From: Candidatus Fervidifonticultor quintus
GTDB lineage: Bacteria; Sysuimicrobiota; Sysuimicrobiia; Sysuimicrobiales; Humicultoraceae
Length of the DNA stretch: 64,000 bases
Assembly: GCA_031459535.1 (NCBI GenBank)
Contig: JAVKIJ010000001.1
Coordinates: 1 to 64,000, forward strand
Direction of reading: 5' to 3'
Position numbers and translations under genes: made by a program. This document shows positions 1 to 64,000 of this stretch, in pieces (positions within the stretch are counted from its first letter, which is position 1; every line of letters begins with the position of its first letter). The notes below the pieces were generated by a model. It had not been told where the DNA came from. It did not search any database and worked only from the letters and a program-made list of their open reading frames with translations.

Positions 1-108
1 AGCCTACCCAGCGGCGCCGGCAAGACTTGGTCGAGATCCTGCGGCCGCTGTGTGAAGGTGCAGGTGTGGGGTACAGAACGCCACGAAGGCGCTGACCCCG
101 CGCCCAAA

Positions 109-137
109 TTGACCCGCTCACCCAGGTAGCCTACAAT
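109..137 (+). promoter_or_regulatory. sigma70-type promoter
   Basis: TTGACC (109-114), 17-nt spacer, TACAAT (132-137), upstream of the ATG at 170. Confidence 0.65.
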
Positions 138-169
138 GGCCGAGGTCGCACCGCCGCGAGGTTTGCCGC

Positions 170-856
170 ATGCCCGAGCCGGATATCACCGCCCTAGGCA
201 TCTCCGCCGCCTACGCGCTCATTGCCTTTGTGCCGCTGGCCGGTCGCCATCTGAGGCGACCGCTGGTCTCGCTGTGCCTGGTGGCCGGGCTCATCGCCGG
301 GTTCTTCACCCGGGAAGCTGTGAGGCTGGCGGCGGAGGTACTGGCGCCGTTCGCGTCCCTCTCGACGGGCCCAGCCTCGGACGTCGCCAGCGTTGCTATC
401 GCGTCCGTTGTCGGTGAGGTACTCAAGGCGCTGGCGCCGCTCGCGCTGATCCTGATGGCGCCTACGGGCCCGGGAAGGGGGCTGGCCTACGGCGCGGCGG
501 CGGGCGCCGGCTTCGGTTTCGTGATGGCCCACCAGGGCCTGGCCATGGCGCTGGGCCTGGCGGGCTCCCCGTTCATCACGCCAGCGTCCACCGTCGCGGC
601 CGTGGCTGGATGGTTCTTCCGGGTACTCCCGCACACGCTCACGACCGCCTACGTCGCCCGCGCCGGCGCCGTCGGTGGTGCGGGTGGAGCGCTCCTGGTG
701 GCGTGTCTCGTGCAGTTCGCGTTGGGGTTTGCGGATCGGCTGCCCGTCATCCTGAGCATCCCCACGGGCCTGATTCCGACCGCCGCCATCTCTCTCATCT
801 TCTACGTCTACCTCTGGAGGGCCCGCCGGACGCTGCTGGACGCCTCCGGCCCGTGA
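170..856 (+). CDS. PrsW/YhfC-like multi-pass membrane protein (protease motifs degenerate)
   Basis: Several hydrophobic helices; GEVLK, G.AAGAGFGF and a PH motif resemble the PrsW-family pattern. Confidence 0.5.
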   Translation: MPEPDITALGISAAYALIAFVPLAGRHLRRPLVSLCLVAGLIAGFFTREAVRLAAEVLAPFASLSTGPASDVASVAIASVVGEVLKALAPLALILMAPTGPGRGLAYGAAAGAGFGFVMAHQGLAMALGLAGSPFITPASTVAAVAGWFFRVLPHTLTTAYVARAGAVGGAGGALLVACLVQFALGFADRLPVILSIPTGLIPTAAISLIFYVYLWRARRTLLDASGP

Positions 857-1719
857 GCTCCGGCTTCGGACTCGACAGTCCCGCCGTCGCGCACATGGGA
901 ACCGCCCCCGCCGTAGATCCGCTCCAGGCCGGATGGGCTGCGCTCCGCGACTTCTTCCGCCAGGGCCGGGGCGCCCTGACCCGCGCTATCGAACTCCTCC
1001 AGGCGGCCGAGGCCGGAGTCCGGCGCTCCGGTGAACCGACACGGATGACCCTGTGGCTGCTGGCCCTGGCCACCGCGCTGCGCTACACCCGCAACCCGGA
1101 GTCCTTGGACGAGGCCCTGGAGCGCGCCCGGGAGCTGGTCAACCTGGTGGCCCGCGCGCAGGACGAGGCGGCCACGATCCCCTACCGGACCGTCGTCGAG
1201 GGCATCTACTGCGATCACGCCGATGTCGTGCCGGCCCAGGCGGTCGCGTCTGTTGCGGCGGGTCTGCAGTACTCCGACCGTACCGTGCGGCTGGCGCGCC
1301 GAGTCGGACGAGACGACTGGCTGGCCGCGGCCCTGGCCAGCCGCGGCGACCTGATGCTCCGGCATGCGGGCACGGACCGCCGGGGTATCCGCCGCGCGTT
1401 GACCCTGCACGAGGAGGCCAGGCGCCGGTGGCCGGCACGCGACCGCGAAGGCCGCGCCCAGGCCGGGCTGGGGTATGCGGCCGCGCTGCTGGCCGCGGGA
1501 GAGGCCTCGAAGGCCGAACTCGTGGCGCGCGAATCGCTGGCAGCTTTCGCCGGGTGCGGCGACCGGTACCACGAGGCTGGTGCCCACCTGATGCTGGCGA
1601 GGGTGCTGCTTGCGCTCCAGCGTGACGACGCGCTGGATGAGCAGGCGGCGGCCGCCTCGTTGTTCAAGATATTAGGGTGCCGGTGGGAATTGGGGCAGGC
1701 CGAGAGGGTACTGGCGTGA
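853..1719 (+). CDS. hypothetical alpha-helical (TPR-like) protein
   Basis: GTG at 853 overlaps the upstream TGA (alternative ATG at 895); Ala/Leu/Arg-rich helical-repeat composition. Confidence 0.55.
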   Translation: MSSGFGLDSPAVAHMGTAPAVDPLQAGWAALRDFFRQGRGALTRAIELLQAAEAGVRRSGEPTRMTLWLLALATALRYTRNPESLDEALERARELVNLVARAQDEAATIPYRTVVEGIYCDHADVVPAQAVASVAAGLQYSDRTVRLARRVGRDDWLAAALASRGDLMLRHAGTDRRGIRRALTLHEEARRRWPARDREGRAQAGLGYAAALLAAGEASKAELVARESLAAFAGCGDRYHEAGAHLMLARVLLALQRDDALDEQAAAASLFKILGCRWELGQAERVLA

Positions 1720-1727
1720 GAGCTGGT

Positions 1728-2213
1728 ATGGTCAGGGCCGTGATCGCGGTCGCGCTCGCCGCCTCGATGGTCTTCGTGGCTGCTGTAGGCAATGGGGCCA
1801 CCGCGCACGCCGGCCCGACGCTGGAGGACCAAGTTGATGCCATTGCCCGGGAGCTCATGTGCCCGGTCTGCGCCGGCCAGACGGTGGCCGATTCCGGCAG
1901 TCAGCTTGCCGAGCAGATGCGCGCCGAGATTCGCAAGCGGCTCGAGGCCGGACAGACCCGGGAAGAGATCATCGGCTACTTCATCGGCCAGTTCGGTGAA
2001 GGCGTGCTGGCCAAGCCGCCCGCTCGCGGGACCGGGCTGATCCTGTGGCTGTCGCTGCCGCTGGCGCTCCTGGTGGGGGCCCTGATCCTGCGCCGGTTCC
2101 TCAAGAGCAACCTGGCAGCGGCCCGGGCACCAACGGCCGGGCCGCCTCCCCCCACACGTGAAGAAGCGGAGCGGATTGCGCAGGCCCTGCGCAATCTCGA
2201 CGATGGCCGCTGA
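1728..2213 (+). CDS. ccmH: cytochrome c-type biogenesis protein CcmH/NrfF family
   Basis: N-terminal signal, LMCPVCAGQTVADS (LRCxxC-type motif), FGE.VL..PP, C-terminal TM helix. Confidence 0.85.
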   Translation: MVRAVIAVALAASMVFVAAVGNGATAHAGPTLEDQVDAIARELMCPVCAGQTVADSGSQLAEQMRAEIRKRLEAGQTREEIIGYFIGQFGEGVLAKPPARGTGLILWLSLPLALLVGALILRRFLKSNLAAARAPTAGPPPPTREEAERIAQALRNLDDGR

Positions 2214-2944
2214 TGCGCATTGGCATCGTCTCTGATGTCCACGCAAACCTCGAGGCGCTGCAGGCGGTGCTGACGCATCTCGAAGGGCAGTCCCCAGATG
2301 CGATTGTCTGCCTGGGCGACTTCGTGGGCTACGGGCCCGACCCCAACCCGTGCGTCGAGCGGCTGCGGCCCAGGATCAACGCCGCCGTGCTGGGCAATCA
2401 CGACCAGGCGGCGATCGGCGGACGGCCGATTGACGACTTCAATCTCTTCGCGCAGGCTGCCATGGCCTGGACGCAGGAGACACTCAGTGAGGGCACGCGT
2501 GCCTTTCTGATGTCTCTGCCGGTCCGGGCCGAGATCGAAGGGTTCCTGCTGGTGCACGGGAGCCCGCGACAACCGGTTGAGGAGTACATCATGGACACCC
2601 GGACCGCGCGGGCCAGCTTCGTCGCCCAGCCGTTTGCTGTCGCCTTCGTGGGCCACACGCACCAGCCGGTCGTCTTCGTGGAGTCCAGACACCGGGTGTC
2701 TGCCAGGGGACTCCTCCCGGAGGTGCCGTTGGTGCTGGAGCCTTCCCGGCGCTACATCATCAACGTCGGCAGTGTGGGGCAGCCGCGGGATGGCGATCCC
2801 CGCGCGGCGTACGTCGTGGCCGACACAGAGAACCGCACCGTCACGTTGTTCCGCGTACCGTATCCGGTCGAGGAGACCCAGCGCAAGATGGATGCGGCCG
2901 GTCTGCCCGTGCCGCTCATCGAGCGGCTGGCGCTGGGGCGGTAG
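2213..2944 (+). CDS. calcineurin-like metallophosphoesterase
   Basis: SDVHAN, LGDFVGYG, GNHD, VHGSP, GHTH and NVGSVGQPRDG motifs. Confidence 0.9.
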   Translation: MRIGIVSDVHANLEALQAVLTHLEGQSPDAIVCLGDFVGYGPDPNPCVERLRPRINAAVLGNHDQAAIGGRPIDDFNLFAQAAMAWTQETLSEGTRAFLMSLPVRAEIEGFLLVHGSPRQPVEEYIMDTRTARASFVAQPFAVAFVGHTHQPVVFVESRHRVSARGLLPEVPLVLEPSRRYIINVGSVGQPRDGDPRAAYVVADTENRTVTLFRVPYPVEETQRKMDAAGLPVPLIERLALGR

Positions 2945-2973
2945 AGGAACCCCGTTTCACCGGCCCGAACACT

Positions 2974-3003
2974 CCTCCGTCACCCCCCGACGGAGGTTTT
3001 CTT
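2974..3003 (+). terminator. terminator-like hairpin overlapping the RBS of the next gene
   Basis: CCTCCGTC-7 nt loop-GACGGAGG followed by TTTTCTT, then ATG at 3004. Confidence 0.5.
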
Positions 3004-5079
3004 ATGAGCGCGCGCCGCATCACCATTGAAGACCTGCTCGCACTGCGTTTCGTGGGGGACGTGGCCCTCTCACCGGACGGACGGACCGTCGCCTACGTCC
3101 AGGAGACGATCGAGGCCGCAGGGGAGGCCGCGGGGTCGCCGTACGGGTACCGGTCGGCGATCTGGCTCGCAGACGCCTCCGGCGGCGCACCTCAGCAGTT
3201 CACCGGCGGGGAGGCCCGTGACCGGCGGCCGGTTTGGTCGCCCGACGGCAGCCGCCTGCTCTTCGTGTCGGATCGCGGCCCCGCTACCGGCGGCAGCCGG
3301 CCCAGGCACCTGTGGGTCATCGCGCGGGCCGGCGGAGAGGCACGCCGGATCACGCAGGCCGACTACAATCCCGCCGACGCGGTCTGGTCGCCCGACGGGG
3401 CGCAGATTGCGTTTACCGGCAAGGCGCCCGTCACCGACAAGGCGCCGGCCAGCGACGTGAAGATCATCACGCGTCTCAAGCACAAGTTCGACGGCGAGGG
3501 ATTCTGGGACGCCCGGTACAAGCACATCTTCGTCATCCCCGCATCCGGCGGTGAGGCCCGCCAGGTGACCTCTGGCGACTTCGACCACCGCGAGCCCGCC
3601 TGGAGCCCCGACGGGACGCGCCTGGCCGTCGTGGCCAACCGGTCCGAGGACGCCGACACGACCAACGTCACGGACATTTGGGTCCTCTCGCCGGCGAGCG
3701 GGGAGATGCGGCGCCTGACCGTTGGGGTCGGCCCGTCCGCCAGCCCGTCGTGGTCGCCCGACGGCCGCCTGATCGCCTACCTGGGGCACGAGAACGCGTG
3801 CATGGGCGCGTCCAATGTGATGCTGTGGGTCGTCCCGGCCGACGGCAGTAGCCCGCCCCGATGCCTGACGCGCCACTTCGATCGGTCGCTCGCCCATCAC
3901 ATCATTTCCGACATGCGCGCTCATCCCACGTGCGGCCATCCGGTGTGGTCGCCGGACGGCCGCTTCATCTTCGTCATGGTGGCCGAGGGCGGCACGACGC
4001 AGCTCGCTGCGGTCGAGGTCGCCACAGGTGCGGTGCACCTGATGACCACCGGTCGCCGGGAGATCTACGGCGAGTCGTACGATGCCACGTGCCGGCGCGT
4101 GGCGATGGCGATCTCCGACCCGGCAACGCCGGGCGACATCTGGGTTGCCGAGGTCGAGGGACTGGCCGAGGGCGCGCCGACCATCGCACCCGCGCGCGAG
4201 CGCCGGCTCACCGAGGCCAACAGAGACCTGCTCGGGGGCATCGAGTTGAGCACCCCCCAGCGCTATGCCTACATCGGTGCCGACGGCTGGACCATCGAAG
4301 GCTGGGTGATGCCGCCCGTGGGCCTGGAGCCGGGCCGCCGCTACCCCACGATCCTCGTGGTGCACGGCGGGCCGCACGCGGCTTACGGTGAAGCGTTCTT
4401 CCACGAGTTCCAGGTGCTGGCGGCACTGGGCTATGCGCTGGTACTCACCAACCCGCGCGGCAGCCAGGGGTACGGTCAGACGTTCACGGCGGCCACCCAT
4501 CACGACTGGGGTGGCAAGGACTACGCCGACATCATGGAGGGGCTGGAGGCGGCCCTGGCCCGGTTCGAGTTCCTCGACCGCGACCGCCTGGGCGTGGAGG
4601 GCGGCTCCTACGGCGGCTACATGACCAATTGGATCGTCGGCCATACCCAGCGGTTCAAGGCGGCGGTGACCATGCGCTCGATCGCCAACTGCCTGAGCCA
4701 GTGGGGCACCAGCGACATGGCGTACCTCAAGGGTTACTGGGAGTTCCCCGGCGATCCCTGGGAGAGCCCGCAGTTCTACTGGGAGCGGTCGCCGCTGGCC
4801 TACGTGAAGAACATCACGACGCCGCTACTCATCTTACACAGCGAGAACGACCTGCGCTGTCCCGTCAGCGAGGGCGAACAGCTCTTCGCCGCCCTACGCA
4901 AACAGGGCAAGGAGGTCACCTTCGCGCGCTTCCCCAACGAGAGCCACGATCTGTCGCGCAACGGTCAACCTCAGCACCGCATCGAGCGGCTGCGGTTGAT
5001 CGTGGACTGGTTCGGCAAGTACCTGGCACCGCCCGTGGCCCAGGCCCAGACCGCCAGCGCTGCGCTGGCGGCGCAGTGA
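3004..5079 (+). CDS. S9 family peptidase (acylaminoacyl/prolyl oligopeptidase type)
   Basis: WSPDG beta-propeller repeats, HGGPH, GGSYGG nucleophile motif, D (ENDLRC) and H (ESHDL) triad. Confidence 0.93.
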   Translation: MSARRITIEDLLALRFVGDVALSPDGRTVAYVQETIEAAGEAAGSPYGYRSAIWLADASGGAPQQFTGGEARDRRPVWSPDGSRLLFVSDRGPATGGSRPRHLWVIARAGGEARRITQADYNPADAVWSPDGAQIAFTGKAPVTDKAPASDVKIITRLKHKFDGEGFWDARYKHIFVIPASGGEARQVTSGDFDHREPAWSPDGTRLAVVANRSEDADTTNVTDIWVLSPASGEMRRLTVGVGPSASPSWSPDGRLIAYLGHENACMGASNVMLWVVPADGSSPPRCLTRHFDRSLAHHIISDMRAHPTCGHPVWSPDGRFIFVMVAEGGTTQLAAVEVATGAVHLMTTGRREIYGESYDATCRRVAMAISDPATPGDIWVAEVEGLAEGAPTIAPARERRLTEANRDLLGGIELSTPQRYAYIGADGWTIEGWVMPPVGLEPGRRYPTILVVHGGPHAAYGEAFFHEFQVLAALGYALVLTNPRGSQGYGQTFTAATHHDWGGKDYADIMEGLEAALARFEFLDRDRLGVEGGSYGGYMTNWIVGHTQRFKAAVTMRSIANCLSQWGTSDMAYLKGYWEFPGDPWESPQFYWERSPLAYVKNITTPLLILHSENDLRCPVSEGEQLFAALRKQGKEVTFARFPNESHDLSRNGQPQHRIERLRLIVDWFGKYLAPPVAQAQTASAALAAQ

Positions 5080-5606
5080 TGCCGAGGATCTACACCCGCA
5101 CCGGTGATGATGGCGAGACGGGCCTCCTCGGCGGCGGCCGGGTGCCGAAGGACCACCCCCGCGTCGAGGCCTATGGGACGCTGGACGAGGTCAACAGTGC
5201 GCTCGGTCTGCTGGCGGCACACCTCGAGGGCGATCTGGCCGAGGCGGTGCGTGCGGTGCAGCGCACGTTGTTCGCCATCGGTGCCGAGCTGGCGACCCCG
5301 GAGCCCGGGCGCGTACCGGCGCTGGGGCCCGTGGCCACGGGCTCGCTCGAGGGGCTCATCGACCGCTGGGAATCTGACCTGGAGCCGCTGAAGACCTTCG
5401 TTGTGCCCGGCGGCAGCCGCCCGGCGGCGATCTGCCATCTCGCGCGGGCGCTGTGCCGGCGCGCCGAACGCCGCGTCGTGACGCTGGCCCGGACCGAGCC
5501 CGTCAACCCCGAGATCCTGCGCTACCTGAACCGGCTGTCGGATATGCTCTTCGTGCTGGCGCGGATGCTCAACCGGCGGGCCGGGGTGGCGGAGGAGCCG
5601 TGGTAG
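5079..5606 (+). CDS. pduO: PduO-type cob(I)alamin adenosyltransferase
   Basis: IYTRTGDDGETGL, YGTLDEVNS, RRAERR, YLNRLSD.LF; ATG overlaps the upstream TGA. Confidence 0.92.
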   Translation: MPRIYTRTGDDGETGLLGGGRVPKDHPRVEAYGTLDEVNSALGLLAAHLEGDLAEAVRAVQRTLFAIGAELATPEPGRVPALGPVATGSLEGLIDRWESDLEPLKTFVVPGGSRPAAICHLARALCRRAERRVVTLARTEPVNPEILRYLNRLSDMLFVLARMLNRRAGVAEEPW

Positions 5607-5625
5607 GCGGGGTAACGTCCCGGCG

Positions 5626-5892
5626 ATGATTCGCACGCAGATCCATCTGACCGAGGACCAGGTGCGTCGGCTGCGAAGGTTGGCGGCGCAGCGAGGCGTC
5701 TCGATGGCGGAACTAATCCGCGAGGCCATCGACCGGCTGGTGCGATCTGCGGGCGGAATCCCGTGGGAAGAGCGCCCCAAGCGTGCCCTCCGGGCCGTCG
5801 GCCGCTTTGCTTCGAGGCGCAGTGGTGTGAGCGTCAGGCACGACTAGCATCTGGAGGAGGCGTACGGTCCCTTGCATGCGCACGCTCGTTGA
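5626..5892 (+). pseudogene. CopG/ribbon-helix-helix antitoxin (VapB-like), probable premature TAG at 5845-5847
   Basis: MIRTQIHLTEDQ...SMAELIREAIDR; the family-like tail S..HD-x-HLEEAY continues past the TAG. Confidence 0.6.
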
Positions 5893-5960
5893 CACGTCGG
5901 GTCTCGTACGCCCTGCTGGACGGCGATGTGGAAACCGCTGCAACGGGCCTGAGAGGCTGA
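5876..5960 (+). pseudogene. PIN-domain (VapC-like) toxin remnant
   Basis: MRTLVDTSGL, then YALLDGD in a shifted frame, then no further similarity. Confidence 0.55.
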
Positions 5961-6087
5961 GAGAGCCTGCCGCGCCTGCCGGGCGATGAAACAACATCCT
6001 TCCGGGCCTGTAGTTACCGACTCTAAGAGAGCCGGGGGCGGCCAGACCATTTGACTTCACTAAGCGGGCTGAACACTGCCCGCGTTC

Positions 6088-7045
6088 TCACCCGAAGACC
6101 CAGTCCTGTAGATCCAAGCCGAGGCCGGACTCTTGGGGCAGCCGAATCTCGCCGTCTTGCACGATCAACGGTTCTTTCAGTGTTGACTGGTACACCGACG
6201 CGGGGAACGCCGGAGGATCGTGGAGGAACTCGAAGTAGGTGGAGTTGGGGATGGCGGCAGCCAGGTGGAGGTTGGCCACCATGCCTACAGGATCACCCCA
6301 GGTGTGGGGCGTGACAAGCACCCCTGCGGCGTGAGCCATCATGGCCAGGGCTCGGATGCGCAGCAGCCCTTCGCAGAGGGTCACGTCGGGCTGCAGGATG
6401 TCGTAGCAGCCATCCATCAGCAGGTGCTGCAAATCGTCGAACCGCTGGTTGCTGTTTCCGGCTGCGATAGGTACGGGGGAGGCTCTGTGCAGCCGCTGCA
6501 GCTCGGCGTAGGCGTGCCGAGGTAGAGGTTCCTCCAGCCACGCCACGCTGTACTCGGCGAGGGCGCTGGCCGTCTTGAGGGCGCGGTGGTATGTCCAGAC
6601 CGGGCCGGGTAACGGCGCGTCGGAAGTGTCTGTCTGATTGGCGTCCACCATGATCGCCATGTCGTCGCGGATGCGCAGCTTGATGGCGCGGAACCCTTCG
6701 TCCCGTCGCCGCCGAGCATCATCGGCCCGCTGCCGCTGGGGTCCTGTTCCGCCCCGTGTCAGCGTAGGGCACCACTGTGTCGCGGGCGTTGCCCAGCAGC
6801 TTGTACGCCGGCATTGCTGCCACTTTACCCAGGATGTCCCACAACGCCACCTCGACGAACCACACCGTGGCACCGAAGAACGGCCAGAGCTGACGCAGCG
6901 TCCCGGCATGCTTCTCGATGCGCAGGGGATCATGGCCGATCAGGTGGGTGGCAATCTGCGCGACACACTGCTCCTCGCCGCCGTAGAACTGGTGTCCGGC
7001 GATCCCGTAAACGCCTGCGTCAGTGTCGATCCGGACGTAGACGAT
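6088..7045 (-). pseudogene. mandelate racemase/muconate lactonizing enzyme family (enolase superfamily), disrupted
   Basis: VRIDTDAG, ALWDILGK, KLR, IMVDAN, WLEEP and ILQPD motifs split over two frames (shift near 6735); short KLR-to-VDAN distance; no own start. Confidence 0.8.
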
Positions 7046-7170
7046 GTATCCAGCTCGCTTGAACAAGTCGACCACCTTGGCCTGCGCTTGGTTCATGGCC
7101 GCCTCCGGGGATACCTGTCCGGCGAGCGCGGCCGAGAGGGCGGATTCCACGCAAGTGACGGCTCCGCAAT
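7043..7170 (-). pseudogene. C-terminal remnant of a sugar ABC substrate-binding protein
   Basis: ALSAALAGQVSPEAAMNQAQAKVVDLFKRAGY resembles CUT1 binding-protein C-termini. Confidence 0.45.
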
Positions 7171-7270
7171 ATGGGTAGGGAATGTTCTGGGAGGGTGTGG
7201 CCGCGCCGGGAATCCCGCCGGCCACGCCCTGCCGTCCGCAGGTGAACGGCGTGGCGCGACGCGCACGGTC

Positions 7271-8164
7271 ATGAAGTGGGCGACGCTGGGCCGAGGCCGA
7301 TTCTACTTCGCGGTGTTTGCGCTGCCGGCTGTGCTCTATGTGGTCGCCTGGCGGATTGCCCCCTTGTTGTACACGTTATGGCTCGGGTTGACGCAGTACA
7401 ACCTGGTGTATGATGCGGCGCCGCAGTGGAACGGCCTGGAGAACTATCGGCGGTTGATCCAGGACCGCTTGTTGCTCGAGGCATTGAGACTCTCGGCGGG
7501 GTTCGGGAGCGTCGCGACCGCGGTCGAGCTCGGCGTCGGGCTTGGTGCCGCGGTGTTCTTTGACAGCGATCCGCCCGGCCGGAATCTACTCCTGGGCATC
7601 TTTCTGCTGCCGATGATCATGGCCCCGGTTGTGGTGGGGACGGTGTGGTCCGCGGTGTTCGATCAGACCGTTGGCCCGCTGCCGTTTCTTATCGAAGCCT
7701 TTGGCGGACCGCAGCTCCACTGGTCGGGAACACCCAGGACGGCATTCCTCGTACTGGTGCTGGCCGACGCCTGGGAGTGGGCGCCTCTGATGGCGCTCCT
7801 GCTGTTTGCGGCCATGCAGGCGATCCCACGGGAGCAGCACGAGGCCGCTAGGGTCGACGGCGCTTCCAGCTTCCAGGTGTTCTGGCGGGTGATCCTGCCC
7901 CAGATCACCGGGATGGTGGTCGTGGCGGCTGGGCTGAGGCTCATGGATGCATTCCTGGAGCTGGATAAGGTGATCGTCATGACCGGCGGTGGGCCGGGGA
8001 CCTCTACCCAACTGGTCAGCATGTATATCTACAAACAGGCATTTCAGGGGTATGAGCTGGGATACGCCGCCGCCGTCATCACTGCGCTGATCGTACTGCT
8101 GGCGTGCGTGTACGCGCTTTACCTGGGGCGGTACGGACGATCACTCAAGTCTGCCGCGGCATGA
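7271..8164 (+). CDS. carbohydrate ABC transporter permease (MalF/UgpA-like)
   Basis: GLENY, EAARVDGAS.FQ.F loop, MTGGGPG.ST. Confidence 0.9.
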   Translation: MKWATLGRGRFYFAVFALPAVLYVVAWRIAPLLYTLWLGLTQYNLVYDAAPQWNGLENYRRLIQDRLLLEALRLSAGFGSVATAVELGVGLGAAVFFDSDPPGRNLLLGIFLLPMIMAPVVVGTVWSAVFDQTVGPLPFLIEAFGGPQLHWSGTPRTAFLVLVLADAWEWAPLMALLLFAAMQAIPREQHEAARVDGASSFQVFWRVILPQITGMVVVAAGLRLMDAFLELDKVIVMTGGGPGTSTQLVSMYIYKQAFQGYELGYAAAVITALIVLLACVYALYLGRYGRSLKSAAA

Positions 8165-9033
8165 TCGAGACGCAGGCACCGCTGGAGCGTAGAAGGGCGC
8201 GCGGGGTTGTGAAGAGGACCAGAGGCAGGAAGCGTTGGGGTGGGATCGTAGGCACCGTGCTGGTCCTAGCTTGGACCCTGCCGGCTTTCCTGTACCTTGT
8301 CCTGCTGTCCGTCAAGCCAGAAAGCTTCATGGTCGAGCGTTCCCGGCTCATCTTCCGGCCAACGCTGGAGCGCTACCACGAGCTACTAGTTAGTGACCTA
8401 GGGCTGCCTATCTGGAACAGTCTCCTTACGTCTACTATCGGGGCCCTCTTTACGTTGATTCTGGCAAGCCTCGCAGCGGTAACCTTCAGCTACCGGGACT
8501 TTCGCGGGAAGGCGCTGTTGTTCTTAATGATGCTGCTTCCGCGTATGTTCCCACCGGTGACCACTTTGATCCCAATCCAGCTAGCGATGAAGACCTTGGG
8601 CCTGATCGATACCAGGACGGCCCTCATCATCCTGTTCACCGCGTTCCAGATTCCGCTAGCGCTGTGGATTATGCGGACGTCGCTGGACGACGTGCCGAGA
8701 GAACTGACGGAGAGCGCCGCACTGGATGGAGCGTCACTGCCGGTCATCGTGGGCAGGATCGTGCTCCCTCTCGCCGGGCCCGGCCTCCTGGCAGCGTTCG
8801 TGCTGAGCTTCATCTTCAACTGGAACGAGTTTCTGTTTCCCCTGATCTTAACGGGCGTCAATGCTAAGACCGGGTCCGTGGCGATCATGAACTTTGCGGG
8901 TGGGTACAAGAAACTCCAGTGGGGATCGCTCGCGGTTCTTGGTGTGGTGATGACGCTTCCCGTCGTCGTGTTCATCCTGGCGTTCCGGGCCGCGCTGATT
9001 CGTGGGTTCACGGCGGGGGCCCTGAAGGGCTGA
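8161..9033 (+). CDS. carbohydrate ABC transporter permease (MalG/UgpE-like)
   Basis: WNS, ESAALDGAS, FNWNEFLF, C-terminal GFTAGALKG. Confidence 0.9.
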   Translation: MIETQAPLERRRARGVVKRTRGRKRWGGIVGTVLVLAWTLPAFLYLVLLSVKPESFMVERSRLIFRPTLERYHELLVSDLGLPIWNSLLTSTIGALFTLILASLAAVTFSYRDFRGKALLFLMMLLPRMFPPVTTLIPIQLAMKTLGLIDTRTALIILFTAFQIPLALWIMRTSLDDVPRELTESAALDGASLPVIVGRIVLPLAGPGLLAAFVLSFIFNWNEFLFPLILTGVNAKTGSVAIMNFAGGYKKLQWGSLAVLGVVMTLPVVVFILAFRAALIRGFTAGALKG

Positions 9034-9082
9034 GACTATTGGACGCAGCAAGGATTCCACGAAAGGTGGCGCGAAGTGTGGT

Positions 9083-9096
9083 CGTAAACGTTTTCG
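9083..9096. promoter_or_regulatory. candidate LacI-family operator
   Basis: Near-palindrome CGTAAACGTTTTCG with an AAACGTTT core, in the intergenic region upstream of grdB. Confidence 0.6.
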
Positions 9097-9189
9097 GCAA
9101 TTCGGTCAGTCGGGAGACACGGGAATTTCGGGTGCCGGGTGGCGTTCAACGGCGAGGCTACTGGAACGCGGGACGGAGGAGGCTTGGTC

Positions 9190-10491
9190 GTGGTTCGCGT
9201 CGCGCACTACCTTAATCAGTTCTTCGCCGGCCTCGGTGGCGAGGCGGCCGCGAACCGGCCTCCGGAACTTCGCGATGGCCCTGTCGGGCCGGGGCGTGCG
9301 TTGCAGGCTTTGCTTCACGGCCAGGCCCAGGTAGTGTCCACCCTGGTGTGCGGCGATAACTTTTTCGCGGAACGCCGCGAGGAGGCCTGTCGGGAGGTCC
9401 GCGCGTGGTTGGAGACCGTTCGTCCAGACCTCGTCGTGGCCGGGCCGGCGTTTGCAGCCGGTCGGTACGGCGTGGCCTGCGCCGAGGTGTGCCGCGTTGC
9501 CAATGAGCTCACGCTCCCGGCCGTCACGGGGATGCACCGTGAGAACCCGGGGTTGTTGATCTACCGGAAGGCGTATGTGGTCCCTACGGCGGACTCCGCT
9601 GTGGGCATGCAGTCGGCGCTCGCGGCGATGGCGGCGCTCGGACTCAAACTGGCGTCGGGAGAACCGCTTGGACCAGCGGAGGTGGAGGGGTACTTGCCCC
9701 GAGGCGTTCGGCGGCCCGGCCTGCGCGAGAAGCCCGGCGCTGAGCGCGCGGTCGACATGCTTGTCTCGAAGCTGGCCGGCCAGCCGTTCCGAACCGAATT
9801 GCCGGTGAATGCGTACGAGGCAGTGCCGCCGGCACCTCCGCTAACTGACTTGCGTCGGGCACGCATTGCCCTGGTGACCACTGGCGCCATCGTGCCGAAG
9901 GGCAATCCCGACCGCCTGAAACGGTGTAGCGAGACCCGATGGGCGAGGTATTCAATCGCTGGCGTTGAGGCGCTGACGGGTGATCAGTATGAGTGCGTCC
10001 ACGGCGGCTTCTACAACGACATGGCATCCCGCAATTCTAATCTAGTGCTGCCGCTGGACGTGCTGCGTGAGCTGCAGCGGGAGGGCGTCATTGGTGAACT
10101 ACTCGACTTCTACTGCGTTACCACCGGCAACGATCAACGCCTGGCCGACTGCAGACGCAACGGGCAGGAGATCGCCGCGACCCTTCGGTCGGCCAACGTT
10201 GACGGCGTCTTGTTGGTGGCCACCTGAGGGTCGTGTAATCGTTGCGGCGCAACGATCGCCAAGGAGATTGACCGAATCGGTATTCCCGTAGTGGTGATCA
10301 GTGCGTTGCCTCCCTTGGCCACGCAGGCTGGCGCCAACCGTGTGGTACAGGGGGTCAAGATAGAACACGTGTGCGGCGACCCGTCGCTGCCGCCCGACGC
10401 TGACAAGGCGATGCGGCGTCGACTTGTGGAGCGGGCCCTGCTCGCGTTGCAGCGTGATGTGACCGAACCCGTATTGGCGGCTGACAGCTGA
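9190..10491 (+). CDS. grdB: glycine/sarcosine/betaine reductase selenoprotein B family (Sec at TGA 10225-10227)
   Basis: HYLNQFFAG, GPAF.AGRYG..C; reading through the TGA gives LVAT-U-GSCNRCGATIAKEIDR (UxxCxxC); 433 aa in total; GGAGG RBS 7 nt upstream of the GTG. Confidence 0.9.
10238..10256 (+). promoter_or_regulatory. bacterial SECIS element of grdB
   Basis: Perfect hairpin ATCGTTGC-GGC-GCAACGAT starting at the 11th nt after the UGA, G-containing loop. Confidence 0.75.
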
Positions 10492-10510
10492 GGGCGTGAA
10501 GGGTAGCGAG

Positions 10511-11848
10511 ATGGAGCTAGAGATTGGGACATTCCCGGTGCGCCAGGTGGAGTTTGGGTCATCGCCGGGATGGTCCGACGAGACCCTCACCATCGACCCG
10601 GAAGGCCTGCGCGCTCTCGTCCTAAGGGATCCGCGGATCCGCCGCGTCGCCGTGGATTTGGTGGCTCCTGGGGAAGATACACGCATCATTCACCCGCGGG
10701 ACGTTGTAGAACCTCGCATCAAGATCGAGGGCCGGGGCCACGTCTATCCCGGGATCGCCGGCCATCCTACCGATACGGTGGGCAGCGGCCTGACCTGTCG
10801 GTATGACGGGTTTGCGGTCATGGTGTGCTCGGAGGTCCTCCCGCACATCCGCCGTGCCGTCAGCGCCGCCACCGACAGCATTGTGGACATGTCCGGCCCG
10901 GGTGCGGTCACCGTCTACAGTAGGTTGCGGTATGCGGTCCTGACGTTGGAGACCCAACCCGAGCTCGAGCTCACAGAGTGGAACGACGTTCTGCGTCTGG
11001 CCGGCCATCGGGTTGCTGACGCGCTTGCTGGGCTACTGCGCGGCCTCGAGCCGCCGAGGCGCCGCCGATTCTCTCTGACGCGTCCTCAGAGTACCCTTCC
11101 GCGCGTCGTTCACGTGCACACGTTGAATGCCTCGATGGTGCCAGGCATCGGCACCGGCATCTACGGCTTTACTCCCCACGCGCTGCCTGTGTTGCTCCAT
11201 CCGAACGAGATCCTCGACGGTGCCATCACCGGCGACGCCGTGGTGGGCTATCCGGGCAAGTGCACCTGGCTGCACGTGAACAACCCGGTACTGTCGGCGC
11301 TGTACGATCGGCACGGTCGGGATTTTGAGTGGCTTGGGTGCATTATTGCCCGCACCCGATGGGGAGCGCTCAAGGACAAGCAGCTGTCCGCCTACCAGAC
11401 TGTGAAGTTAGCTCAGATGCTGGAGGCAGAGGGTGCGCTGGTGACCTGGAACCATGGAGGCAATGATCTGATCGAGGTGATGCTGACGATTCAGGGATTG
11501 GAGCGCGCTGGCATCAAGACGGTTTTTCTCACTATTGAGTCGGACATCAAGATCGTTCGGCTCCGGCCCGAGCTTGCGGAGACTGGCGCGGAGGAGCCGC
11601 CGCTCTTGTTCAGCGTCCCAGAGGCCAACGCCATTGTCAGCACCGGTACCCTCGCCCCTACCGAGGTCCTCCCGGCGGTTCAACGCGTGGTTGGTGGTAC
11701 CGAGTTGGTGCTAGACCAAGAGCGACCTGAGGTACGGGTGCCGGCAAACGGACCGCTGGATCTCGAGGTACTCTCCGGTGCCTACTCCCCAATCTTTGGG
11801 CACTTCGACAACTACGGCATCGGTTGTCAGAGTTACTATGACTACTAG
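10511..11848 (+). CDS. grdE: glycine/sarcosine/betaine reductase component B partner subunit (GrdE/GrdG/GrdI-like)
   Basis: MELEIG..V.FG, DVVEPRIK, DMSGPGA, LHPNEILDGA, HVNNP, GGN motifs; lies next to grdB. Confidence 0.82.
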   Translation: MELEIGTFPVRQVEFGSSPGWSDETLTIDPEGLRALVLRDPRIRRVAVDLVAPGEDTRIIHPRDVVEPRIKIEGRGHVYPGIAGHPTDTVGSGLTCRYDGFAVMVCSEVLPHIRRAVSAATDSIVDMSGPGAVTVYSRLRYAVLTLETQPELELTEWNDVLRLAGHRVADALAGLLRGLEPPRRRRFSLTRPQSTLPRVVHVHTLNASMVPGIGTGIYGFTPHALPVLLHPNEILDGAITGDAVVGYPGKCTWLHVNNPVLSALYDRHGRDFEWLGCIIARTRWGALKDKQLSAYQTVKLAQMLEAEGALVTWNHGGNDLIEVMLTIQGLERAGIKTVFLTIESDIKIVRLRPELAETGAEEPPLLFSVPEANAIVSTGTLAPTEVLPAVQRVVGGTELVLDQERPEVRVPANGPLDLEVLSGAYSPIFGHFDNYGIGCQSYYDY

Positions 11849-13244
11849 GCCCGTGATCCGCGCGGCCAGCTTCGTGCTGGCATTTGCGCCTGACCTAGTG
11901 TTCTGTGGCTCCAAGCCACGACGTGAGATCGCCCGCAATTCTTCTCTGCGCGCGGAGATCCGATCTCATTTGCGATCCTTCGCCGATGTGGTGGCTTATC
12001 CACCGCATCAGGTGATGATTGGCAACCTGACGCCGGAGACGTTGTGGGATATTCCGAGACCCTGGCATACACACCCGATTCACCCTGCCTCGCCGCACGG
12101 TCCAGCGGGTGTCATCATCGATGAGCCGGAGCTGTATGCTTGGTTGGCGCGTGCGGACGCGGCCAACTTGGTCCGCCTGGAAGAGACTTTCGCTGAACAT
12201 GTGGCATCGCTAATGGGCGGGGCCCGAGTCGCGACCGCGACGCCGGACGAACTGCTCCGCAGCGTTGAGAGGGGTGCCGAGACGTTCTTCGTCGCTGGCG
12301 ACCGCATTGCGGGCGCCATTTCGCCTGGCCACGACCAAGACGAGACGCTGACGGCCCCGGTGCTTCTGGAGAACCTTGTGGCGAAGGTGACCGGAGGGCT
12401 GGCGCTGCGGCATCTGGTCGGCAGCGCGGCGCCCGGCGAGCCGGTAGATTTCCTCCTGGGCTGTGGGGAGGAAGCCGTTGGGGACCGGTACCAGCGCGGC
12501 GGTGGAAACCTGGCCAAGGCCATGGGTGAACTTGCCGGCGTCCGAACCGCCGGAGGTGCCGACGTCAAGGCCTTTTGCGCCGGTCCTGTACACTCACTCA
12601 TCATTGGGGGGGCGTTGGTGGCCTGCGGCCTCTACCGTCGCGTGGTGGTGGTTGCTGGTGGGTCGCTGGCGAAACTCGGCATGAAGTTCCTTGGGCATCT
12701 GGCTTCGGGGTTTCCAATCTTGGAGGACATTCTCGCAGGCATGGCAATCGACATTGTTGCAGACGACGGGCGCAGTCCCGTGTTGCGCCTCGATGTGTCA
12801 GCGGTGCACCGCGTGGCCGATGGGGCAGCACCCCACCAGATGGCGGCGATTCTCACCCGAGATCCGTTGCAGACCCACGGGCTTCGCATTACTGATGTTG
12901 ACCGTTTCTCAGTCGAGCTGCACAATCCAGACATTACCGAGCCCGCCGGGTCCGGTGACGTTCCCTACCGCAACTATCAGATGATTGCGGCGCTTGCAGC
13001 CCAGTCTGGCGAGATCAGCCGCGACGCGATCCCGGCGTTCATCCGGACGCACGGGATGCCCGGATTCTCGCCGACCCAAGGTCACATTCCGTCTGCGGTT
13101 CCATACCTTCCTCATGCCATTGTCGGTCTGAGTACGGGCGGACTCAATCGCGTGCAGTTGATTGCTAAGGGTAGCCTATTTCTCGGGAGGATGACCGAGA
13201 TGAGCGACGGGGCCAGCGTCTTGTTGGAGCGCAATGGGCGATGA
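11838..13244 (+). CDS. grdC: glycine/sarcosine/betaine reductase component C subunit beta
   Basis: EEAVGDRYQRGGGN.AKA, FCAGP, KLGM, ELHNPDIT.PAG.GDVP, PTQGHIPS, KGSLFLGRMT. Confidence 0.9.
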   Translation: MTTRPVIRAASFVLAFAPDLVFCGSKPRREIARNSSLRAEIRSHLRSFADVVAYPPHQVMIGNLTPETLWDIPRPWHTHPIHPASPHGPAGVIIDEPELYAWLARADAANLVRLEETFAEHVASLMGGARVATATPDELLRSVERGAETFFVAGDRIAGAISPGHDQDETLTAPVLLENLVAKVTGGLALRHLVGSAAPGEPVDFLLGCGEEAVGDRYQRGGGNLAKAMGELAGVRTAGGADVKAFCAGPVHSLIIGGALVACGLYRRVVVVAGGSLAKLGMKFLGHLASGFPILEDILAGMAIDIVADDGRSPVLRLDVSAVHRVADGAAPHQMAAILTRDPLQTHGLRITDVDRFSVELHNPDITEPAGSGDVPYRNYQMIAALAAQSGEISRDAIPAFIRTHGMPGFSPTQGHIPSAVPYLPHAIVGLSTGGLNRVQLIAKGSLFLGRMTEMSDGASVLLERNGR

Positions 13245-13268
13245 CGACGGGAAAGGAGCTGGTGGAGC

Positions 13269-13733
13269 GTGGTGGACTTGAGGAACAAGCTGGTTCTTGC
13301 GTTGGGGGAACGGGACGGAGTTCCAGGCCCGGCTCTGCAGGCATGCGCTGAGGCCGCGGGCGCCCGGGTGATCTACGTCGCGACCCAGTGCTTTGTCTGA
13401 ACGTCGGCCGGGGCCATGGACTTGGAGGAGCAGGACGCCATTCGTCGGGTCGCAGAAGGTGGTGAGCGTGATCGCATGGTCGTGCTGTTGGGAACGCCAA
13501 CTGCTGGCAGCACGATGATGACCGCTCTGACGTTGACCCAAGGTGATCCAAGCTATGCCGGTCCGTTGGCAGGGATCCCGTTGGGACTCCCCACGTACCA
13601 CATTCTGGAGGATGCCGTTAGGCAGGCAATTCCGGTGGAGGTTTACGATCGAGAGATTGGCGCCTCAGAGTTCATCCTTGACAGGGATGGGATTATTGAA
13701 GCCATCGAACGGGTGCGCGCTCAGTCGGCGTGA
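13269..13733 (+). CDS. grdA: glycine/sarcosine/betaine reductase selenoprotein A (Sec at TGA 13398-13400)
   Basis: GERDGVPGPA...TQCFV-U-TSAGAMDLE, GDPSYAGPLAG; 154 aa with Sec at codon 44. Confidence 0.92.
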
Positions 13734-14809
13734 TTTCGGTGCGCCCGTGGAAGGGTGCCCGCTGGACGGTCACCTGGCTTTCCGCCAGCCTGAGCTGCCT
13801 CACGGGTCGTACTCTCCCGTATGACTAGGCGTACGGGGAGTCGCACCGACGGCGGTATGACGCCGGTGTGAATTGCGCGCAGCAACATCGCTGCAGCGAG
13901 CCGTCCCATCTCCACTGAGGGTTGGGCTACTGTGGTGAGGCGTGGGTTGGCCAGGCGCGCGAAAGGAATGTCGTCGAAGCCGACCAGCGCCATGTCCCGA
14001 GGAATCATGATCCCATAGACCCTAAGCGCGTCGAGCAAACGGAGGGCGAGCTTGTCGTCGTAGCAGACGACCGCGTCCGGGCGGCTTTGCGCAACGGCGG
14101 CTGCCACGGTGTCGACGGATTCCCAGCCCCCCGATCGGGACACGAGGATCCTCGGCCTAGGCGCTCTTGCTTCGGCCAACGCCCGAACCATCGTGTCTCT
14201 CCGCGTCAGGTCGGATGCGCTCCCAGGACCGCCGACGTAGACGAGTTTTCGGTACCCGGAGTCCAGCAGATGTTGGACGACAGCCTTGATTCCCTCCGGG
14301 TCGTCGGCCCGCAGGCACCCGGTGGACAGGTCGGCCTCGTATCCGGCAAGGCTTGGGTGCTCCCCGTTTACAAAGACGACCGGACTAGGACGGACTGCGG
14401 TCCGCGCTTCCCGCTGGCTGAGCACGCTCCCCATTAGAGCAATCCCATCGGCTCTGTGCATCGCGAACACTCGCAACGCAGAACGCTCCTGGATCGGGTT
14501 ATCGAATCCGTTGGCCAGGAGAACGCTGTATCCGTGAGAGGTGGCTTCCTGCTCGAAGCCGGTGGCCACCTGGCCGTGGATTGGATCCGTGCCGTCGGGA
14601 ATTAGAAGACCCAGTGTCTGCGTGGCCCGGACTACAAGGCTGCGAGCAGCACGGTTAGGCACGTAGCCGAGACGGCGGGCGGTGCGGATGATGCGCCGGC
14701 GGGTCTCTGCACTGACCTCGGGCTGCTCGCGCAGCGCACGTGATACGGTTGCCACCGACGCACCGGTGGCCCGCGCAACATCCGCAATCGTGACGTGGGC
14801 ACGAGGCAT
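13721..14809 (-). CDS. LacI family transcriptional regulator
   Basis: VTIADVA...S.ATVSRAL HTH, GYVPN..ARSL, VGFDD, LTTV.QP. Confidence 0.93.
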   Translation of the reverse strand: MPRAHVTIADVARATGASVATVSRALREQPEVSAETRRRIIRTARRLGYVPNRAARSLVVRATQTLGLLIPDGTDPIHGQVATGFEQEATSHGYSVLLANGFDNPIQERSALRVFAMHRADGIALMGSVLSQREARTAVRPSPVVFVNGEHPSLAGYEADLSTGCLRADDPEGIKAVVQHLLDSGYRKLVYVGGPGSASDLTRRDTMVRALAEARAPRPRILVSRSGGWESVDTVAAAVAQSRPDAVVCYDDKLALRLLDALRVYGIMIPRDMALVGFDDIPFARLANPRLTTVAQPSVEMGRLAAAMLLRAIHTGVIPPSVRLPVRLVIRESTTREAAQAGGKPGDRPAGTLPRAHRNHAD

Positions 14810-15018
14810 CTATCAGTCCATCCTGAGCAATCTTCCTGCTACGTGCGACAACATACAGGGCCTTCGTCAGACAGTGTTCCCCAACCATTCTTGGGTCGCG
14901 TCTTGGGTCGCAGGCTGGGGCCTTCTTTCTCACCCGTGCGTGACTTCTCTGAGATCAGTCAATGCGTCGTGCATTAGCGCGCTCTTCGCCCATCATCTCT
15001 CATGAGGAGGTACCTAAT

Positions 15019-16095
15019 CTACCGCACCGCTCCCCTCGCCGCCACGGGCCAGACGACCTCGACCCGCCCCCCGCGCACGCCCACCAGGGCGTCGTGCAGG
15101 TTGGTCACCACACAGGTGTGATTGGGGATGACCGAGACGATCTCGCCGACGTCGGGCTTTGCAGGGCAGTTCTCGAGATCTACGATCCCGTGTTCTTCGT
15201 TCAGCCGGGTGATTACCGCTGCGGGATACTCGACGATGCGACCGTGCCCTTCCAATCCCAGGAGGTCTGATGATAGGGTCTTCGAGCCGGCGTCAACGAT
15301 GGCCCGCTGAGCCGTCGGCCGGCTCACCACCGTGGTGCGGACGCGCATCGCGCAGTCATCCCAGGTCGCCGCCCCCGCGGCCACGGTCGCCCGGTCATTG
15401 AAGACGTACGTACCGGCCCGGTGCTCGGTGACCCCGGGCACGGTGTGGGCCCGGCGATAGACCGGTGTGCCCCCGGTGGAGACGACCTCGGCCGGCAGGC
15501 CGGCGCGCTCCAGACGCGCCAGGGCCGCTTCGAAGAATGCCGCGGTGTCATCGGTGATGGGATAGGTCATCAGGCCCGCAAAGCGCAGGCCGGGCAGCCG
15601 GGCGACGGTCTGGGCCAGTTCTGTGGTCTCGGCCGGGGTCTGGGTGCCCTGGCGGCTGCCGCCGGTGTCGCATTCGATCAACACGGGCAGCGGGGCGGCC
15701 GCATCACCGAAAGCCGACGAGAGCGCCCGCGCGGCAGCTGCATTGTCGATGGCCACCGTTAGGCAAGCGCCCGGCCGCGCAGCCAGCTCGCGCAGCCGGC
15801 GCAGCTTGGCCTCGCCTAGGATGTTGTAGGTCACCAGGATGTCGGTGATGCCGGCCTCCAGCATCACGGCCACCTCTCCGAGTTTCTGGCAAGTGATGCC
15901 CGCCGCCCCGGCGGCGACCTGCTGGCGGGCGATCTGGGGGACCTTGTGCGTCTTGATGTGTGGCCGGTTGGCGATGCCGTGGGCGTCACAGTACGCCTGC
16001 AGCCGACGGATGTTGGCTTCCATGATGTCCAGCTCAATGGTCACCAGGGGCGTGTCACGCAGATCCACGGCCGGCGGCGCGGCGACGGCAGTCAT
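15019..16095 (-). CDS. fold-type III PLP enzyme, D-threonine aldolase/DSD1 family
   Basis: RPHIKTHK PLP lysine, GTYVFND, DAGSKTLS.D, EEHG, PNHTC. Confidence 0.88.
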   Translation of the reverse strand: MTAVAAPPAVDLRDTPLVTIELDIMEANIRRLQAYCDAHGIANRPHIKTHKVPQIARQQVAAGAAGITCQKLGEVAVMLEAGITDILVTYNILGEAKLRRLRELAARPGACLTVAIDNAAAARALSSAFGDAAAPLPVLIECDTGGSRQGTQTPAETTELAQTVARLPGLRFAGLMTYPITDDTAAFFEAALARLERAGLPAEVVSTGGTPVYRRAHTVPGVTEHRAGTYVFNDRATVAAGAATWDDCAMRVRTTVVSRPTAQRAIVDAGSKTLSSDLLGLEGHGRIVEYPAAVITRLNEEHGIVDLENCPAKPDVGEIVSVIPNHTCVVTNLHDALVGVRGGRVEVVWPVAARGAVR

Positions 16096-16655
16096 CGGGA
16101 CACCTCACGGTATCTGAAGCAGTCGATCGTGTGGTCGTTCACCATGCCCGCGGCCTGCGTGAAGGCATAGCAGATCGTGGAGCCGACGAAGCGAAAGCCC
16201 CGGCGCTGCAGGTCCCTGCTCATGGCGTCGGACTCCTTCGTCGTCGGCGGAATCTGGCGTACGGTCCGGTAGCGGTGCTGGATCGGCTGGTCGCCGACGA
16301 ACTGCCAGATGTACCGGTCGAAGGAGCCGAACTCCTCCTGAGTGTCGAGGAATCGCCGCGCGTTCTCCACGGCGGCCTCGATCTTGAGCCGGTTGCGCAC
16401 GATCCGGGGGTCGGCCAGCAGCCGCCCGATGTCCCGGGCGGTGTACCGGGCGATCTTCCCGGCGTCGAAGCCGGCGAACGCGCGGCGGAAGTCCTCGCGC
16501 TTCTTGAGGATAATCGCCCAGCTCAACCCCGCCTGAAACGCATCGAGGGTCAGGAACTCGAAGAGCTTGGGGTCATCATGTACGGGGACGCCCCACTCGG
16601 TGTCGTGGTAGTTGATCATCAACGGGTCTGACGTGGACCAGTCGCACCGCTTCAT
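16092..16655 (-). CDS. tag: DNA-3-methyladenine glycosylase I
   Basis: RCDW, YHDTEWG, FQAGLSW, RNRLKI, FVGSTICYA, NDH..DC. Confidence 0.93.
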   Translation of the reverse strand: MKRCDWSTSDPLMINYHDTEWGVPVHDDPKLFEFLTLDAFQAGLSWAIILKKREDFRRAFAGFDAGKIARYTARDIGRLLADPRIVRNRLKIEAAVENARRFLDTQEEFGSFDRYIWQFVGDQPIQHRYRTVRQIPPTTKESDAMSRDLQRRGFRFVGSTICYAFTQAAGMVNDHTIDCFRYREVSR

Positions 16656-17251
16656 GGATGCCATGCGTCCTCCAGGATCGCGCAGATGGCGTGGCCGATG
16701 GTGATGTGGGCCTCCTGAATGTGCGAGGTGCGGTCCGATGGCACCCGCACCTCCACGTCGGCCAGGGGCGCTAGGTCTCCGCCGTCCCGTCCCGTAAGCG
16801 CGATCACCCGCGCGCCGGCTCGCCGGGCAGAGGCAGCCGCCTCGACCACGTTCCTGGAGCGTCCGGTGGTGGAGATGACCACCACCACGTCGCCGGGTCG
16901 CACGAGCCCTTCGAGCTGGCGCGCGAACATCCGGTCGAACCCATAGTCGTTGCCCAGCGCCGTGAGCACCGCTCCATCGGCGGTCAGGGCGATGGCGGGA
17001 ATCGGGGCCCGCTCCCGCGCAAACCGGCCGACCAGCTCGGCAGCGAGGTGCTGGGCGTCGGCCGCAGAACCGCCGTTGCCGCACAGCACCACTTTGCCAC
17101 CAGCACGCAACGCGTCCAGGATGAGCCGCGCCGCAACGGCGACCCGTGCTGCCACGGTCTCCAGGCACGCCTGCGTCACCGCCACATTGGCTTCCAGGTG
17201 GGCACGCACGTGCGAGGTCAAGACCTGGTCGTCGGGAAGGCCAGCGCTCAC
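16652..17251 (-). CDS. gmhA: D-sedoheptulose-7-phosphate isomerase (SIS domain)
   Basis: CGNGGSAADAQH, NDYGF, IQEAHI. Confidence 0.9.
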   Translation of the reverse strand: MSAGLPDDQVLTSHVRAHLEANVAVTQACLETVAARVAVAARLILDALRAGGKVVLCGNGGSAADAQHLAAELVGRFARERAPIPAIALTADGAVLTALGNDYGFDRMFARQLEGLVRPGDVVVVISTTGRSRNVVEAAASARRAGARVIALTGRDGGDLAPLADVEVRVPSDRTSHIQEAHITIGHAICAILEDAWHP

Positions 17252-17425
17252 GATGTGTGCAGTTCGCCGCTCGCAGGAGGCTTCCTAGGTGACGTCCGGC
17301 CCGGCTCGAAGCCCCCCACGGCCCGACCGAGCCCGGGACTGCGCCACGGCCCTGGTTGAGGAAGGCGTACCCCGAGCGCGCGGAAGACGGTAGAATGAAA
17401 TGCAGGCAATTTGGGAGGGATCGCC

Positions 17426-18430
17426 ATGTACAGGTGGGTCCTGTGGGGACTCGTGATCGTGTTGCTGGTGCCGGCGTCTGCCGCCAGGGCTCAGGTGCCC
17501 TCGTTGACCGTCTACTCCAGCGTGGACGAGGAGAATGCCCGGAAGATCCTCGGCGCGTTCAGCCGCGCGACAGGCATCGAGGTGCGTCTCACCTTCCTGT
17601 CCACCGGGCCGGCGCTGGCGAGGCTGGAAGCCGAGCGCGCCAATCCGCAGGCCGACGTGTGGTTCGGCGCGCCCAGCGAGAACCACGTGGATGCCAAGAT
17701 CCGCGGTCTGACCCAGCCGTACAAGTCGCCCAACGCCGCGCAGCTCGACGCCCGGTTTCGCGATCCAGACGGGTTCTGGACGAGCTTCTACATGAACCCG
17801 TTGGGGTTCGGGTTGAACACGAAGGTGCTGGAGAGCCGCGGGATCAAGCGGCCAGCCTCCTGGCAGGACCTGTTGAACCCGCAACTGCGGGGCTTGATCC
17901 AGATGCCCAGCCCGCAGACCTCGGGGACCGCCTACAACATGGTCGTCACGCTGGTCCAGCTCATGGGTGAGGACCGCGCCTTCGCGTACATGAAGCAACT
18001 GCATCCCAACATCCAGACCTACACGACCAGCGGCACCGCGCCTTCGCGGGCCGTGGCGTTCGGCGAGGTGGCGGTGGGCATCCAGTTCACGCCCGCCTTC
18101 TATCAGCTCTATTTCCGCGGGTACCCGCTGCTTACGGTCTTCCCCAAGGAGGGGGTCGGGTTCGAGGCACCTGCCATCTCCATCGTGAAGGGCACCCGGC
18201 GCGAGGCCGAAGCCCGGCGCCTGGTGGATTGGATCCTGTCCCAGGAGGGCCAGGACACGCTGGCCGCCCAGGAGACCTTCTTCTTCCCGGTGAGCGTCAA
18301 AGCCAAGCGGCAGGCCGGCCTGCCCTCGCTGCGCCTGGTGCCGCTCATCAACTACGATGTGGACTTCGCCGGCAAGAACCGGCAGCGGCTGGTCACGCGC
18401 TGGGTGAACGAGATCCTTGGCGGGCGCTGA
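17426..18430 (+). CDS. ABC transporter substrate-binding protein (Fe3+/AfuA-like family)
   Basis: Signal peptide, NPQADVWFG, SWQDLL, P.P.TSGTAY, PKEG. Confidence 0.85.
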   Translation: MYRWVLWGLVIVLLVPASAARAQVPSLTVYSSVDEENARKILGAFSRATGIEVRLTFLSTGPALARLEAERANPQADVWFGAPSENHVDAKIRGLTQPYKSPNAAQLDARFRDPDGFWTSFYMNPLGFGLNTKVLESRGIKRPASWQDLLNPQLRGLIQMPSPQTSGTAYNMVVTLVQLMGEDRAFAYMKQLHPNIQTYTTSGTAPSRAVAFGEVAVGIQFTPAFYQLYFRGYPLLTVFPKEGVGFEAPAISIVKGTRREAEARRLVDWILSQEGQDTLAAQETFFFPVSVKAKRQAGLPSLRLVPLINYDVDFAGKNRQRLVTRWVNEILGGR

Positions 18431-18470
18431 GCCCACGCAGGTTCTCCGCGCCGGCCGCCGCCCGTCGACC

Positions 18471-20176
18471 GTGGCTGCACCTCAGCCGCTGACCGTTCCC
18501 CGAGGGCTTGCGCAGGCCCGAGGCCGCGAGATCCGCCGCCTGCTGGCCGATCCCCTGGTGCTGATCGCGGCCCTGGGGATCCAGGCCCTGCTGCTGGTTT
18601 TCATCGTCTGGCCGCTGATCCGCGTGGTCGTCGTCAGCGCGGCGCGCGATGGCGTCATCTCCCTCGGTGCCTACCGGGAGCAACTGCGCTCGTGGTACGT
18701 CCAGCGGGCGATCTGGAACAGCCTGCTGGTGGGCGTGCTCACGGCGGCGGCCAGCGTTGCCGTGGGCTTTGCGTACGCCTATACGCTGGTCCGCACCGCA
18801 GTCCCGCTCAAGCGGCTGCTGCACATCCTGGCGATCCTGCCCATCGTGTCGCCGCCTTTCGTCTCGTCCATTGCGATCATCCTGCTGTTCGGCCGCGGCG
18901 GCATCATCACGTCCGGGCTGCTGGGGCTGCAGGACTTCAACATCTATGGCCTCAAGGGGCTGCTGCTGGCCCAGGTCATGACCTTTGCGCCGGTGGCCTA
19001 CCTGGTGCTGCGGGGTGTGCTGGAGGGCATCGATCCGACCCTGGAGGACGCCGCGCTCAACCTGGGTGCCGCGCGCTGGACGGTGTTCCGGCGCGTGCTG
19101 CTCCCCCTGGCGGTGCCCGGGATCACCAGCGCGTTCCTGGTAGTGTTCATCGAGTCCCTGGCCGACTTCGGCAACCCGCTGCTCCTGGCGGGCAGCGCCT
19201 TCCCGGTGCTGTCGGTGCAGGCCTACCTCCAGATCACCGGGATGTTCAACCTGCAGGCTGGCGCCGCCCTGTCGGTGCTGCTCCTGATCCCTTCCATCGG
19301 CGCGTTTCTCGCTTATCGGGCCGTCATCGGCCGCCGGCGCTACGTGACCGTGACCGGGAAGCCCGGGCGCTCGTCGCTGAAAGCCACGAGCCCCCTGGCC
19401 ACCTGGCTCCTGTTCGGGGTCACGGGGCTGGTCGCGGCGGTGGTGGTGATGTTCTACGCGGTCATCCTGGTCGGCGCGCTGGCGCGGACCTGGGGGGTGG
19501 ACAACCGGCCGTCGCTGGAGGCGCTGCACTACGTGCTGAGCGTGGGCGCCGACACCATCAAGGACACCCTGGTGATCGCCGTGGTCTCGACGCCGGTCTC
19601 CGGGCTGCTGGGCATGGTGATCGCTTTTCTGGTGGTCCGCAAGCGCTTCCCCGGCCGCGGGAGCCTTGAGCTGACCTCGTTGCTCAATTTCGCCCTGCCG
19701 GGCACGGTGGTGGGGATCGGCTACATCCTGGCGTTCAACCAGCGGCCGCTGCTGCTGACGGGCACCATGCTGATCCTGGTGGCCTGTTTCGTGTTCCGCT
19801 ACGTGCCGGTGGGGATCCAGTCAGGCATCGCGGTGCTGCGGCAGATCGATCCCGCCATCGAGGAGGCCGCGCAGAATCTTGGAGCCTCCAGTGCCCTGAC
19901 GTTCCGGCGCGTGACGTTGCCGCTGATCCGGCCCGCGTTCTTCTCGGCGCTGGTCTTTGCGTTCGTGCGGGCCATGACCGCGATCAGCGCTGCGGTCTTC
20001 CTGGTCTCGGCCAACTGGAACCTGATGACCGTGCAGATCCTCAGCGAAGTGGGTTCGGGGCGGTACAATGCCGCCGCAGCGTACAGCATGATCCTGTTGG
20101 CCATCGTGGTGGCCGCCATCGGTGTCATCGGGCTGCTGCTCAGGCGCGGCTACAGTCCGGTGCAGGGGAGGTTCCT

Positions 20177-20180
<4 letters not shown>
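18471..20180 (+). CDS. ABC transporter permease (FbpB/AfuB-like, duplicated domain)
   Basis: Two EAA loops (LEDAALNLGA, IEEAAQNLGA), ADFGNP; start codon uncertain. Confidence 0.88.
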
Positions 20181-21292
<1,112 letters not shown>

Positions 21293-21416
21293 GGCCTGGG
21301 GACTCTGGCGGGCCCCCAGGGACTGGGTGCCCGGCTCCGAGGGCATACCAGGGTCGGGAGCGAAGTGAGCCGTGAGTGCTCCCCAAGAGTACGAGCACCC
21401 ATGCCGGAGGCCAGCC

Positions 21417-23432
21417 ATGTCTCGCCGTCCCGTTGAGATTGAGGATCTGCTGAAGATCAGGTTCCCGCACAACCCCGCCCTGTCGCCCGACGGGCGGCGG
21501 GCGGCCTTCGCGCTCGCCCGTCTGGACTACGAGGCCAATGAGTGGCGGGCCAATCTCTGGATGGCATCCACCGAGGGTGGGGAGCCCGCCCCGTTCACAG
21601 CCGATGAGGCCCGAGACGCCTCCCCGGTGTGGTCTCCCGATGGCCGGTGGATCGCCTTCCTCTCGAACCGGGCAGGCAAGCGCCGGGGTCGCAAGAAGGC
21701 CGCCATGCAGCTCTGGGTCATTCCCGTTGAAGGTGGTGAGGCGTGGCAGTTGACGGCGTTCGCGGCCGGTGTCAGCCAGCCCGCTTGGTCCCCCGACAGC
21801 CGCACCCTGGCGTTTGTCACCCGCGGGACCGCCGAGCGGCTCGAGACCGCGGGGCCTGATGAGGAACTGGTGGTGCGCGAGATCACGCGGACGAAGTACA
21901 AGTTTGATGGTCTGGGATTCCTCGACGGCTACGCGCACATCTGGACCATCTCCCGCGACGGCGGCGCACCGGTCCGGCTCACCGACGGTGACTTCGACCA
22001 TGACACGCCGGTCTGGCTCCCCGGAGGCCGCGAGATCGTCTTCCTCAGCAATCGAGCCAAGGACGCCGACCTCTCGTTCGTACGGGACGTGTGGGCCGTG
22101 GACGTGGAGTCCAGGGTGATGCGACAGCTGACGCACAACACCGGGCCGGCGGTGTCGCTGGCGGTCTCCCCTGACGGGCGCTGGGTGGCCTTTGTGGGGC
22201 ACGACTTCCACGCCAAGAGCGCCACGAACTTCGGCATCTGGGTGGTGCCGGCCTGGGGCGGCGACGCGGTGGACCTGACCGCGGGCTTCGATCGTTCGGT
22301 GGGCAACGCCGTGGGCAGCGATGCCCGGCTGACCCCGCTGTTCCCGTCCATCGTGTGGGCGCACGACGGCAGCGGGGTCATCTTCTACGCCACGGACGTA
22401 GGACGCACCCACCTCTACTGGGTGGGGCTGGCTGACCGGCGCGTGCAGCAGCTGACCAGCGGCACCGAGGTGGTCGCCGACCTGACCGCCGCCGCCGGGC
22501 AGGTCGTCTACCAGCGCATGGGCCCGCTCACCCTGGACGAACTCTGGGTGCTACCGTCCTCGGGCGAGGCGCGCCGCCTGGTCGCCCCCAACGATGACCT
22601 GCTGGCCGAACTGGAGCTAACCGAGCCCCAGCGCTTCGCGTACACCGGGGCCGATGGCTGGCCGCTGAACGGCTGGGTGCAACTGCCGCTCGGATTCGAC
22701 CCCTCGAAGAAGTACCCCGCGGTGCTGAGGATCCACGGCGGGCCCCATGCCGCTTACGGCGACACGTGGAACCACTACGTAGCGCTCCTGGCCGCGCGCG
22801 GCTACGTGGTGGTCTGGGCGAATCCAAGGGGCAGTGGGGGGTACGGCGAGTCGTTCGCCAGGGCCGTGGTCGAGGACTGGGGGGGCAAGGACAGCGAGGA
22901 CATCCTGGCCGCCCTCGACCATGCCATCGGCATGGGGTTCATTGACCCAGACCGCGTGGCGGTCACCGGCGCCTCCTACGGCGGTTTCATGACCAACACG
23001 CTGATCGGGCGCACCAACCGGTTCCGCTGCGCCGCCACCGAAGTCTGCGTGAGCAACCTGCACAGCTTCTACGGCACCAGCGACATCGGCGCGACCTGGG
23101 GCGAGGTTGAGTGGGGGGCCAATCCCTGGGATGACCCGCAACGGCTGCTCGCGCACTCCCCGTTGATGGCCGCCAGGAACGTCACCGCGCCGGTGCTGAT
23201 CATTGCCAATGAGGCCGACCACCGGTGTCCGGTGGAGCAGTCCGAGCAGTACTTCATCGCGCTGCGCAAGCTGGGCAAGGAAGTCGTCTTCCTGCGCTTC
23301 CAGGACGAGAGTCACACCATGAGTTCCAGCGGTCGCCCCAGGGCGCGCATCGAGCGGTTGCGACGCCTGCTGGCGTGGTTCGACCGCTACCTGAAGCCGG
23401 TGCCCGAGGCGGCACCATCGCCGGGGGACTGA
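21417..23432 (+). CDS. S9 family peptidase
   Basis: WSPD repeats, HGGPH, GASYGG, DHRC, ESH; GGAGG RBS at 21406-21410. Confidence 0.92.
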   Translation: MSRRPVEIEDLLKIRFPHNPALSPDGRRAAFALARLDYEANEWRANLWMASTEGGEPAPFTADEARDASPVWSPDGRWIAFLSNRAGKRRGRKKAAMQLWVIPVEGGEAWQLTAFAAGVSQPAWSPDSRTLAFVTRGTAERLETAGPDEELVVREITRTKYKFDGLGFLDGYAHIWTISRDGGAPVRLTDGDFDHDTPVWLPGGREIVFLSNRAKDADLSFVRDVWAVDVESRVMRQLTHNTGPAVSLAVSPDGRWVAFVGHDFHAKSATNFGIWVVPAWGGDAVDLTAGFDRSVGNAVGSDARLTPLFPSIVWAHDGSGVIFYATDVGRTHLYWVGLADRRVQQLTSGTEVVADLTAAAGQVVYQRMGPLTLDELWVLPSSGEARRLVAPNDDLLAELELTEPQRFAYTGADGWPLNGWVQLPLGFDPSKKYPAVLRIHGGPHAAYGDTWNHYVALLAARGYVVVWANPRGSGGYGESFARAVVEDWGGKDSEDILAALDHAIGMGFIDPDRVAVTGASYGGFMTNTLIGRTNRFRCAATEVCVSNLHSFYGTSDIGATWGEVEWGANPWDDPQRLLAHSPLMAARNVTAPVLIIANEADHRCPVEQSEQYFIALRKLGKEVVFLRFQDESHTMSSSGRPRARIERLRRLLAWFDRYLKPVPEAAPSPGD

Positions 23433-23500
23433 TCCGCCCGCCGGAGCCCTGAGCGTCGGGCGCCACTCCCTGGTCCGGGAGGAAAATGGCCGGCTGGAAG

Positions 23501-23530
23501 AGTAATAACCGGTCACTACTGGTCATTACC
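23501..23530. promoter_or_regulatory. candidate GntR operator
   Basis: AGTAATAACC/GGTCACTACT imperfect palindrome plus a further direct copy GGTCATTACC. Confidence 0.45.
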
Positions 23531-23571
23531 AAAACCATGTTCGGTATCTCTTGGAGGTGGCATGTCTACCG

Positions 23572-24330
23572 ATGCGGCTCCAGCGTCAGGCCGCCACGCC
23601 ACTGCACCGGCAGCTCGGGACCGCGCTCGCTAGGGAGATCCGCGGCGGCCGCTTTCGACCCGGCGAGCGCATTCCTTCCGAACGGGCGATCTGCGAAGCC
23701 TACGGCGTCAGCCGGACGACGGTCCGCCAGACGATCGGCGATCTGGTGCGGTCCGGCTTGCTCATGCGGGTTCCGGCGAAAGGCACGTTCGTCGCACCTC
23801 CCAAGATCAATCAGGACCTGACGCGCGTCGTCCGGTTCTCGGAGGCGGTCTCCGCGGCGGGCTACAGACCGTCGTCGCGGCTGCTCGGCATCAGCCGGAT
23901 CGCCGCTCCCGCCGCTGCCGCCGAGGCCCTGGGGCTGTCCAGTGACGAGCCGGTCGTGGTGGTGGACATGCTCAGCCTCGGCGACGGCGTGCCGCTCGCG
24001 TTCTATCGCATCCATCTGCCGCAGGAGACCGGTGAACCCACGGCGCGCGCCCTGCTCGCGGCCGAGGCTGAGGGCCGCGTGACCTTCGGGCTCGTCCTCG
24101 ACCATGTGTTCCGAGTGACCGGGCTGGAGCCGGCCCAGGTCGTGCAGACCTACGAGGCGATCGCCGCTACCCCGGAGCTGGCGCGCGTCCTTGGGGTCAA
24201 CGAGGGCGCGGCGCTCATCGCCAGCGCCCGCACCGTCTTGACCGCCTCCGGCGTACCCATCACCCATGACGACGCCTACTACCGCGGTGACCGCTACCGA
24301 TTCACCATTCGCCGCGCGTATTCCCTGTGA
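23572..24330 (+). CDS. GntR family regulator (HutC/UTRA type)
   Basis: IPSER...YGVSRTTVRQ, KGTFV, C-terminal YRGDRYRF; start uncertain (23551 or 23572). Confidence 0.9.
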   Translation: MRLQRQAATPLHRQLGTALAREIRGGRFRPGERIPSERAICEAYGVSRTTVRQTIGDLVRSGLLMRVPAKGTFVAPPKINQDLTRVVRFSEAVSAAGYRPSSRLLGISRIAAPAAAAEALGLSSDEPVVVVDMLSLGDGVPLAFYRIHLPQETGEPTARALLAAEAEGRVTFGLVLDHVFRVTGLEPAQVVQTYEAIAATPELARVLGVNEGAALIASARTVLTASGVPITHDDAYYRGDRYRFTIRRAYSL

Positions 24331-24400
24331 AGAGTCCCAAGGTGGGCGAGACGCACGCGTGACCGCAAGACAAGATGTCAAGCGAGGAGGGGGACGCATC

Positions 24401-25948
24401 ATGAGAGGACCGCAGTGGCAGGTCAGTATCGCCCTGTTGGTCATGCTACTCAGCCTGCTGCCGCTCGCCGGCGCGCAGGAGCGTGTGCTCGCATTTGCGC
24501 TCGACACGGAAGCGTTCCGACGACCGGAGGCGGAGGCCATCGCGGAGAACCTGCGGGCGATCGGGATTCAGGCCGAGGTGCGAGTGTGGGAACGCACGAG
24601 CCTGATCGCGCGCATCCAGGCCGGTGAGCGGCAGGCCTATCTGACCGACTGGGGCAGCGCCTTCTTCGATCCCTTCGATCTCGCAGAGCCCAAGTTTACC
24701 ACCGGTGGCCGGGGCAACTACTCGTTCTATAGCAACAAGGAGGTCGACGGTCTGCTGGTCGCCGGCTCGACGGGGACGGACGCGGCGAAGCGCCGCGAGG
24801 CGTACTTCAGAGTTCAGGAGATCTTGTTCCGTGAGGCGCCCTGGGTGTTCGGGTACTACCGCCAAGATACCCACGGGGTCAGCAGCTTGGTGGAGAACTG
24901 GGAACCTGCCATGGACAGTCGCATCAACCTCCATGACGCCCGGATGGCGCGGGGCGGGGTCGTGGTGGTCGGCATGAACACCAACGCCATCGTGACCTTT
25001 GATCCCGCCATGTTCCGCGACCGCAAGACCGAGACCGTGCTGCGGAACATCTTCGACGGTCTGGTCACCCGGACGACCCGCGACAGGGTCGTGCTCGAGT
25101 TGGCTTCGACGATGCGCCAGCCTTCGTCCACGGTGTACGAGTTCACCCTTCGGCCGGGCGTGACGTTCCACAATGGCGATCCCCTTACGGTCGAGGATGT
25201 GCTCTTCACGTTTGAGCGCATCCTGAAGGAACGGGCCGTTGGTGGTGAGAGCAGCCCGCGGCGGGCCTTGCTGGGCCCACTGCAGCAGGTCGAACGTGTG
25301 GACGACCAGACCGTGCGGTTTGTGCTGGCGCGGCCCTTCCCGGCCTTTCTGCAGGCACTGGTGCACTTTCAGATCGTCCCCAAGAAGTACATCCAGACCG
25401 TGGGCGATCGGACATTCGCCGAGCGACCAATCGGCGCCGGCCCGTTCAGGTACGTGGCGGGCCGCGTGGACTCCCAGATCGTCCTGGAGCGCTACGAACA
25501 GTACTACGGCGGCGCGCCGGACATCCCGCCGGTGGGTCCGGCGCCGCTGAGAGGGGTGGTGTTTCGCATGATGCCCGAGCCGGCGACGCGGGTGGCGGCC
25601 CTGAAGGCGGGCGAGGTGCACATTATTGAAGACCTGCCGGTAGATTTGATTCCAGAGGTCGAGCGCGACCCGAAGACCGCGGTCCGGACCACCCAGGGTA
25701 CGCGCGTGTACGGCGTGGAGCTCAACAACGCCAGGCCGCCTTTCAACGATGTCAAGGTGCGCCAGGCGCTCAACTACGCGGTGAACTGGGAGGCCATCTT
25801 GAAGTCCGTCTACCGGGGGTACGCCACCCGCCTGTCCACCGCGTTTCTCCCCAGCGGCTTCGGGTACAACCCGCGCCAGCAGGCCTATCCGTACGATGCG
25901 GCGCGGGCACGGACGCTGTTGCGAGAGGCCGGCTACGCTGTCCGGTAG
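24401..25948 (+). CDS. family 5 (peptide/nickel) ABC substrate-binding protein, apparently circularly permuted
   Basis: Signal peptide; TFDP, IFDGLV, LRPGVTFHNG, GAGPF, VRQALNYAV, YPYD; motif blocks are in swapped order. Confidence 0.88.
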   Translation: MRGPQWQVSIALLVMLLSLLPLAGAQERVLAFALDTEAFRRPEAEAIAENLRAIGIQAEVRVWERTSLIARIQAGERQAYLTDWGSAFFDPFDLAEPKFTTGGRGNYSFYSNKEVDGLLVAGSTGTDAAKRREAYFRVQEILFREAPWVFGYYRQDTHGVSSLVENWEPAMDSRINLHDARMARGGVVVVGMNTNAIVTFDPAMFRDRKTETVLRNIFDGLVTRTTRDRVVLELASTMRQPSSTVYEFTLRPGVTFHNGDPLTVEDVLFTFERILKERAVGGESSPRRALLGPLQQVERVDDQTVRFVLARPFPAFLQALVHFQIVPKKYIQTVGDRTFAERPIGAGPFRYVAGRVDSQIVLERYEQYYGGAPDIPPVGPAPLRGVVFRMMPEPATRVAALKAGEVHIIEDLPVDLIPEVERDPKTAVRTTQGTRVYGVELNNARPPFNDVKVRQALNYAVNWEAILKSVYRGYATRLSTAFLPSGFGYNPRQQAYPYDAARARTLLREAGYAVR

Positions 25949-25951
25949 CCC

Positions 25952-26962
25952 ATGCGGGCCGTTGCCGTCGCCCGCCGCATCCTGACCACCATCCCGATCA
26001 TGATCGGGGTGGCGGTGATCGTGTTTGTGGTGATGCGGCTGTTGCCTGGCGATCCGGTGGACATCATGCTAGGCCAGACGGGGGCGGTTTCGCAGCAAGA
26101 CGTGGACCGCCTCCGGCAGGACTTCCATCTGAACCAGCCGCTCGCCCGTCAGCTGCTCCTGTTCCTGGCGGGCGCAGCCCGGGGTGATCTCGGAACCTCG
26201 TTCGCGCGGCGGCGTCCGGTCTTCACCATGCTGATCGAAGCCCTGCCGGCGACGATCGAGCTGGCTGTGACCGCCACGGTGCTGGCGCTGCTCATTGCCA
26301 TCCCCATCGGCGTGCTGTCCGCGGTCCACCAGCGGTCATGGCTCGACCGCCTCGCCATGGGCGCCGCGTTTCTCGGCATCTCCATGCCGGCGTTCTGGTT
26401 GGGGATTGTGGCCATCCTCCTGCTGTCTGTCAGGCTGGGCTGGCTCCCCACCTCCGGCCGTCTCGGGTTCGAAGCGTTCCTGCAGCCGATCACCGGCTTC
26501 GTGCTGCTGGATAGCGTGCTCACGCGCAACTGGCCCGCATTGTGGGACGGCCTGCGGCATCTGATTCTGCCGGCTGCGGTCTTGGGCGCGAGCCTCATGG
26601 CCATCGTGGCCCGCGTCATGCGGTCGAGCATGGTGGAGGTGATGCGGGAGCAGTACGTGACCACGGCGCACTCCAAGGGCCTGGCGCGCCAGGTGGTGAT
26701 CTGGCGGCACGGGGTCCGCAACGCGCTGATTCCCACCCTGACCGTGGTTGGACTGCAGCTTGGCGTGCTGCTCGGCGGCAACATGATCGTCGAGACCGTG
26801 TTCGGGTGGCCGGGCATGGGCCGCCTGGTGGTGGGCGCCATCTTCAGCCGCGACTACCCCGTCGTGCAGGGCGCGGTAATGCTGTATGCGGTGATCTTCG
26901 TGCTCGCCAATCTGGCGGTGGACCTGTGCTACATCATCCTGGATCCGCGGATCTCTTTCTAG
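25952..26962 (+). CDS. peptide ABC transporter permease (DppB-like)
   Basis: PGDP, GDLG.S, HLILP, YV.TA.SKGL, VETVF.WPG.G, RDYPVVQG. Confidence 0.92.
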   Translation: MRAVAVARRILTTIPIMIGVAVIVFVVMRLLPGDPVDIMLGQTGAVSQQDVDRLRQDFHLNQPLARQLLLFLAGAARGDLGTSFARRRPVFTMLIEALPATIELAVTATVLALLIAIPIGVLSAVHQRSWLDRLAMGAAFLGISMPAFWLGIVAILLLSVRLGWLPTSGRLGFEAFLQPITGFVLLDSVLTRNWPALWDGLRHLILPAAVLGASLMAIVARVMRSSMVEVMREQYVTTAHSKGLARQVVIWRHGVRNALIPTLTVVGLQLGVLLGGNMIVETVFGWPGMGRLVVGAIFSRDYPVVQGAVMLYAVIFVLANLAVDLCYIILDPRISF

Positions 26963-26972
26963 GCGTGGCGAG

Positions 26973-27875
26973 GTGGCCACCGTAGCTGTTGTCTCCCCGT
27001 CGCCCCAGACCCGGCGAGGAGGGTTCTGGACCATGGCGCGCCGCCTGGTCCATCACCCCTCGGCGGCGGCCGGCGCCGTGGTCGTCGCCGCCATCGCGGC
27101 CCTGGCGATCCTCGCGCCAGCGGTCGCGCCCTTCGACCCGGGCGCCTCACGCCTGGAAGGGCGGCTCCAGCCGCCCTCATGGATGGCGGGTGGGGCGCCC
27201 GGGCGCTGGTTGGGAACCGACGGTCTGGGACGCGACATCTGGTCGCGGGTCATCTACGGCGGACGAGTCTCGCTTCTCGTAGGCATGGCGGCCACGGCGC
27301 TGTCGCTGTCGCCCGGTCTCGTGCTCGGGTTGGCCGCGGGGTTTTTCCGCGGGGCCGTTGACGGTGTGATCTCGCGATTTGCCGAGTTGCTCATGGCCTT
27401 TCCGCATCTGATCTTCGCCATCGGCGTCATGGCCGCGCTGGGCCCCGGATTCTGGAACCTGGTCATGGCCCTGGCCTTCAAGGGCTGGGTGGAGTTCTTC
27501 CGGGTGGCACGAGGCGACACGCTGAGCCACGGGGCCAGGGAGTATGTGGATGCGGCCCGGGCCATAGGCGCGTCCAGTGCCCGCATTCTCGGCCGGCACA
27601 TCCTGCCCAACATGATTCACACCAGCTTGGTCCTGGCGACCCTTCGCATGGGTCATTTCATCGTCCTGGAAGCATCGCTGTCGTTCCTGGGCATGGGATT
27701 GCCGCCGCGCATTCCGGCCTGGGGCTCAATGGTCGCCGACGGCCGCGAAGTCATGCTCACGGCGTGGTGGGTCTCGACGTTTCCGGGGTTGGCGATCGTG
27801 GTGCTCGTTTTGGCCATCAACATGGTGGGCGAGGGGCTGCGGGACGTCCTCGACCCGCGGCTACGGGTCTCATGA
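26973..27875 (+). CDS. peptide ABC transporter permease (DppC-like)
   Basis: LGTDGLGRD, YGGRVSL, HILPN, EASLSFLG, GEGLRD.LDPR. Confidence 0.92.
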   Translation: MATVAVVSPSPQTRRGGFWTMARRLVHHPSAAAGAVVVAAIAALAILAPAVAPFDPGASRLEGRLQPPSWMAGGAPGRWLGTDGLGRDIWSRVIYGGRVSLLVGMAATALSLSPGLVLGLAAGFFRGAVDGVISRFAELLMAFPHLIFAIGVMAALGPGFWNLVMALAFKGWVEFFRVARGDTLSHGAREYVDAARAIGASSARILGRHILPNMIHTSLVLATLRMGHFIVLEASLSFLGMGLPPRIPAWGSMVADGREVMLTAWWVSTFPGLAIVVLVLAINMVGEGLRDVLDPRLRVS

Positions 27876-28621
27876 GCGCGGAGCACGCCGCGGCGCCATC
27901 TCGTCCTATCGTGGGCATTACGATTTCCGCCCCGACCACTCGCGGGTCTCACAGCATCTGCGCCGGTGTCCCGTACGCTGCTGCCGTCACCTGGGCCGGG
28001 GGCCTGCCTGTGTGGATCCCAGCCGAGGGGGGTCGAGCGGACGCTCGGAATCTCATCGGGCGCCTGGACGCTGTGGTGCTGACCGGTGGCCGGCGCCTGG
28101 ACGCCGCGTTCTTCGCGGCAAATCCGCGGCCGACGCTGGAACAGACCGATCCGACGCGATACTGGCTCGAGCACGCCTTGATCCTGGCCGCGTGCGAACG
28201 AGAGGTGCCCCTCCTGGGCATCTGCCGCGGCATGCAGATGCTGAACGAGGCCTTGGGCGGGACGCTGGTGGGCAACCTCACACTGGACTGGCCCTGCGCA
28301 TTGAACCATCACCAGTCCGAGGACCCCGATCGCCCCTCTCACTGGATCCGGATGGCACCGGACTCGCGGCTGGCCACCGCCGTGGCTGCGACGCGGGAGA
28401 GGGTCAACTCATTCCACCGTCAGGCCGTCGAGCAGCCCGGTACCGGCCTGAGAGCCGTGGCCTGGGCCGATGATGGTGTGATCGAGGCCGTCGAGGCGTC
28501 CCGGCCCGCCGCGTTCATCGTGGGCGTCCAGTTCCACCCCGAAGCCCTGGTGCAGCGTGAGGGTCGCTGGTTGGGACTGTTCGAGGCGCTCGTGGACGCC
28601 GCGCGCCGGCCCAGGACGTGA
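27872..28621 (+). CDS. gamma-glutamyl-gamma-aminobutyrate hydrolase family (peptidase C26)
   Basis: LTGG, LGICRGMQ, VNSFH.QAV, GVQFHPE. Confidence 0.88.
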   Translation: MSAEHAAAPSRPIVGITISAPTTRGSHSICAGVPYAAAVTWAGGLPVWIPAEGGRADARNLIGRLDAVVLTGGRRLDAAFFAANPRPTLEQTDPTRYWLEHALILAACEREVPLLGICRGMQMLNEALGGTLVGNLTLDWPCALNHHQSEDPDRPSHWIRMAPDSRLATAVAATRERVNSFHRQAVEQPGTGLRAVAWADDGVIEAVEASRPAAFIVGVQFHPEALVQREGRWLGLFEALVDAARRPRT

Positions 28622-28631
28622 GGAGGCTCCC

Positions 28632-30008
28632 ATGGACCGCATGACGCTCCTGTCGCCCACGGGGCACTTGGGATTCACACCCATCGAGAGCGGCAGCTTT
28701 TATGCCGGCGCCGCGCGCCAGCCCGACGCCTTCATCGCCGATTCCGGCAGCTGTGACATCGGCCCCTATCCCCTGGGCGCCGATGCGCAGCACAGCCCCG
28801 TGGAGTGGCAGCGCCACGATCTAGAGCTGCTGCTGCTTGCTGCCCGCGCCCAGGGCGTGCCGATGATTATCGGATCGGCCTCGGATACCGGATCCAATCG
28901 CGGGGTGGATCTGTTCGTGCGTCTCATCGAGGACATTGCACGGGCGCACCACCTGCCGCCATTCAAGATGGCGGCGGTCTACGCCGAGGTGTCCCGCGAC
29001 GTGGTGCTGGACCGACTCCGGCAGGGACGGATCGCAGGCTTGGGCGGGCGCGCGGACCTGACGCCCGAGATCGTTGAGCGCACGGACCACATCGTGGCCA
29101 TGATGGGTGCCGAGCCAATCGTGCGCGCCCTGGACGGCGGCGCCGATGTGGTGATCTGCGGGCGTTCCTGCGACGATGCCATCTTTGCCGCACTGCCGCT
29201 GCGGGCGGGCTTTCCCCGGGCGTTGGCCTTCCATTTGGGCAAGGTCCTGGAGTGCGCGTCGCTGTGTGCCGAACCATTCATGGCCAAGGAGACGGTGCTG
29301 GGGACCATCACGCATGACGCGGTCGAGTTCGAACCCATGCACGCCGGGCAGCGGTGCACGCCGGCGTCGGTCATCAGCCACAGCATGTATGAACGCGAGG
29401 ACCCGTACATGCACGCCGTCCCCGGCGGCATCCTGGACCTGCGCGCGTGCCAGTACGAGGCATTGGACGCGCGCCGGACCCGGGTCACCGGTGCCCGCTG
29501 GATACCCGCTGAAGCCTACGCGGTCAAACTGGAAGGGGCCGGATGGGTGGGCTCCCGGGCCTTTGCGTTCGCGGCGTTGCGCGACCCGTACGCCATCCAA
29601 CAGATCGACCGAATGGAGCGATGGGCCCGGGCCAAGGTCGCGGAGCGACATGGTGCGCCAGGCCCCGGGCGCTACGAGTTGTTTTTCCGCGTCTATGGCC
29701 GAGATGGTGTGCTGGGGGCCCGGGAGCCGAAACGACACATCACCAGCCACGAGGTGGCCCTGATGATCGAGGCTGTGGCACCCACGGACGACGAGGCCAT
29801 GGCCATTGCTACGCTGGCGCAGCGCAACTTCTTCTTCGCTCGCTTCCCGGGACTGCGCGGGACGGCGGGCACCGCGGCCCTGCCCGTGGACGAGGTGTTC
29901 CTGGGCCGCCCGGCGTATTCGTGGACGATCAATCACCTGCTGCCCTTGGACGACCCATGCGAGTTGTTCCCGACGCGTTTCATCGACGTGAGCGCCGCGC
30001 GGCGCTAG
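28632..30008 (+). CDS. acyclic terpene utilization AtuA-family protein
   Basis: G.LGF, DSGS.D.GP..LG, MG.EPI..AL..GADVVI.GR..D, GK.LEC, H..YE. Confidence 0.75.
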   Translation: MDRMTLLSPTGHLGFTPIESGSFYAGAARQPDAFIADSGSCDIGPYPLGADAQHSPVEWQRHDLELLLLAARAQGVPMIIGSASDTGSNRGVDLFVRLIEDIARAHHLPPFKMAAVYAEVSRDVVLDRLRQGRIAGLGGRADLTPEIVERTDHIVAMMGAEPIVRALDGGADVVICGRSCDDAIFAALPLRAGFPRALAFHLGKVLECASLCAEPFMAKETVLGTITHDAVEFEPMHAGQRCTPASVISHSMYEREDPYMHAVPGGILDLRACQYEALDARRTRVTGARWIPAEAYAVKLEGAGWVGSRAFAFAALRDPYAIQQIDRMERWARAKVAERHGAPGPGRYELFFRVYGRDGVLGAREPKRHITSHEVALMIEAVAPTDDEAMAIATLAQRNFFFARFPGLRGTAGTAALPVDEVFLGRPAYSWTINHLLPLDDPCELFPTRFIDVSAARR

Positions 30009-30028
30009 TGGATTGGGGGTGCCGGCGC

Positions 30029-30340
30029 ATGCCCAGGCTCTTTGATCTCGCCACTACCATCCGCAGCAAGAACGCTGGTGTCGACCACGTGACGTTCGAC
30101 ATCATCTTCACCGACCGTGCCGTCTATGACCGAGTTAAGGCCAGCGGGGTGCTGACCAGGGAGTCGGTGGCTTGGCTCTACCGGGTGCCGGTCGAGGAGG
30201 TCACCCACTTCATGCACGTCGAGGCGGCACCCGCCGTAAAATTCACCCTGCGGCGCACGCGCCCCAGCGGCGACCCTGGCGAGACGGACGTCTTCGGGTC
30301 GCAGCAGTACCCGCCGTTGTTCGATCTCGAGATTCCGTGA
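30029..30340 (+). CDS. DUF4387-type small protein (AtuA-like partner)
   Basis: LA..IRSKNAG...TFDIIF, D.FG.QQY.PL. Confidence 0.75.
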   Translation: MPRLFDLATTIRSKNAGVDHVTFDIIFTDRAVYDRVKASGVLTRESVAWLYRVPVEEVTHFMHVEAAPAVKFTLRRTRPSGDPGETDVFGSQQYPPLFDLEIP

Positions 30341-30372
30341 ATCGCCCGCGGGCACCGGTCCGCTCAACCAGC

Positions 30373-30424
30373 TTGACCGCATCCGTAAAGACTGGTTTAC
30401 TTTAGTGTAGACAGCGGTCTACAC
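30373..30424 (+). promoter_or_regulatory. promoter with tandem palindromic operators
   Basis: TTGACC at 30373; GTAAAG-N4-GTTTAC (30385-30400) and perfect GTGTAGAC-N4-GTCTACAC (30405-30424). Confidence 0.6.
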
Positions 30425-30433
30425 ACTCCTACC

Positions 30434-31480
30434 ATGAAAGTCGTTGACCTGACGGCCCCCCGTCGCGACCTGCAGGTCCGGATCGATCCCTCGCCGGCCT
30501 ATGACTTCCTGGCGTGCCTGTACCTGCTGGGGGAGAGGGAGCAGCCGCTGGAGTTTGACATCCCTGCCCGGTGGATCGAGCGGGCTCGCGCCAGGCTGGG
30601 GCCCGAGTTGCGCGCGGATCTCTCGCTGCTGTTCCCCTGGCGCACGCGGACCATGGGCGTCGTGGGCGTCCTGGAGGACGCGCCGGGGCAGTCGGTCCGC
30701 GGGTTCATCCGGCGCGTGGCGTCGGCTCCGGCGGAGTCCCTGCTGGAGCTGATGCTGGCCGAGTCGCTGGCCGATCGGCAGGCGCTGCCCCTGCTGCGCG
30801 CGGCCATCGGCGGCTCGTCCGCGGCCGTGGAGAAGTACCTGGCGGCGACCGATCCCGACCTGGACCGCAAGGCGCTGCGCCGGATCGTCTCGCTGCCGCC
30901 GGCCGAGGTCAAGGCGCGCCTGGTCCGTCTGCTGCGGGAGAGCTACGCGCGCGTGTACGCCGAGAGGGAAGACGAGATCGTCCCCCTGCTGGCCCGCGAT
31001 GCCGCGGCCCTCGCCCGCCGCGCAGAGACTACGAGCGGTACCGAGCTGGTGGAGTATGCCACCGGGGGCTTTGTGATCGGCCCCGACGCGCCGCTGGTGG
31101 GCGTGGTGCTGGCCCCGACGTACTACTTCCGGCCCTACAACCTCATCGTGGCCTACCGCGGCGTGCGGGTGTTCGTCTACCCCATCGCGACTCAGCCGGG
31201 CGAGAACGCCCCACCGCCCGACCTGGTGCGGCTGTACAAGGCGCTCGGCGACGAGACGCGCCTGAAGATCCTCCGCCTGCTGGCAGGCCGCGAGATGTAC
31301 CTCCAGGAACTGGCCAAGGCGCTGGGGGTGTCCCATGTGACCGTGCTCCACCACATGGCGGTCCTCCGGGCCGCGCACCTGGTCCAGGTCGTGGAGCGCG
31401 AGAACCTGAAGTACTATCGCTTGCGGGCCGACCGCGCGCGCGAGGCGGCGGTCCAGTGGCTGGAGTTCGCGCAGACGTAG
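30434..31480 (+). CDS. ArsR/SmtB family regulator with long N-terminal domain
   Basis: C-terminal YKALGDETRLKIL...ELA.ALGVS..TV.HH winged HTH. Confidence 0.85.
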   Translation: MKVVDLTAPRRDLQVRIDPSPAYDFLACLYLLGEREQPLEFDIPARWIERARARLGPELRADLSLLFPWRTRTMGVVGVLEDAPGQSVRGFIRRVASAPAESLLELMLAESLADRQALPLLRAAIGGSSAAVEKYLAATDPDLDRKALRRIVSLPPAEVKARLVRLLRESYARVYAEREDEIVPLLARDAAALARRAETTSGTELVEYATGGFVIGPDAPLVGVVLAPTYYFRPYNLIVAYRGVRVFVYPIATQPGENAPPPDLVRLYKALGDETRLKILRLLAGREMYLQELAKALGVSHVTVLHHMAVLRAAHLVQVVERENLKYYRLRADRAREAAVQWLEFAQT

Positions 31481-31493
31481 GAGGCAAGGATCC

Positions 31494-31715
31494 ATGGATC
31501 GCCACGCGCCGACCCTCGATCGGGAAATCCTCACCGTCGAGCAGGCCGCCGACTTCCTCCAGGTCCACAAGATCACGGTCTACCGCTACATCCGCGAGGG
31601 CCTGCTGCCAGCGGCCAAGCTGGGCAAGATGTACCGCCTCTTCAGCCGCGACGTGGAGGCGTTTCTGGAGGCGATGCGGCACCACCCGGGGGATGAGGCT
31701 ACGGGCAGCAGATGA
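31494..31715 (+). CDS. excisionase-like helix-turn-helix protein
   Basis: LTVEQAADFLQV...TVYRYIREG.LPA.K.G..YR. Confidence 0.85.
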   Translation: MDRHAPTLDREILTVEQAADFLQVHKITVYRYIREGLLPAAKLGKMYRLFSRDVEAFLEAMRHHPGDEATGSR

Positions 31716-32974
31716 CCCTGGCCGGGTTGTCCACCGCCCGCACGTTCAACGCGCTCCGGCACGCCGACTATCGCCGGTTCTGGTGGGGCGGCCTCGTGTC
31801 GCTGACCGGGTCGTGGATGCGGATCACGGCCCTGTCGTGGCTCGTCTACGACATGACCCGCTCACCGCTCATGCTGGGCACCGTGACCTTTGCCAACACG
31901 ATTCCCACCATGCTCCTGGCCCTCTTCGGCGGCGCGCTGGCCGACCGGTCCGAGAAACGCTACCTCCTCTTGATCACCCAGGCGTGCTTCATGGCCATGG
32001 CGGCCGTCCTGGCGGTGCTGACGCTCTCTGGCCGCATCGAAGTCTGGCACATCCTGGCGTTCAGCATCGGCGGCGGCATTGCCGGTGCCCTGGACATGCC
32101 GGCCCGGCAGTCGTTCATCCCTCACCTGGTCCCCCGCGAGGACCTGACCAACGCCATTGCGCTCAATTCGGCAGCCTTCAACGGTTCACGCATTGTGGGC
32201 CCCGCCGCCGCCGGCCTGATCATCAACGCCTTCGGCCCCCGCGGGGGCCCGGGCGTCAGCTTTGCCGTCAACGCCGTCACATACCTGGCCGTGATCAGCG
32301 CGTTGCTCGCCATCCGGGTCACCTCGCGCCCCGAGGACGCCGAGCGCAAGCCCGTGTTGCACGATGTCCGCGAAGGACTGGTCTACGCGTGGCATTCCGC
32401 CTCCCTGCGCATGTTGCTGGGGCTGCTGGCCGTGGCCGGGACCTTTGGATTCTTCTACGTGGTCTTGCTGCCGGTCTTCGCCCGTGACGTGCTCGGGGTG
32501 GAGGCCCGCGGATTCGGGATGCTGATGACCGCCAGCGGGTTCGGGTCGACCATTGGCGCCCTGGGGATCGCCTCGGTGGACCTGGTCAGGCCCTTTGCGG
32601 TGATCCTGGGCCTGATGGCGGCGTTCACCGGGTTGCTCGCCGGCTTCGCGCTCACTACCGACTACGCCATGGCCATTGTGCTGATGGTTGCCGTGAGCGG
32701 GACCATGACCGCGTTCATGTCAGCCGGCAACACCACGATCCAGCAGATCACGCCCGATGCGCTCCGCGGTCGGCTGATGAGCCTCTACGTGCTGGCGTTG
32801 TTTGGCACCGGGCCGCTGGGAGGGCTGCTGGCCGGATCGCTGGCGTCGCTGCTGGGGGCTCAGGTGGCCGTGCTGCTCTCCGCGGCGGTCTGCGGGGTCG
32901 CCGCGCTGGCGGGGTGGGTTACGCGCCGCCGGGAGTCCGGGCGGCTGGCCTTCTCACCAGAAGGCCAGCCGTAG
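31712..32974 (+). CDS. MFS transporter
   Basis: About 12 TM helices, GG.LADR, D.PARQS, LRGR.MS. Confidence 0.9.
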   Translation: MTLAGLSTARTFNALRHADYRRFWWGGLVSLTGSWMRITALSWLVYDMTRSPLMLGTVTFANTIPTMLLALFGGALADRSEKRYLLLITQACFMAMAAVLAVLTLSGRIEVWHILAFSIGGGIAGALDMPARQSFIPHLVPREDLTNAIALNSAAFNGSRIVGPAAAGLIINAFGPRGGPGVSFAVNAVTYLAVISALLAIRVTSRPEDAERKPVLHDVREGLVYAWHSASLRMLLGLLAVAGTFGFFYVVLLPVFARDVLGVEARGFGMLMTASGFGSTIGALGIASVDLVRPFAVILGLMAAFTGLLAGFALTTDYAMAIVLMVAVSGTMTAFMSAGNTTIQQITPDALRGRLMSLYVLALFGTGPLGGLLAGSLASLLGAQVAVLLSAAVCGVAALAGWVTRRRESGRLAFSPEGQP

Positions 32975-33306
32975 CATCGCAGGTCTACCGTGCCGGTGCG
33001 GCTGAACCGGACGCCCTCTTGGGCCAACCGGCGGCGCTGCGCCCCGGCTGATGGCCGCGGCGCAATGGTGCCGTCGCCGCGGATCACCCGCCACCAGGGT
33101 ACAGCCTGACCGCGCGGGACCGATGCCATCGCCCAGCCCACCGTCCGGGCGCCACCATGCAGCCCGGCGAGGCGCGCGACCTCGCCGTAGGTCGTGACCC
33201 GGCCGCGCGGTACTTGCAGGACGATGCGGTAGATCTGCTGGAACAGCGAGTGCGCCGGCCCGCCTGCGCGGGATGGGCCCGTGCCGCCTACCGAGCGACC
33301 AGCCAT
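32860..33306 (-). CDS. alkyltransferase-like (ATL/MGMT family) DNA-binding protein
   Basis: VP.GRVTTYGEVA, ARTVG.A, and PWWRV in place of the catalytic PCHRV. Confidence 0.85.
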   Translation of the reverse strand: MAGRSVGGTGPSRAGGPAHSLFQQIYRIVLQVPRGRVTTYGEVARLAGLHGGARTVGWAMASVPRGQAVPWWRVIRGDGTIAPRPSAGAQRRRLAQEGVRFSRTGTVDLRCYGWPSGEKASRPDSRRRVTHPASAATPQTAAESSTAT

Positions 33307-33863
33307 CCCGCGTCCGGCGCCCGGTCCGCGCAGCCACGCGCGCAGGCGGTCTTCGATCCCACGTACAGGCTCTGGGCGGCGATGCCGAGCCGGCGCGTCG
33401 CCGGGTTGGGTGGTGAGTCGCCGGGTACCGTCACCGTGATCACCGTTGGGGCCGTCCGCTGCACGGCCAGGGGTTCAAAGGCCGACCCGGGGCCTTCAAT
33501 GAACAGGGCCAGCGTCCCGCGCGCGTACCGTACCCGGCCCGTGTAGTTGGCTCTGCCGTCGCCATCGGTGTCGAACAGGATCAGCAGGCGGTGGGGCGTC
33601 CCTTCGGCCAGCAGCCGCGCATCCCAGCGGGTCCAGGTGGTGATCGTGATGTGTAGAATCGCTGCGCCTGGGGCCGATCGTCTGGCCTCCAGCCGGCGCA
33701 GGTCGAGGGGGCCGGTCCCGCGCCCATCGGCGACCGAGGCGACGAACGTCGCGGCCGCGGCCACCCCGCCACCGTCTGGCCAGACGGGACTGATCACCAC
33801 CATCGTGGCGATGGCGCCGATGACAATCGTTGAACACAGCCTAGTGTTGGTCACGATGCGCAT
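33288..33863 (-). CDS. hypothetical exported protein
   Basis: N-terminal hydrophobic segment, FDTDGDG motif, C-terminal C..GC.DRAPD.G; directly follows sdhB. Confidence 0.55.
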   Translation of the reverse strand: MRIVTNTRLCSTIVIGAIATMVVISPVWPDGGGVAAAATFVASVADGRGTGPLDLRRLEARRSAPGAAILHITITTWTRWDARLLAEGTPHRLLILFDTDGDGRANYTGRVRYARGTLALFIEGPGSAFEPLAVQRTAPTVITVTVPGDSPPNPATRRLGIAAQSLYVGSKTACARGCADRAPDAGWLVAR

Positions 33864-33871
33864 GCGGCCGT

Positions 33872-34570
33872 CTACAGGCGCCGGGCCAGGATCGCCCGCT
33901 TGACGTCCTGGATGGCCCGGGTCACGTCTATACCGCGCGGGCACGCGTCGGTGCAGTTGAAGGTCGTCTTACAGCGAAAGACACCTGACTTCTCGGCCAG
34001 GATCTCTAGACGCTCGGGTGCGCCCTGATCGCGGCTGTCGAAGATGAAGCGGTGGGCGTTCACGATGGCCGCAGGCCCCACGTACTCGCCGTCCGCCCAG
34101 AAAATGGGGCAGGCGGTGGTGCAGCACGCGCAGAGGATGCACTTGGTTGAATCGTCGAACCGCTGACGGTCTTCCGGGCTCTGCAACCGCTCCCGCTCGG
34201 GCGCGGGCTCGTCATTGATGAGATAGGGTAGCACCGCCCGGTACGTGGCGAAGAACGGCTCCATGTCCACGACCAGGTCCTTGATCACCCGCATGCCGCG
34301 GATCGGCTCCACGCGGACCCCGCGGCCGCAGTCGCGGATCAGCACCTTGCAGGCCAACCGGTTCCTGCCATTGATCATCATGGCGTCCGAGCCGCAGATC
34401 CCGTGCGCGCACGACCGACGCAGGGTTAGCGTGCCGTCGATGTGCCACTTGATGTAGTGCAGTCCGTCCAGGACCCGATCGGTGGGGGCGACCGGCACAT
34501 CGTACGTCTCCCAGCGCGGCGCCCGATCGCGCTCGGGGTCGAACCGCTTGACTGTGAACTGAACGCCCAT
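33872..34570 (-). CDS. sdhB: succinate dehydrogenase iron-sulfur subunit
   Basis: SCAHGICGSD, CILCACCTTACP, C.TTFNCTDACP. Confidence 0.95.
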   Translation of the reverse strand: MGVQFTVKRFDPERDRAPRWETYDVPVAPTDRVLDGLHYIKWHIDGTLTLRRSCAHGICGSDAMMINGRNRLACKVLIRDCGRGVRVEPIRGMRVIKDLVVDMEPFFATYRAVLPYLINDEPAPERERLQSPEDRQRFDDSTKCILCACCTTACPIFWADGEYVGPAAIVNAHRFIFDSRDQGAPERLEILAEKSGVFRCKTTFNCTDACPRGIDVTRAIQDVKRAILARRL

Positions 34571-34572
34571 GC

Positions 34573-36303
34573 TCAGTACTTCCTCTCCGTGGGCTGGAAC
34601 CGGGTGATGACCACCGGCTTGTGGCGGAACGTGTGGTTGCCGTCGTTCTGTCTGTAGATCAGCGCGTGTGTTAGCCAGTTGGCGTCGTCGCGCCTGGGAT
34701 AGTCCTCGCGGAAGTGCCCGCCGCGGCTCTCGGTGCGGTGGAGGCACGAGGCGATGGTGGCCTCCGCCAGGTCGAGCAGCGCGCCCAGCTCCAGCGCCTC
34801 GAGCAGGTCGGTGTTGTATCGCCGCCCGTGGTCGTCGATCTTGACCCGGGCATAGCGGTCCTTGAGGCTGCCGAGTTCAGCCCACGCTGCCTGGAGCCCT
34901 TCGGCGGTGCGGAACACGCCGACCTTGTCCATCATCATCTCCTGCAGCTCGGCACGGATTCTGGCTACCGACTCGCCAGACGGGCGGGCGAGGATACGGT
35001 CGATGCACTCCCGCACCTCTGAGTCGGGGTTGGCGGCCAGCACCGGCACCCGGGTCTCGCCCCGCACGAACCGGGCCATGTGCCGGCCGGCCCGTCGCCC
35101 GAACACGAGGATGTCCATCAGCGAGTTGGTGCCCAGGCGGTTGGCGCCGTGCACCGAGACGCAGGCGCACTCCCCGGCTGCGTAGAGTCCCGGAACGGGG
35201 GTGTTGTGCTCGTCGGTGATCACCTGGGCGTCAATGGTGGTGGGGATGCCGCCCATGGCGTAGTGCGCCGTGGGCTGGACGGGCACGGGCTCCCTGGCGG
35301 GATCGATGCCCTGGTAGACGCGCACGAACTCGGTGATGTCTGGCAGCTTGTGCTCCAGCACGTCGCGGCCCAGGTGCCGGAAGTCCAGGTAGACGTAGTC
35401 CTGGCCGCCGATGCCTCGGCCCTCGCGGATCTCCTGGTAGATGCAGCGCGAGCAGATGTCCCGCGGCGCCAGGTCTTTGAGGGTGGGCGAGTAGCGCTCC
35501 ATGAACCGCTCGCCCCGATCGTTCAGGAAGACCGCCCCCTCACCGCGGGCCGCCTCGGAGAGCAGGATGCCCATCTTGTAGATCCCGGTGGGATGGAACT
35601 GGAAGAACTCCATGTCCATCAGGGGCAATCCACGCCGCCAGGCGGCTGCGACCCCTTCGCCGGTGAGGGCGTGCGCGTTGCTGGTGACCTTGAAGATGCG
35701 GCCGAACCCGCCAACGGCCAGCAGCACGGCCCTGGCGTGGAACGTGTGCAGCTCGCCGGAGTCAATGTGGTAGGCCACCACCCCGACGCACGCGCCGTCC
35801 TCGATCAGCAGATCCAGCACCTGGAACTCGTTGAAGAACGTGATGTCGTGCTTGATGCACTGCTGGTAGAGGGTCTGGAGGATCATGTGGCCGGTCCGGT
35901 CGGCCGCATGGCAGGCCCGCATGACGGGCCCGGCGCCGAAGTGGTGCGTGTGCCCCCCGAACCGCCGCTGGGCGATCTTTCCGTCCGGCGTCCGGTCGAA
36001 CGGCAGGCCCCAGTGCTCGAGCTCGTAGACGATCTCCACCGACTCGCGGCACATGACCTCGGCCGCGTCCTGATCGACCAGATAGTCACCGCCCTTGACG
36101 GTGTCGAACATGTACCATTCCCACGAGTCTTCTTCCATGTTGCCCAGCGGGGCGGCGATCCCGCCCTGGGCCGTGCCGGTGTGCGAGCGGGTCGGATACA
36201 GTTTGGTGATCACCGCCACCTTGAGGCCAGCCAGCTCGATGGCGGCCCGCAGGCCAGCGCCCCCGGCGCCGACGATCACCGCGTCGTACGTGTGGGTGGG
36301 CAT
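34573..36303 (-). CDS. sdhA: succinate dehydrogenase flavoprotein subunit
   Basis: GAGGAG, RSHTGTAQGG, QFHPTG, HYAMGG, HGANRLG.NSL. Confidence 0.96.
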   Translation of the reverse strand: MPTHTYDAVIVGAGGAGLRAAIELAGLKVAVITKLYPTRSHTGTAQGGIAAPLGNMEEDSWEWYMFDTVKGGDYLVDQDAAEVMCRESVEIVYELEHWGLPFDRTPDGKIAQRRFGGHTHHFGAGPVMRACHAADRTGHMILQTLYQQCIKHDITFFNEFQVLDLLIEDGACVGVVAYHIDSGELHTFHARAVLLAVGGFGRIFKVTSNAHALTGEGVAAAWRRGLPLMDMEFFQFHPTGIYKMGILLSEAARGEGAVFLNDRGERFMERYSPTLKDLAPRDICSRCIYQEIREGRGIGGQDYVYLDFRHLGRDVLEHKLPDITEFVRVYQGIDPAREPVPVQPTAHYAMGGIPTTIDAQVITDEHNTPVPGLYAAGECACVSVHGANRLGTNSLMDILVFGRRAGRHMARFVRGETRVPVLAANPDSEVRECIDRILARPSGESVARIRAELQEMMMDKVGVFRTAEGLQAAWAELGSLKDRYARVKIDDHGRRYNTDLLEALELGALLDLAEATIASCLHRTESRGGHFREDYPRRDDANWLTHALIYRQNDGNHTFRHKPVVITRFQPTERKY

Positions 36304-36320
36304 ACGTTGTCAGCGCTCCC

Positions 36321-37745
36321 TCAGAGCCCGCCGCCCGGCATGCCCCGCAGACCGGGCTCGGTCATTGGCTCGGGGTCGAGCAGCTCCGCCAGCTTCTCGG
36401 CGGAGAGGACGCCGCGCTCGAGCGCGACCTCGCGGATGGTGCGGTCAGTCCGCGCCGCTTCCTTGGCGATCTCTGCAGCGGCGTCGTAGCCGATGGCCGG
36501 GGCGAGGGCCGTGGCCAGCATCAGCCCGCGCTCGACCATCTCCGGCCCACGTCCGGTGGGCTGGAGCCCGACGATGCACTGCCGGGCGAAGTTGCGCGAC
36601 ACCGCGGCAAGCAGCGAGATGGCGTTGAGCAGGTTGAGCGCTATGACAGGCATCATGGTGTTGAGTTCGAAGTTGCCGGCCTGGTTGCCCAGGGAGACGA
36701 CCACGTCGTTGCCCACGACCTGGGCGGCGGCCTGGATGACGGACTCGGCGATGACCGGGTTGACCTTCCCGGGCATGATCGACGAGCCCGGCTGCACGGC
36801 CGGCAGCACCAGCTCCCCCAGGCCCGCGCGGGGGCCCGAGCCCATCCACCGGATGTCGTTGGCGATCTTGTACAACGCGGTGGCGTAGCCCTTCAGCACG
36901 CCCGAGGCGAAGGTCACGGCGTCCAGGCAGGCCTGGGCCTGGAAGTGCGCCCTGGTCTCCCAGATCTGGACGCCGGTGCGTTGTGAGAGCCTGGCGCACA
37001 CCCGGGCCGCGAACTCGGGATGGGCGTTGATGCCCGAACCCACCGCGGTCCCGCCCAGGGCCACCTCGCCGAGTTCCGCCACGGCGTACTGGAGCCGACG
37101 GCGAGCGGCGGCGACCTGATCGGCATATCCCTGGAACTCCTGGCCCAGGCGCACCGGCGTGGCGTCCATGAGGTGGGTGCGGCCGGTCTTGATGATGCCC
37201 CACCATGCCGTGGCCTTCTCGCGCAGGGCGGCCTCCAGTTCGTCGAGAGCCGGGCGTAACTCGTCCTTGATCGCCAGCAAGGCCGACAGGTGGATGGCCG
37301 TCGGGATGACATCGTTGCTGGACTGGCAGAGGTTGACGTGGTCGTTGGGGTGCACGACCTTGGCGCCGCGGCCGGCGCCGAGCATCTCGGCCGCGCGGTT
37401 GGCAATCACCTCGTTGGCGTTCATGTTGGTGGACGTGCCCGACCCGGTCTGGTAGATGTCCAGGGGGAAGTGTGCGTCCAGGGCGCCGTCGGCTACCTCC
37501 GCCGCGGCCTGGGCGATTGCCTCCGCAATCCGACGGTCCAACAGACCCAGGTCGGCGTTGACCTCGGCGGCGGCACCCTTGATGAGGCCCAGCGCCTTGA
37601 TGAAGACCCGCGGGAAGCGCTCCTTGCTGATGAGGAAGTTCTGGACGGCCCGGGCCGTCGACGCGCCATAGTAGGCGTCCGCCGGCACCTCCATGGGGCC
37701 CAGCGAGTCCCGCTCGACGCGGGTCGTCTTGTCGGAGGGTATCAT
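36321..37745 (-). CDS. fumC: class II fumarate hydratase
   Basis: RVERDSLG, QTGSGTSTNMN, GRTHLMDATP, GSSIMPGKVNP. Confidence 0.92.
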   Translation of the reverse strand: MIPSDKTTRVERDSLGPMEVPADAYYGASTARAVQNFLISKERFPRVFIKALGLIKGAAAEVNADLGLLDRRIAEAIAQAAAEVADGALDAHFPLDIYQTGSGTSTNMNANEVIANRAAEMLGAGRGAKVVHPNDHVNLCQSSNDVIPTAIHLSALLAIKDELRPALDELEAALREKATAWWGIIKTGRTHLMDATPVRLGQEFQGYADQVAAARRRLQYAVAELGEVALGGTAVGSGINAHPEFAARVCARLSQRTGVQIWETRAHFQAQACLDAVTFASGVLKGYATALYKIANDIRWMGSGPRAGLGELVLPAVQPGSSIMPGKVNPVIAESVIQAAAQVVGNDVVVSLGNQAGNFELNTMMPVIALNLLNAISLLAAVSRNFARQCIVGLQPTGRGPEMVERGLMLATALAPAIGYDAAAEIAKEAARTDRTIREVALERGVLSAEKLAELLDPEPMTEPGLRGMPGGGL

Positions 37746-37809
37746 GATCCGCTCACCTCGAAGCACTTCACCTGATGTCGCGCCCCACTCTGCGCTCGAG
37801 ACGCCACCT

Positions 37810-38208
37810 CTACCGTCCCGCGGCCGGAGGCTGAAACGAGAAGAGCACCACGGCCCCCGCCGACAGGAACACCACTCCCACGATCCACAGGGCGACCTCG
37901 GCCGCCAGGCGCCAGAGGCGGTGATGGATGTAATCGTCCAGGATGCCGCGCAGGCCCACCAGCCCGTGCGACAGGGCAAAGACGAGGATGACCAGGTCGT
38001 AGATCCGCCAGAACGGGCCGGCGAAGCGCCGGGCGACGAACTCGAAGTCAATAGTCTCGGTCGAGTTGATGACGTGCATGATGTAGAGATGGCCGATTAC
38101 CAAGGCGATCATGCCGACGGCAGAGATGCGCATATACAGCCACAGCGCCAGCGGCAGCCCGCCGGCAGGCCGCGCCCGATACCCTGCCCCGGGGCCGGTG
38201 TGCCTCAT
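37810..38208 (-). CDS. sdhD: succinate dehydrogenase membrane anchor subunit
   Basis: W.YMRISA, GHL..MH, SHG..GLR.ILDDY; three TM helices. Confidence 0.88.
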
Positions 38209-38561
38209 CGAAGGCCCACCACGCCGCCCAGCACGAAGTACGCCACCGGCAGCAGCAGTGCCGCATAGACCCCGGCGCCGATCCAGAACATCCGCCGGTA
38301 GGTCCGCGACGGCGTTGGGAGGACATCCAGAATCATGACCAACACCCCGTTGCCGGCATGGTAAAGTACCGCGGCGACCAGCAGGAACTCCAGCGGTTTG
38401 AACCATGGCTGCCGGTAGAGGTCGAGCGCCCGGTTGTAGGCCTGGGGGCTCACGGTGACCATGGAGGTTTCTACGATGTGCAGCAGCAGAAAGACCAGCA
38501 CGGCGATGCCGGTAATGCGGTGGAGAACCCAGGCCAGCATGCCCGGATGGCCCCGGTACAC
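38205..38561 (-). CDS. sdhC: succinate dehydrogenase cytochrome b subunit
   Basis: YRG..GM.AW.LHRITG, LHI, YHA.NG. Confidence 0.9.
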
Positions 38562-38660
38562 GGATCGACCTCCAGCGCAGAGATGATGGCAGCCTCTTTC
38601 GGTATGTGCGCGCGGCCTTCCTTTCAGCGGCAGTACCGATGCCGGCGTTCATCGGAATTC

Positions 38661-38689
38661 TTGATGAGTCCGGCGGCCCACGGTAGAGT
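38661..38689 (+). promoter_or_regulatory. sigma70-type promoter
   Basis: TTGATG, 17-nt spacer, TAGAGT upstream of the ATG at 38736. Confidence 0.5.
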
Positions 38690-38735
38690 TGAGTCGAATT
38701 GTCCCCATTCCACCCGCAAAGGAGCGCTACCGTCT

Positions 38736-40097
38736 ATGCAGGCTACTGACCGCGTCCTTCGCGAAGCCGATGCGGCCCGGGACGAAGCCCTGGAGCTGGC
38801 CTCGGCCCTCGTCCGCTTCGACACCACCAATACCGGCGTCCCGGACTCCGGCCACGAGACCCAGGTCGCCGAGTTCCTGGACAGATACTTTCGGCGCGGG
38901 GGCATCAGGGATGTCCACCTGCTCGGACGGTCCCCGTCCCGGCAGAACGTGGTCGCCACGCTGCCGGGCCGCACCCGGCGCTGTGGTCTGTTGCTCATGT
39001 GCCACAGCGATGTGGTGCCGGCCGGCGACCGCAGCCTGTGGAAGAGTGATCCCTTCGCGCCCACGCTCCGCGGCGGACGGCTGTACGGCCGGGGCGCGGC
39101 CGATATGAAGGGTACGGTCGCGGCCATGGCGACCGCGCTGGTGGTCGCGCACCGGCTGCGCCTGTCGCACCACGAAGGCGTTCGCTTCATCTGCGGGGCC
39201 GACGAGGAGGCCGGCGGGGCCTGGGGATTCGGATGGTTGCTGACCAATCACCCCGATCTGCTGCGGGCACGGTTTGCCTTCAACGAAGGGGGCGGACGGC
39301 CGCACCTGGCGGACAGCGGTATCTACTACGGTCTCGCCTGGGGCGAGAAGGGTCGGTACGAGGCGCACGTGACGTTCCAGGGCCGCGGCGCCCATGCCGC
39401 GTCGCCGTGGCGCGGCCGGAACGCCGTGGCGGCGGCTGCAGAGTTTGTCCGGCGCGTGACCGCCTCGCCGCCGCCGCCGACCGTGGACCGGTCTCTGGTG
39501 GGCGCGTACGCGCCGCTGGCCGGCAGGATACCCACCGACCCACGGCGCCTCGACCGGTTCCTGGAGGTCCTGAATCGGACGGACGAACCCCTGGCCACAG
39601 AGCTGCGCGCGCTCACCCGCCTGACGATCACGCCCACCATCGTGCGCGGCGGCAACAAGTCCAACAGCGTCCCCGACCACGCCGAGGTGATCTGCGACCT
39701 GCGCTCGCTGCCAAGCCACCGCCGGCCTGAGATGCTCCAGCACCTGCGCGCGGCCGCCCGCGGCCTGGGCGCCCGGGTGGCCCTGGTGACTACTGCGGCC
39801 CCCAGCGCGACGAAACCGTCGGCCGCGCAGGTGCGCTTCGTACGCCAAGCCCTGGAGGCAGCGCTGGGCCGGGAGGTCTCGGTATTTCCCACGCTGACCA
39901 TCGGGTTTACCGACTCGCGGTTTGCGCGGGCCGTCGGCACCCCGGTGGTCGGATTCGCTCCCAGACGCCCGGGACGGGCCGAGCCCGAGCGGGCGCACGG
40001 CGCCAACGAGTCGATCCACGTGGAGGATCTGCACCTGCAGCTCCGGTTCTACGCGGCGGCGCTGGCGGGCTGGGCGGCCGCGGGGGAATCGCCTTGA
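38736..40097 (+). CDS. M20/M25/M40 family metallo-hydrolase
   Basis: [32 protein letters not shown]. Confidence 0.9.
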
Positions 40098-40166
40098 ACC
40101 CTGCGTGTGCCGGCGATAGAGTTGAACCAGCGCGACCCATCCGCTTTGCAGGAGACGACTGACATC

Positions 40167-41099
40167 ATGATCAAGCGCCCCAAAGTGTCCATTGTCGGCG
40201 CGGGGACTGTGGGAACCGCCGCCGCCCACTGGATCGCCAGCCTCGAGCTGGCCGACGTGGTCCTGACCGACATCGTCGAAGGGTTGCCGCAGGGCAAGGC
40301 GCTCGATATCCTCCAGGCCGGGCCGATCGCCGGGTTCGACGTCAGGCTCACCGGGAGCAACGACTATGCGGCGACCGCCGGTTCTGACATCGTCATCATC
40401 ACCGCCGGGATCGCCCGCAAGCCCGGCATGACCCGGGAACAGCTCATCGACACCAACGCCGGCATCGTCCGGTCGGTCATCGAGCCGGCGGTGGCGGCCT
40501 CACCCGATGCCGTCCTCATCATGCTGACTAACCCTCTCGATCCCATGACCTATCTGGCCTACCGGGTGTCCGGGTTGCCTCGCACGCGCGTCGTGGGCCA
40601 GTCGGGCTCGCTGGACTCCACCCGCTTCCGGACCTTTCTCGCCATGGAGCTGGGGGTCTCCGTCGAGGACATTACCGGCATGGTCATCGGCGCCCATACC
40701 GACAAGGACATGGTGCCGCTGCCTCGGCTGGCCACGGTGCGCGGGATTCCCATCTCGCACTTTCTGTCCCAGGAACGGATTGACCACGTGGTGGCACGGA
40801 CCCGACGGGGCGGCGCGGAGATTACCGAGTTGATGAAGGCCAGCGGCTTCACCGCAGCCGGCGCGGCCCTGTGCGAGATGGTCGAGGCCATCGTCCGGGA
40901 CAAGAAGCGCTTGATCCCCAGCTGCGTCTACCTCGACGGCGAGTACGGTCAGCGCGACGTGTGCGTCGGCGTCCCGGTGGTGCTGGGGGCGGGCGGGGTG
41001 GAGAAGATCATCGAGATCCCCCTGGACGCGGCGGAGCAGGCGGCGTTTGCGGCCTCGGTGAATGCCGTGCGGGAGATGCTGCCGGCCCTGAAGCTGTAG
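40167..41099 (+). CDS. mdh: malate dehydrogenase (LDH-like type)
   Basis: VGAG.VG, TAGIARKPGMTR (Arg specificity loop), TNPLD, LDS.RF; TCA gene context. Confidence 0.9.
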   Translation: MIKRPKVSIVGAGTVGTAAAHWIASLELADVVLTDIVEGLPQGKALDILQAGPIAGFDVRLTGSNDYAATAGSDIVIITAGIARKPGMTREQLIDTNAGIVRSVIEPAVAASPDAVLIMLTNPLDPMTYLAYRVSGLPRTRVVGQSGSLDSTRFRTFLAMELGVSVEDITGMVIGAHTDKDMVPLPRLATVRGIPISHFLSQERIDHVVARTRRGGAEITELMKASGFTAAGAALCEMVEAIVRDKKRLIPSCVYLDGEYGQRDVCVGVPVVLGAGGVEKIIEIPLDAAEQAAFAASVNAVREMLPALKL

Positions 41100-41121
41100 G
41101 CACCGCGCCGTGAGGGGCCTC

Positions 41122-41727
41122 ATGGTTGTCGAACCCGTGGTGCTCCAGGGAGCGCACGTGCGCCTGGAGCCCCTGTCGCTCCACCACCACACCGCGCTGG
41201 TGCAGGTCGGGCTGGACGAAGAGCTGCTCAGGTGGACCGAGGCGTACCCGCCGGCACCAGAGGGGCTGCGGGCCTACATCGAAGCCGCCCTGCAGCTCCA
41301 GGCAGAGGGGACCGCGCTTCCCTTTGCCGTCATTAGCACGGCGGACGGCCGGGCGGTGGGGAGCACCCGCTACGGCAACATCGAGCGCGCCCACCGTCGT
41401 GTCGAGATCGGCTGGACCTGGTACGGGCGGGCCTGGCAGCGCACGGCGGTCAACACCGAGTCGAAGTACCTGCTGCTCGCCCACGCGTTCGAGACCCTGG
41501 GATGCATTCGCGTGGAGTTCAAGACCGACGCGCTGAACGAACGCTCCCGCCGGGCTCTGCTGCGGATCGGGGCAAAGGAAGAGGGGATCTTCCGGCACCA
41601 CATGATCCTGCCCAGCGGGCGCGTCAGGGACACGGTCTACTACAGCATCATTGACGATGAGTGGCCGGCGGTGCGGGCCCACCTTCAGACCCTGCTCGCG
41701 AGCCGCGCCCCAAGGAGCCCAACATGA
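41122..41727 (+). CDS. GNAT family N-acetyltransferase (RimJ/RimL-like)
   Basis: GSTRY, VEIG.TW, NTE.KYLLL.HAFE, RDTVYYSI. Confidence 0.88.
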   Translation: MVVEPVVLQGAHVRLEPLSLHHHTALVQVGLDEELLRWTEAYPPAPEGLRAYIEAALQLQAEGTALPFAVISTADGRAVGSTRYGNIERAHRRVEIGWTWYGRAWQRTAVNTESKYLLLAHAFETLGCIRVEFKTDALNERSRRALLRIGAKEEGIFRHHMILPSGRVRDTVYYSIIDDEWPAVRAHLQTLLASRAPRSPT

Positions 41728-42833
41728 AGCTTCACGAGTTCCAGGCCAAGGAGATCTTCGCCAGGTATGGCATCCCGATTCAGAAGGGCGCCGTGATCGA
41801 GCGCCCTGAACAGGTGGACGGCCTGGAGATCCCCTACCCCGTGGTCCTGAAGGCCCAGGTCCTGGTCGGCGGCCGCGGCAAAGCGGGCGGGATCAAGCTG
41901 GCCCATACCCCCCCCGAGGCCAGGGAGAAGGCCGCGCAGATCCTCGGCATGGACATCAAGGGCGAGCGGGTCAGACGCCTGCTGGTGGTCGAGGCCGCCA
42001 ACATCGGCGCCGAGTACTACCTGGCCTTCACCGTGGACCGCAGCGCGCGCCGGCTGGTGTGCATCGGGTCGGCTGCCGGCGGCGTGGACATCGAGGAAGT
42101 GGCCCGAACCACGCCAGAGAAGATCGCCAAGATCCCCATTGATCCCTTCGTGGGCTTCAGACCCTTCATGGCCCGCGAGATGGGCCGAAAACTGGGGTTT
42201 GCGGGAGATGCCCTCCTACAGTTCGCGTCCATCGCCACGGCGCTGGGGCGGCTTTGCACCGAGATGGACGCCGAACTGGCAGAGATCAACCCACTGGCCG
42301 TGGTCGACGGCTCCCTGCTGGCCATTGATGCCAAGCTGATCATCGACGACAACGCCACGTTCCGGCATGACGATCTGCCTCGCAATGAGGAGATGACCGA
42401 GCTCGAAGCCATGGCGAGGGCGCACGACCTCTCGTACGTGGAGCTGGACGGCGACATCGCCGTGATCGGCAACGGGGCGGGGCTGGTCATGTCCACCCTG
42501 GACATGATCGCGCACTTCGGGGGCAAGCCGGCCAACTTCCTGGACGTGGGCGGCGGCGCCACCACCGAGAACATGACCCAGGCCATGACCATTGTGTTGC
42601 GCAAGCCAGGCGTGCGAGCACTGCTGGTCAATATCTTCGGGGGTATCACCCGTTGTGACGACATCGCCCGCGCCATCGCGGCGCAGCCGCCCAGGGTGCC
42701 GATGGTGGTCCGTCTCACCGGGACCAACGAAGCAGAAGGCCGCGCGATCCTCGAGGCGGCCAAGATCCACGCGCACACCGATCCGGAACCCGCGGCCCGG
42801 GAGGTCGTGGCGCTGGCCGCCGGAGCGCGCTAG
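41724..42833 (+). CDS. sucC: succinyl-CoA synthetase beta subunit
   Basis: MKLHEFQAK, KAQV..GGRGKAGG, EINPL, NGAGL.M.T.D, NFLDVGGG. Confidence 0.96.
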   Translation: MKLHEFQAKEIFARYGIPIQKGAVIERPEQVDGLEIPYPVVLKAQVLVGGRGKAGGIKLAHTPPEAREKAAQILGMDIKGERVRRLLVVEAANIGAEYYLAFTVDRSARRLVCIGSAAGGVDIEEVARTTPEKIAKIPIDPFVGFRPFMAREMGRKLGFAGDALLQFASIATALGRLCTEMDAELAEINPLAVVDGSLLAIDAKLIIDDNATFRHDDLPRNEEMTELEAMARAHDLSYVELDGDIAVIGNGAGLVMSTLDMIAHFGGKPANFLDVGGGATTENMTQAMTIVLRKPGVRALLVNIFGGITRCDDIARAIAAQPPRVPMVVRLTGTNEAEGRAILEAAKIHAHTDPEPAAREVVALAAGAR

Positions 42834-43732
42834 TGACAGTGCGAAACCGGATGCCGGCCCTGCTGCTGGCGTTGGTTCTCCTGCTGGCGCCGGTCTGGCC
42901 GGTTGTCGCGGCGCCGCCCCCGGCATCCCCCGCGCCGCCTGCCCGCCACGTGGTCGTCCTGAGCCTCGATGGCGCGCGGGCCGACGCGCTGCGGGCTGTG
43001 GTGCCGGCGTCCCTGGTCGCTCGGGGAGGTGCGTCGTGGACCGCGCAGACCGTGCGACCGAGCCTGACCCTTCCGGCCCACGCCTCGATGCTCTCGGGCC
43101 TGATACCGGCCGTGCACGGAGTGACGTTCAATGACTGGCGCGAAGGCGGGCCGCCCTTCCGCCACCCCACGGTCTTCACAGCGGTCGTCGGCGCCGGCGG
43201 CCGGGTCGCGGCGTTCGTCAACAAGCAGAAGCTCATGATGCTGGTCCTCCAGGGCCCGGGCGCGTACGCCCGGTGGCTGGCCTACCCGCGCTTCCGCCAG
43301 GCCGACGTGGTCGAGACAGCGGCGCGGTACTTCGTGGAGCAGCGGCCGGCGTTCCTGTTCGTCCACGTGGCCGACCCCGACGATCGCGGCCACGCCCGGG
43401 GCTGGATGAGCGAGGAGTACTTGGCCGCCATCGCCGCTGCCCCGGGCCTGATGGAACGCCTGTTGCGCGCATTCGACGATGCCGGGGTCGGGGCGGCGGC
43501 ACTGCTCATCGTCACCGCTGACCATGGTGGCCACGGCACAACCCACGGCACGACCCGCCCCGAGGACATGACCATTCCGTGGCTGGCGCTGGGCGGGGCG
43601 GCCCGGTCGGGGGCGGTGCTGGGCCAGGTCATGGTGTACGACACGGCGCCCACGGCCCTGGTCGCCCTCGGCCTGCCGGTCCCTCCCGACTGGCAGGGGC
43701 GCGCCGTGGCGGAGGCGCTGCGCCCCAGATGA
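42833..43732 (+). CDS. exported alkaline phosphatase superfamily protein (nucleotide pyrophosphatase/phosphodiesterase type)
   Basis: Signal peptide, SLDG.R.D, S.TLP.H.SM..G, D..GH..G, TADHGG. Confidence 0.85.
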   Translation: MTVRNRMPALLLALVLLLAPVWPVVAAPPPASPAPPARHVVVLSLDGARADALRAVVPASLVARGGASWTAQTVRPSLTLPAHASMLSGLIPAVHGVTFNDWREGGPPFRHPTVFTAVVGAGGRVAAFVNKQKLMMLVLQGPGAYARWLAYPRFRQADVVETAARYFVEQRPAFLFVHVADPDDRGHARGWMSEEYLAAIAAAPGLMERLLRAFDDAGVGAAALLIVTADHGGHGTTHGTTRPEDMTIPWLALGGAARSGAVLGQVMVYDTAPTALVALGLPVPPDWQGRAVAEALRPR

Positions 43733-43756
43733 TGCGATCGCAGATCGGAGGACGCG

Positions 43757-44623
43757 ATGGCCATACTCGTTGATGAACACACCCGGGTGCTGGTGCAGGG
43801 CATCACGGGATACCAGGGCGAGTTCCACACGCGCCGGATGCTGGAGTTCGGCACCAAGGTCGTGGCCGGGCACCGGCCGGGCAAGGGTGGCCAGACGGTG
43901 GCCGGGGTGCCGGTGTTCGACACGGTCGCCGAAGCGGTGGCCCAGACAGGGGCCACGGCCTCGTGCATCTTCGTGCCGGCCCGGACCGCCAAGGACGCGG
44001 CCCTGGAAGCCATTGCCTCGCGCCTGAATCCCGTGGTGATCATCACCGAGCACATCCCGGTGCAGGATGCCATCGAGATCGTGGCTGCAGCCAAAGCATC
44101 CGGGGTCCACGTCGTCGGCCCCAACGGCCCGGGGCTGGCCTCGCCGGGCAGGTGCAAGATCGGCATCATGCCCAACCACCTCTTCACGCCGGGTCCGGTG
44201 GGACTGGTGTCGCGGAGCGGTACGCTCACCTACGAGATCGTGGCAGGTTTGACCGCGGCAGGGATCGGACAGAGCACGGCGCTGGGGTTGGGCGGCGATC
44301 CGGTCGTCGGCCTCAACTTCGTCGAAGCCATCACGATGTTCAACGACGACCCCGAGACCGAGGTCATGGTCATGGTGGGCGAGATCGGCGGCAGCGCCGA
44401 GGAGGAGGCCGCGCAGTTCGTGCGGACGTCGGTGAGAAAGCCGGTCGTGGGCTACATTGCCGGGCTCACGGCGCCGCCGGGCAAGCGGATGGGGCACGCC
44501 GGCGCGGTGATCTCCGGGACCGAGGGCACGGCGCAGGGGAAGATCAAGGCGATGGAGGCGGCGGGCATCACGGTGGTGGACCTGCCCGGCCGCGTGGCCG
44601 GCGCAGTCCGAGGACTCCTCTAG
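43757..44623 (+). CDS. sucD: succinyl-CoA synthetase alpha subunit
   Basis: VQGITG, GPN.PG, SRSGTLTYE, GKRMGHAGA. Confidence 0.96.
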   Translation: MAILVDEHTRVLVQGITGYQGEFHTRRMLEFGTKVVAGHRPGKGGQTVAGVPVFDTVAEAVAQTGATASCIFVPARTAKDAALEAIASRLNPVVIITEHIPVQDAIEIVAAAKASGVHVVGPNGPGLASPGRCKIGIMPNHLFTPGPVGLVSRSGTLTYEIVAGLTAAGIGQSTALGLGGDPVVGLNFVEAITMFNDDPETEVMVMVGEIGGSAEEEAAQFVRTSVRKPVVGYIAGLTAPPGKRMGHAGAVISGTEGTAQGKIKAMEAAGITVVDLPGRVAGAVRGLL

Positions 44624-44715
44624 GCGTGCCCGCCGTGCCCGGGCCGCGCGCCCGCGTGGTGCTTCTTCCCGTGCTATAGTGCGGTGGGGAAAGGCACGCG
44701 CGCGTGGAGGGGACG

Positions 44716-45063
44716 ATGCTGACCGGATTCCTGTTTCGCTGGCTGTGCAATGCCGTTGCCATCTACCTTGCCGCGCGCATCGTCCCCGGGCTCCGCGTAC
44801 CCGACGCCATGGCGGCCGCGGTCGCCGCCCTGGTGTTGGGATTGGCGAACGCTTCGATCCGCTGGGCGATGCTGATTCTGACCCTGCCGCTCAACATCCT
44901 GACCCTGGGGCTGTTCACCCTGGTTGTCAACGCACTGATGCTCTACCTGGTGGCGGCCATCGTTCCAGCCTCGCTGCAGATTGCTTCTTTCCGGTCTGCA
45001 TTCTGGGGAGCGTTGCTCATTGCGGTCATCAGCACGATCCTCAGCCACCTCGCCCGCCGGTAG
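44716..45063 (+). CDS. YvlD-like membrane protein (phage holin family, 4 TM)
   Basis: LTLPLNILTLGLF.LVVNA; an extended -10 element TGCTATAGT lies upstream at 44672-44680. Confidence 0.85.
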   Translation: MLTGFLFRWLCNAVAIYLAARIVPGLRVPDAMAAAVAALVLGLANASIRWAMLILTLPLNILTLGLFTLVVNALMLYLVAAIVPASLQIASFRSAFWGALLIAVISTILSHLARR

Positions 45064-46003
45064 CGTCCTGGCCCGGGCCCGGGGGCTGCGCCCCACACCC
45101 GGCCGCCGGGCGCATCCCATCCAGTTTGTCATCGTCACCGGGCTCTCGGGCGCTGGAAAGTCCACGGCCCTGAAGGTGTTCGAGGACCTGGGGTTCTTCT
45201 GCGTGGACAACCTGCCGCCGGCGCTGCTGCCCAAGTTCGCGGACCTGTGCCTGCACTCCGATGAGAAGATCCGTCGGGTTGCGTTGGGCATAGATATCAG
45301 GGGGGGCGAGTTTTTCGACGAGCTGTTCTCGGCCGTCCGGGAGGTATCGCGCCGGGGATTGCGGGCCGACATCCTCTTCCTCGACGCCTCAGACGACGTG
45401 CTGGTCCGTCGGTTCAAGGAGACGCGGCGCAAGCACCCGCTGGCCCAGACCGGCAGCGTGCTGGCGGGCATTCGCGCCGAGCGCCGCCGGTTGGAGGCGG
45501 TCAAGGGCGCCTCGCACCGGATCATTGACACGTCCAGCCTCTCGGTCAAGGAACTGCGCGACGAAGTCGCGGCAGCCTACCTCGACCGGCGGGCGCCGGC
45601 CCGCCAGCTCGAGATCAGCATCGTCACCTTCGGATACAAGCACGGCATCCCCATTGACGCCGACCTGCTATTCGATGTGCGGTTTCTGCCCAACCCGCAC
45701 TACCATGAGGCCCTGCGGTCGCTGCCGGGCACCCACGGGCGCGTCAGGCGCTACGTGCTGGGCCACCAGGAGACACGGGAGTTCCTCGAGCGCATCTACG
45801 ACTTCACCGGCTATCTCCTGCCGCAGTTCGTGAGCGAAGGGAAGACCCACCTGACCATCGGCCTGGGCTGCACCGGGGGCCGGCATCGTTCGGTGGTCGT
45901 GGGCGAGGTGCTGGCCCGGCATCTGCGCGGCCTCGGCTACCGGGTGAGGGTGCGGCACCGCGACCTCCGGCGAGAGGACCGGGAGTCGGAGACGGCGGGA
46001 TGA
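44981..46003 (+). CDS. rapZ: RNase adapter RapZ/YvcJ P-loop protein (true start unclear)
   Basis: VTGLSGAGKS, CVDNLP, RRFKETRR.HPL, FDVRFLPNP, GCTGGRHRSV. Confidence 0.92.
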   Translation: MLLSGLHSGERCSLRSSARSSATSPAGSVLARARGLRPTPGRRAHPIQFVIVTGLSGAGKSTALKVFEDLGFFCVDNLPPALLPKFADLCLHSDEKIRRVALGIDIRGGEFFDELFSAVREVSRRGLRADILFLDASDDVLVRRFKETRRKHPLAQTGSVLAGIRAERRRLEAVKGASHRIIDTSSLSVKELRDEVAAAYLDRRAPARQLEISIVTFGYKHGIPIDADLLFDVRFLPNPHYHEALRSLPGTHGRVRRYVLGHQETREFLERIYDFTGYLLPQFVSEGKTHLTIGLGCTGGRHRSVVVGEVLARHLRGLGYRVRVRHRDLRREDRESETAG

Positions 46004-47340
46004 GCGGCCCGTGGCAGCGCTGGGGGCGGTGGCTGGCGCCGGGCCTCGGGATCAAGCGCTGGGGCCTGCTCATCGGCGCTGGCATTCTGGTTTTCAGTGC
46101 CGGGTTCTCCCTGCTGGTCAACCTGGGCATGCTGGCCCAGTACGAAGCGGCCATCTTCCGGTTTGCCGGGTGGGCCCACCGCCTCACGGGCGGTCTCGCC
46201 ACCTCACCGGTGCTGGGCGTGACCGGCATCGTGTTGGGGGTGCTCATCACCCTGTTCGGCCTGCGCGGGACGCTGCGGTCCATCGACCGGGTGCTCTTCC
46301 CGTCCGGCAGCCCCGGGCTCGTGGAGGCCCTGCGCGAGCACCGTCGGAAGCGCCGCGGCCTCAACATCGTGGCCCTGGGCGGCGGGACCGGGCTGGCCAC
46401 CTTGCTGCGCGGCCTCAAGCACTACACGTCCAACATCTCTGCGGTGGTGACGGTGTTCGATGACGGTGGCTCGTCTGGACGGTTGCGCCGCGAGCTGGGG
46501 ATCCTGCCGCCGGGCGACATCCGTGACTGCCTGGTGGCGCTTGCCGAGGCCGAACCGCTGATGACCGACCTCTTCGAGTACCGGTTCAAGGGAGGCGCCC
46601 TCGATGGCCACGCCTTCGGCAACCTGTTCATCGCCAGCCTGACCGGCGTGACCGGTGATCTGGAGCTGGCGGTCAAGGAGACGAGCAAGGTCCTCAAGAT
46701 CCGCGGTCGCGTGTTGCCAGCCACCGGGCATGACGTGGTACTCGCGGCCGAGTTCGAAGACGGCCGCATCATCGACGGCGAGTCGCAGATCACCGCGGCC
46801 CGCGGCCGCATCAAGCGCGTCTTCCTGCGCGGCGAGGTCTACCCGCTGCCCGAAGTGCTCGAAGCCATCGCCGACGCCGATCTGATCCTCATCGGCCCGG
46901 GCAGCCTGTACACCAGTGTGATCCCCAACCTGCTGGTGAGCGGCGTTGCCGACGCCATCCGCGAGGCGCACGTGCCGTGCCTGTACATCTGCAACGTCAT
47001 GACGCAGCCGGGCGAAACCGACGGGTACACGGCGGCCGACCACGTGCGCGCCATCTTCGCCCACGCGGGCGCTGCGCTGTTCTCCCACGTGCTGGTCAAC
47101 ACCCAGATGCCCCGGAACCGGGCGCTGCTGGAGCGGTATGCCGACCAGGGTAGCGTACCGGTGGCACCCGCGGTGGCCGAACTGGAGAGCCTGGGCCTGA
47201 CCCCGGTGGGGTTCCCGCTGATCAGCGAACAGGAGCTGCTCCGCCACGATCCGGTGGCGCTGGCCGCGGCCATCTTCAAAGTCATGGGGATGGTAACCGG
47301 TCGGTACCGCGACGACAGCCGGATGGTCTTGAGCCGGTAG
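46000..47340 (+). CDS. yvcK: YvcK/GlmR family protein with N-terminal TM region
   Basis: GGGTGL, DDGGSSG.LR, PPGDIR, GPGSLYTS, NVMTQPGET, RHD. Confidence 0.92.
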   Translation: MSGPWQRWGRWLAPGLGIKRWGLLIGAGILVFSAGFSLLVNLGMLAQYEAAIFRFAGWAHRLTGGLATSPVLGVTGIVLGVLITLFGLRGTLRSIDRVLFPSGSPGLVEALREHRRKRRGLNIVALGGGTGLATLLRGLKHYTSNISAVVTVFDDGGSSGRLRRELGILPPGDIRDCLVALAEAEPLMTDLFEYRFKGGALDGHAFGNLFIASLTGVTGDLELAVKETSKVLKIRGRVLPATGHDVVLAAEFEDGRIIDGESQITAARGRIKRVFLRGEVYPLPEVLEAIADADLILIGPGSLYTSVIPNLLVSGVADAIREAHVPCLYICNVMTQPGETDGYTAADHVRAIFAHAGAALFSHVLVNTQMPRNRALLERYADQGSVPVAPAVAELESLGLTPVGFPLISEQELLRHDPVALAAAIFKVMGMVTGRYRDDSRMVLSR

Positions 47341-47379
47341 GCCGCGCTCTGGGCGCACCACGGGAAGGGAGCTGATGTC

Positions 47380-48804
47380 GTGAGCGAGGATGTCCTGCCG
47401 CCGGCCGAGCCGTTCCGCGTCAAGATGGTCGAGCCGATCCGCCGACTGACCCGCCAGCAGCGCGTCCGGGCCCTGGAGGAGGCCCACTTCAACCTGTTCT
47501 TGCTCAAGTCCGAGGACGTCTACATCGACCTGCTGACCGACAGCGGCACCTCGGCGATGAGCGATCGCCAGTGGGGCGCGCTGATGGTCGGCGACGAGGC
47601 GTACGCCGGCAGCCGCAGCTTTTACCGGCTGCGAGAGGCCGTCGAGGACGTCCTGGGATTTCCCTACGTGATTCCGACCCACCAGGGCCGCGGGGCCGAG
47701 CACGTGCTGTTCACGGCCCTGGTGCAGCCCGGCCAGCACGTGATCGGCAACGTGCACTTCGACACCACGCGGGCCCACATCGAGCATCGCGGGGCCACGG
47801 CCCACGACCTGGCCGTGGAGGCGATCCACGATCCGCTGGATCCGGCGCCTTTCAAGGGCAACCTGGATGTCGAGCGGGCCGAAGCTCTCATCCGCCACGT
47901 GGGCCCCCGGGCCGTGGCGCTGATCCTGGTAACCGTGACCTGTAACACCGGCGGTGGCCAGCCTGTGGCCCTCTCGAACCTGAGGGACGTACGTGCGCTG
48001 GCCGACCGCTGGGGCATCCCGTTCTTCCTCGACGCCTGCCGCTTCGCCGAGAACGCCTATCTCATCCAGCAGCGCGAGCCCGGATATGCCGCCCGCCCGG
48101 TGGCGTCCATCGTCCGGGAGATGTGTGGCCTCGCCGACGGGTGTACCTTCAGCGCCAAGAAGGACGGCCTGGCCAACATCGGCGGGTTCATCGCGGTGCG
48201 CGACCCTACCCGCTACCGCCAGGTGTCCCCGTGGGCGGTGCTCTTCGAAGGGTTCCTGACCTACGGTGGTCTGGCGGGTCGGGATCTGGAGGCCATCGCC
48301 GTGGGTCTGCGCGAGGTGACCGATGAGGCCTATCTGGAGTGGCGCGTCGGCCAGGTCGCGCGCCTCGGCGAAGGGCTTCGGGCGGCGGGGGTGCCCATCG
48401 TGGAGCCCGTGGGCGGTCACGCCGTCTTCCTGGACGCCAGGCGCTTCCTGCCCCACATTCCGCAGTCGGCCTTTCCGGCGCAGGCGCTGGCCTGCGCCCT
48501 CTACGCCGACGGCGGGGTGCGCGGTGTGGAGATCGGCGGCGTCATGGCCGGCCGCGACCCGCAGACCGGTGCCGAGCGGCCGCCCCGGCTGGAGCTGGTG
48601 CGTCTGGCCGTGCCGCGGCGCGTCTACAGCGATGCGCACATGGCGGTGGTGGTAGCCACCGCGCGGCGCACGCTGGCCCGCCGCGCAGAGATCGGCGGAT
48701 TGCGGTTCGTCTACGAGCCGCCAGTCCTGCGCCACTTCACCGCCGAGTTCGCGCCGATCCCGCAGGCGGTGCCGGGGGACCTGCGGCAGGTGAAGCCCGC
48801 GTAG
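47380..48804 (+). CDS. tnaA: tryptophanase (beta-eliminating lyase family)
   Basis: EPFR.K.VE, IDLLTDSGT, SAKKDG; HFDTT and LRHFTA favour tryptophanase over tyrosine phenol-lyase (FTTT, LRFFTA). Confidence 0.82.
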   Translation: MSEDVLPPAEPFRVKMVEPIRRLTRQQRVRALEEAHFNLFLLKSEDVYIDLLTDSGTSAMSDRQWGALMVGDEAYAGSRSFYRLREAVEDVLGFPYVIPTHQGRGAEHVLFTALVQPGQHVIGNVHFDTTRAHIEHRGATAHDLAVEAIHDPLDPAPFKGNLDVERAEALIRHVGPRAVALILVTVTCNTGGGQPVALSNLRDVRALADRWGIPFFLDACRFAENAYLIQQREPGYAARPVASIVREMCGLADGCTFSAKKDGLANIGGFIAVRDPTRYRQVSPWAVLFEGFLTYGGLAGRDLEAIAVGLREVTDEAYLEWRVGQVARLGEGLRAAGVPIVEPVGGHAVFLDARRFLPHIPQSAFPAQALACALYADGGVRGVEIGGVMAGRDPQTGAERPPRLELVRLAVPRRVYSDAHMAVVVATARRTLARRAEIGGLRFVYEPPVLRHFTAEFAPIPQAVPGDLRQVKPA

Positions 48805-48955
48805 GATTCGCGCCGCCCGGCGCCGAACCAACCAGGGACTCGTGCAGGTCCAGCCGATCGGGACTCTCTGTTCCCCGGGGTGATATGGTGACGGCGCCGG
48901 GTGCCGGACCGTAGGAGGCGCCCGACGCTTCGGCCGACGTGCGCGAGGGACGGAC

Positions 48956-49315
48956 ATGCTGCTGGTTGACTGGCTCTACGTCGGGGTGTTCGTCGTGGTG
49001 GGTCTGCTCATGGCGGCCCTGCCGCTGGCGGTGGTCTGGCTGCTGGCACCCCGGGCCGACTATCCACAGAAGCGCACCACCTACGAGTCCGGCGTCGTGC
49101 CCTTCGGTCAGGCCTGGGCGCAGTTCAACGTGCGCTACTACCTGTTCTCGCTGGTCTTCGTCATCTTCGCGGTGGAAGTGATCTACCTGTATCCCTGGGC
49201 GATCGTCTTCCGCCAGATGGGCAGGTACGCGTTCTTTTCGATGGCGGTCTTCCTCGTCATCCTGTTCCTCGGGTTAGTCTACGCCTGGCGGAAGGGCGCG
49301 CTGGAGTGGTCATGA
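48956..49315 (+). CDS. nuoA: NADH-quinone oxidoreductase subunit A
   Basis: K..TYESG loop, RYY, LYPWA, YAWRKGALEW. Confidence 0.94.
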   Translation: MLLVDWLYVGVFVVVGLLMAALPLAVVWLLAPRADYPQKRTTYESGVVPFGQAWAQFNVRYYLFSLVFVIFAVEVIYLYPWAIVFRQMGRYAFFSMAVFLVILFLGLVYAWRKGALEWS

Positions 49316-50313
49316 GCTGGCCGGTAGAGATCCTCAAGGCCGTCGGGCTCGCCGTCCTGATGTTCACGTTCCTGGCCGTGGTCGCCGCCATGTTCGGCGT
49401 GCTGCTGGAGCGCAAGGTGGGCGGGTGGATCCAATCGCGGCTGGGGCCCAAGCACGTGGGCCCGCAGGGCCTGTTTCAGACCCTGGCGGACACCGTGAAG
49501 CTGCTGCAGAAAGAGCACATCGCGCCGCGCGCAGCCGACCTGGCCATCTTCAACACCGCGCCGCTCATCGTGGCCGTGGCGGGATTGATGAGCTGGATCG
49601 TCATTCCGTTCGGCACCCTGGGAAACCGGGTCCTGGTGGTCCGGGACCTGAACATCGGGATTCTGTTCTTCGCGGGCATGGCCTCCATGACCGTAGTGGG
49701 CATCCTGGCCGGCGGATGGTCGTCCAACAACAAGTACTCGCTGCTCGGCGGCCTGCGCAGCGCCTCCCAGATGGTGAGCTACGAGTTGCCGTTGGGGGTC
49801 GCCCTGGTGGCGGTGGCCATGGAGGCCGGGACGCTGTCCACCGTGGGCATCGTGCAGGCCCAGGGGGGCTGGCTGGGGTCGTTCCTCTTCCGGCAGTTTC
49901 CGGCGTTTGTCATCTTCCTGATCGCGGCCACCGCCGAGGTCAACCGGGTGCCGTTCGACCTACCCGAGGCGGAGAGCGAGCTGGTGGCCGGCTACTTCTC
50001 GGAGTACACCGGCATGCGCTTCGCCCTGTTCCAGTTGGGCGAGTATGCTGAGATGTTCGGGATGGCTGCCATGGCCACCACGCTCTTCCTCGGCGGCTGG
50101 AAGGGGCCGTTCGACACCGTAGCTGGCGGTCGCTTCGCCTTCCCGGTGGCCTGGTTCCTCATCAAGATGTACCTGGTGGTGTTCTTCCTCATGTGGGTGC
50201 GGTGGACGTACCCGCGCTACCGGCTCGATCAGCTCCTGAACCTGTCGTGGAAGGTCTTGCTCCCGGCGGGGTTGGTCTGGATCCTCATCACCGGATACCG
50301 GATCACCTTCTGA
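49312..50313 (+). CDS. nuoH: NADH-quinone oxidoreductase subunit H
   Basis: ERK....Q.RLGP, SNNKYSLLGGLR, PFDLPEAESELVAGY, PRYR.DQL. Confidence 0.95.
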   Translation: MSWPVEILKAVGLAVLMFTFLAVVAAMFGVLLERKVGGWIQSRLGPKHVGPQGLFQTLADTVKLLQKEHIAPRAADLAIFNTAPLIVAVAGLMSWIVIPFGTLGNRVLVVRDLNIGILFFAGMASMTVVGILAGGWSSNNKYSLLGGLRSASQMVSYELPLGVALVAVAMEAGTLSTVGIVQAQGGWLGSFLFRQFPAFVIFLIAATAEVNRVPFDLPEAESELVAGYFSEYTGMRFALFQLGEYAEMFGMAAMATTLFLGGWKGPFDTVAGGRFAFPVAWFLIKMYLVVFFLMWVRWTYPRYRLDQLLNLSWKVLLPAGLVWILITGYRITF

Positions 50314-50315
50314 CC

Positions 50316-50807
50316 ATGGGCCAGCTCGCGGCGTTCATCGCCCTCTCGATGATCACCCTGGCGGCGGCCGTAGTCGTGGTCGGTTCCGGCAACATCGTCC
50401 GCAGCGCCCTGTCGTTGATCCCCACGTTTCTGGGGATCACGGGGCTCTATATCCTGCTCCAGGCCGAGTTCGTGGCCGGCATCCAGGTGCTCATCTATGC
50501 GGGCGCCATCACCGTGCTGATCCTCTTCGTCATCATGCTCACCGAGCACGGATCGGGCATCCGCTTCAGACAGGTCACCGAGCAGGTGCCGTTGGGGATG
50601 ATCGTCGCCGGCGGGCTGGCCGCCTTCCTGGTTGCCACGCTGGCCACCACGCCCTGGGCGCTCTCCCCGGCCACCCTGCCACAGTACACGGCCCGCGGGG
50701 TCGGCACCACGTTGTTGACCAGCATGATCCTGGTCTTCGAGGTGACCAGCCTGGTGTTGCTGGTGGCGCTGATCGGCGCCGTGGTCATCGCGCGGCGAGA
50801 ACGCTAG
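50316..50807 (+). CDS. nuoJ: NADH-quinone oxidoreductase subunit J
   Basis: AEF....QVLIYAGAI.VL.LFVIML, FE..SL.LLVA.IGA. Confidence 0.93.
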   Translation: MGQLAAFIALSMITLAAAVVVVGSGNIVRSALSLIPTFLGITGLYILLQAEFVAGIQVLIYAGAITVLILFVIMLTEHGSGIRFRQVTEQVPLGMIVAGGLAAFLVATLATTPWALSPATLPQYTARGVGTTLLTSMILVFEVTSLVLLVALIGAVVIARRER

Positions 50808-50820
50808 GCGGGAGGGCTTC

Positions 50821-51132
50821 GTGCAGCTGGGTCTGACGCATTTCCTGGTCCTGAGTGCCCTGCTGTTCTGCCTGGGTCTGTATGGGGTCCTGACGCGGCG
50901 GAACGTGGTGGCCATCCTGATGGGCATCGAGTTGATGCTGAATGCGGCCAACATCAACCTGGTGGCCTTCAACAAGTACGTGGCCCCGGCGGCGCTCCAC
51001 GGGCAGGTCTTCGCCCTGGTGGTGATCACCCTGGCGGCGTGCGAAGCGGGCGTGGGCCTGGCGCTGGTCATGTCCGCGTACCGCAACCTGGAGACCGTCC
51101 ACGTGGACGAGATCAACATCATGAAATGGTAG
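50821..51132 (+). CDS. nuoK: NADH-quinone oxidoreductase subunit K
   Basis: RRN, IELMLNA.N.N, AACEA.VGLA. Confidence 0.95.
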   Translation: MQLGLTHFLVLSALLFCLGLYGVLTRRNVVAILMGIELMLNAANINLVAFNKYVAPAALHGQVFALVVITLAACEAGVGLALVMSAYRNLETVHVDEINIMKW

Positions 51133-51135
51133 CCG

Positions 51136-53079
51136 ATGCGTGAGCTGGCCTGGCTGATCCCGGTCTTCCCCTTCGTCGCCTTCTGGCTCATCGTCGCCCT
51201 GGGCCGGCGCGCACCCGGTGAGGGCGCCTACGTGGCCATGGCCGGCATCGGTCTGTCGGCGTTGCTCTCGCTGGGCATCTTGGGCGAGATGCTCTCCGGC
51301 GCCGCGCCGTACGAGGCGAACCTTCGGTGGATGCCGTTTGGCGCCACGCCGCTCGATCTCGGCATTCGCGTGGACAACCTGACCACCCTGATGCTGCTGG
51401 TAGTGACAGTGGTCGGGTCCATGATCTTCATCTACTCCATCGGATACATGCACGGTGATCCGCGCTACCCGCGGTTCTTCGCCTACATGTCCCTGTTCGC
51501 CGCCTCGATGCTGCTGCTGGTGCTGGCGAACAACCTGGTCTTTCTGTACGTGGGCTGGGAACTGGTGGGGCTGTGCTCGTACCTGCTGATCGGCTTCTAC
51601 TTCGAACGGCCGTCCGCGGCCCGGGCGTCGATGAAAGCCTTCGTCACCACCCGGGTCGGCGATTTCTTCATGTTCCTGGGCATCTTGCTCGTCTTCCTCA
51701 CCGTCGGCACCTTCCGGTTCGAGGAGATCTTCGCCAGCGTGCGCCAGGGTGCCCTGGACGCCCGGACGGTGGGCGGGTTGCCGCTGGTCACCGTGGCCGC
51801 CGTGCTGCTGTTTGGAGGCGCCGTGGGGAAGTCGGCCCAGCTCCCTCTGCACACGTGGCTGCCCGACGCGATGGAAGGCCCGACCCCGGTCTCGGCCCTG
51901 ATCCATGCCGCAACCATGGTCGCGGCCGGCGTCTACATGGTGGCCCGGCTGTATACGCTCTTCTTTCAGTCGGCGGGGCACGCGGCACTGACCGTGGTAG
52001 CGTGGATCGGCGGCGCCACGGCGCTTATGGCCGCCACCATTGCGGTGACCCAGGACGATATCAAGCGGGTGCTGGCCTACTCCACCATTAGCCAGCTGGG
52101 CCTGATGATGCTGGGCCTGGGCGTCCTGGGCTACACCGCGGGGATGTTCCACCTGATGACGCACGCCTTCTTCAAGGCCCTCCTCTTCCTGGGCGCTGGC
52201 AGCGTCATCCATGCCATGCACACCAACGACATCAAGGAGATGGGCGGCCTGGGCAAGGTCATGCCGTCCACCTACTGGACGTTTCTGATCGGGACCCTGG
52301 CCCTCTCTGGCGTGCCGCCGTTCGCCGGCTTCTGGAGCAAGGACGAGATCCTGCTGGAAGCGTACCACCACAATCCGGCGCTGTTTGCCCTGGGAGCGCT
52401 CACGTCGCTGCTGACCGCGTTCTACATGTTTCGGGTGATCTTCTACACATTTAGCGGCACGTTGCGCAGCCACCACGCGCACCCCCACGAGAGCCCGCCA
52501 GTGATGACGCGGCCGCTGTGGGTGTTGGCCATTTTCTCGGCGCTGGTGGGCCTGGTGGGCGCGCCATTCCTCGGAGCTCCGGTCGGCCACTTCATCACAT
52601 TTGAGGGCATCGAGCACATCCCGTTCAGCGTGCAGATGGCTCTGGCCTCCACGGCGATTGCCGGGGTCGGCATCCTGGCCGCAGCGGCCGTGTACTACTG
52701 GAAGATCGTGCCGTCCTCGGCGCTGCGGCAGGCGGCGGGGCCGCTGTTCACCCTGGTGTCGAACAAGTACTACGTGGACGAACTCTACGGCGCGGTCTTT
52801 GTGCGCCCGACGGTGGCCGTGGCGGGATTCCTGCGCAACTTCGACGTCTACGTGGTGGACCTGATCGTCAACCTGTTTGGGTTCGTGGGCGTGGGGCTGG
52901 CCCGCCTGTACCGCGCCTTCGACCTCTATGTGGTGGACGGCGTGGTGAATCTCGTGGGCTGGATGGCGAAGGCGGCGGGCGGGACGCTGCGCTACGTACA
53001 GACGGGTCGCGCGCAGAACTACCTGCTGGTCATTGCCCTGGGCGTGATCGTGCTGCTGGCGGCCGGCCTGTTCCGCTAG
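51136..53079 (+). CDS. nuoL: NADH-quinone oxidoreductase subunit L
   Basis: GWE.VGLCSYLLIGF, GKSAQ.PLH.WLPDAMEGPTPVSALIHAATMV, HAFFKALLFL. Confidence 0.95.
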   Translation: MRELAWLIPVFPFVAFWLIVALGRRAPGEGAYVAMAGIGLSALLSLGILGEMLSGAAPYEANLRWMPFGATPLDLGIRVDNLTTLMLLVVTVVGSMIFIYSIGYMHGDPRYPRFFAYMSLFAASMLLLVLANNLVFLYVGWELVGLCSYLLIGFYFERPSAARASMKAFVTTRVGDFFMFLGILLVFLTVGTFRFEEIFASVRQGALDARTVGGLPLVTVAAVLLFGGAVGKSAQLPLHTWLPDAMEGPTPVSALIHAATMVAAGVYMVARLYTLFFQSAGHAALTVVAWIGGATALMAATIAVTQDDIKRVLAYSTISQLGLMMLGLGVLGYTAGMFHLMTHAFFKALLFLGAGSVIHAMHTNDIKEMGGLGKVMPSTYWTFLIGTLALSGVPPFAGFWSKDEILLEAYHHNPALFALGALTSLLTAFYMFRVIFYTFSGTLRSHHAHPHESPPVMTRPLWVLAIFSALVGLVGAPFLGAPVGHFITFEGIEHIPFSVQMALASTAIAGVGILAAAAVYYWKIVPSSALRQAAGPLFTLVSNKYYVDELYGAVFVRPTVAVAGFLRNFDVYVVDLIVNLFGFVGVGLARLYRAFDLYVVDGVVNLVGWMAKAAGGTLRYVQTGRAQNYLLVIALGVIVLLAAGLFR

Positions 53080-53105
53080 CGGGGGGCAGAGGAGGACACC
53101 ACGGC

Positions 53106-54614
53106 ATGGATCGGTACCTGCTGACCATCACCACCTTCCTGCCGCTGCTCGGCGGAGTCATCATTCTGTTGATTCCCAAGGATCAGGAGCGCCAGATGCG
53201 CGAGGTGGCCCTGACCACCTCGGTGCTGACGTTCTTGCTCTCGCTGTTGCTGCTCGGGCCGTTCGAGATCGGGAAGACCGGGATGCAGCTGGTGGAGCGT
53301 TACGCCTGGATCCCCACCATCGGCATCAACTACCACCTGGGCGTGGATGGACTCAGCCTGCCGCTGGTCATCCTGACCACGCTGCTCAGCGTGGTTTCCA
53401 TCGTGTACTCGTGGCGGATCGACGTACGGCTGCGGGAGTACCTGTTCCTCTTCCTCCTGCTGGAAACGGGCATGCTGGGCGTGTTCGTGGCCCTGGACTT
53501 CTTTCTCTTCTATGTCTTCTGGGAGATCACGCTGGTCCCGATGTACTTTCTGATCGGCATCTGGGGCGGGCCACGCAAGGAGTACGCTGCCATCAAGTTC
53601 TTCCTCTACACATTGATCGGGTCCCTGGCTATGCTGCTGGCGATCCTGCTCCTCTACTTCAACGCCTCGCCGCGCACGTTCGGCATCCTGGACCTAATCC
53701 AGCAGCAGCCGCTGGCCCGCGCGCCTTTGCTGGCCGCGCTGGCATTCTGGGGATTCTTCCTGTCGTTCGCCATCAAGGTGCCCATGTGGCCCTTCCACAC
53801 CTGGCTGCCCGACGCCCATGTGGAGGCGCCGACGGCCGGCAGCGTGATCCTGGCCGGCATCCTGCTGAAGCTGGGCACCTACGGTTTCGTGCGGGTCAGC
53901 TTGCCGATGTTCCCCGAGACGTTCAAGCAGTACGCGTTCTTCATCGCGATCCTGGCCCTGCTGGGGATCACCTACGGCGCGCTGGTCGCCATGGCGCAGT
54001 CCGACCTGAAGAAGCTCGTGGCGTACTCCAGCGTCAACCACATGGGCTACGTGATGCTGGGCGTGTCCGCGGCTGCCGGCGCCGTGGGCGTGGCCGAGAA
54101 GGCCGCAGCCGCCACGGTGGCGCTCAACGGCGCCGTCTTCGAGATGGTGGCCCACGGGATCATCACCGGCGCCCTGTTCCTGATCGTGGGCGTGATCTAT
54201 GACTACCGGGCCCACGTGCGGGGGGTGAACGACTTCGGCGGATTGGGCGCCATCCTGCCCAAGTACACCGGCATCACCACCATGGCCATGCTGGCGTCGC
54301 TGGGCCTGCCGGGGCTGATGGGATTCGTGGCAGAGTTCTTGGTCTTCGTGGGGTCGTTCGGCGTCTTCCCTGAGCTCACCGTGATCGCCGTGACGGGTGT
54401 GATCTTCACCGCCGCCATGTTCCTCTGGACCATCCAGCGGATCTTCCTGGGGCCGAAGAACCCCAGGTGGGAGACCCTGCCCGACCTGGACAGACGCGAA
54501 GCCTGGTCGCTGATGCCCCTGGCCGCGCTCATGCTCATCTTCGGGATCTACCCGAAGCCGCTGCTGGACATCATCAACACCGCCATGACCGGCCTGGTCG
54601 CCGCGCTGAAGTAG
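53106..54614 (+). CDS. nuoM: NADH-quinone oxidoreductase subunit M
   Basis: FYVFWE, K.P..PFHTWLPDAHVEAPT, LLKLG.YG, AYSSV.HMG. Confidence 0.95.
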   Translation: MDRYLLTITTFLPLLGGVIILLIPKDQERQMREVALTTSVLTFLLSLLLLGPFEIGKTGMQLVERYAWIPTIGINYHLGVDGLSLPLVILTTLLSVVSIVYSWRIDVRLREYLFLFLLLETGMLGVFVALDFFLFYVFWEITLVPMYFLIGIWGGPRKEYAAIKFFLYTLIGSLAMLLAILLLYFNASPRTFGILDLIQQQPLARAPLLAALAFWGFFLSFAIKVPMWPFHTWLPDAHVEAPTAGSVILAGILLKLGTYGFVRVSLPMFPETFKQYAFFIAILALLGITYGALVAMAQSDLKKLVAYSSVNHMGYVMLGVSAAAGAVGVAEKAAAATVALNGAVFEMVAHGIITGALFLIVGVIYDYRAHVRGVNDFGGLGAILPKYTGITTMAMLASLGLPGLMGFVAEFLVFVGSFGVFPELTVIAVTGVIFTAAMFLWTIQRIFLGPKNPRWETLPDLDRREAWSLMPLAALMLIFGIYPKPLLDIINTAMTGLVAALK

Positions 54615-54623
54615 GGACCGCCG

Positions 54624-56066
54624 ATGCCGCTGCCGCCTGAGGATTTCTGGTCTATCGTCCCGGAACTGTGGCTGGCCGGGCTGGGGCTGGCCCTGCTCCT
54701 CCTCGATCTGGTCCTGCCAGCCGAGCGGAAGACGGCCGTGGGCTGGGCCGCAGTGGTCGGGCTGGCGTTGAGCCTGATCCCGATCTTCGGGATGCTGCAG
54801 ACGACGCCGCGGACGGTCTTCTTCAACACCTACGCAGTGGACGGGTTCGCCGTCTTCTTCAAGCTGATCGCGGTCGCCTCCACGATCCTGGTGATCCTCT
54901 CGGCGATGGACGTGGTGCGCGGGAGGACACAGTTCGAGGGCGAGCTGTACATCCTGCTCACGTTCACGGCTCTGGCACTGTGCCTGATGGCCGGCAGTGC
55001 CGACTTGATCCTGCTGGCCCTGTCCATCGAGTTCGTCAGCCTCTGCTCGTACGTCATGGCCGGGTACTTCAAGGCCGACCCCAAGAGCAACGAGGCCGGT
55101 ATCAAGTACTTCCTGTTCGGCGCCAGCGCATCGGCGGTGATGATCTACGGATTCTCGATCCTCTACGGGCTGACGGGCCAGACGAGTCTGTACGCCATTG
55201 CCGACGCGGTGCGGACCGCGCCCCAGCCGGCGTTGATCGCAGCGCTGGCGCTGGCGCTGGCGGGCTTCGGGTTCAAGATCTCGATGGTGCCCTTCCACCA
55301 GTGGACGCCGGACGTCTACGAGGGCGCCCCCACGCCGGTGGCGGCCTACCTGTCGGTGGCGTCCAAGGCGGCGGGCTTCGCGGCGCTGGTGCGGCTGCTG
55401 GTGGTCGCCGTGGCGCCCAGCGCCCTGGACTGGGTGACGCTGGTCGCCGGTCTGTCGGCGCTCACCATGACCGTCGGCAACCTGCTGGCGCTGCCCCAGC
55501 GCAACATCAAGCGCATGCTGGCGTACTCCAGCATCTCGCATGCCGGGTTCCTGTTGATGGGCGTGGCCGCCTACCGGGGCGACTTCGGTGCGCCGGGGTT
55601 GCTCATCTACATCCTGGCGTATACCTTCACGAACCTGGGCGCGTTCTTCGTAGCCGTGGTCGTGGGCCAGCGTCTGGCCTCCGACGAGATCCCGGACTAC
55701 GCCGGGCTGGCCCAGCGGGCGCCTGGGCTGGCGCTCCTGATGGCGCTGTTCATGCTCTCGCTCACCGGTATTCCGCCCACCGCAGGGTTTTTCGGCAAGT
55801 TCTACGTCTTCGGGGCCGCGGTCAGCAATCAGTTGTTGTGGCTGGCCCTCGTCGGGGTCACGAACAGCGTGGTGGCTCTGTACTACTATGTAGGCGTCAT
55901 CCGGGTGATGTACCTGCTGCCGGCGCCCTCACCTGAGGGCGTGCGCGAACCAGCAGCCCTGCGCCTGGCCCTGGGTATCGCCGCGCTGGGCGTGCTGGTC
56001 ATGGGCCTCTTCCCTCAGCCGTTCATCGGTCTGGTCACCGCTGCGGCGCTGCTGCTACGGCTGTAG
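54624..56066 (+). CDS. nuoN: NADH-quinone oxidoreductase subunit N
   Basis: EAG.KYF..G, FK...VPFHQW.PDVYEGAPTP, KRMLAYSSI.HAG, GIPP.AGF.GK. Confidence 0.95.
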   Translation: MPLPPEDFWSIVPELWLAGLGLALLLLDLVLPAERKTAVGWAAVVGLALSLIPIFGMLQTTPRTVFFNTYAVDGFAVFFKLIAVASTILVILSAMDVVRGRTQFEGELYILLTFTALALCLMAGSADLILLALSIEFVSLCSYVMAGYFKADPKSNEAGIKYFLFGASASAVMIYGFSILYGLTGQTSLYAIADAVRTAPQPALIAALALALAGFGFKISMVPFHQWTPDVYEGAPTPVAAYLSVASKAAGFAALVRLLVVAVAPSALDWVTLVAGLSALTMTVGNLLALPQRNIKRMLAYSSISHAGFLLMGVAAYRGDFGAPGLLIYILAYTFTNLGAFFVAVVVGQRLASDEIPDYAGLAQRAPGLALLMALFMLSLTGIPPTAGFFGKFYVFGAAVSNQLLWLALVGVTNSVVALYYYVGVIRVMYLLPAPSPEGVREPAALRLALGIAALGVLVMGLFPQPFIGLVTAAALLLRL

Positions 56067-56142
56067 CGCCCCGCACCGGAGGACGCTTCGCGTCGCCAGC
56101 ATGGGATCGCGCAAACCCGCGTCGGTGCTGCTTTTCGGTGCC

Positions 56143-56171
56143 TTGACGTGGGGTAGGGGCTCTGCTATCTT
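56143..56171 (+). promoter_or_regulatory. sigma70-type promoter of the V/A-ATPase operon
   Basis: TTGACG, 17-nt spacer, TATCTT with an upstream TG (extended -10). Confidence 0.65.
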
Positions 56172-56240
56172 CACGATGTGTGCCCCCAGGGCCCACGTCC
56201 TGGGGGTTTCGTGTGACGAATTCCCGAGGGGCTCAAACGC

Positions 56241-56594
56241 ATGGAGGCGGAGAAGGCAGCGCACGGGAGTGGCCACCACGCCAACGACAACCTCCTTCAG
56301 ATCATCGCCGCAAAGGAAAAGGAACTCGAGATGCAGCTCGCCGCCGCCCGGGCCGAAGCCGCCGCTCTCGTCGCCGCGGCCCGCGCCGAGGCCGAGCGGA
56401 TCGCGCGGGAGGGCCAGGAGCAGGCGACCCGTCTGATCCGCGAGTACCAAGAGCGCATCAGCGCCGCCACCGCCCGGATCCAGCGTGAGGCCGAGGCCAG
56501 AGCGGCCACCGAGGTGGAGGCCCTCCGCCGGCAGGCTACGGCGCGGGCCCAGGCGGCCGTGCGGACCGTCGTCGAGCGGGTCATCAAAGGTTGA
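56241..56594 (+). CDS. V/A-type ATP synthase peripheral stalk subunit G/H
   Basis: Ala/Glu/Arg coiled coil; first gene of the operon, as in Thermus. Confidence 0.75.
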   Translation: MEAEKAAHGSGHHANDNLLQIIAAKEKELEMQLAAARAEAAALVAAARAEAERIAREGQEQATRLIREYQERISAATARIQREAEARAATEVEALRRQATARAQAAVRTVVERVIKG

Positions 56595-56598
56595 TCCC

Positions 56599-58566
56599 AT
56601 GATTGTAGCCATGTCCCGGGTGCTGGTCGTCGGCCCCAAGCGGCTGCTCGGTGATGTCCTGCGGGAAGTACAGCGCGTGGGCGCCGTCCACGTGGAGCAC
56701 CTGGAGACAGCCAGCGAGGGCATTGGGGCGCTCAAGCTCGACGAACGGGCGGCGGCCGAGCAGGGCCGGTTGGAGGCCATGCGCACGCGCATCGACGGCC
56801 TGCTGGGGTTGCTCCCTCACGTGTCCGGGCCCGACCTGCGGCAGCGGCCCGGATCCGACAGCCCTTCCGGCGACAGCCTCGAGGACCTCGAAGCCGGCAT
56901 CTCGGCCGTCGAGGCCGAAGTCCACGAGCTGAGCCGCCGTCGTCTCGAGGCCGAAGACGAGCTTGAACTCATCCACACCTATGAAGGTGCCGTCCGGGCC
57001 CTCTCTCCGCTGCTCGATGCGCTGGCCGGCAGCAGGGCGCTGGAGACCATCGGCTTCATTCTTCGCGGCAAGGACCTCACGGTGGTCACCGCCATCCGCA
57101 ATCAGCTCCGCGAGCTCACCGAGGGGCGCGTCGAGGTCGTGAGCCGGACCATCGAGGAGGGCAAGATCGGCGTCGTCGTGGCGTTCCTGCGGCGTGACGG
57201 CGAGACCGTGCGGGGGTTCCTGACGCGTGCCGGTGTGGCCGAGCTCCGCCTGCCAGCACGCTACGCCGAGTACGGGCCGGCGGAGGCCGTCCGGCTCATG
57301 GCCCAGCGCCGCGCCGCGCTCCCCGGGGAACTGTCGAGTATCGCGTCTGCGCTGGCCGACGCCGCTCGCCGGCACCGCCCCTGGTTGACGGCGGTGCGCG
57401 GCAGGATCGCCGACCACCTGGCCCGGCTGCACGTGGCGTCGCAGTTGGGCGCCTCGCGGTACGTCTTCATCCTGCACGGCTGGGCTCCCGCGGCCAAGGT
57501 GCCCGGGTTGCGTGAGGCGCTCCGTCGCCGGTTCGGCCAGGAAGTCGTCATCGAGGACGCCCCGGTCGATCCCCACCGCACGAGAGAGGTGCCGGTGCTG
57601 CTGGACAACCCGCCCCTCCTGCGGCCCTTCCAGCGCCTGCTGGGCCTGTTCAAGCCGCCCCGGTACGGTACCCTGGATCCGACGCTCTACCTGGCAATCT
57701 TCTTTCCCATTTTCGTCGGCGTCGTGATCGGGGACGTGGCCTACGGCGCCCTGCTCTTCGTGTTTGGCTGGTGGCTGCGCAACAAGGGCCGCCGAGGCGA
57801 GACCTGGGACATCGCGCTGGGGCCCATCCGGCTGGGCATGCGCGTAGAGCCCGAGGTCATCGCCGACCTGTCGTGGATCGTCCGGATCATGGCAATCTGG
57901 GCCATGCTCTTCGGTGTGCTCTACCTGGAGGTGTTCGGCAACCTCATCGAGCACCACCTCGGGCTCCACCCCGTCTTCAACCGGGTGGAGCTGGCCACGT
58001 CGTTCTTTCGTCTCACCGTGGCGCTCGGTATCGTTCAGGTGACCCTGGGCAACATCCTGCATCTGATCCTGGCGCTGCGGCACAGGCATGCCGGCGGTGT
58101 CTTCGAGTCCCTGGCGCTCATCTGCGGTGTCGTGGGGCTCCTGGCCGTGCTGGGCGCCATGAGCAACCAGCTCCCGAGGACATTCTTCACACCGGGGGTG
58201 GCGCTCCTGGCCGCGTTTCTGCTGTTCTTCCTCGTCGGGTTTGTCTTCAACCGGTTCGCGCCCATGTGGTTGCTCGAGGCCGTCTCGGGGATGGGCAATG
58301 TGCTCTCCTATGCGCGGTTGTTCGGTGTCGGGCTGGCCGCGGCGGTGCTGGCCAACGTCTCCAACCAGCTCGGGGGGATGATGGGCCCGGTCTGGATCGG
58401 CGTGTTCGTGGGGATCGTCATCCAAATATTCTTCTTCGTCTTCACGTTGCCCGGCCACATCATCCAGCCCGCCCGTCTCAACTGGGTCGAATTTCTCACC
58501 AAGGTGAAGTACCACGACGAGACCGGCAACTCATACCGCCCGCTGAAGACCACAGGAGGTGACTAG
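56599..58566 (+). CDS. ntpI: V/A-type ATP synthase subunit I (a)
   Basis: P.YG..DPT, GD..YG, LSYAR, RL.WVEF. Confidence 0.92.
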   Translation: MIVAMSRVLVVGPKRLLGDVLREVQRVGAVHVEHLETASEGIGALKLDERAAAEQGRLEAMRTRIDGLLGLLPHVSGPDLRQRPGSDSPSGDSLEDLEAGISAVEAEVHELSRRRLEAEDELELIHTYEGAVRALSPLLDALAGSRALETIGFILRGKDLTVVTAIRNQLRELTEGRVEVVSRTIEEGKIGVVVAFLRRDGETVRGFLTRAGVAELRLPARYAEYGPAEAVRLMAQRRAALPGELSSIASALADAARRHRPWLTAVRGRIADHLARLHVASQLGASRYVFILHGWAPAAKVPGLREALRRRFGQEVVIEDAPVDPHRTREVPVLLDNPPLLRPFQRLLGLFKPPRYGTLDPTLYLAIFFPIFVGVVIGDVAYGALLFVFGWWLRNKGRRGETWDIALGPIRLGMRVEPEVIADLSWIVRIMAIWAMLFGVLYLEVFGNLIEHHLGLHPVFNRVELATSFFRLTVALGIVQVTLGNILHLILALRHRHAGGVFESLALICGVVGLLAVLGAMSNQLPRTFFTPGVALLAAFLLFFLVGFVFNRFAPMWLLEAVSGMGNVLSYARLFGVGLAAAVLANVSNQLGGMMGPVWIGVFVGIVIQIFFFVFTLPGHIIQPARLNWVEFLTKVKYHDETGNSYRPLKTTGGD

Positions 58567-58567
58567 G

Positions 58568-58894
58568 TTGAAGAAGACTCTGTTCGTATGCGCCGCCCTG
58601 GCGGCAGTCCTGCTGTTCGGCACGACGGGCGTCCTGGCAGCCGAGGCACCGCCCGCCGAAGCCGCGAAGGGCCTGACGCTGGCTCACGGTCTGCTGGCTC
58701 TGGCCGCGGCGCTGGCGGTGGCCTTCGGCGCTGCCGGCACCGCGTGGGCGCAGTCCCGGATCGGTTCGGCTGCGGCTGGCGCGATGGCCGAGCGCCCGGA
58801 GATCGGCGGGCAGATGCTGATCTTCCTGGTGCTGCCCGAGACGATGATCATCCTCGGCTTCGTGATCGCGTTCTTCATCCTCGGCAAGATTTAG
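58568..58894 (+). CDS. ntpK: V/A-type ATP synthase subunit K (c, proteolipid)
   Basis: AQ.RIG.A..G..AE, LPET; TTG start after AGGAGG; N-terminal signal-like extension. Confidence 0.92.
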   Translation: MKKTLFVCAALAAVLLFGTTGVLAAEAPPAEAAKGLTLAHGLLALAAALAVAFGAAGTAWAQSRIGSAAAGAMAERPEIGGQMLIFLVLPETMIILGFVIAFFILGKI

Positions 58895-58904
58895 TACGGC
58901 GCCG

Positions 58905-59489
58905 GTGGCCACCAGCTCTGAACTCATCACGCTGCTCGAGCGCGAAGCGGCGGCGGAACGCGAGCAGATCCTCAGCGACGCCAGGGCGCAGGCCGAACGA
59001 ATCCTGGCCGACGCGAGGCGCGAGGCCGAGGCGTACGTGGCCGCCACGCGCGATCGCCTGGCTGGCGAGGAGAAGGCGGCGCTGGTCAAGGCGCATAGCA
59101 CCGCGGCGCTGCGGGCATCCTCCATGGTCCTCCAGGCCAAGGAGCAGGAGATCGCCCGGGTCTTTACCACCGCCGAAGCCGATCTGGCGGCGTTCAACCG
59201 GGATCAGACCCGGTATCCCCAGGCGCTCCTCGCGTTCATAGAGGAGGGCTTGCAGGGGTTCCCGGCGCACGCGGTGGTGACGGTCAACCCCGCCGACCAG
59301 GCAGTGGTCCACGATCTGGTGCGCCTGCGGGGATGGCAGGTGACGGTCCGGGCCGATCCCAGCGTCTGGGGCGGCGCGCGGATCATGTCTCCGGACGGAC
59401 GCTTCATGGTTACCAACACTTTGGCATCCCGCCTCGAGCGTGCCAAGCCGGCGCTGGCTGCAGAAGTGGCGAAGATCCTTTGGGAGTGA
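58905..59489 (+). CDS. ntpE: V/A-type ATP synthase subunit E
   Basis: N-terminal coiled coil, GG....S.DG...V.NTL..RL, C-terminal ILW. Confidence 0.88.
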   Translation: MATSSELITLLEREAAAEREQILSDARAQAERILADARREAEAYVAATRDRLAGEEKAALVKAHSTAALRASSMVLQAKEQEIARVFTTAEADLAAFNRDQTRYPQALLAFIEEGLQGFPAHAVVTVNPADQAVVHDLVRLRGWQVTVRADPSVWGGARIMSPDGRFMVTNTLASRLERAKPALAAEVAKILWE

Positions 59490-59501
59490 CGCTCGAGCTC
59501 C

Positions 59502-60536
59502 ATGCCGGATTTCCCCTACATTAACGCCAGGGTGCGCGCCATGCGCAGTCGCCTGTTGAGCGCGGCTCAGCTGGAGGAACTGCTGGCGACGCCGTCGCTG
59601 GCTGCGTTCCAGCATGCCCTGGCCGCGACCCCCTATGGCGATGATCTCCAGCAGGCTCAAACGCGCTACCAGGGGGTGCGCGCCGTCGACGAGGCCCTGG
59701 CCCGCAATCTCCAGCGCACAACGCGCAAGATCCTGGAGTTTGCCGACGGGCTGCCGCAGGTACTCATCACGGTGCTCCTCCTGCGGTGGGACCTGGCCAA
59801 CCTGCGCGCGGTCGCCCGTGGCAAGCACGCCGGCCGGTCACCGGACGACATCGCCGAGGCGTTGATGCCTGCTGGAACCCTGGGCGAGGCGGTCCTGCGC
59901 GAGATGGTGGCTTCCCCGGACATGAGCGGCATCGTCGGCACCCTGGAGGCGTTGAACCACCCCTTCACCGCGGCCATGGCGGAGGCGCTCGCCGCGTATG
60001 GCGAGGCCCGCGACCTCGCTGCGCTGGAGTTGCGGCTGGATCGCGCGTATGCTGAGGTGGGGCTGGGGCGGACCGCAGGCCTCGGTGCCGATGCTCGGGT
60101 GCTGCGGTGGGTGCTGCAGACCGAGATCGATGTCACGAACATCAAGACGGCGCTGCGGCTGGCGGCCGTCGGGAATCTGGATGAAGAGCGCCGGTTGGCG
60201 CTGTTCATCCCCGGGGGATCGGTGCTCTCGCCAGAGTTGTTCCTGGAACTCTCTGCCCTCGCCACTCAGGCCAGGACCTGGCGGGTGGTGAGGGCAGCAG
60301 GGTTCCCGATCGGTGACACACCTACGGATCTGGTGGCGTTCGAGCGCCGGATCGACCTGGCGCTGACCAGGGCCATGGTCCGTCGCTACACTCACGGTGA
60401 CCCGCTGGGGCTGGACATCGTCATGGGGTATCTGACCATGAAGTCGGTGGAGGTCGCCAACATTCGGTTGATCGCCCGCGCCAAACTCCTTAACTTGCCG
60501 CGGGAGCGAGCCAGAGCGGAGATGGTCCTTGTTTAG
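59502..60536 (+). CDS. ntpC: V/A-type ATP synthase subunit C (d)
   Basis: F.Y.NARVR....RLL, D..N, E..N.RLIAR. Confidence 0.88.
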   Translation: MPDFPYINARVRAMRSRLLSAAQLEELLATPSLAAFQHALAATPYGDDLQQAQTRYQGVRAVDEALARNLQRTTRKILEFADGLPQVLITVLLLRWDLANLRAVARGKHAGRSPDDIAEALMPAGTLGEAVLREMVASPDMSGIVGTLEALNHPFTAAMAEALAAYGEARDLAALELRLDRAYAEVGLGRTAGLGADARVLRWVLQTEIDVTNIKTALRLAAVGNLDEERRLALFIPGGSVLSPELFLELSALATQARTWRVVRAAGFPIGDTPTDLVAFERRIDLALTRAMVRRYTHGDPLGLDIVMGYLTMKSVEVANIRLIARAKLLNLPRERARAEMVLV

Positions 60537-60846
60537 GTTTGCGGTGATCACCGACAGCGAGTCCGCCACCGGCTTCCGCCTGGCCGGCGCCGAGGTCCGC
60601 GAAGCGTCCACGCCACAGGAGGCGCTGGAGCACCTGCGCCACTTCATGGCACTGGACTATGGGTTGGTGGCGATCAACGAAGCGCTGCTGGAGGGCACCG
60701 AGGCGGAGCGGGCACGCCTGATGCGCGGTCGCGACCTACCCATCGTCGTGCCATTTCCGGCGCCGCAGGCTCATATTGAGCGTGGCGAGGCCTACATCGC
60801 GCGCCTGGTCAAGGAGCACATCGGGTTCTACGTGAGGCTGCGCTAG
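60529..60846 (+). CDS. ntpF: V/A-type ATP synthase subunit F
   Basis: AVI.D.E.A.GFRLAG, C-terminal IGF. Confidence 0.9.
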   Translation: MFRFAVITDSESATGFRLAGAEVREASTPQEALEHLRHFMALDYGLVAINEALLEGTEAERARLMRGRDLPIVVPFPAPQAHIERGEAYIARLVKEHIGFYVRLR

Positions 60847-60873
60847 CGGGACGGGTCCATGGGAGGGGCAGTC

Positions 60874-62634
60874 ATGTCGAGCCGGGGTTCCATCATCAAC
60901 ATTGCCGGACCTGCGGTCATCGCGCGGGGCATTCCCGGCGCCCGCATGTACGACCTGGTCCGGGTGGGCCGGGAGGGCCTCCTGGGAGAGATCATCCGCC
61001 TGGATGGCGACACGGCGTTCATCCAGGTCTACGAGGATACGTCGGGCCTGATGGTGGGTGAACCGGTGGCGAGCACCGGCGCACCGCTGGCGGTGGAACT
61101 GGGGCCGGGACTCCTGACAGGCATCTTCGACGGCATCCAGCGACCGCTGCAGGCCATCCGCCAGCAGAAAGGCGACTTCATCGCCCGCGGCGCTGTGACC
61201 GAGGCTGTTGATCGGTCGAAGAAGTGGGAGTTCACCCCCACTGTGGCCCCCGGGGCCACCGTCGGGCCCGGCGACGTGGTGGGAACCGTCCGTGAGTTCG
61301 GCTTCGAGCACCGGATCATGGTGCCGCCTTCGGCCCGGGGTGGGCAGGTGACCGAGATCCGCAGCGGTGAGGTCACGGTGACGGACGTGGTCGCCAGGCT
61401 CTCCGACGGGACGGACGTGCGGCTGCTGCAGCACTGGCCGGTCCGCCAGGCGCGGCCGGTGGCGCGCAAGCTCGACCCGCGGGAGCCGTTCATCTCAGGG
61501 CAGCGCATCATTGATGTGCTCTTTCCCGTGGCCATGGGTGGCGCGGCCTCCATCCCCGGGCCGTTCGGCTCGGGCAAGACCGTCATGCAGCAGACGCTGG
61601 CCAAGTGGTCCAACGCCGACGTCATCATCTACGTGGGTTGCGGCGAGCGCGGCAACGAGATGACCCATGTGCTGGACGAGTTCCCCGAGCTGGAAGATCC
61701 GCGCACGGGCCGGCCGCTGATGGAGCGCACCATTATCATCGCCAACACGTCCAACATGCCCGTCGCCGCCCGTGAAGCGTCGGTCTACACCGGGATCACC
61801 ATGGCGGAGTACTGGCGCGACCAGGGCTACAAGGTGGCGCTCATGGCCGACTCGACCAGCCGCTGGGCCGAAGCCATGCGGGAGATTTCGTCCCGGTTGG
61901 AGGAGATGCCCGCCGAGGAAGGCTATCCTCCGTACCTGTCCAGCCGCCTGGCGGCCTTCTACGAGCGGGCCGGCCGCGCGGTCTGTCTGGGTTCGCCCGA
62001 GCGCACCGGCTCCGTGACGGTGATCGGCGCCGTCTCGCCGCCCGGCGGTGACCTGTCCGAACCGGTCACGCAGGCGACGCTCCGCATCACCGGCACGTTC
62101 TGGTCGTTGGACGCCGGCCTGGCCAACCGTCGGCACTTCCCGGCGATCCACTGGCTGCGCAGCTACAGCCTCTACATGCCCCTGTTCCAGGAGTGGTACC
62201 GGGAGCACATGCCGGAAGACTTTCCGCACCTGCGCGATCGGGCATCGGCGCTGCTCCAGCGCGAGGCGGAGCTCCAGGAGATCGTCCAGCTCGTGGGCCC
62301 CGACGCGCTGCAGGACGACCAGCGTCTCGTCATCGAGGCGGGCAAGATGCTCCGGGAGGACTTCCTCCAGCAGTCGTCGTTCTCCGAGGTAGACGCCTAC
62401 TGCTCGCTGGAGAAGGCCTACGGCATGCTCAAGGCCATCATCACGTTCTACGACGAGGCGTCAGCGGCACTCCGACGCGGCATGGCCATGGACGACCTGC
62501 TGAACCTGAAGCAGCTCGAGGAGATCGCGCGCATGAAGGAAGTGTCCAACGAGAGCTGGCGGTCGTGGTTCGAGCCGTGGCTGCGGGCGCTGCCCGAGGC
62601 GTTTGGCGCCAAGCCCGCCGCTGAGGGGGCGTAG
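60874..62634 (+). CDS. ntpA: V/A-type ATP synthase subunit A
   Basis: [37 protein letters not shown]. Confidence 0.96.
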
Positions 62635-62638
62635 GTCC

Positions 62639-64000
62639 ATGTCGCTGGTCACCAAGCAGTACCAGAGCATTTCGTACATCTCGGGGCCGCTGCTGTTCGT
62701 GGAGGGGGCGCGGGACCTGGCCTATGGCGCCATCGTGAACATCCATCTCCCCGATGGCGGCGTGCGCGGTGGTCAGGTGATCGAGGTCTCGGAGAAGCAC
62801 GCCGTCATCCAGGTTTTCGAAGAGACCGCAGGGCTCGATCTGGCCAGGACCTCGGTGAGCCTCCGTGAGGACGTGGCACGCATCGGCGTCTCGCGGGAGA
62901 TGATCGGCCGCCGGTTCAGCGGCCTGGGCGAACCCATTGATGGCCTACCCCCCATCATTCCCGAGAAGCGGCTGCCTATCATCGGCGCGCCCATCAATCC
63001 CGTGGCCCGGCAGCGCCCGCAGGAGTTCATCCAGACCGGCATCTCCACCATTGACGGACTGAACACCCTGGTCCGGGGGCAGAAGCTGCCGATCTTCTCT
63101 GGCGCGGGGCTGCCCCACAACGAGATCGCGGCGCAGATCGCGCGCCAGGCCAAGGTCCTGGGCGCCGCCGAGGAGTTCTCGGTGGTGTTTGCGGCCATGG
63201 GCATCACCCAGCGGGAGGCGGCCTACTTCATCGAGCAGTTTGAAGCCACCGGCGCGCTGGCGCGCAGCGTCGTCTTCCTCAACCTGGCCGACGACCCGGC
63301 CATCGAGCGGCTGCTCACCCCGCGCATGGCGCTCACGGCGGCCGAGTACCTGGCCTTCGATCTGGACATGCAGGTGCTGGTCATCCTGACGGACATGACC
63401 AACTACTGCGAGGCGCTCCGCGAGATCGGCGCCGCCCGCGAGGAGATCCCTGGCCGCCGCGGCTACCCCGGGTACATGTACACCGACCTAGCCACCATCT
63501 ACGAGCGGGCGGGCCGCATCTTCGGCCGCAAGGGCTCGATCACACAGCTCCCGATTCTGACCATGCCGGACGACGATATCACGCACCCCATCCCCGACCT
63601 GACCGGCTACATCACCGAGGGACAGATCGTGCTCTCAAGGGCCCTGCACCGCAACGGCATCTATCCGCCCATCAACCCGCTGCCCAGCCTGTCCAGGCTG
63701 ATGAACGACGGCATCGGTCCCGGTCGGACCCGGGCCGACCACGCCAACGTGAAGGACCAGCTCTTCGCCTCGTATGCCAATGGCGTGGACCTCCGCCGGC
63801 TGGTGGCCATTATCGGTGAGGAGGCACTGACCGAGCGCGACCGGCTCTACCTCAGGTTCGCCGAGGACTTCGAGCGCGAGTTCATCGGCCAGGGCCAGAC
63901 CGAGCGCTCCATCGAGGAGACCCTCACGATGGGGTGGAAGCTGCTGTCCATGTTCCCGCGGGCCGAGCTGAAGCGCATTAAGCAGGACCACGTGGACCGG
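62639..64000 (+). CDS. ntpB: V/A-type ATP synthase subunit B (partial, runs off the window)
   Basis: [52 protein letters not shown] read from the sequence; no stop before the edge. Confidence 0.95.

Follow-up and report, generated by a model that had tools for sequence, protein, structure and literature searches.

The substrate-binding proteins of ABC importers present a textbook two-lobed fold and find wide use as scaffolds for biosensors. Cluster C, the largest class of these proteins, comprises binders of peptides, nickel and opines. The canonical cluster C proteins of solved structure compared here are those of Bacillus anthracis (5U4O), H. pylori (DppA, 6OFQ) and E. coli (DppA, 1DPE/1DPP/8Z1Y), together with YliB (1UQW), NikA and OppA.

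In the literature searched, which had subscription-only papers outside its scope, no description of a permuted family-5 protein was found, and the sole precedent was the cluster-B protein TpMglB-2 (Tp0684) of Treponema pallidum. In the available part of the report on this protein (PMC4990184), TpMglB-2 is presented as a circularly permuted glucose-binding protein, assigned to 'Type Ic / Cluster Bc', which still binds its ligand and changes conformation. According to the same part of that report, three strands of the N-lobe were moved and a fourth hinge crossing was needed, and the permuted part could hardly be aligned, with an identity of 13%. A natural permutation seems, in this way, not to have been previously described for the family-5 class.

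Here, a gene found in the window, i.e., the whole stretch of 64,000 nucleotides analysed from Candidatus Fervidifonticultor quintus, is compared with these systems. Judged from its sequence, it is a family-5 gene (DppA/OppA-type, cluster C) by homology and a variant by topology. It resembles the solved canonical proteins in its match to PF00496, in the predicted fold of its alignable two-thirds and in its operon with DppB/DppC-like permeases, but differs from them in that its chain opens with the ~155 residues that are C-terminal in canonical proteins and has its termini in the loop after '…EAGY'. With TpMglB-2 it shares, as far as the available part of that report goes, a natural permutation of an ABC-transporter binding protein that is conserved in a family of homologues; however, canonical sisters can be aligned with both of the present pieces at 45-50% identity, and an extra hinge crossing would not be needed. 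Since TpMglB-2 is described there as a type I / cluster B sugar binder and the present protein matches PF00496 only, the latter is analogous in kind and not a member of the same group. The gene product is very probably a functional secreted binding protein of a Dpp/Opp-type (PepT family) ABC importer, in which the ordinary two-lobed cluster-C fold would be built from a circularly permuted chain and would serve transport.

Gene Organization and Reversed Order of the Two Pieces

The initial annotation, made from the letters alone, had read residues ~26-184 as the usual C-terminal third of a family-5 protein and residues ~185-515 as the usual N-terminal two-thirds, within one intact 515-aa ORF provided with a ribosome-binding site and a signal peptide of ~25 aa. 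Searches with Pfam, PDB sequences and a family profile led to the same assignment, and the family-5 motifs that had been quoted are all present in the sequence, as are a GGAGG at the expected place and, by sequence inspection, a signal-peptide-like N-terminus (MRGPQWQVSIALLVMLLSLLPLAGA/QE). A hydrophobic N-terminus is common to the homologues, in which it is followed at once by the same strand. The features of the locus are collected in Table 1. The placing of the junction was based on alignments, in which the chains of canonical relatives end in '…HDVxLxx*' and their mature chains begin with '…GGTLVVG…'.

Table 1. Features of the permuted binding-protein gene and its neighbours (positions in the window)
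Feature	Coordinates	Strand	Remarks
GntR/UTRA (HutC-type) regulator gene, directly upstream	23551..24330	+	Pfam GntR + UTRA
Shine-Dalgarno-like GGAGG	24386..24390	+	~10 nt 5' of ATG; read from sequence
Family-5 substrate-binding protein gene, circularly permuted (P0001)	24401..25948	+	515 aa + stop, ORF intact
Signal peptide, residues 1-25	24401..24475	+	A-G-A/Q cleavage-type site; without lipobox Cys
Residues 26-184, canonical family-5 C-terminal third	24476..24952	+	Directly after signal peptide
Junction, old C-terminus …NLHDARMAR to old mature N-terminus GGVVVVGM…	24944..24964	+	No linker added
Residues 185-515, canonical family-5 N-terminal two-thirds	24953..25945	+	End …LLREAGYAVR
DppB/OppB-type permease gene (permB)	25952..26962	+	3 nt after binding-protein stop; Pfam BPD_transp_1 + BPD_transp_1_N
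DppC/OppC-type permease gene (permC)	26973..27875	+	10-nt gap after permB; Pfam BPD_transp_1 + OppC_N; conserved downstream in related loci
Peptidase C26 / class-I glutamine amidotransferase-like hydrolase	27764..28621 (ORF limits)	+	Pfam Peptidase_C26, E 2.4e-54; true start probably near 27880-27905
AtuA-like (PF07287) protein gene	28557..30008	+	Pfam
DUF4387 protein gene	29543..30340 (ORF limits); domain ~30038-30328	+	Pfam

The Pfam model SBP_bac_5 (PF00496) matched the whole protein in two stretches, with 266.9 bits (E 3.9e-79) against a cut-off of 32.4. When the halves were scanned separately, they matched in reversed order, as the initial annotation had predicted: residues 185-515 corresponded to HMM positions 5-279 of 368 (E 1.2e-70) and residues 26-184 to positions 297-366 (E 1.8e-07), the latter with 31.0 bits, i.e., just below the cut-off. 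The protein is not collinear with the model, since positions 297-366 precede positions 5-279 in its chain. In the PDB sequence search, the order was reversed throughout the 60 listed of 102 matches, as observed for 5u4o_A, in which residues 184-512 of the query corresponded to 42-359 and residues 40-146 to 375-484. The comparison of E. coli DppA (1dpe) with the family profile placed profile positions 231-517 on 43-341 and 45-171 on 362-491. A collinear full-length alignment to ordinary family-5 proteins, which would have spoken against a permutation, did not appear, and no full-length collinear match to PDB sequences was found among the 60 listed of 102 (sequence search) or the 60 listed of 81 (profile search). 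The NCBIfam equivalog models matched residues ~180-513 only, all of them below their cut-offs.

The genome itself offered a further comparison. The family-5 paralogs found in about 50 other places are all in canonical order, and the six of these ORFs that were checked by alignment matched the permuted protein as two abutting pieces in reversed order, as illustrated by the L006 ORF, on which residues 246-511 fell on 8-262 and residues 24-162 on 266-403. Since the other paralogs are all canonical, the reversed order is specific to the permuted gene, far beyond what chance would give.

Conservation of the Permuted Order

The junction was crossed in a single HSP by 120 of 121 database homologues, the exception being a 345-aa fragment. 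Three homologues carried an extra weak HSP over the signal peptide, and their main HSPs were in permuted order. The full-length permuted homologues that the initial annotation had proposed to look for were thus found in large numbers. Among the best 80 loci from species genomes, 64 were permuted, 13 were canonical (Caldanaerobacter subterraneus being one of these) and 3 were cut by contig ends. The permuted loci span at least six phyla, with 45 in Bacillota, 4 in Thermodesulfobacteriota, 3 in Ca. Sysuimicrobiota, 2 each in Armatimonadota and Pseudomonadota, 1 each in Ignavibacteriota and Myxococcota, and 6 unplaced. The isolate Moorella mulderi DSM 14980 and one complete genome are among them, and Thermaerobacter subterraneus DSM 13965 is a further cultured carrier of a permuted homologue. 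The permuted homologues start at a common strand and end in common at '…EAGY' plus 3-8 residues, and in the permuted loci inspected the junction from 'NLH[DR]' to the next strand comprised 9-10 residues.

The permuted gene is under purifying selection. The dN/dS ratio ranged from 0.097 to 0.190 in all seven orthologue pairs, with similar values for both pieces and for the junction, and these values are approximate because dS was ~1. Contigs from RNA libraries cover positions 24300-24818, 24944-25243 and 25673-26000; they do not bridge the junction with 31 nt on each side and may reflect DNA carry-over, so that they are no proof of transcription of the intact gene.

The size of the permuted family was approached with a 160-aa junction query, which was searched against 1.84 billion cluster representatives and returned 2335 matches with E <= 1e-3, a number that fell to 143 at <= 1e-10 and to 5 at <= 1e-30. 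These counts do not isolate the permuted family, since canonical proteins are matched as well, in two separate stretches. The 149 new proteins listed from this search comprised 103 canonical ones, 22 and 10 with a match to a single piece, 5 without any BLASTP hit and 9 whose alignment ran across the junction. P0249 and P0286, both from this last group, were ruled out as permuted proteins on inspection.

Predicted Fold and Chain Path

The AlphaFold2 model of the protein was confident, with a mean pLDDT of 92.3, a pTM of 0.86 and pLDDT values of 84-95 at the junction, and residues 1-30, in the signal-peptide region, presented low pLDDT. The initial annotation had recommended a comparison of the model with DppA/OppA structures. 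In the comparison made by Foldseek/VIA-align, residues 179/187-515 of the model (~184-515) were superimposed on the N-terminal ~320-345 residues of canonical chains, with TMq of 0.54-0.55 and Z of 24-27 in 50 of the 50 PDB entries listed. The structural neighbours listed were cluster-C proteins throughout, and no collinear full-length structure match was found among the rows listed. In sequential alignments, the first 160 mature residues did not align along with the rest of the chain.

Folded alone with a 37-row alignment, residues 26-184 gave a poor model (pLDDT 69.9, pTM 0.40), and the top seven VIA-align rows for it were family-5 C-terminal thirds, with a best Z of 7.5 and an rmsd of 7-9 A, which agrees with the assignment but is too weak as evidence. 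The confidence of the AlphaFold2 model of the whole chain and the homology of its sequence suggest that residues 26-184 would sit in the fold as the canonical C-terminal third does.

Projected on the canonical fold, the chain would begin, past the signal peptide, with the strand that normally comes next to the '…LL.EAGY-xxGF' loop, run through the normal C-terminal third, connect the old C-terminus to the old mature N-terminus with no linker between them, and then follow the normal first two-thirds up to its stop at '…EAGYAVR'. Along such a path, both termini would be neighbours in the lobe that the later part of a canonical chain builds, not in the first lobe, and the number of hinge crossings would be the same as in the canonical fold. 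The proposal of a natural circular permutation with new termini in a loop of the second lobe was borne out in this respect, the loop being the one after the '...LL.EAGY' helix, at residues 341 to ~345 of mature DppA.

Relatives and Probable Origin of the Permuted Form

The closest canonical relatives are the metagenomic proteins P0152 and P0149 and those of a Thermoanaerobacteraceae group (L073-L077 and L081, including Caldanaerobacter subterraneus DSM 13054). Their two pieces are 45-55% identical to those of the permuted protein, permease homologues lie downstream of their genes and some of them have C26 and GntR neighbours, but 'GGT[IL]V…' is preceded in them by a signal peptide or lipobox, and their chains end with '…HDVxLxx'. 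P0152 (513 aa), the closest of them in the representative library, aligned with residues 188-512 of the permuted protein on 31-354 (49%) and residues 32-184 on 360-513 (45%), and the loop at the new termini was the sole loss or addition relative to it.

Natural tandem doubles of family-5 proteins illustrate the presumed intermediate of a permutation. The 1102-aa protein P0125 aligned with residues 44-512 of the permuted protein on 448-941 in one HSP (E 5e-37), which runs collinear across the junction between copy 1 and copy 2; the permuted order of pieces across the copy junction is also found in P0286 (1560 aa). Unlike the permuted protein, both doubles keep the two outer parts and, being only 24-28% identical to it, they are not its ancestor. 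Most likely, a canonical gene of one subfamily would have been duplicated in tandem and fused in frame, after which the outer parts would have been lost and a new signal peptide gained, and the permuted form would then have spread by inheritance and by exchange among thermophilic and anaerobic bacteria.

In trees, the closest canonical relatives appeared either as sister to the permuted proteins or nested among them. The tree of the large piece united 28 of 28 permuted rows in one clade (SH-aLRT 96), within a clade supported by 99 that also holds 18 canonical rows. When closer canonical relatives were added, 2 changes were counted for the large piece and 3 for the small piece. The free trees of both pieces placed the canonical Thermoanaerobacteraceae group (L073-L077, L081) inside the smallest clade holding all permuted proteins, and a permuted pair from Symbiobacterium and Ignavibacteriales (L055, L062) branched outside this canonical group. 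One clade of permuted proteins was not rejected by the AU test (p 0.474). The permuted proteins cluster, then, within one canonical subfamily, and a single origin is not rejected, nor is it established; that the chain order flipped more than once in this subfamily is a tentative possibility. Despite the tree pattern, all permuted members inspected share the break point and the 9-10-residue junction. A reversion scar was sought in the canonical Thermoanaerobacteraceae loop after 'AG[YV]', which is one residue shorter and without the 'GF' motif, a signal that was considered too weak.

Other accounts of the reversed order have to be weighed against the duplication and deletion of one gene. Two ordinary family-5 fragments could have been misjoined near 24950 during assembly or gene calling, a suspicion nourished by the fragmentation of the assembly into 138 contigs and by the fact that the sequencing runs holding the stretch may be the assembly's own source. 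However, no join showed up at this place, which had been named beforehand as the point to inspect: contigs of three DNA runs bridge it, those of X1 and X2 spanning 24300-26000 without differences and that of X3 covering 24300-25039. The same order occurs in 120 database proteins of many sources and in 64 species-representative genomes, the range of 48-100% identity among permuted records excludes an error of a single assembly pipeline, and purifying selection acts on the junction, so the probability left to an artefact is negligible. A fusion of pieces from two different paralogs, in which a 3' fragment was set before another gene truncated at its 3' end, is a biological event for which about 50 family-5 paralogs in the genome, some of them adjacent, would have provided abundant raw material; moreover, no direct duplicated ancestor of the permuted clade was found, P0125 being only 28% identical. 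Yet the nearest canonical relatives of one piece (P0152, P0149 and the group L073-L077/L081) are also those of the other, at comparable identities (45-55%), and the coordinates of the two pieces abut exactly, with neither overlap nor gap, which makes such a fusion highly improbable.

Operon Context and Proposed Transport Role

The coupled permeases mentioned by the initial annotation were recovered, since two permease genes closely follow the binding-protein gene, but the operon was found to be without ATPase genes, none being present between permC and the Peptidase C26 gene either. A permB homologue lies directly downstream in 75 of the best 80 related loci. The upstream place of the GntR/UTRA gene is shared by the closest loci and by L066; in L023, L035, L082 and L085 this gene lies near the transporter. 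The Peptidase C26 gene directly follows permC in L011, L013 and L066 as well, and occurs in 14 of the 64 permuted loci and in 3 of the 13 canonical sister loci. Besides, the AtuA-like gene recurs beside the transporter in ten loci (L011, L013, L017-L020, L023, L030, L035 and L066), and the DUF4387 gene co-occurs with it in the same loci.

The genome harbors about 51-53 places with a binding protein and permeases, against one complete DppD/DppF-like pair (contig C76, about 19842-21870). With no ATPase genes in the operon and this single pair in the genome, transport competence is inferred: the binding protein would hand its ligand over to the pair of co-transcribed permeases, which would be powered by ATPase subunits encoded elsewhere. 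Regarding this ligand, A87 of the permuted protein, a near-invariant Ala, aligns with D408 of mature DppA (D436 in the precursor), which binds the peptide amino group according to the available part of the corresponding report (PMC12136057). The replacement of this Asp by a near-invariant Ala makes an ordinary dipeptide ligand doubtful. A small peptide-like compound, gamma-glutamyl or otherwise N-blocked, can only be guessed at, and none of the papers listed for DUF4387/DUF1446 looked informative on the ligand.

A genuine permutant might also have no transport role at this locus and act as a ligand receptor of the sensor or chemoreceptor type, or as an orphan binding protein, as could be suggested by the operon without ATPase genes and by the hybrid histidine kinases P0122-P0124 (1763-1892 aa), whose N-terminal sensor part is formed by the same permuted domain. 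However, the binding-protein gene is tightly linked to two permease genes that are conserved with it in 75 of 80 loci at 48-84% identity, ATPase genes are present in related operons of Bacillota and Thermodesulfobacteriota (two in those checked, L023, L024 and L030), and operons devoid of them are general in this genome, which renders a role apart from transport very unlikely. A separate proposal concerns the driver of the permutation, which would have been selected for moving the N-terminal anchor or signal peptide to the other lobe, altering the tethered docking on the permease. It is in keeping with this proposal that 45 of the 64 permuted loci come from Bacillota, that a lipobox-like Cys with a linker of 9-31 residues to the first strand was found in 23 of 122 full-length permuted proteins, and that tethering is raised as a possible driver for the cluster-B TpMglB-2 in the available part of its report (PMC4990184). 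Nevertheless, the other 99 of these 122 proteins, including the present one, are without a lipobox, and the canonical Bacillota sister proteins are lipoproteins too, so that selection through membrane attachment appears unlikely. The preferred reading is still that of a secreted importer component whose permuted chain would have arisen by tandem duplication and deletion.

Implications for Cluster C Binding Proteins

A conserved natural permutant of cluster C indicates that new termini can be accommodated by the fold in the loop that follows the '…EAGY' helix. In the alignment, this loop lies only ~10-15 residues from a ligand-contacting loop, and the permutant, with its termini there, makes it a naturally validated site for protein engineering. 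In hybrid histidine kinases, moreover, the permuted form has been taken up as a sensor module. As regards annotation, such proteins receive split or out-of-order domain matches and generic names.

The canonical sisters, at 45-55% identity, constitute matched pairs for studying the effects of connectivity on folding, hinge dynamics, tethering and permease docking. In addition, the tandem doubles and the possible second flip render the duplication-deletion route directly testable within one family. If the chain order did flip more than once, this would imply either a reversion through a second duplication-deletion or two identical independent permutations. In that case, circular permutation would be a recurrent, possibly reversible, topological switch in cluster-C binding proteins, which might be linked to the position at which the membrane anchor is attached.

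Reversed order of the two pieces

The Pfam model SBP_bac_5 matched the whole query protein with 266.9 bits over two stretches. Scanned alone, residues 185-515, corresponding to the canonical N-terminal two-thirds (large piece), aligned with HMM positions 5-279 of 368 (E 1.2e-70), and residues 26-184, corresponding to the canonical C-terminal third (small piece), with positions 297-366 (E 1.8e-07; 31.0 bits, which is 1.4 bits below the SBP_bac_5 cut-off). The initial annotation had expected this reversal of the halves, and the circular permutation that it proposed was borne out by the swapped pieces together with one collinear high-scoring pair (HSP) on the tandem double protein P0125. In a phmmer search of PDB sequences the query matched 102 chains, including 5u4o_A (q184-512 to 42-359; q40-146 to 375-484) and 6ofq_A (q183-512 to 28-369; q36-151 to 379-500), and a profile built from 61 family members aligned with Escherichia coli DppA (1dpe) through positions 231-517 (to 43-341) and 45-171 (to 362-491). 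No collinear full-length match to the query was found among the solved chains listed, by sequence or by fold. The window's own genome gave 84 tblastn matches, full-length solely at the window's gene; at the other places with both pieces, the ~183-513 piece came first and the ~24-187 piece lay downstream on the same strand, canonical order being confirmed in six paralog ORFs. One of the six, the L006 ORF, aligned as q246-511 to 8-262 and q24-162 to 266-403.

Within the 50%-cluster library, the canonical relative nearest to the query was the metagenomic P0152 (513 aa), which matched query residues 188-512 over its residues 31-354 (49% identity) and 32-184 over 360-513 (45%). In the alignments, canonical chains presented a mature start '…GGT[LI]VV[GA]…', an internal loop '…LL.EAGY-PNGF-x[LF]x[LI]D[TV]…' and a C-terminal end '…NLHDVxLxx*', whereas the mature query begins with 'ERVLAFALDT…', has '…NLHDARMAR-GGVVVVGM…' at the join and stops after '…LLREAGYAVR*'. 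This comparison of the ends indicates that the old termini were joined without a linker and that one surface loop was replaced by the new termini.

A single collinear HSP across the junction of tandem copies is the classical signature of circular permutation. Such an HSP (E 5e-37) connected query residues 44-512 with residues 448-941 of P0125, a naturally occurring chain of 1102 aa in which SBP_bac_5 is present twice; the match begins towards the end of copy 1 and extends into the beginning of copy 2. P0125 also illustrates the presumed duplication intermediate; as an ancestor of the permuted protein it was ruled out at 28% identity. At least two family-5 copies in one chain were also observed in P0286 (1560 aa) and in P0208 (3308 aa), in which 19 stretches matched the junction query. 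Tandem family-5 proteins are possible raw material for permutations.

Authenticity and conservation

The homologue set comprised the query and its best 120 matches in the protein database, taken from 1819 hits among 8000 scored candidates. The junction was crossed in one BLASTP HSP by 120 of these 121 proteins, the sole exception being the 345-aa fragment P0052, so the full-length permuted homologues that had been sought do exist. A scan of species genomes gave 272 pattern matches, of which 262 were confirmed as relatives, and 80 loci were kept. HMMs of the two pieces classed 64 of these 80 as permuted and 13 as canonical; the other 3 were truncated at contig ends. The permuted loci were distributed among Bacillota (45/64), Thermodesulfobacteriota (4), Ca. 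Sysuimicrobiota (3), Armatimonadota (2), Pseudomonadota (2), Ignavibacteriota (1), Myxococcota (1) and unplaced MAGs (6), and included the isolate Moorella mulderi DSM 14980 (L023) and one complete MAG chromosome (L024). The nearest relatives of the query were Ca. Fervidifonticultor MAGs (87-88% identity).

An assembly join near 24950, which could have produced the same arrangement, was not borne out: besides the recurrence in 64 loci, contigs of two DNA runs spanned 24300-26000 with zero differences, and a third DNA run gave a contig over 24300-25039; these runs may themselves be the window's source. An RNA-library run gave contigs at 24300-24818, 24944-25243 and 25673-26000. Pairwise dN/dS between the query gene and seven orthologues was 0.097-0.190, rough values since dS was ~1, and was similar in the small piece, in the large piece and around the junction. 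The permuted binding protein is a real, conserved and selected circular permutant of family 5.

The start corresponding to that of the query was common to its homologues. The N-terminus of the 515-aa product is a signal-peptide-like segment, MRGPQWQVSIALLVMLLSLLPLAGA/QE, in which no lipobox cysteine was found. No NCBIfam model reached its cut-off for the query, and the homologues carry unspecific public names, for example 'ABC transporter substrate-binding protein'. A documented circularly permuted ABC binding protein is TpMglB-2, a cluster-B sugar binder of Treponema pallidum, for which its authors proposed the label 'Cluster Bc' and raised tethering as a possible driver (PMC4990184); the query, in contrast, belongs to family 5 / cluster C. 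In the one paper collection covered, no report of circular permutation in family 5 / cluster C was found.

Location of the features in the window and in other contigs of its genome
Feature	Sequence	Coordinates	Strand	Remark
Permuted binding-protein ORF	window	24401-25948	+	From ORF listing and translation
Open frame of the query	window	from 24266	+	Part 5' of 24401 overlaps the GntR-type gene at its 3' end
GGAGG	window	24386-24390		Precedes the query start
S9 prolyl-oligopeptidase-family paralog	window	3004-5031
S9 prolyl-oligopeptidase-family paralog	window	21372-23432
Fused permease and TOBE_2 ATPase (region)	window	18417-21292
C26-like, AtuA-like (PF07287), DUF4387 trio	window	27764-30340
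Complete DppD/DppF-like pair	G000:C76	19842-21870		oligo_HPY domain
Partial DppD/DppF-like copy	C91	3-725
Partial DppD/DppF-like copy	C50	6333-7175

Origin of the permutation

In the large-piece tree, all 28 permuted rows formed one clade (SH-aLRT 96) within a 99-supported clade that also held 18 canonical proteins, with remoter paralogs outside. This nesting indicates that the permuted form was derived within one canonical subfamily. The very divergent permuted proteins P0220 and P0260 (~30% identity) grouped with the permuted clade on long branches.

The number of events was read differently from different data. When the 13 canonical loci were added to a free large-piece tree, the canonical Thermoanaerobacteraceae group (L073-L077, L081) branched as the sister group of the main permuted clade (support 96) and the permuted pair L055 and L062 (Symbiobacterium/Ignavibacteriales) fell outside, so that two changes of order were needed; the small-piece tree needed three, two of them forced by starred branches. 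On the other side, one permuted clade was not rejected by the AU test (delta lnL 1.04, p 0.474), and all permuted proteins inspected had one break point in common and a junction 9-10 residues long, which favours a single event, possibly followed by a reversion.

Predicted structure and ligand

The AlphaFold2 model of the query (61-row alignment) presented a mean pLDDT of 92.3 and a pTM of 0.86; pLDDT stayed at 84-95 over the join and exceeded 90 at the C-terminus. Foldseek of the model against PDB retrieved family-5 proteins only (~350 columns aligned, TMq 0.54-0.55), and in all 50 entries listed by VIA-align the N-terminal ~320-345 residues of the chain were matched by model residues 179/187-515 (Z 23.9-27.1). 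The first 160 mature residues were not co-aligned because both methods are sequential. Folded alone, the small piece gave a poor model, whose best matches, the C-terminal thirds of family-5 chains, reached Z of at most 7.5; these matches are consistent with the permutation, not probative. No solved structure with the query's chain topology was found among the PDB chains listed. By the domain layout of DppA, which has the canonical fold, two hinge crossings would be expected in the permuted chain as well, and its N- and C-terminus would both have moved to the other lobe.

In DppA, the two ends of the bound dipeptide are held by R383 and D436 (precursor numbering; PMC12136057). D436 (mature D408) aligned with the near-invariant A87 of the permuted family, and R383 (mature R355) with a stretch just after the new N-terminus, in which D35 and R40 are invariant. 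An alanine opposite D436, with D35 and R40 near R383, points to a carboxylate-bearing ligand as the expected one, other than a common dipeptide with a free amino group. The neighbouring C26 gene prompts the guess of a gamma-glutamyl-type compound.

Operon and transporter context

The query gene lies between a GntR/UTRA regulator gene and two DppB/DppC-type permease genes (permB and permC), with gaps of 3 nt and 10 nt at the permease genes, which are directly followed by genes for a peptidase-C26-like hydrolase, an AtuA-like protein and a DUF4387 protein. This trio recurred beside the transporter in several phyla (L011, L013, L017-L020, L023, L030, L035, L066), the C26 gene being found in 14/64 permuted versus 3/13 canonical sister loci; a literature search on the DUF names returned nothing informative on the trio's function. 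Upstream, one of two S9 paralogs (42% identical) directly precedes the regulator. Also upstream, a fused two-domain permease (587 aa, two BPD_transp_1 stretches) precedes an ABC ATPase that has a TOBE_2 domain; the two are syntenic with the Ca. Fervidifonticultor loci (78-88% identity).

A permB homologue was directly downstream in 75 of the 80 loci; of the other five, L046, L071 and L083 were cut short, and L060 and L086 carry the permuted domain within a histidine kinase, permeases being absent there. In the database proteins P0122-P0124, which are hybrid histidine kinases of 1763-1892 aa, the N-terminal part consists of the same permuted domain at full length (49-53% identical). Besides it, these kinases contain SBP_bac_3 domains, HisKA, HATPase_c and a receiver.

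ATPase-like sequence was found 3' of permC in Bacillota and Thermodesulfobacteriota loci, with two ATPase ORFs each at L023, L024 and L030; no ATPase genes were found in the window's operon or at its nearest relatives (L011, L013, L066). The window's genome (89%-complete) has ~51 family-5 binding-protein, 53 DppB-like and 51 DppC-like places, one complete DppD/DppF-like pair and two partial copies. The scarcity of ATPase genes beside permeases is thus a genome-wide trait, which suggests that a single ATPase pair serves many Dpp/Opp-type permeases. The role of the permuted binding protein in its operon is ordinary; it is its topology that is unusual.

Follow-up and report, generated by a model that had tools for sequence, protein, structure and literature searches.

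The window (the whole stretch of DNA analysed, 64,000 nucleotides) belongs to a MAG of the genus Ca. Fervidifonticultor, Ca. Sysuimicrobiota, which consists of 138 contigs, is 88.9% complete and has an estimated contamination of 5.2%. On its forward strand, the window harbours seven intact and tightly packed genes, nuoA-H-J-K-L-M-N (48956-56066), assigned with Pfam and NCBIfam to the membrane arm of complex I. The cluster is preceded by a gene encoding a beta-eliminating lyase (47380-48804) and an intergenic region of 151 nt (48805-48955), where a promoter is presumed and a scan with the sigma-70 consensus did not detect any site. The gene nuoA (48956-49315) encodes a protein of 119 aa with three TM helices (PF00507, 3.7e-35), nuoH (49312-50313) one of 333 aa (PF00146, 4.9e-117; NF004741, 340.7 against a cut-off of 305), nuoJ (50316-50807) one of 163 aa (PF00499, 8.3e-33), and nuoK (50821-51132) one of 103 aa (PF00420; NF004322, 135.7 against 128). 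The three antiporter-like subunits are encoded by nuoL (51136-53079; 647 aa with a C-terminal lateral helix and a last TM; TIGR01974, 661 against 407.5), nuoM (53106-54614; 502 aa; TIGR01972, 583.5 against 263.8), and nuoN (54624-56066; 480 aa; TIGR01770, 402.2 against 332.6). All seven subunits pass the Pfam gathering scores, and NuoH, NuoK, NuoL, NuoM, and NuoN also pass the NCBIfam cut-offs; NuoA and NuoJ match Nuo models only, but under the equivalog cut-offs.

A preliminary description of this DNA had reported the seven membrane genes in canonical relative order without any hydrophilic nuo gene, and both points hold, as there is no NuoB-, C-, D-, E-, F-, G- or I-like ORF within or adjoining the cluster. 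The junctions are also as described there: the stop of nuoA and the start of nuoH overlap in ATGA (49312-49315), and 2 nt lie between the nuoH stop TGA (50311-50313) and the nuoJ start ATG (50316). The loops TYESG of NuoA and PFDLPEAESEL of NuoH, which the same description had pointed out, are both present.

The residues that line the proton path of complex I comprise a Glu in TM5, a Lys in TM7 and TM8, and a Lys or Glu in TM12 of NuoL, NuoM, and NuoN, together with two Glu in NuoK and an acidic loop in NuoH. In alignments with the orthologues of five families, the paralogue from contig C95 and an outgroup, NuoH conserves the PFDLPEAESELVAGY loop and the Glu of SYE(L/I)P, NuoJ the TM3 Tyr and the TM5 Glu, both invariant, and NuoK its two invariant membrane Glu. 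NuoL conserves the TM5 Glu, the TM7 Lys, the Lys of HAFFK, and the Lys-Asp of SKD, and its C-terminal extension, with a last hydrophobic segment at residues 624-647, aligns with that of the NuoL encoded on C95. NuoM possesses the TM5 Glu, TM7 Lys, TM8 Lys, and TM12 Glu, and NuoN the TM5 Glu and the Lys of TM7, TM8, and TM12. In NuoA, the YESG loop is retained, as is the invariant Glu of F-x-V-E, while the first acidic position of this motif, located in TM2, is an Ala in the host genome, which is the sole deviation among the canonical charged residues checked in the arm. This Ala could speak for a degenerate relic that has lost pumping. Such decay is nevertheless very improbable, since the canonical charges examined in the other subunits (NuoH, J, K, L, M, and N) are all invariant across families. 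Among 46 loci, of which some share a genome, the deviating NuoA position is occupied by D (30 loci), E (7) or A (9), so that it is acidic in 37, and the second Glu is invariant. In addition, most relatives showed no loss of pump residues, and identities of 60-90% are maintained throughout the phylum. The seven genes are best read as encoding, for a second isoform of complex I, a complete membrane domain that is predicted to be functional, where NuoH and NuoA would form the base of the quinone channel, NuoJ and NuoK the connectors, and NuoL, NuoM, and NuoN three antiporter-like pumps.

Downstream of the arm lies an operon for a V/A-type ATPase (56241-64000, forward strand), detected with Pfam. 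It comprises atpG (56241-56594), atpI (56599-58566), atpK (about 58559-58894), atpE (58905-59489), atpC (59502-60536), atpF (60529-60846), atpA (60859-62634), and atpB (from 62603 to past the end of the window). Two further ORFs, at 56101 and 56180, are artefacts in the wrong frame, and the first real gene of the ATPase is atpG (PF16999). The position directly upstream that the preliminary description gave for the arm is therefore corrected: 174 nt (56067-56240) separate the nuoN stop from atpG. This gap contains one sigma-70-like match (56143-56171), which is not significant alone, given that one site was seen in a 10-kb scan with 1.0 +/- 1.0 expected. The ATPase operon follows nuoN with the same gene order and strand in all eleven loci reaching that far, which belong to the five families f1, f2, f4, f5, and f7. 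The linkage of arm and ATPase in these complete loci seems to be a new, if modest, point.

The genome-wide search and module count that the preliminary description had called for revealed exactly two membrane arms and two quinone modules (Q-modules) in the profile searches of this 88.9% complete MAG. NuoH is encoded at two loci, on C1 (the arm of the window) and on C95, whereas NuoD and NuoC are each encoded on C66 and C95; two Nuo-type NuoB were found, plus two hydrogenase small subunits. All 14 genes of a complete nuoA-N operon lie on contig C95 (A, D, E, F, G, H, I, J, K, L, and M by Pfam, with B, C, and N also matched). The eight PF00361 proteins are distributed as three on C1, three on C95, and two in an Mrp operon on C53. 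This Mrp antiporter shares the antiporter-like PF00361 subunits with the arm, but possesses MrpA with MbhD/MbhE/MnhB domains, MrpF, and MrpG, and lacks NuoH and NuoA. The arm itself is not an Mrp antiporter, as it has NuoH, NuoA, and NuoJ, and Pfam did not find MnhB, MrpF or MrpG domains in the cluster. Likewise, an assignment to group 4 [NiFe] hydrogenases, Mbx or Fpo was rejected, because no hydrogenase-type large subunit, FpoF or FpoO is encoded beside the membrane genes.

The second Q-module is encoded on C66 in the order nuoB-nuoD-nuoI-nuoC, with gaps of 20 nt and 10 nt followed by a TGATG overlap, and all four products score above the NCBIfam Nuo cut-offs. In the translations, NuoB carries the cysteine motifs CCxxE, GSCxxCGG, and GCPP, which we take to be the ligands of cluster N2, and NuoI two CxxCxxCxxxCP motifs, presumably for two 4Fe-4S clusters. 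NuoD possesses the motifs GPQHPSTHG and DRxMDY, which we assume to hold the His and Tyr of the quinone site at the positions where NiFe cysteines would stand. The C66 NuoD lacks about 28 positions of the Pfam profile (168-195), whereas the C95 NuoD matches the profile in one piece. In tblastn, the arm subunits are 40% (A), 47% (H), 43% (K), 46% (L), 45% (M), and 49% (N) identical to those of C95, and the C66 subunits 58% (B), 47% (C), 49% (D), and 37% (I). The divergence from the C95 paralogues is therefore about equal for the arm and the Q-module. The split set is paralogous to the C95 operon in the eleven shared subunits, with 37-58% identity for the ten matched by tblastn; NuoJ gave no tblastn match and was identified on C95 through Pfam. 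Unlike the split set, the C95 operon is contiguous and includes NuoE, NuoF, and NuoG.

Dedicated NuoE, NuoF or NuoG for the arm were not found, as PF01512 occurs at only two loci genome-wide, the C95 operon and C57. On C57, the NuoF-like gene is flanked by a NuoE-fused flavoprotein and the alpha subunit of a formate dehydrogenase, next to folD, and is part of a cluster for a soluble formate dehydrogenase. Sets of the group-4 hydrogenase, Fpo or Mbx type were also missing genome-wide, with only two PF00346 and two PF00146 loci detected; both PF00346 loci pass the NuoD models TIGR01962 or NF004739, and the Fpo models score far under their cut-off. These results bear on the two options of the preliminary description, a split operon or a stand-alone platform for ion translocation, to which different or interchangeable soluble modules for redox chemistry would dock. 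The latter could be favoured by the transcriptional separation of the arm from any Q-module, by the retained NuoH and NuoA loops that contact such a module, by the arm-only operons published for Salinispora and Nitrosococcus, and by the presence of two Q-modules as potential competitors for the arm. It gained no support here, and we consider it unlikely, because arms and Q-modules tally two to two, no large or small subunit of a group-4 hydrogenase, Fpo or Mbx was detected beyond those counted above, the spare NuoE/F genes sit in the formate dehydrogenase and folate cluster, and nuoBDIC would be left without a NuoH/NuoA partner. Since the genome is 88.9% complete, a further redox module may remain. 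The split operon is the option that stood, with nuoB-D-I-C on C66 as a single complementary cluster, and with arm and Q-module both inherited phylum-wide with congruent divergence; this is the outcome that the preliminary description had named as marking an ordinary split operon.

An arm-type NuoH (59-90% identity) was found in 91 of the 94 genomes of the phylum, and the three genomes without it are 84%, 73%, and 68% complete. A C66-type NuoD (69-95% identity, the top value from a contig-end fragment) was present in 36 of 40 relatives. The order B-D-I-C is complete in 28 of the 29 loci of relatives, the remaining one being cut by a contig end. The layout A-H-(J)-K-L occurs in 28 of 29 loci (26 of 27 without the unpublished genomes G022 and G013), and the 29th stops after nuoH. 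None of the relatives' arm loci includes B, C, D or I, where the absence of nuoI from the 29 loci is deduced from the lack of a NuoI match and a gap of about 500 nt between nuoH and nuoK. With a NuoJ query included, the same arm layout was found in all sixteen further loci. Four of the 40 relatives possess the arm without a detected nuoBDIC (G021, 92% complete; G026, 89%; G023, 76%; G029, 72%), and G002 (84% complete) possesses nuoBDIC without a detected arm; these unmatched halves are most simply explained as assembly gaps. Pairwise distances of NuoH and NuoD in 21 genomes were correlated (Mantel r 0.94, reached by none of 2000 permutations), which indicates congruence and not partnership, as any two vertically inherited genes score high.

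In the genome G012 (97% complete, four contigs), a single contig of 3.15 Mb carries the arm at 0.468 Mb, nuoA-N at 2.014-2.020 Mb, and nuoBDIC at 2.197 Mb. The two halves are hence at least 1.4 Mb apart on this contig, and exactly two NuoH and two NuoD loci were found in this genome. With 138 contigs and 5.2% estimated contamination in the MAG of the window, the hydrophilic genes might have been lost by misassembly, or C66 might be foreign to the genome. We regard such an artefact as next to impossible, because both layouts are found again in dozens of genomes that were assembled independently, G012 carries both clusters on one contig, and the GC contents of C1 (0.678) and C66 (0.685) are alike. 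Moreover, Logan contigs of DNA runs, which may be the MAG's own source, bridge the nuoA/nuoH junction and the nuoN/atpG gap without differences. The preliminary description had also considered misassembly at the A/H and H/J junctions; this is countered by the bridged A/H junction and by the recurrence of the layout in relatives, the H/J junction being bridged by none of the listed Logan contigs.

Alternatively, in a swap of isoforms, the peripheral arm of the 14-subunit enzyme could use the arm of the window in place of its own membrane domain, with nuoBDIC serving something else, for example a downstream molybdoenzyme. Indeed, a Mo enzyme of the sulfite oxidase family follows nuoC on the same strand in the host genome and in 8 of 12 loci of relatives. 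However, it is missing in the other four loci, and its Mo domain, with a Tat-like RREFL after about five TM helices, would be periplasmic, whereas NuoBDIC is cytoplasmic. Considering also that NuoB, NuoD, and NuoI retain all the features of a quinone module, which require NuoH, and that the C95 operon already has a complete arm, this arrangement appears highly unlikely.

C1 and C66 most likely encode, in two separate clusters, the subunits of an 11-subunit "headless" complex I, beside the 14-subunit enzyme; a complementary cluster without NuoEFG implies an enzyme of the 11-subunit kind. The interpretation given in the preliminary description is supported in part: the arm reads as the membrane half of a second complex I whose genes are split in the ordinary way, rather than as a pump that stands alone. 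The products of C1 and C66 would assemble together, with C66 supplying NuoB (cluster N2), NuoD (quinone site), NuoI (two 4Fe-4S clusters), and NuoC, and with NuoEFG taking no part. This predicted enzyme would work alongside the classical 14-subunit NADH dehydrogenase of C95. Most likely it would translocate protons in a reaction coupled to the transfer of electrons between menaquinone and a donor of low potential, or it may run in reverse and supply CO2 fixation with reduced ferredoxin. The electron donor is probably ferredoxin, by analogy with cyanobacterial NDH-1; no known NDH-1 ferredoxin-docking subunit is encoded beside the arm or the C66 cluster. Headless Nuo enzymes have been interpreted as ferredoxin-dependent in the account of PMC13040438, and ferredoxin-producing enzymes are described for the family of the host (PMC11604079). 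There is a slim chance that synthesis and regulation of the arm are shared with the V/A-ATP synthase in a "proton circuit" unit, and that the arm is served by either of the two peripheral arms of the cell, the NADH-linked or the ferredoxin-linked one, according to conditions. If true, the clean phylum-wide division of arm and Q-module would reflect real modularity.

Arm-only nuo operons are already known from the literature. Partial NDH-1 operons of this type are described as "partial 2" in Salinispora, with counterparts in Streptomyces and Kocuria (PMC3314556, PMC6676996), and as NuoAHJKLLMN (Noc0474-0481) in Nitrosococcus oceani (PMC3772326). As here, a seven- or eight-gene operon of A/H/J/K/L/M/N only is reported beside a complete nuoA-N. 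In the descriptions compared, the authors treat the Salinispora and Nitrosococcus arms as an ion pump alone and name no second Q-module, whereas a matching nuoBDIC exists here. An orphan module of that type was rejected for the arm, given that nuoBDIC is present and conserved.

Headless enzymes with NuoABCDHIJKLMN and without NuoEFG are described for Moorella thermoacetica (PMC13040438) and Desulfurivibrio dismutans (PMC12142623); cyanobacterial NDH-1 is of the same kind, and these enzymes were surveyed by Moparthi and Hagerhall in 2011 (PMC3144371). Similar to them, the split set includes the same eleven core subunits with NuoEFG beside neither cluster, and the pump residues, N2 cysteines, and quinone-site motifs are intact. 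In contrast to the examples in the papers compared, which are presented as one cluster, it forms two clean clusters at least 1.4 Mb apart (G012), the Q-module reads B-D-I-C and not B-C-D...I, and the arm is fixed beside the V/A-ATPase operon. The clean split with its odd B-D-I-C order seems to be new, although modest. The outgroup operons L076 and L077 (44-47% identical) are contiguous without E/F/G between D and H, reading A-B-C-D-H-I and A-B-C-D-H-I-J-K-L, respectively.

The genome of Candidatus Fervidifonticultor quintus harbours a gene cluster that encodes only the membrane subunits of complex I (hereafter the arm). All seven genes lie on the plus strand of the window, namely nuoA (48956-49315), nuoH (49312-50313), nuoJ (50316-50807), nuoK (50821-51132), nuoL (51136-53079), nuoM (53106-54614) and nuoN (54624-56066), and each was identified in the ORF listing, with Pfam and NCBIfam, and in the raw sequence. 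The nuoA stop and the nuoH start share the ATGA at 49312-49315, two bases separate the nuoH stop from the nuoJ start, and the remaining gaps between arm genes measure 3-26 nt. With the same four sources, no genes for NuoB, C, D, E, F, G or I were found within or adjoining the cluster, and the preliminary description of an arm-only cluster of seven genes with tight junctions was correct. The 5′ neighbours, according to Pfam, are rapZ, a CofD/YvcK-like gene and a beta-eliminating lyase. Also 5′ of the arm, genes of the TCA type are present at 34573-44623, including an SdhA/FrdA-like flavoprotein, a class II fumarase, a malate/lactate dehydrogenase and both succinyl-CoA ligase subunits. The window further possesses, at 5100-15000, a region of lower GC content (0.63 vs 0.68) with a glycine/sarcosine/betaine-reductase-type cluster, located chiefly at 9139-14018 on the plus strand. 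This cluster encodes component-B subunits, a GrdA domain and a GrdB-like selenoprotein (PF07355, 1.6e-129 with TGA read as selenocysteine), and contains an Rfam SECIS_4 element at 10228-10265.

Arm-only operons have been described in other bacteria. The sources report a 'partial 2' NDH-1 operon of this type in Salinispora, with counterparts in Streptomyces and Kocuria (PMC3314556, PMC6676996), and a NuoAHJKLLMN set in Nitrosococcus oceani (PMC3772326). Neither nuo genes nor complex I appear in the main text of the Sysuimicrobiota papers PMC11604079 and PMC11962464, the supplements of which may list the genes.

The preliminary description had offered two readings of the cluster, a split operon or a stand-alone arm docking other redox modules, and had proposed a whole-genome search for the soluble subunits. 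This family search was carried out on the 3.1-Mb metagenome-assembled genome (MAG), which consists of 138 contigs with 88.9% completeness and 5.2% contamination. Two NuoH loci (on the window's contig, C1, and on contig C95) were found, against two NuoD and two NuoC loci (both on C95 and C66) and four NuoB-like loci, two of which are Nuo-type (C95 and C66) and two hydrogenase small subunits (C99 and C77). A single-query NuoH scan of a wider collection of genome contigs, extending beyond this MAG, gave six loci. Contig C95 carries a complete 14-gene nuoA-N operon. Eight antiporter-like PF00361 loci were detected, three on C1, three on C95 and two on C53; the last two belong to a separate Mrp antiporter cluster (fused MrpA/B, MrpD, MrpF and MrpG). 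No group-4 hydrogenase, Mbx or Fpo set turned up in the whole-genome family searches. The stand-alone arm with exchangeable redox partners, which the missing soluble genes had suggested, is unsupported by these searches and was rejected on the gene counts, which removes a tempting but wrong reading as a free-standing complex I pump.

NuoF-like proteins are encoded at two loci, on C95 and C57. The C57 gene is flanked by a NuoE-fused flavoprotein and a formate dehydrogenase alpha subunit, with folD and a cyclodeaminase adjoining, and because of these neighbours we assign it to a soluble formate dehydrogenase. The locus (L102, C57 22000-36701) encodes HdrA-like and HdrD-like proteins, the cyclodeaminase, FolD, a GltD/NfnB-like flavoprotein-NuoE fusion, NuoF and formate dehydrogenase alpha. 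The last is split between locus positions 10735 and 10748, with a probable in-frame stop that is possibly a selenocysteine codon.

The genes complementary to the arm, which the split-operon reading placed elsewhere in the genome, are located on the minus strand of contig C66 (locus L009) and all passed the NCBIfam cut-offs. They are nuoB (4265-4834), nuoD (3141-4244), nuoI (2654-3130) and nuoC (2043-2654), separated by 20 nt, 10 nt and finally a TGATG overlap of the nuoI stop and the nuoC start. The order B-D-I-C is unusual, and a literature search found no paper on a nuoB-D-I-C cluster under that name. In translation, NuoB carries the N2-cluster cysteines, NuoD the GPQHPSTHG and DRGMDY quinone-site motifs, and NuoI two CxxCxxCxxxCP motifs, all of which we take to have their usual meaning. 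With 367 aa, the C66 NuoD is a short form; the Pfam profile matched it in two pieces, without positions 168-195, unlike the C95 NuoD, which was matched in one piece. It matches end to end the 366-position NCBIfam NuoD model, FpoD, and the large subunits of Mbx and MBH in the PDB. A short NuoD is no general mark of headless enzymes (11-subunit complex I without NuoEFG), because the cyanobacterial NdhH, which belongs to a headless enzyme, aligns as the classical form does.

Located 3′ of nuoC on the same strand is a gene for a sulfite-oxidase-family molybdoenzyme of 536 aa (L009 316-1926, minus strand), which is also present in 8 of 12 loci of relatives. The C66 protein is an odd fusion, with about five N-terminal transmembrane helices followed by a Tat-like RREFL motif. 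Since its molybdenum domain should be periplasmic, we consider it a neighbour and not a subunit.

Both halves are conserved in the phylum, Ca. Sysuimicrobiota (ex CSP1-3). Among 94 species genomes, which represent one order and seven families, arm-type NuoH was present in 91 (59-90% identity), and the three genomes without it are 84%, 73% and 68% complete. A second NuoH, of the 14-subunit type (47-55% identity), was found in nearly all of the 94. Synteny in relatives, another check that the preliminary description had named, was consistent: 28 of 29 loci contain nuoA and nuoH followed, after a gap of roughly 500 nt, by nuoK and nuoL, the 29th stopping after nuoH. In this count nuoJ was not scored and the gap stands in its place; in 16 of 16 further loci, nuoJ follows nuoH. 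NuoB, C, D and I had no match in the 29 arm loci. The same layout across relatives rules out misassembly at the arm junctions.

NuoD of the C66 type was detected in 36 of 40 relatives with 69-95% identity, the highest value being that of a contig-end fragment. The four genomes in which it was not found are G021 (92% complete), G023 (76%), G026 (89%) and G029 (72%). The order B-D-I-C was complete in 28 of 29 loci, the remaining one being interrupted where its contig stops. Both layout counts include two unpublished genomes (G022 and G013) and amount to 26/27 each without them. Genome G012 (97% complete, 4 contigs) possesses exactly two NuoH and two NuoD loci, and on a single 3.15-Mb contig the arm maps to 0.468 Mb, the 14-gene operon to 2.014-2.020 Mb and nuoBDIC to 2.197 Mb. 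Because both halves lie far apart on one contig, the split is real, spans at least 1.4 Mb, and is old. Scattered complex I genes are also known from cyanobacteria, where the ndh genes are dispersed in the genome.

Pairwise distances of arm NuoH and C66-type NuoD in 21 genomes correlate with r 0.94, a value as high being reached in 0 of 2000 permutations. This shows congruent vertical inheritance of the two halves, a correlation that by itself does not prove partnership. Both halves are about equally distant from the C95 paralogues, with tblastn identities of 40-49% for arm subunits and 37-58% for Q-module (NuoB/C/D/I) subunits. Of two outgroup operons, that of a Deltaproteobacteria MAG (L076) has the order A-B-C-D-H-I and that of an unclassified MAG (L077) A-B-C-D-H-I-J-K-L, both without E/F/G between D and H; their identity of 44-47% is not above that to the genome's own C95 paralogues (47-49%).

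Each arm subunit was aligned with orthologues of five phylum families, the C95 paralogue and one outgroup. The residues scored for conservation in this alignment are those regarded as functionally important in the structural literature. NuoK retains both membrane Glu, NuoJ the Tyr and Glu, and NuoH the acidic PFDLPEAESELVAGY loop and the other invariant charges. NuoM and NuoN possess the TM5 Glu, TM7 Lys, TM8 Lys and TM12 Lys or Glu, and NuoL the Glu, Lys, Lys, Lys-Asp series together with the C-terminal lateral extension. The sole deviation is in the F-D-V-E motif of NuoA, where Ala replaces the first acidic residue; among 46 loci, some of which share a genome, 30 have D there, 7 have E and 9 have A, and the second Glu is invariant. 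As judged from the sequence, the retained residues rule out a degenerate relic. Arm-type NuoH of family f2 (e.g. L084, genome G031) has a partly hydrophobic insertion of about 60-70 residues before the last helices, where matches split at query 266/278. In locus L089 (genome G006), nuoM was matched at 5436-6216 in two short pieces only, vs full length in other relatives, and may be truncated or disrupted.

The C66 cluster and the congruent divergence of NuoH and NuoD support the split-operon reading. In the simplest account, the C1 arm and the C66 Q-module would together form a headless complex I of 11 subunits, alongside the classical NADH enzyme. Headless enzymes are described as widespread (PMC3144371, PMC12142623) and are usually interpreted, on the model of cyanobacterial NDH-1, as ferredoxin:quinone oxidoreductases (PMC13040438). 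Humicultoraceae, the family of this organism, are reported with ferredoxin-reducing hydrogenases and with Wood-Ljungdahl or reductive glycine genes (PMC11604079). We infer the electron donor and the direction of operation: running forward, the enzyme would conserve energy from reduced ferredoxin, and in reverse it would spend proton-motive force to supply ferredoxin for CO2 fixation. The uncultured Sysuimicrobiota of hot springs and soil would then have a headless 11-subunit isoform of complex I in addition to the classical NADH enzyme. For a lineage that also possesses hydrogenases, formate dehydrogenase and genes of the reductive glycine or Wood-Ljungdahl pathways, a proton pump coupled to ferredoxin, or the same pump in reverse, would play a central part in the energy balance.

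Genes for a V/A-type ATPase are present 3′ of the arm. The preliminary description placed them directly downstream, which needs a small correction, as 174 nt separate nuoN from the first gene, atpG (56241-56594, PF16999). It is followed by atpI (from 56599) and then K, E, C, F, A and B, as assigned with Pfam. Two ORFs considered as the small ATPase gene, 56101-56436 and 56180-56488, are wrong-frame artefacts. The ATPase genes follow nuoN on the same strand and in the same order in 11 of 11 loci of sufficient length, from families f1, f2, f4, f5 and f7; a twelfth, outside this count, stops at a contig end. In genome G077 the atpI match fell below the 38% identity filter, and there is room for the gene. 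The clean separation of arm and Q-module, the B-D-I-C order and this fixed synteny are minor new details, the latter two being small checkable oddities and no novel type of system. Scanning for promoters and terminators gave no signal exceeding shuffles, and this includes one sigma-70-like match in the nuoN-atpG gap. RNA-library contigs of run X4, which are no proof of transcription, cover parts of nuoL, nuoN, atpG/I and atpE/C, and none of them bridges nuoN to atpG. Because a family search found no F-type gamma subunit in the 88.9% complete MAG, the organism probably has no ATP synthase other than the V/A enzyme. In two relatives the match to the ATPase B subunit is broken by about 0.5 kb (L083, G077, ~14479-16377) and about 1.5 kb (L089, G006, ~14638-17574) of unmatched sequence, and these breaks may be inteins.
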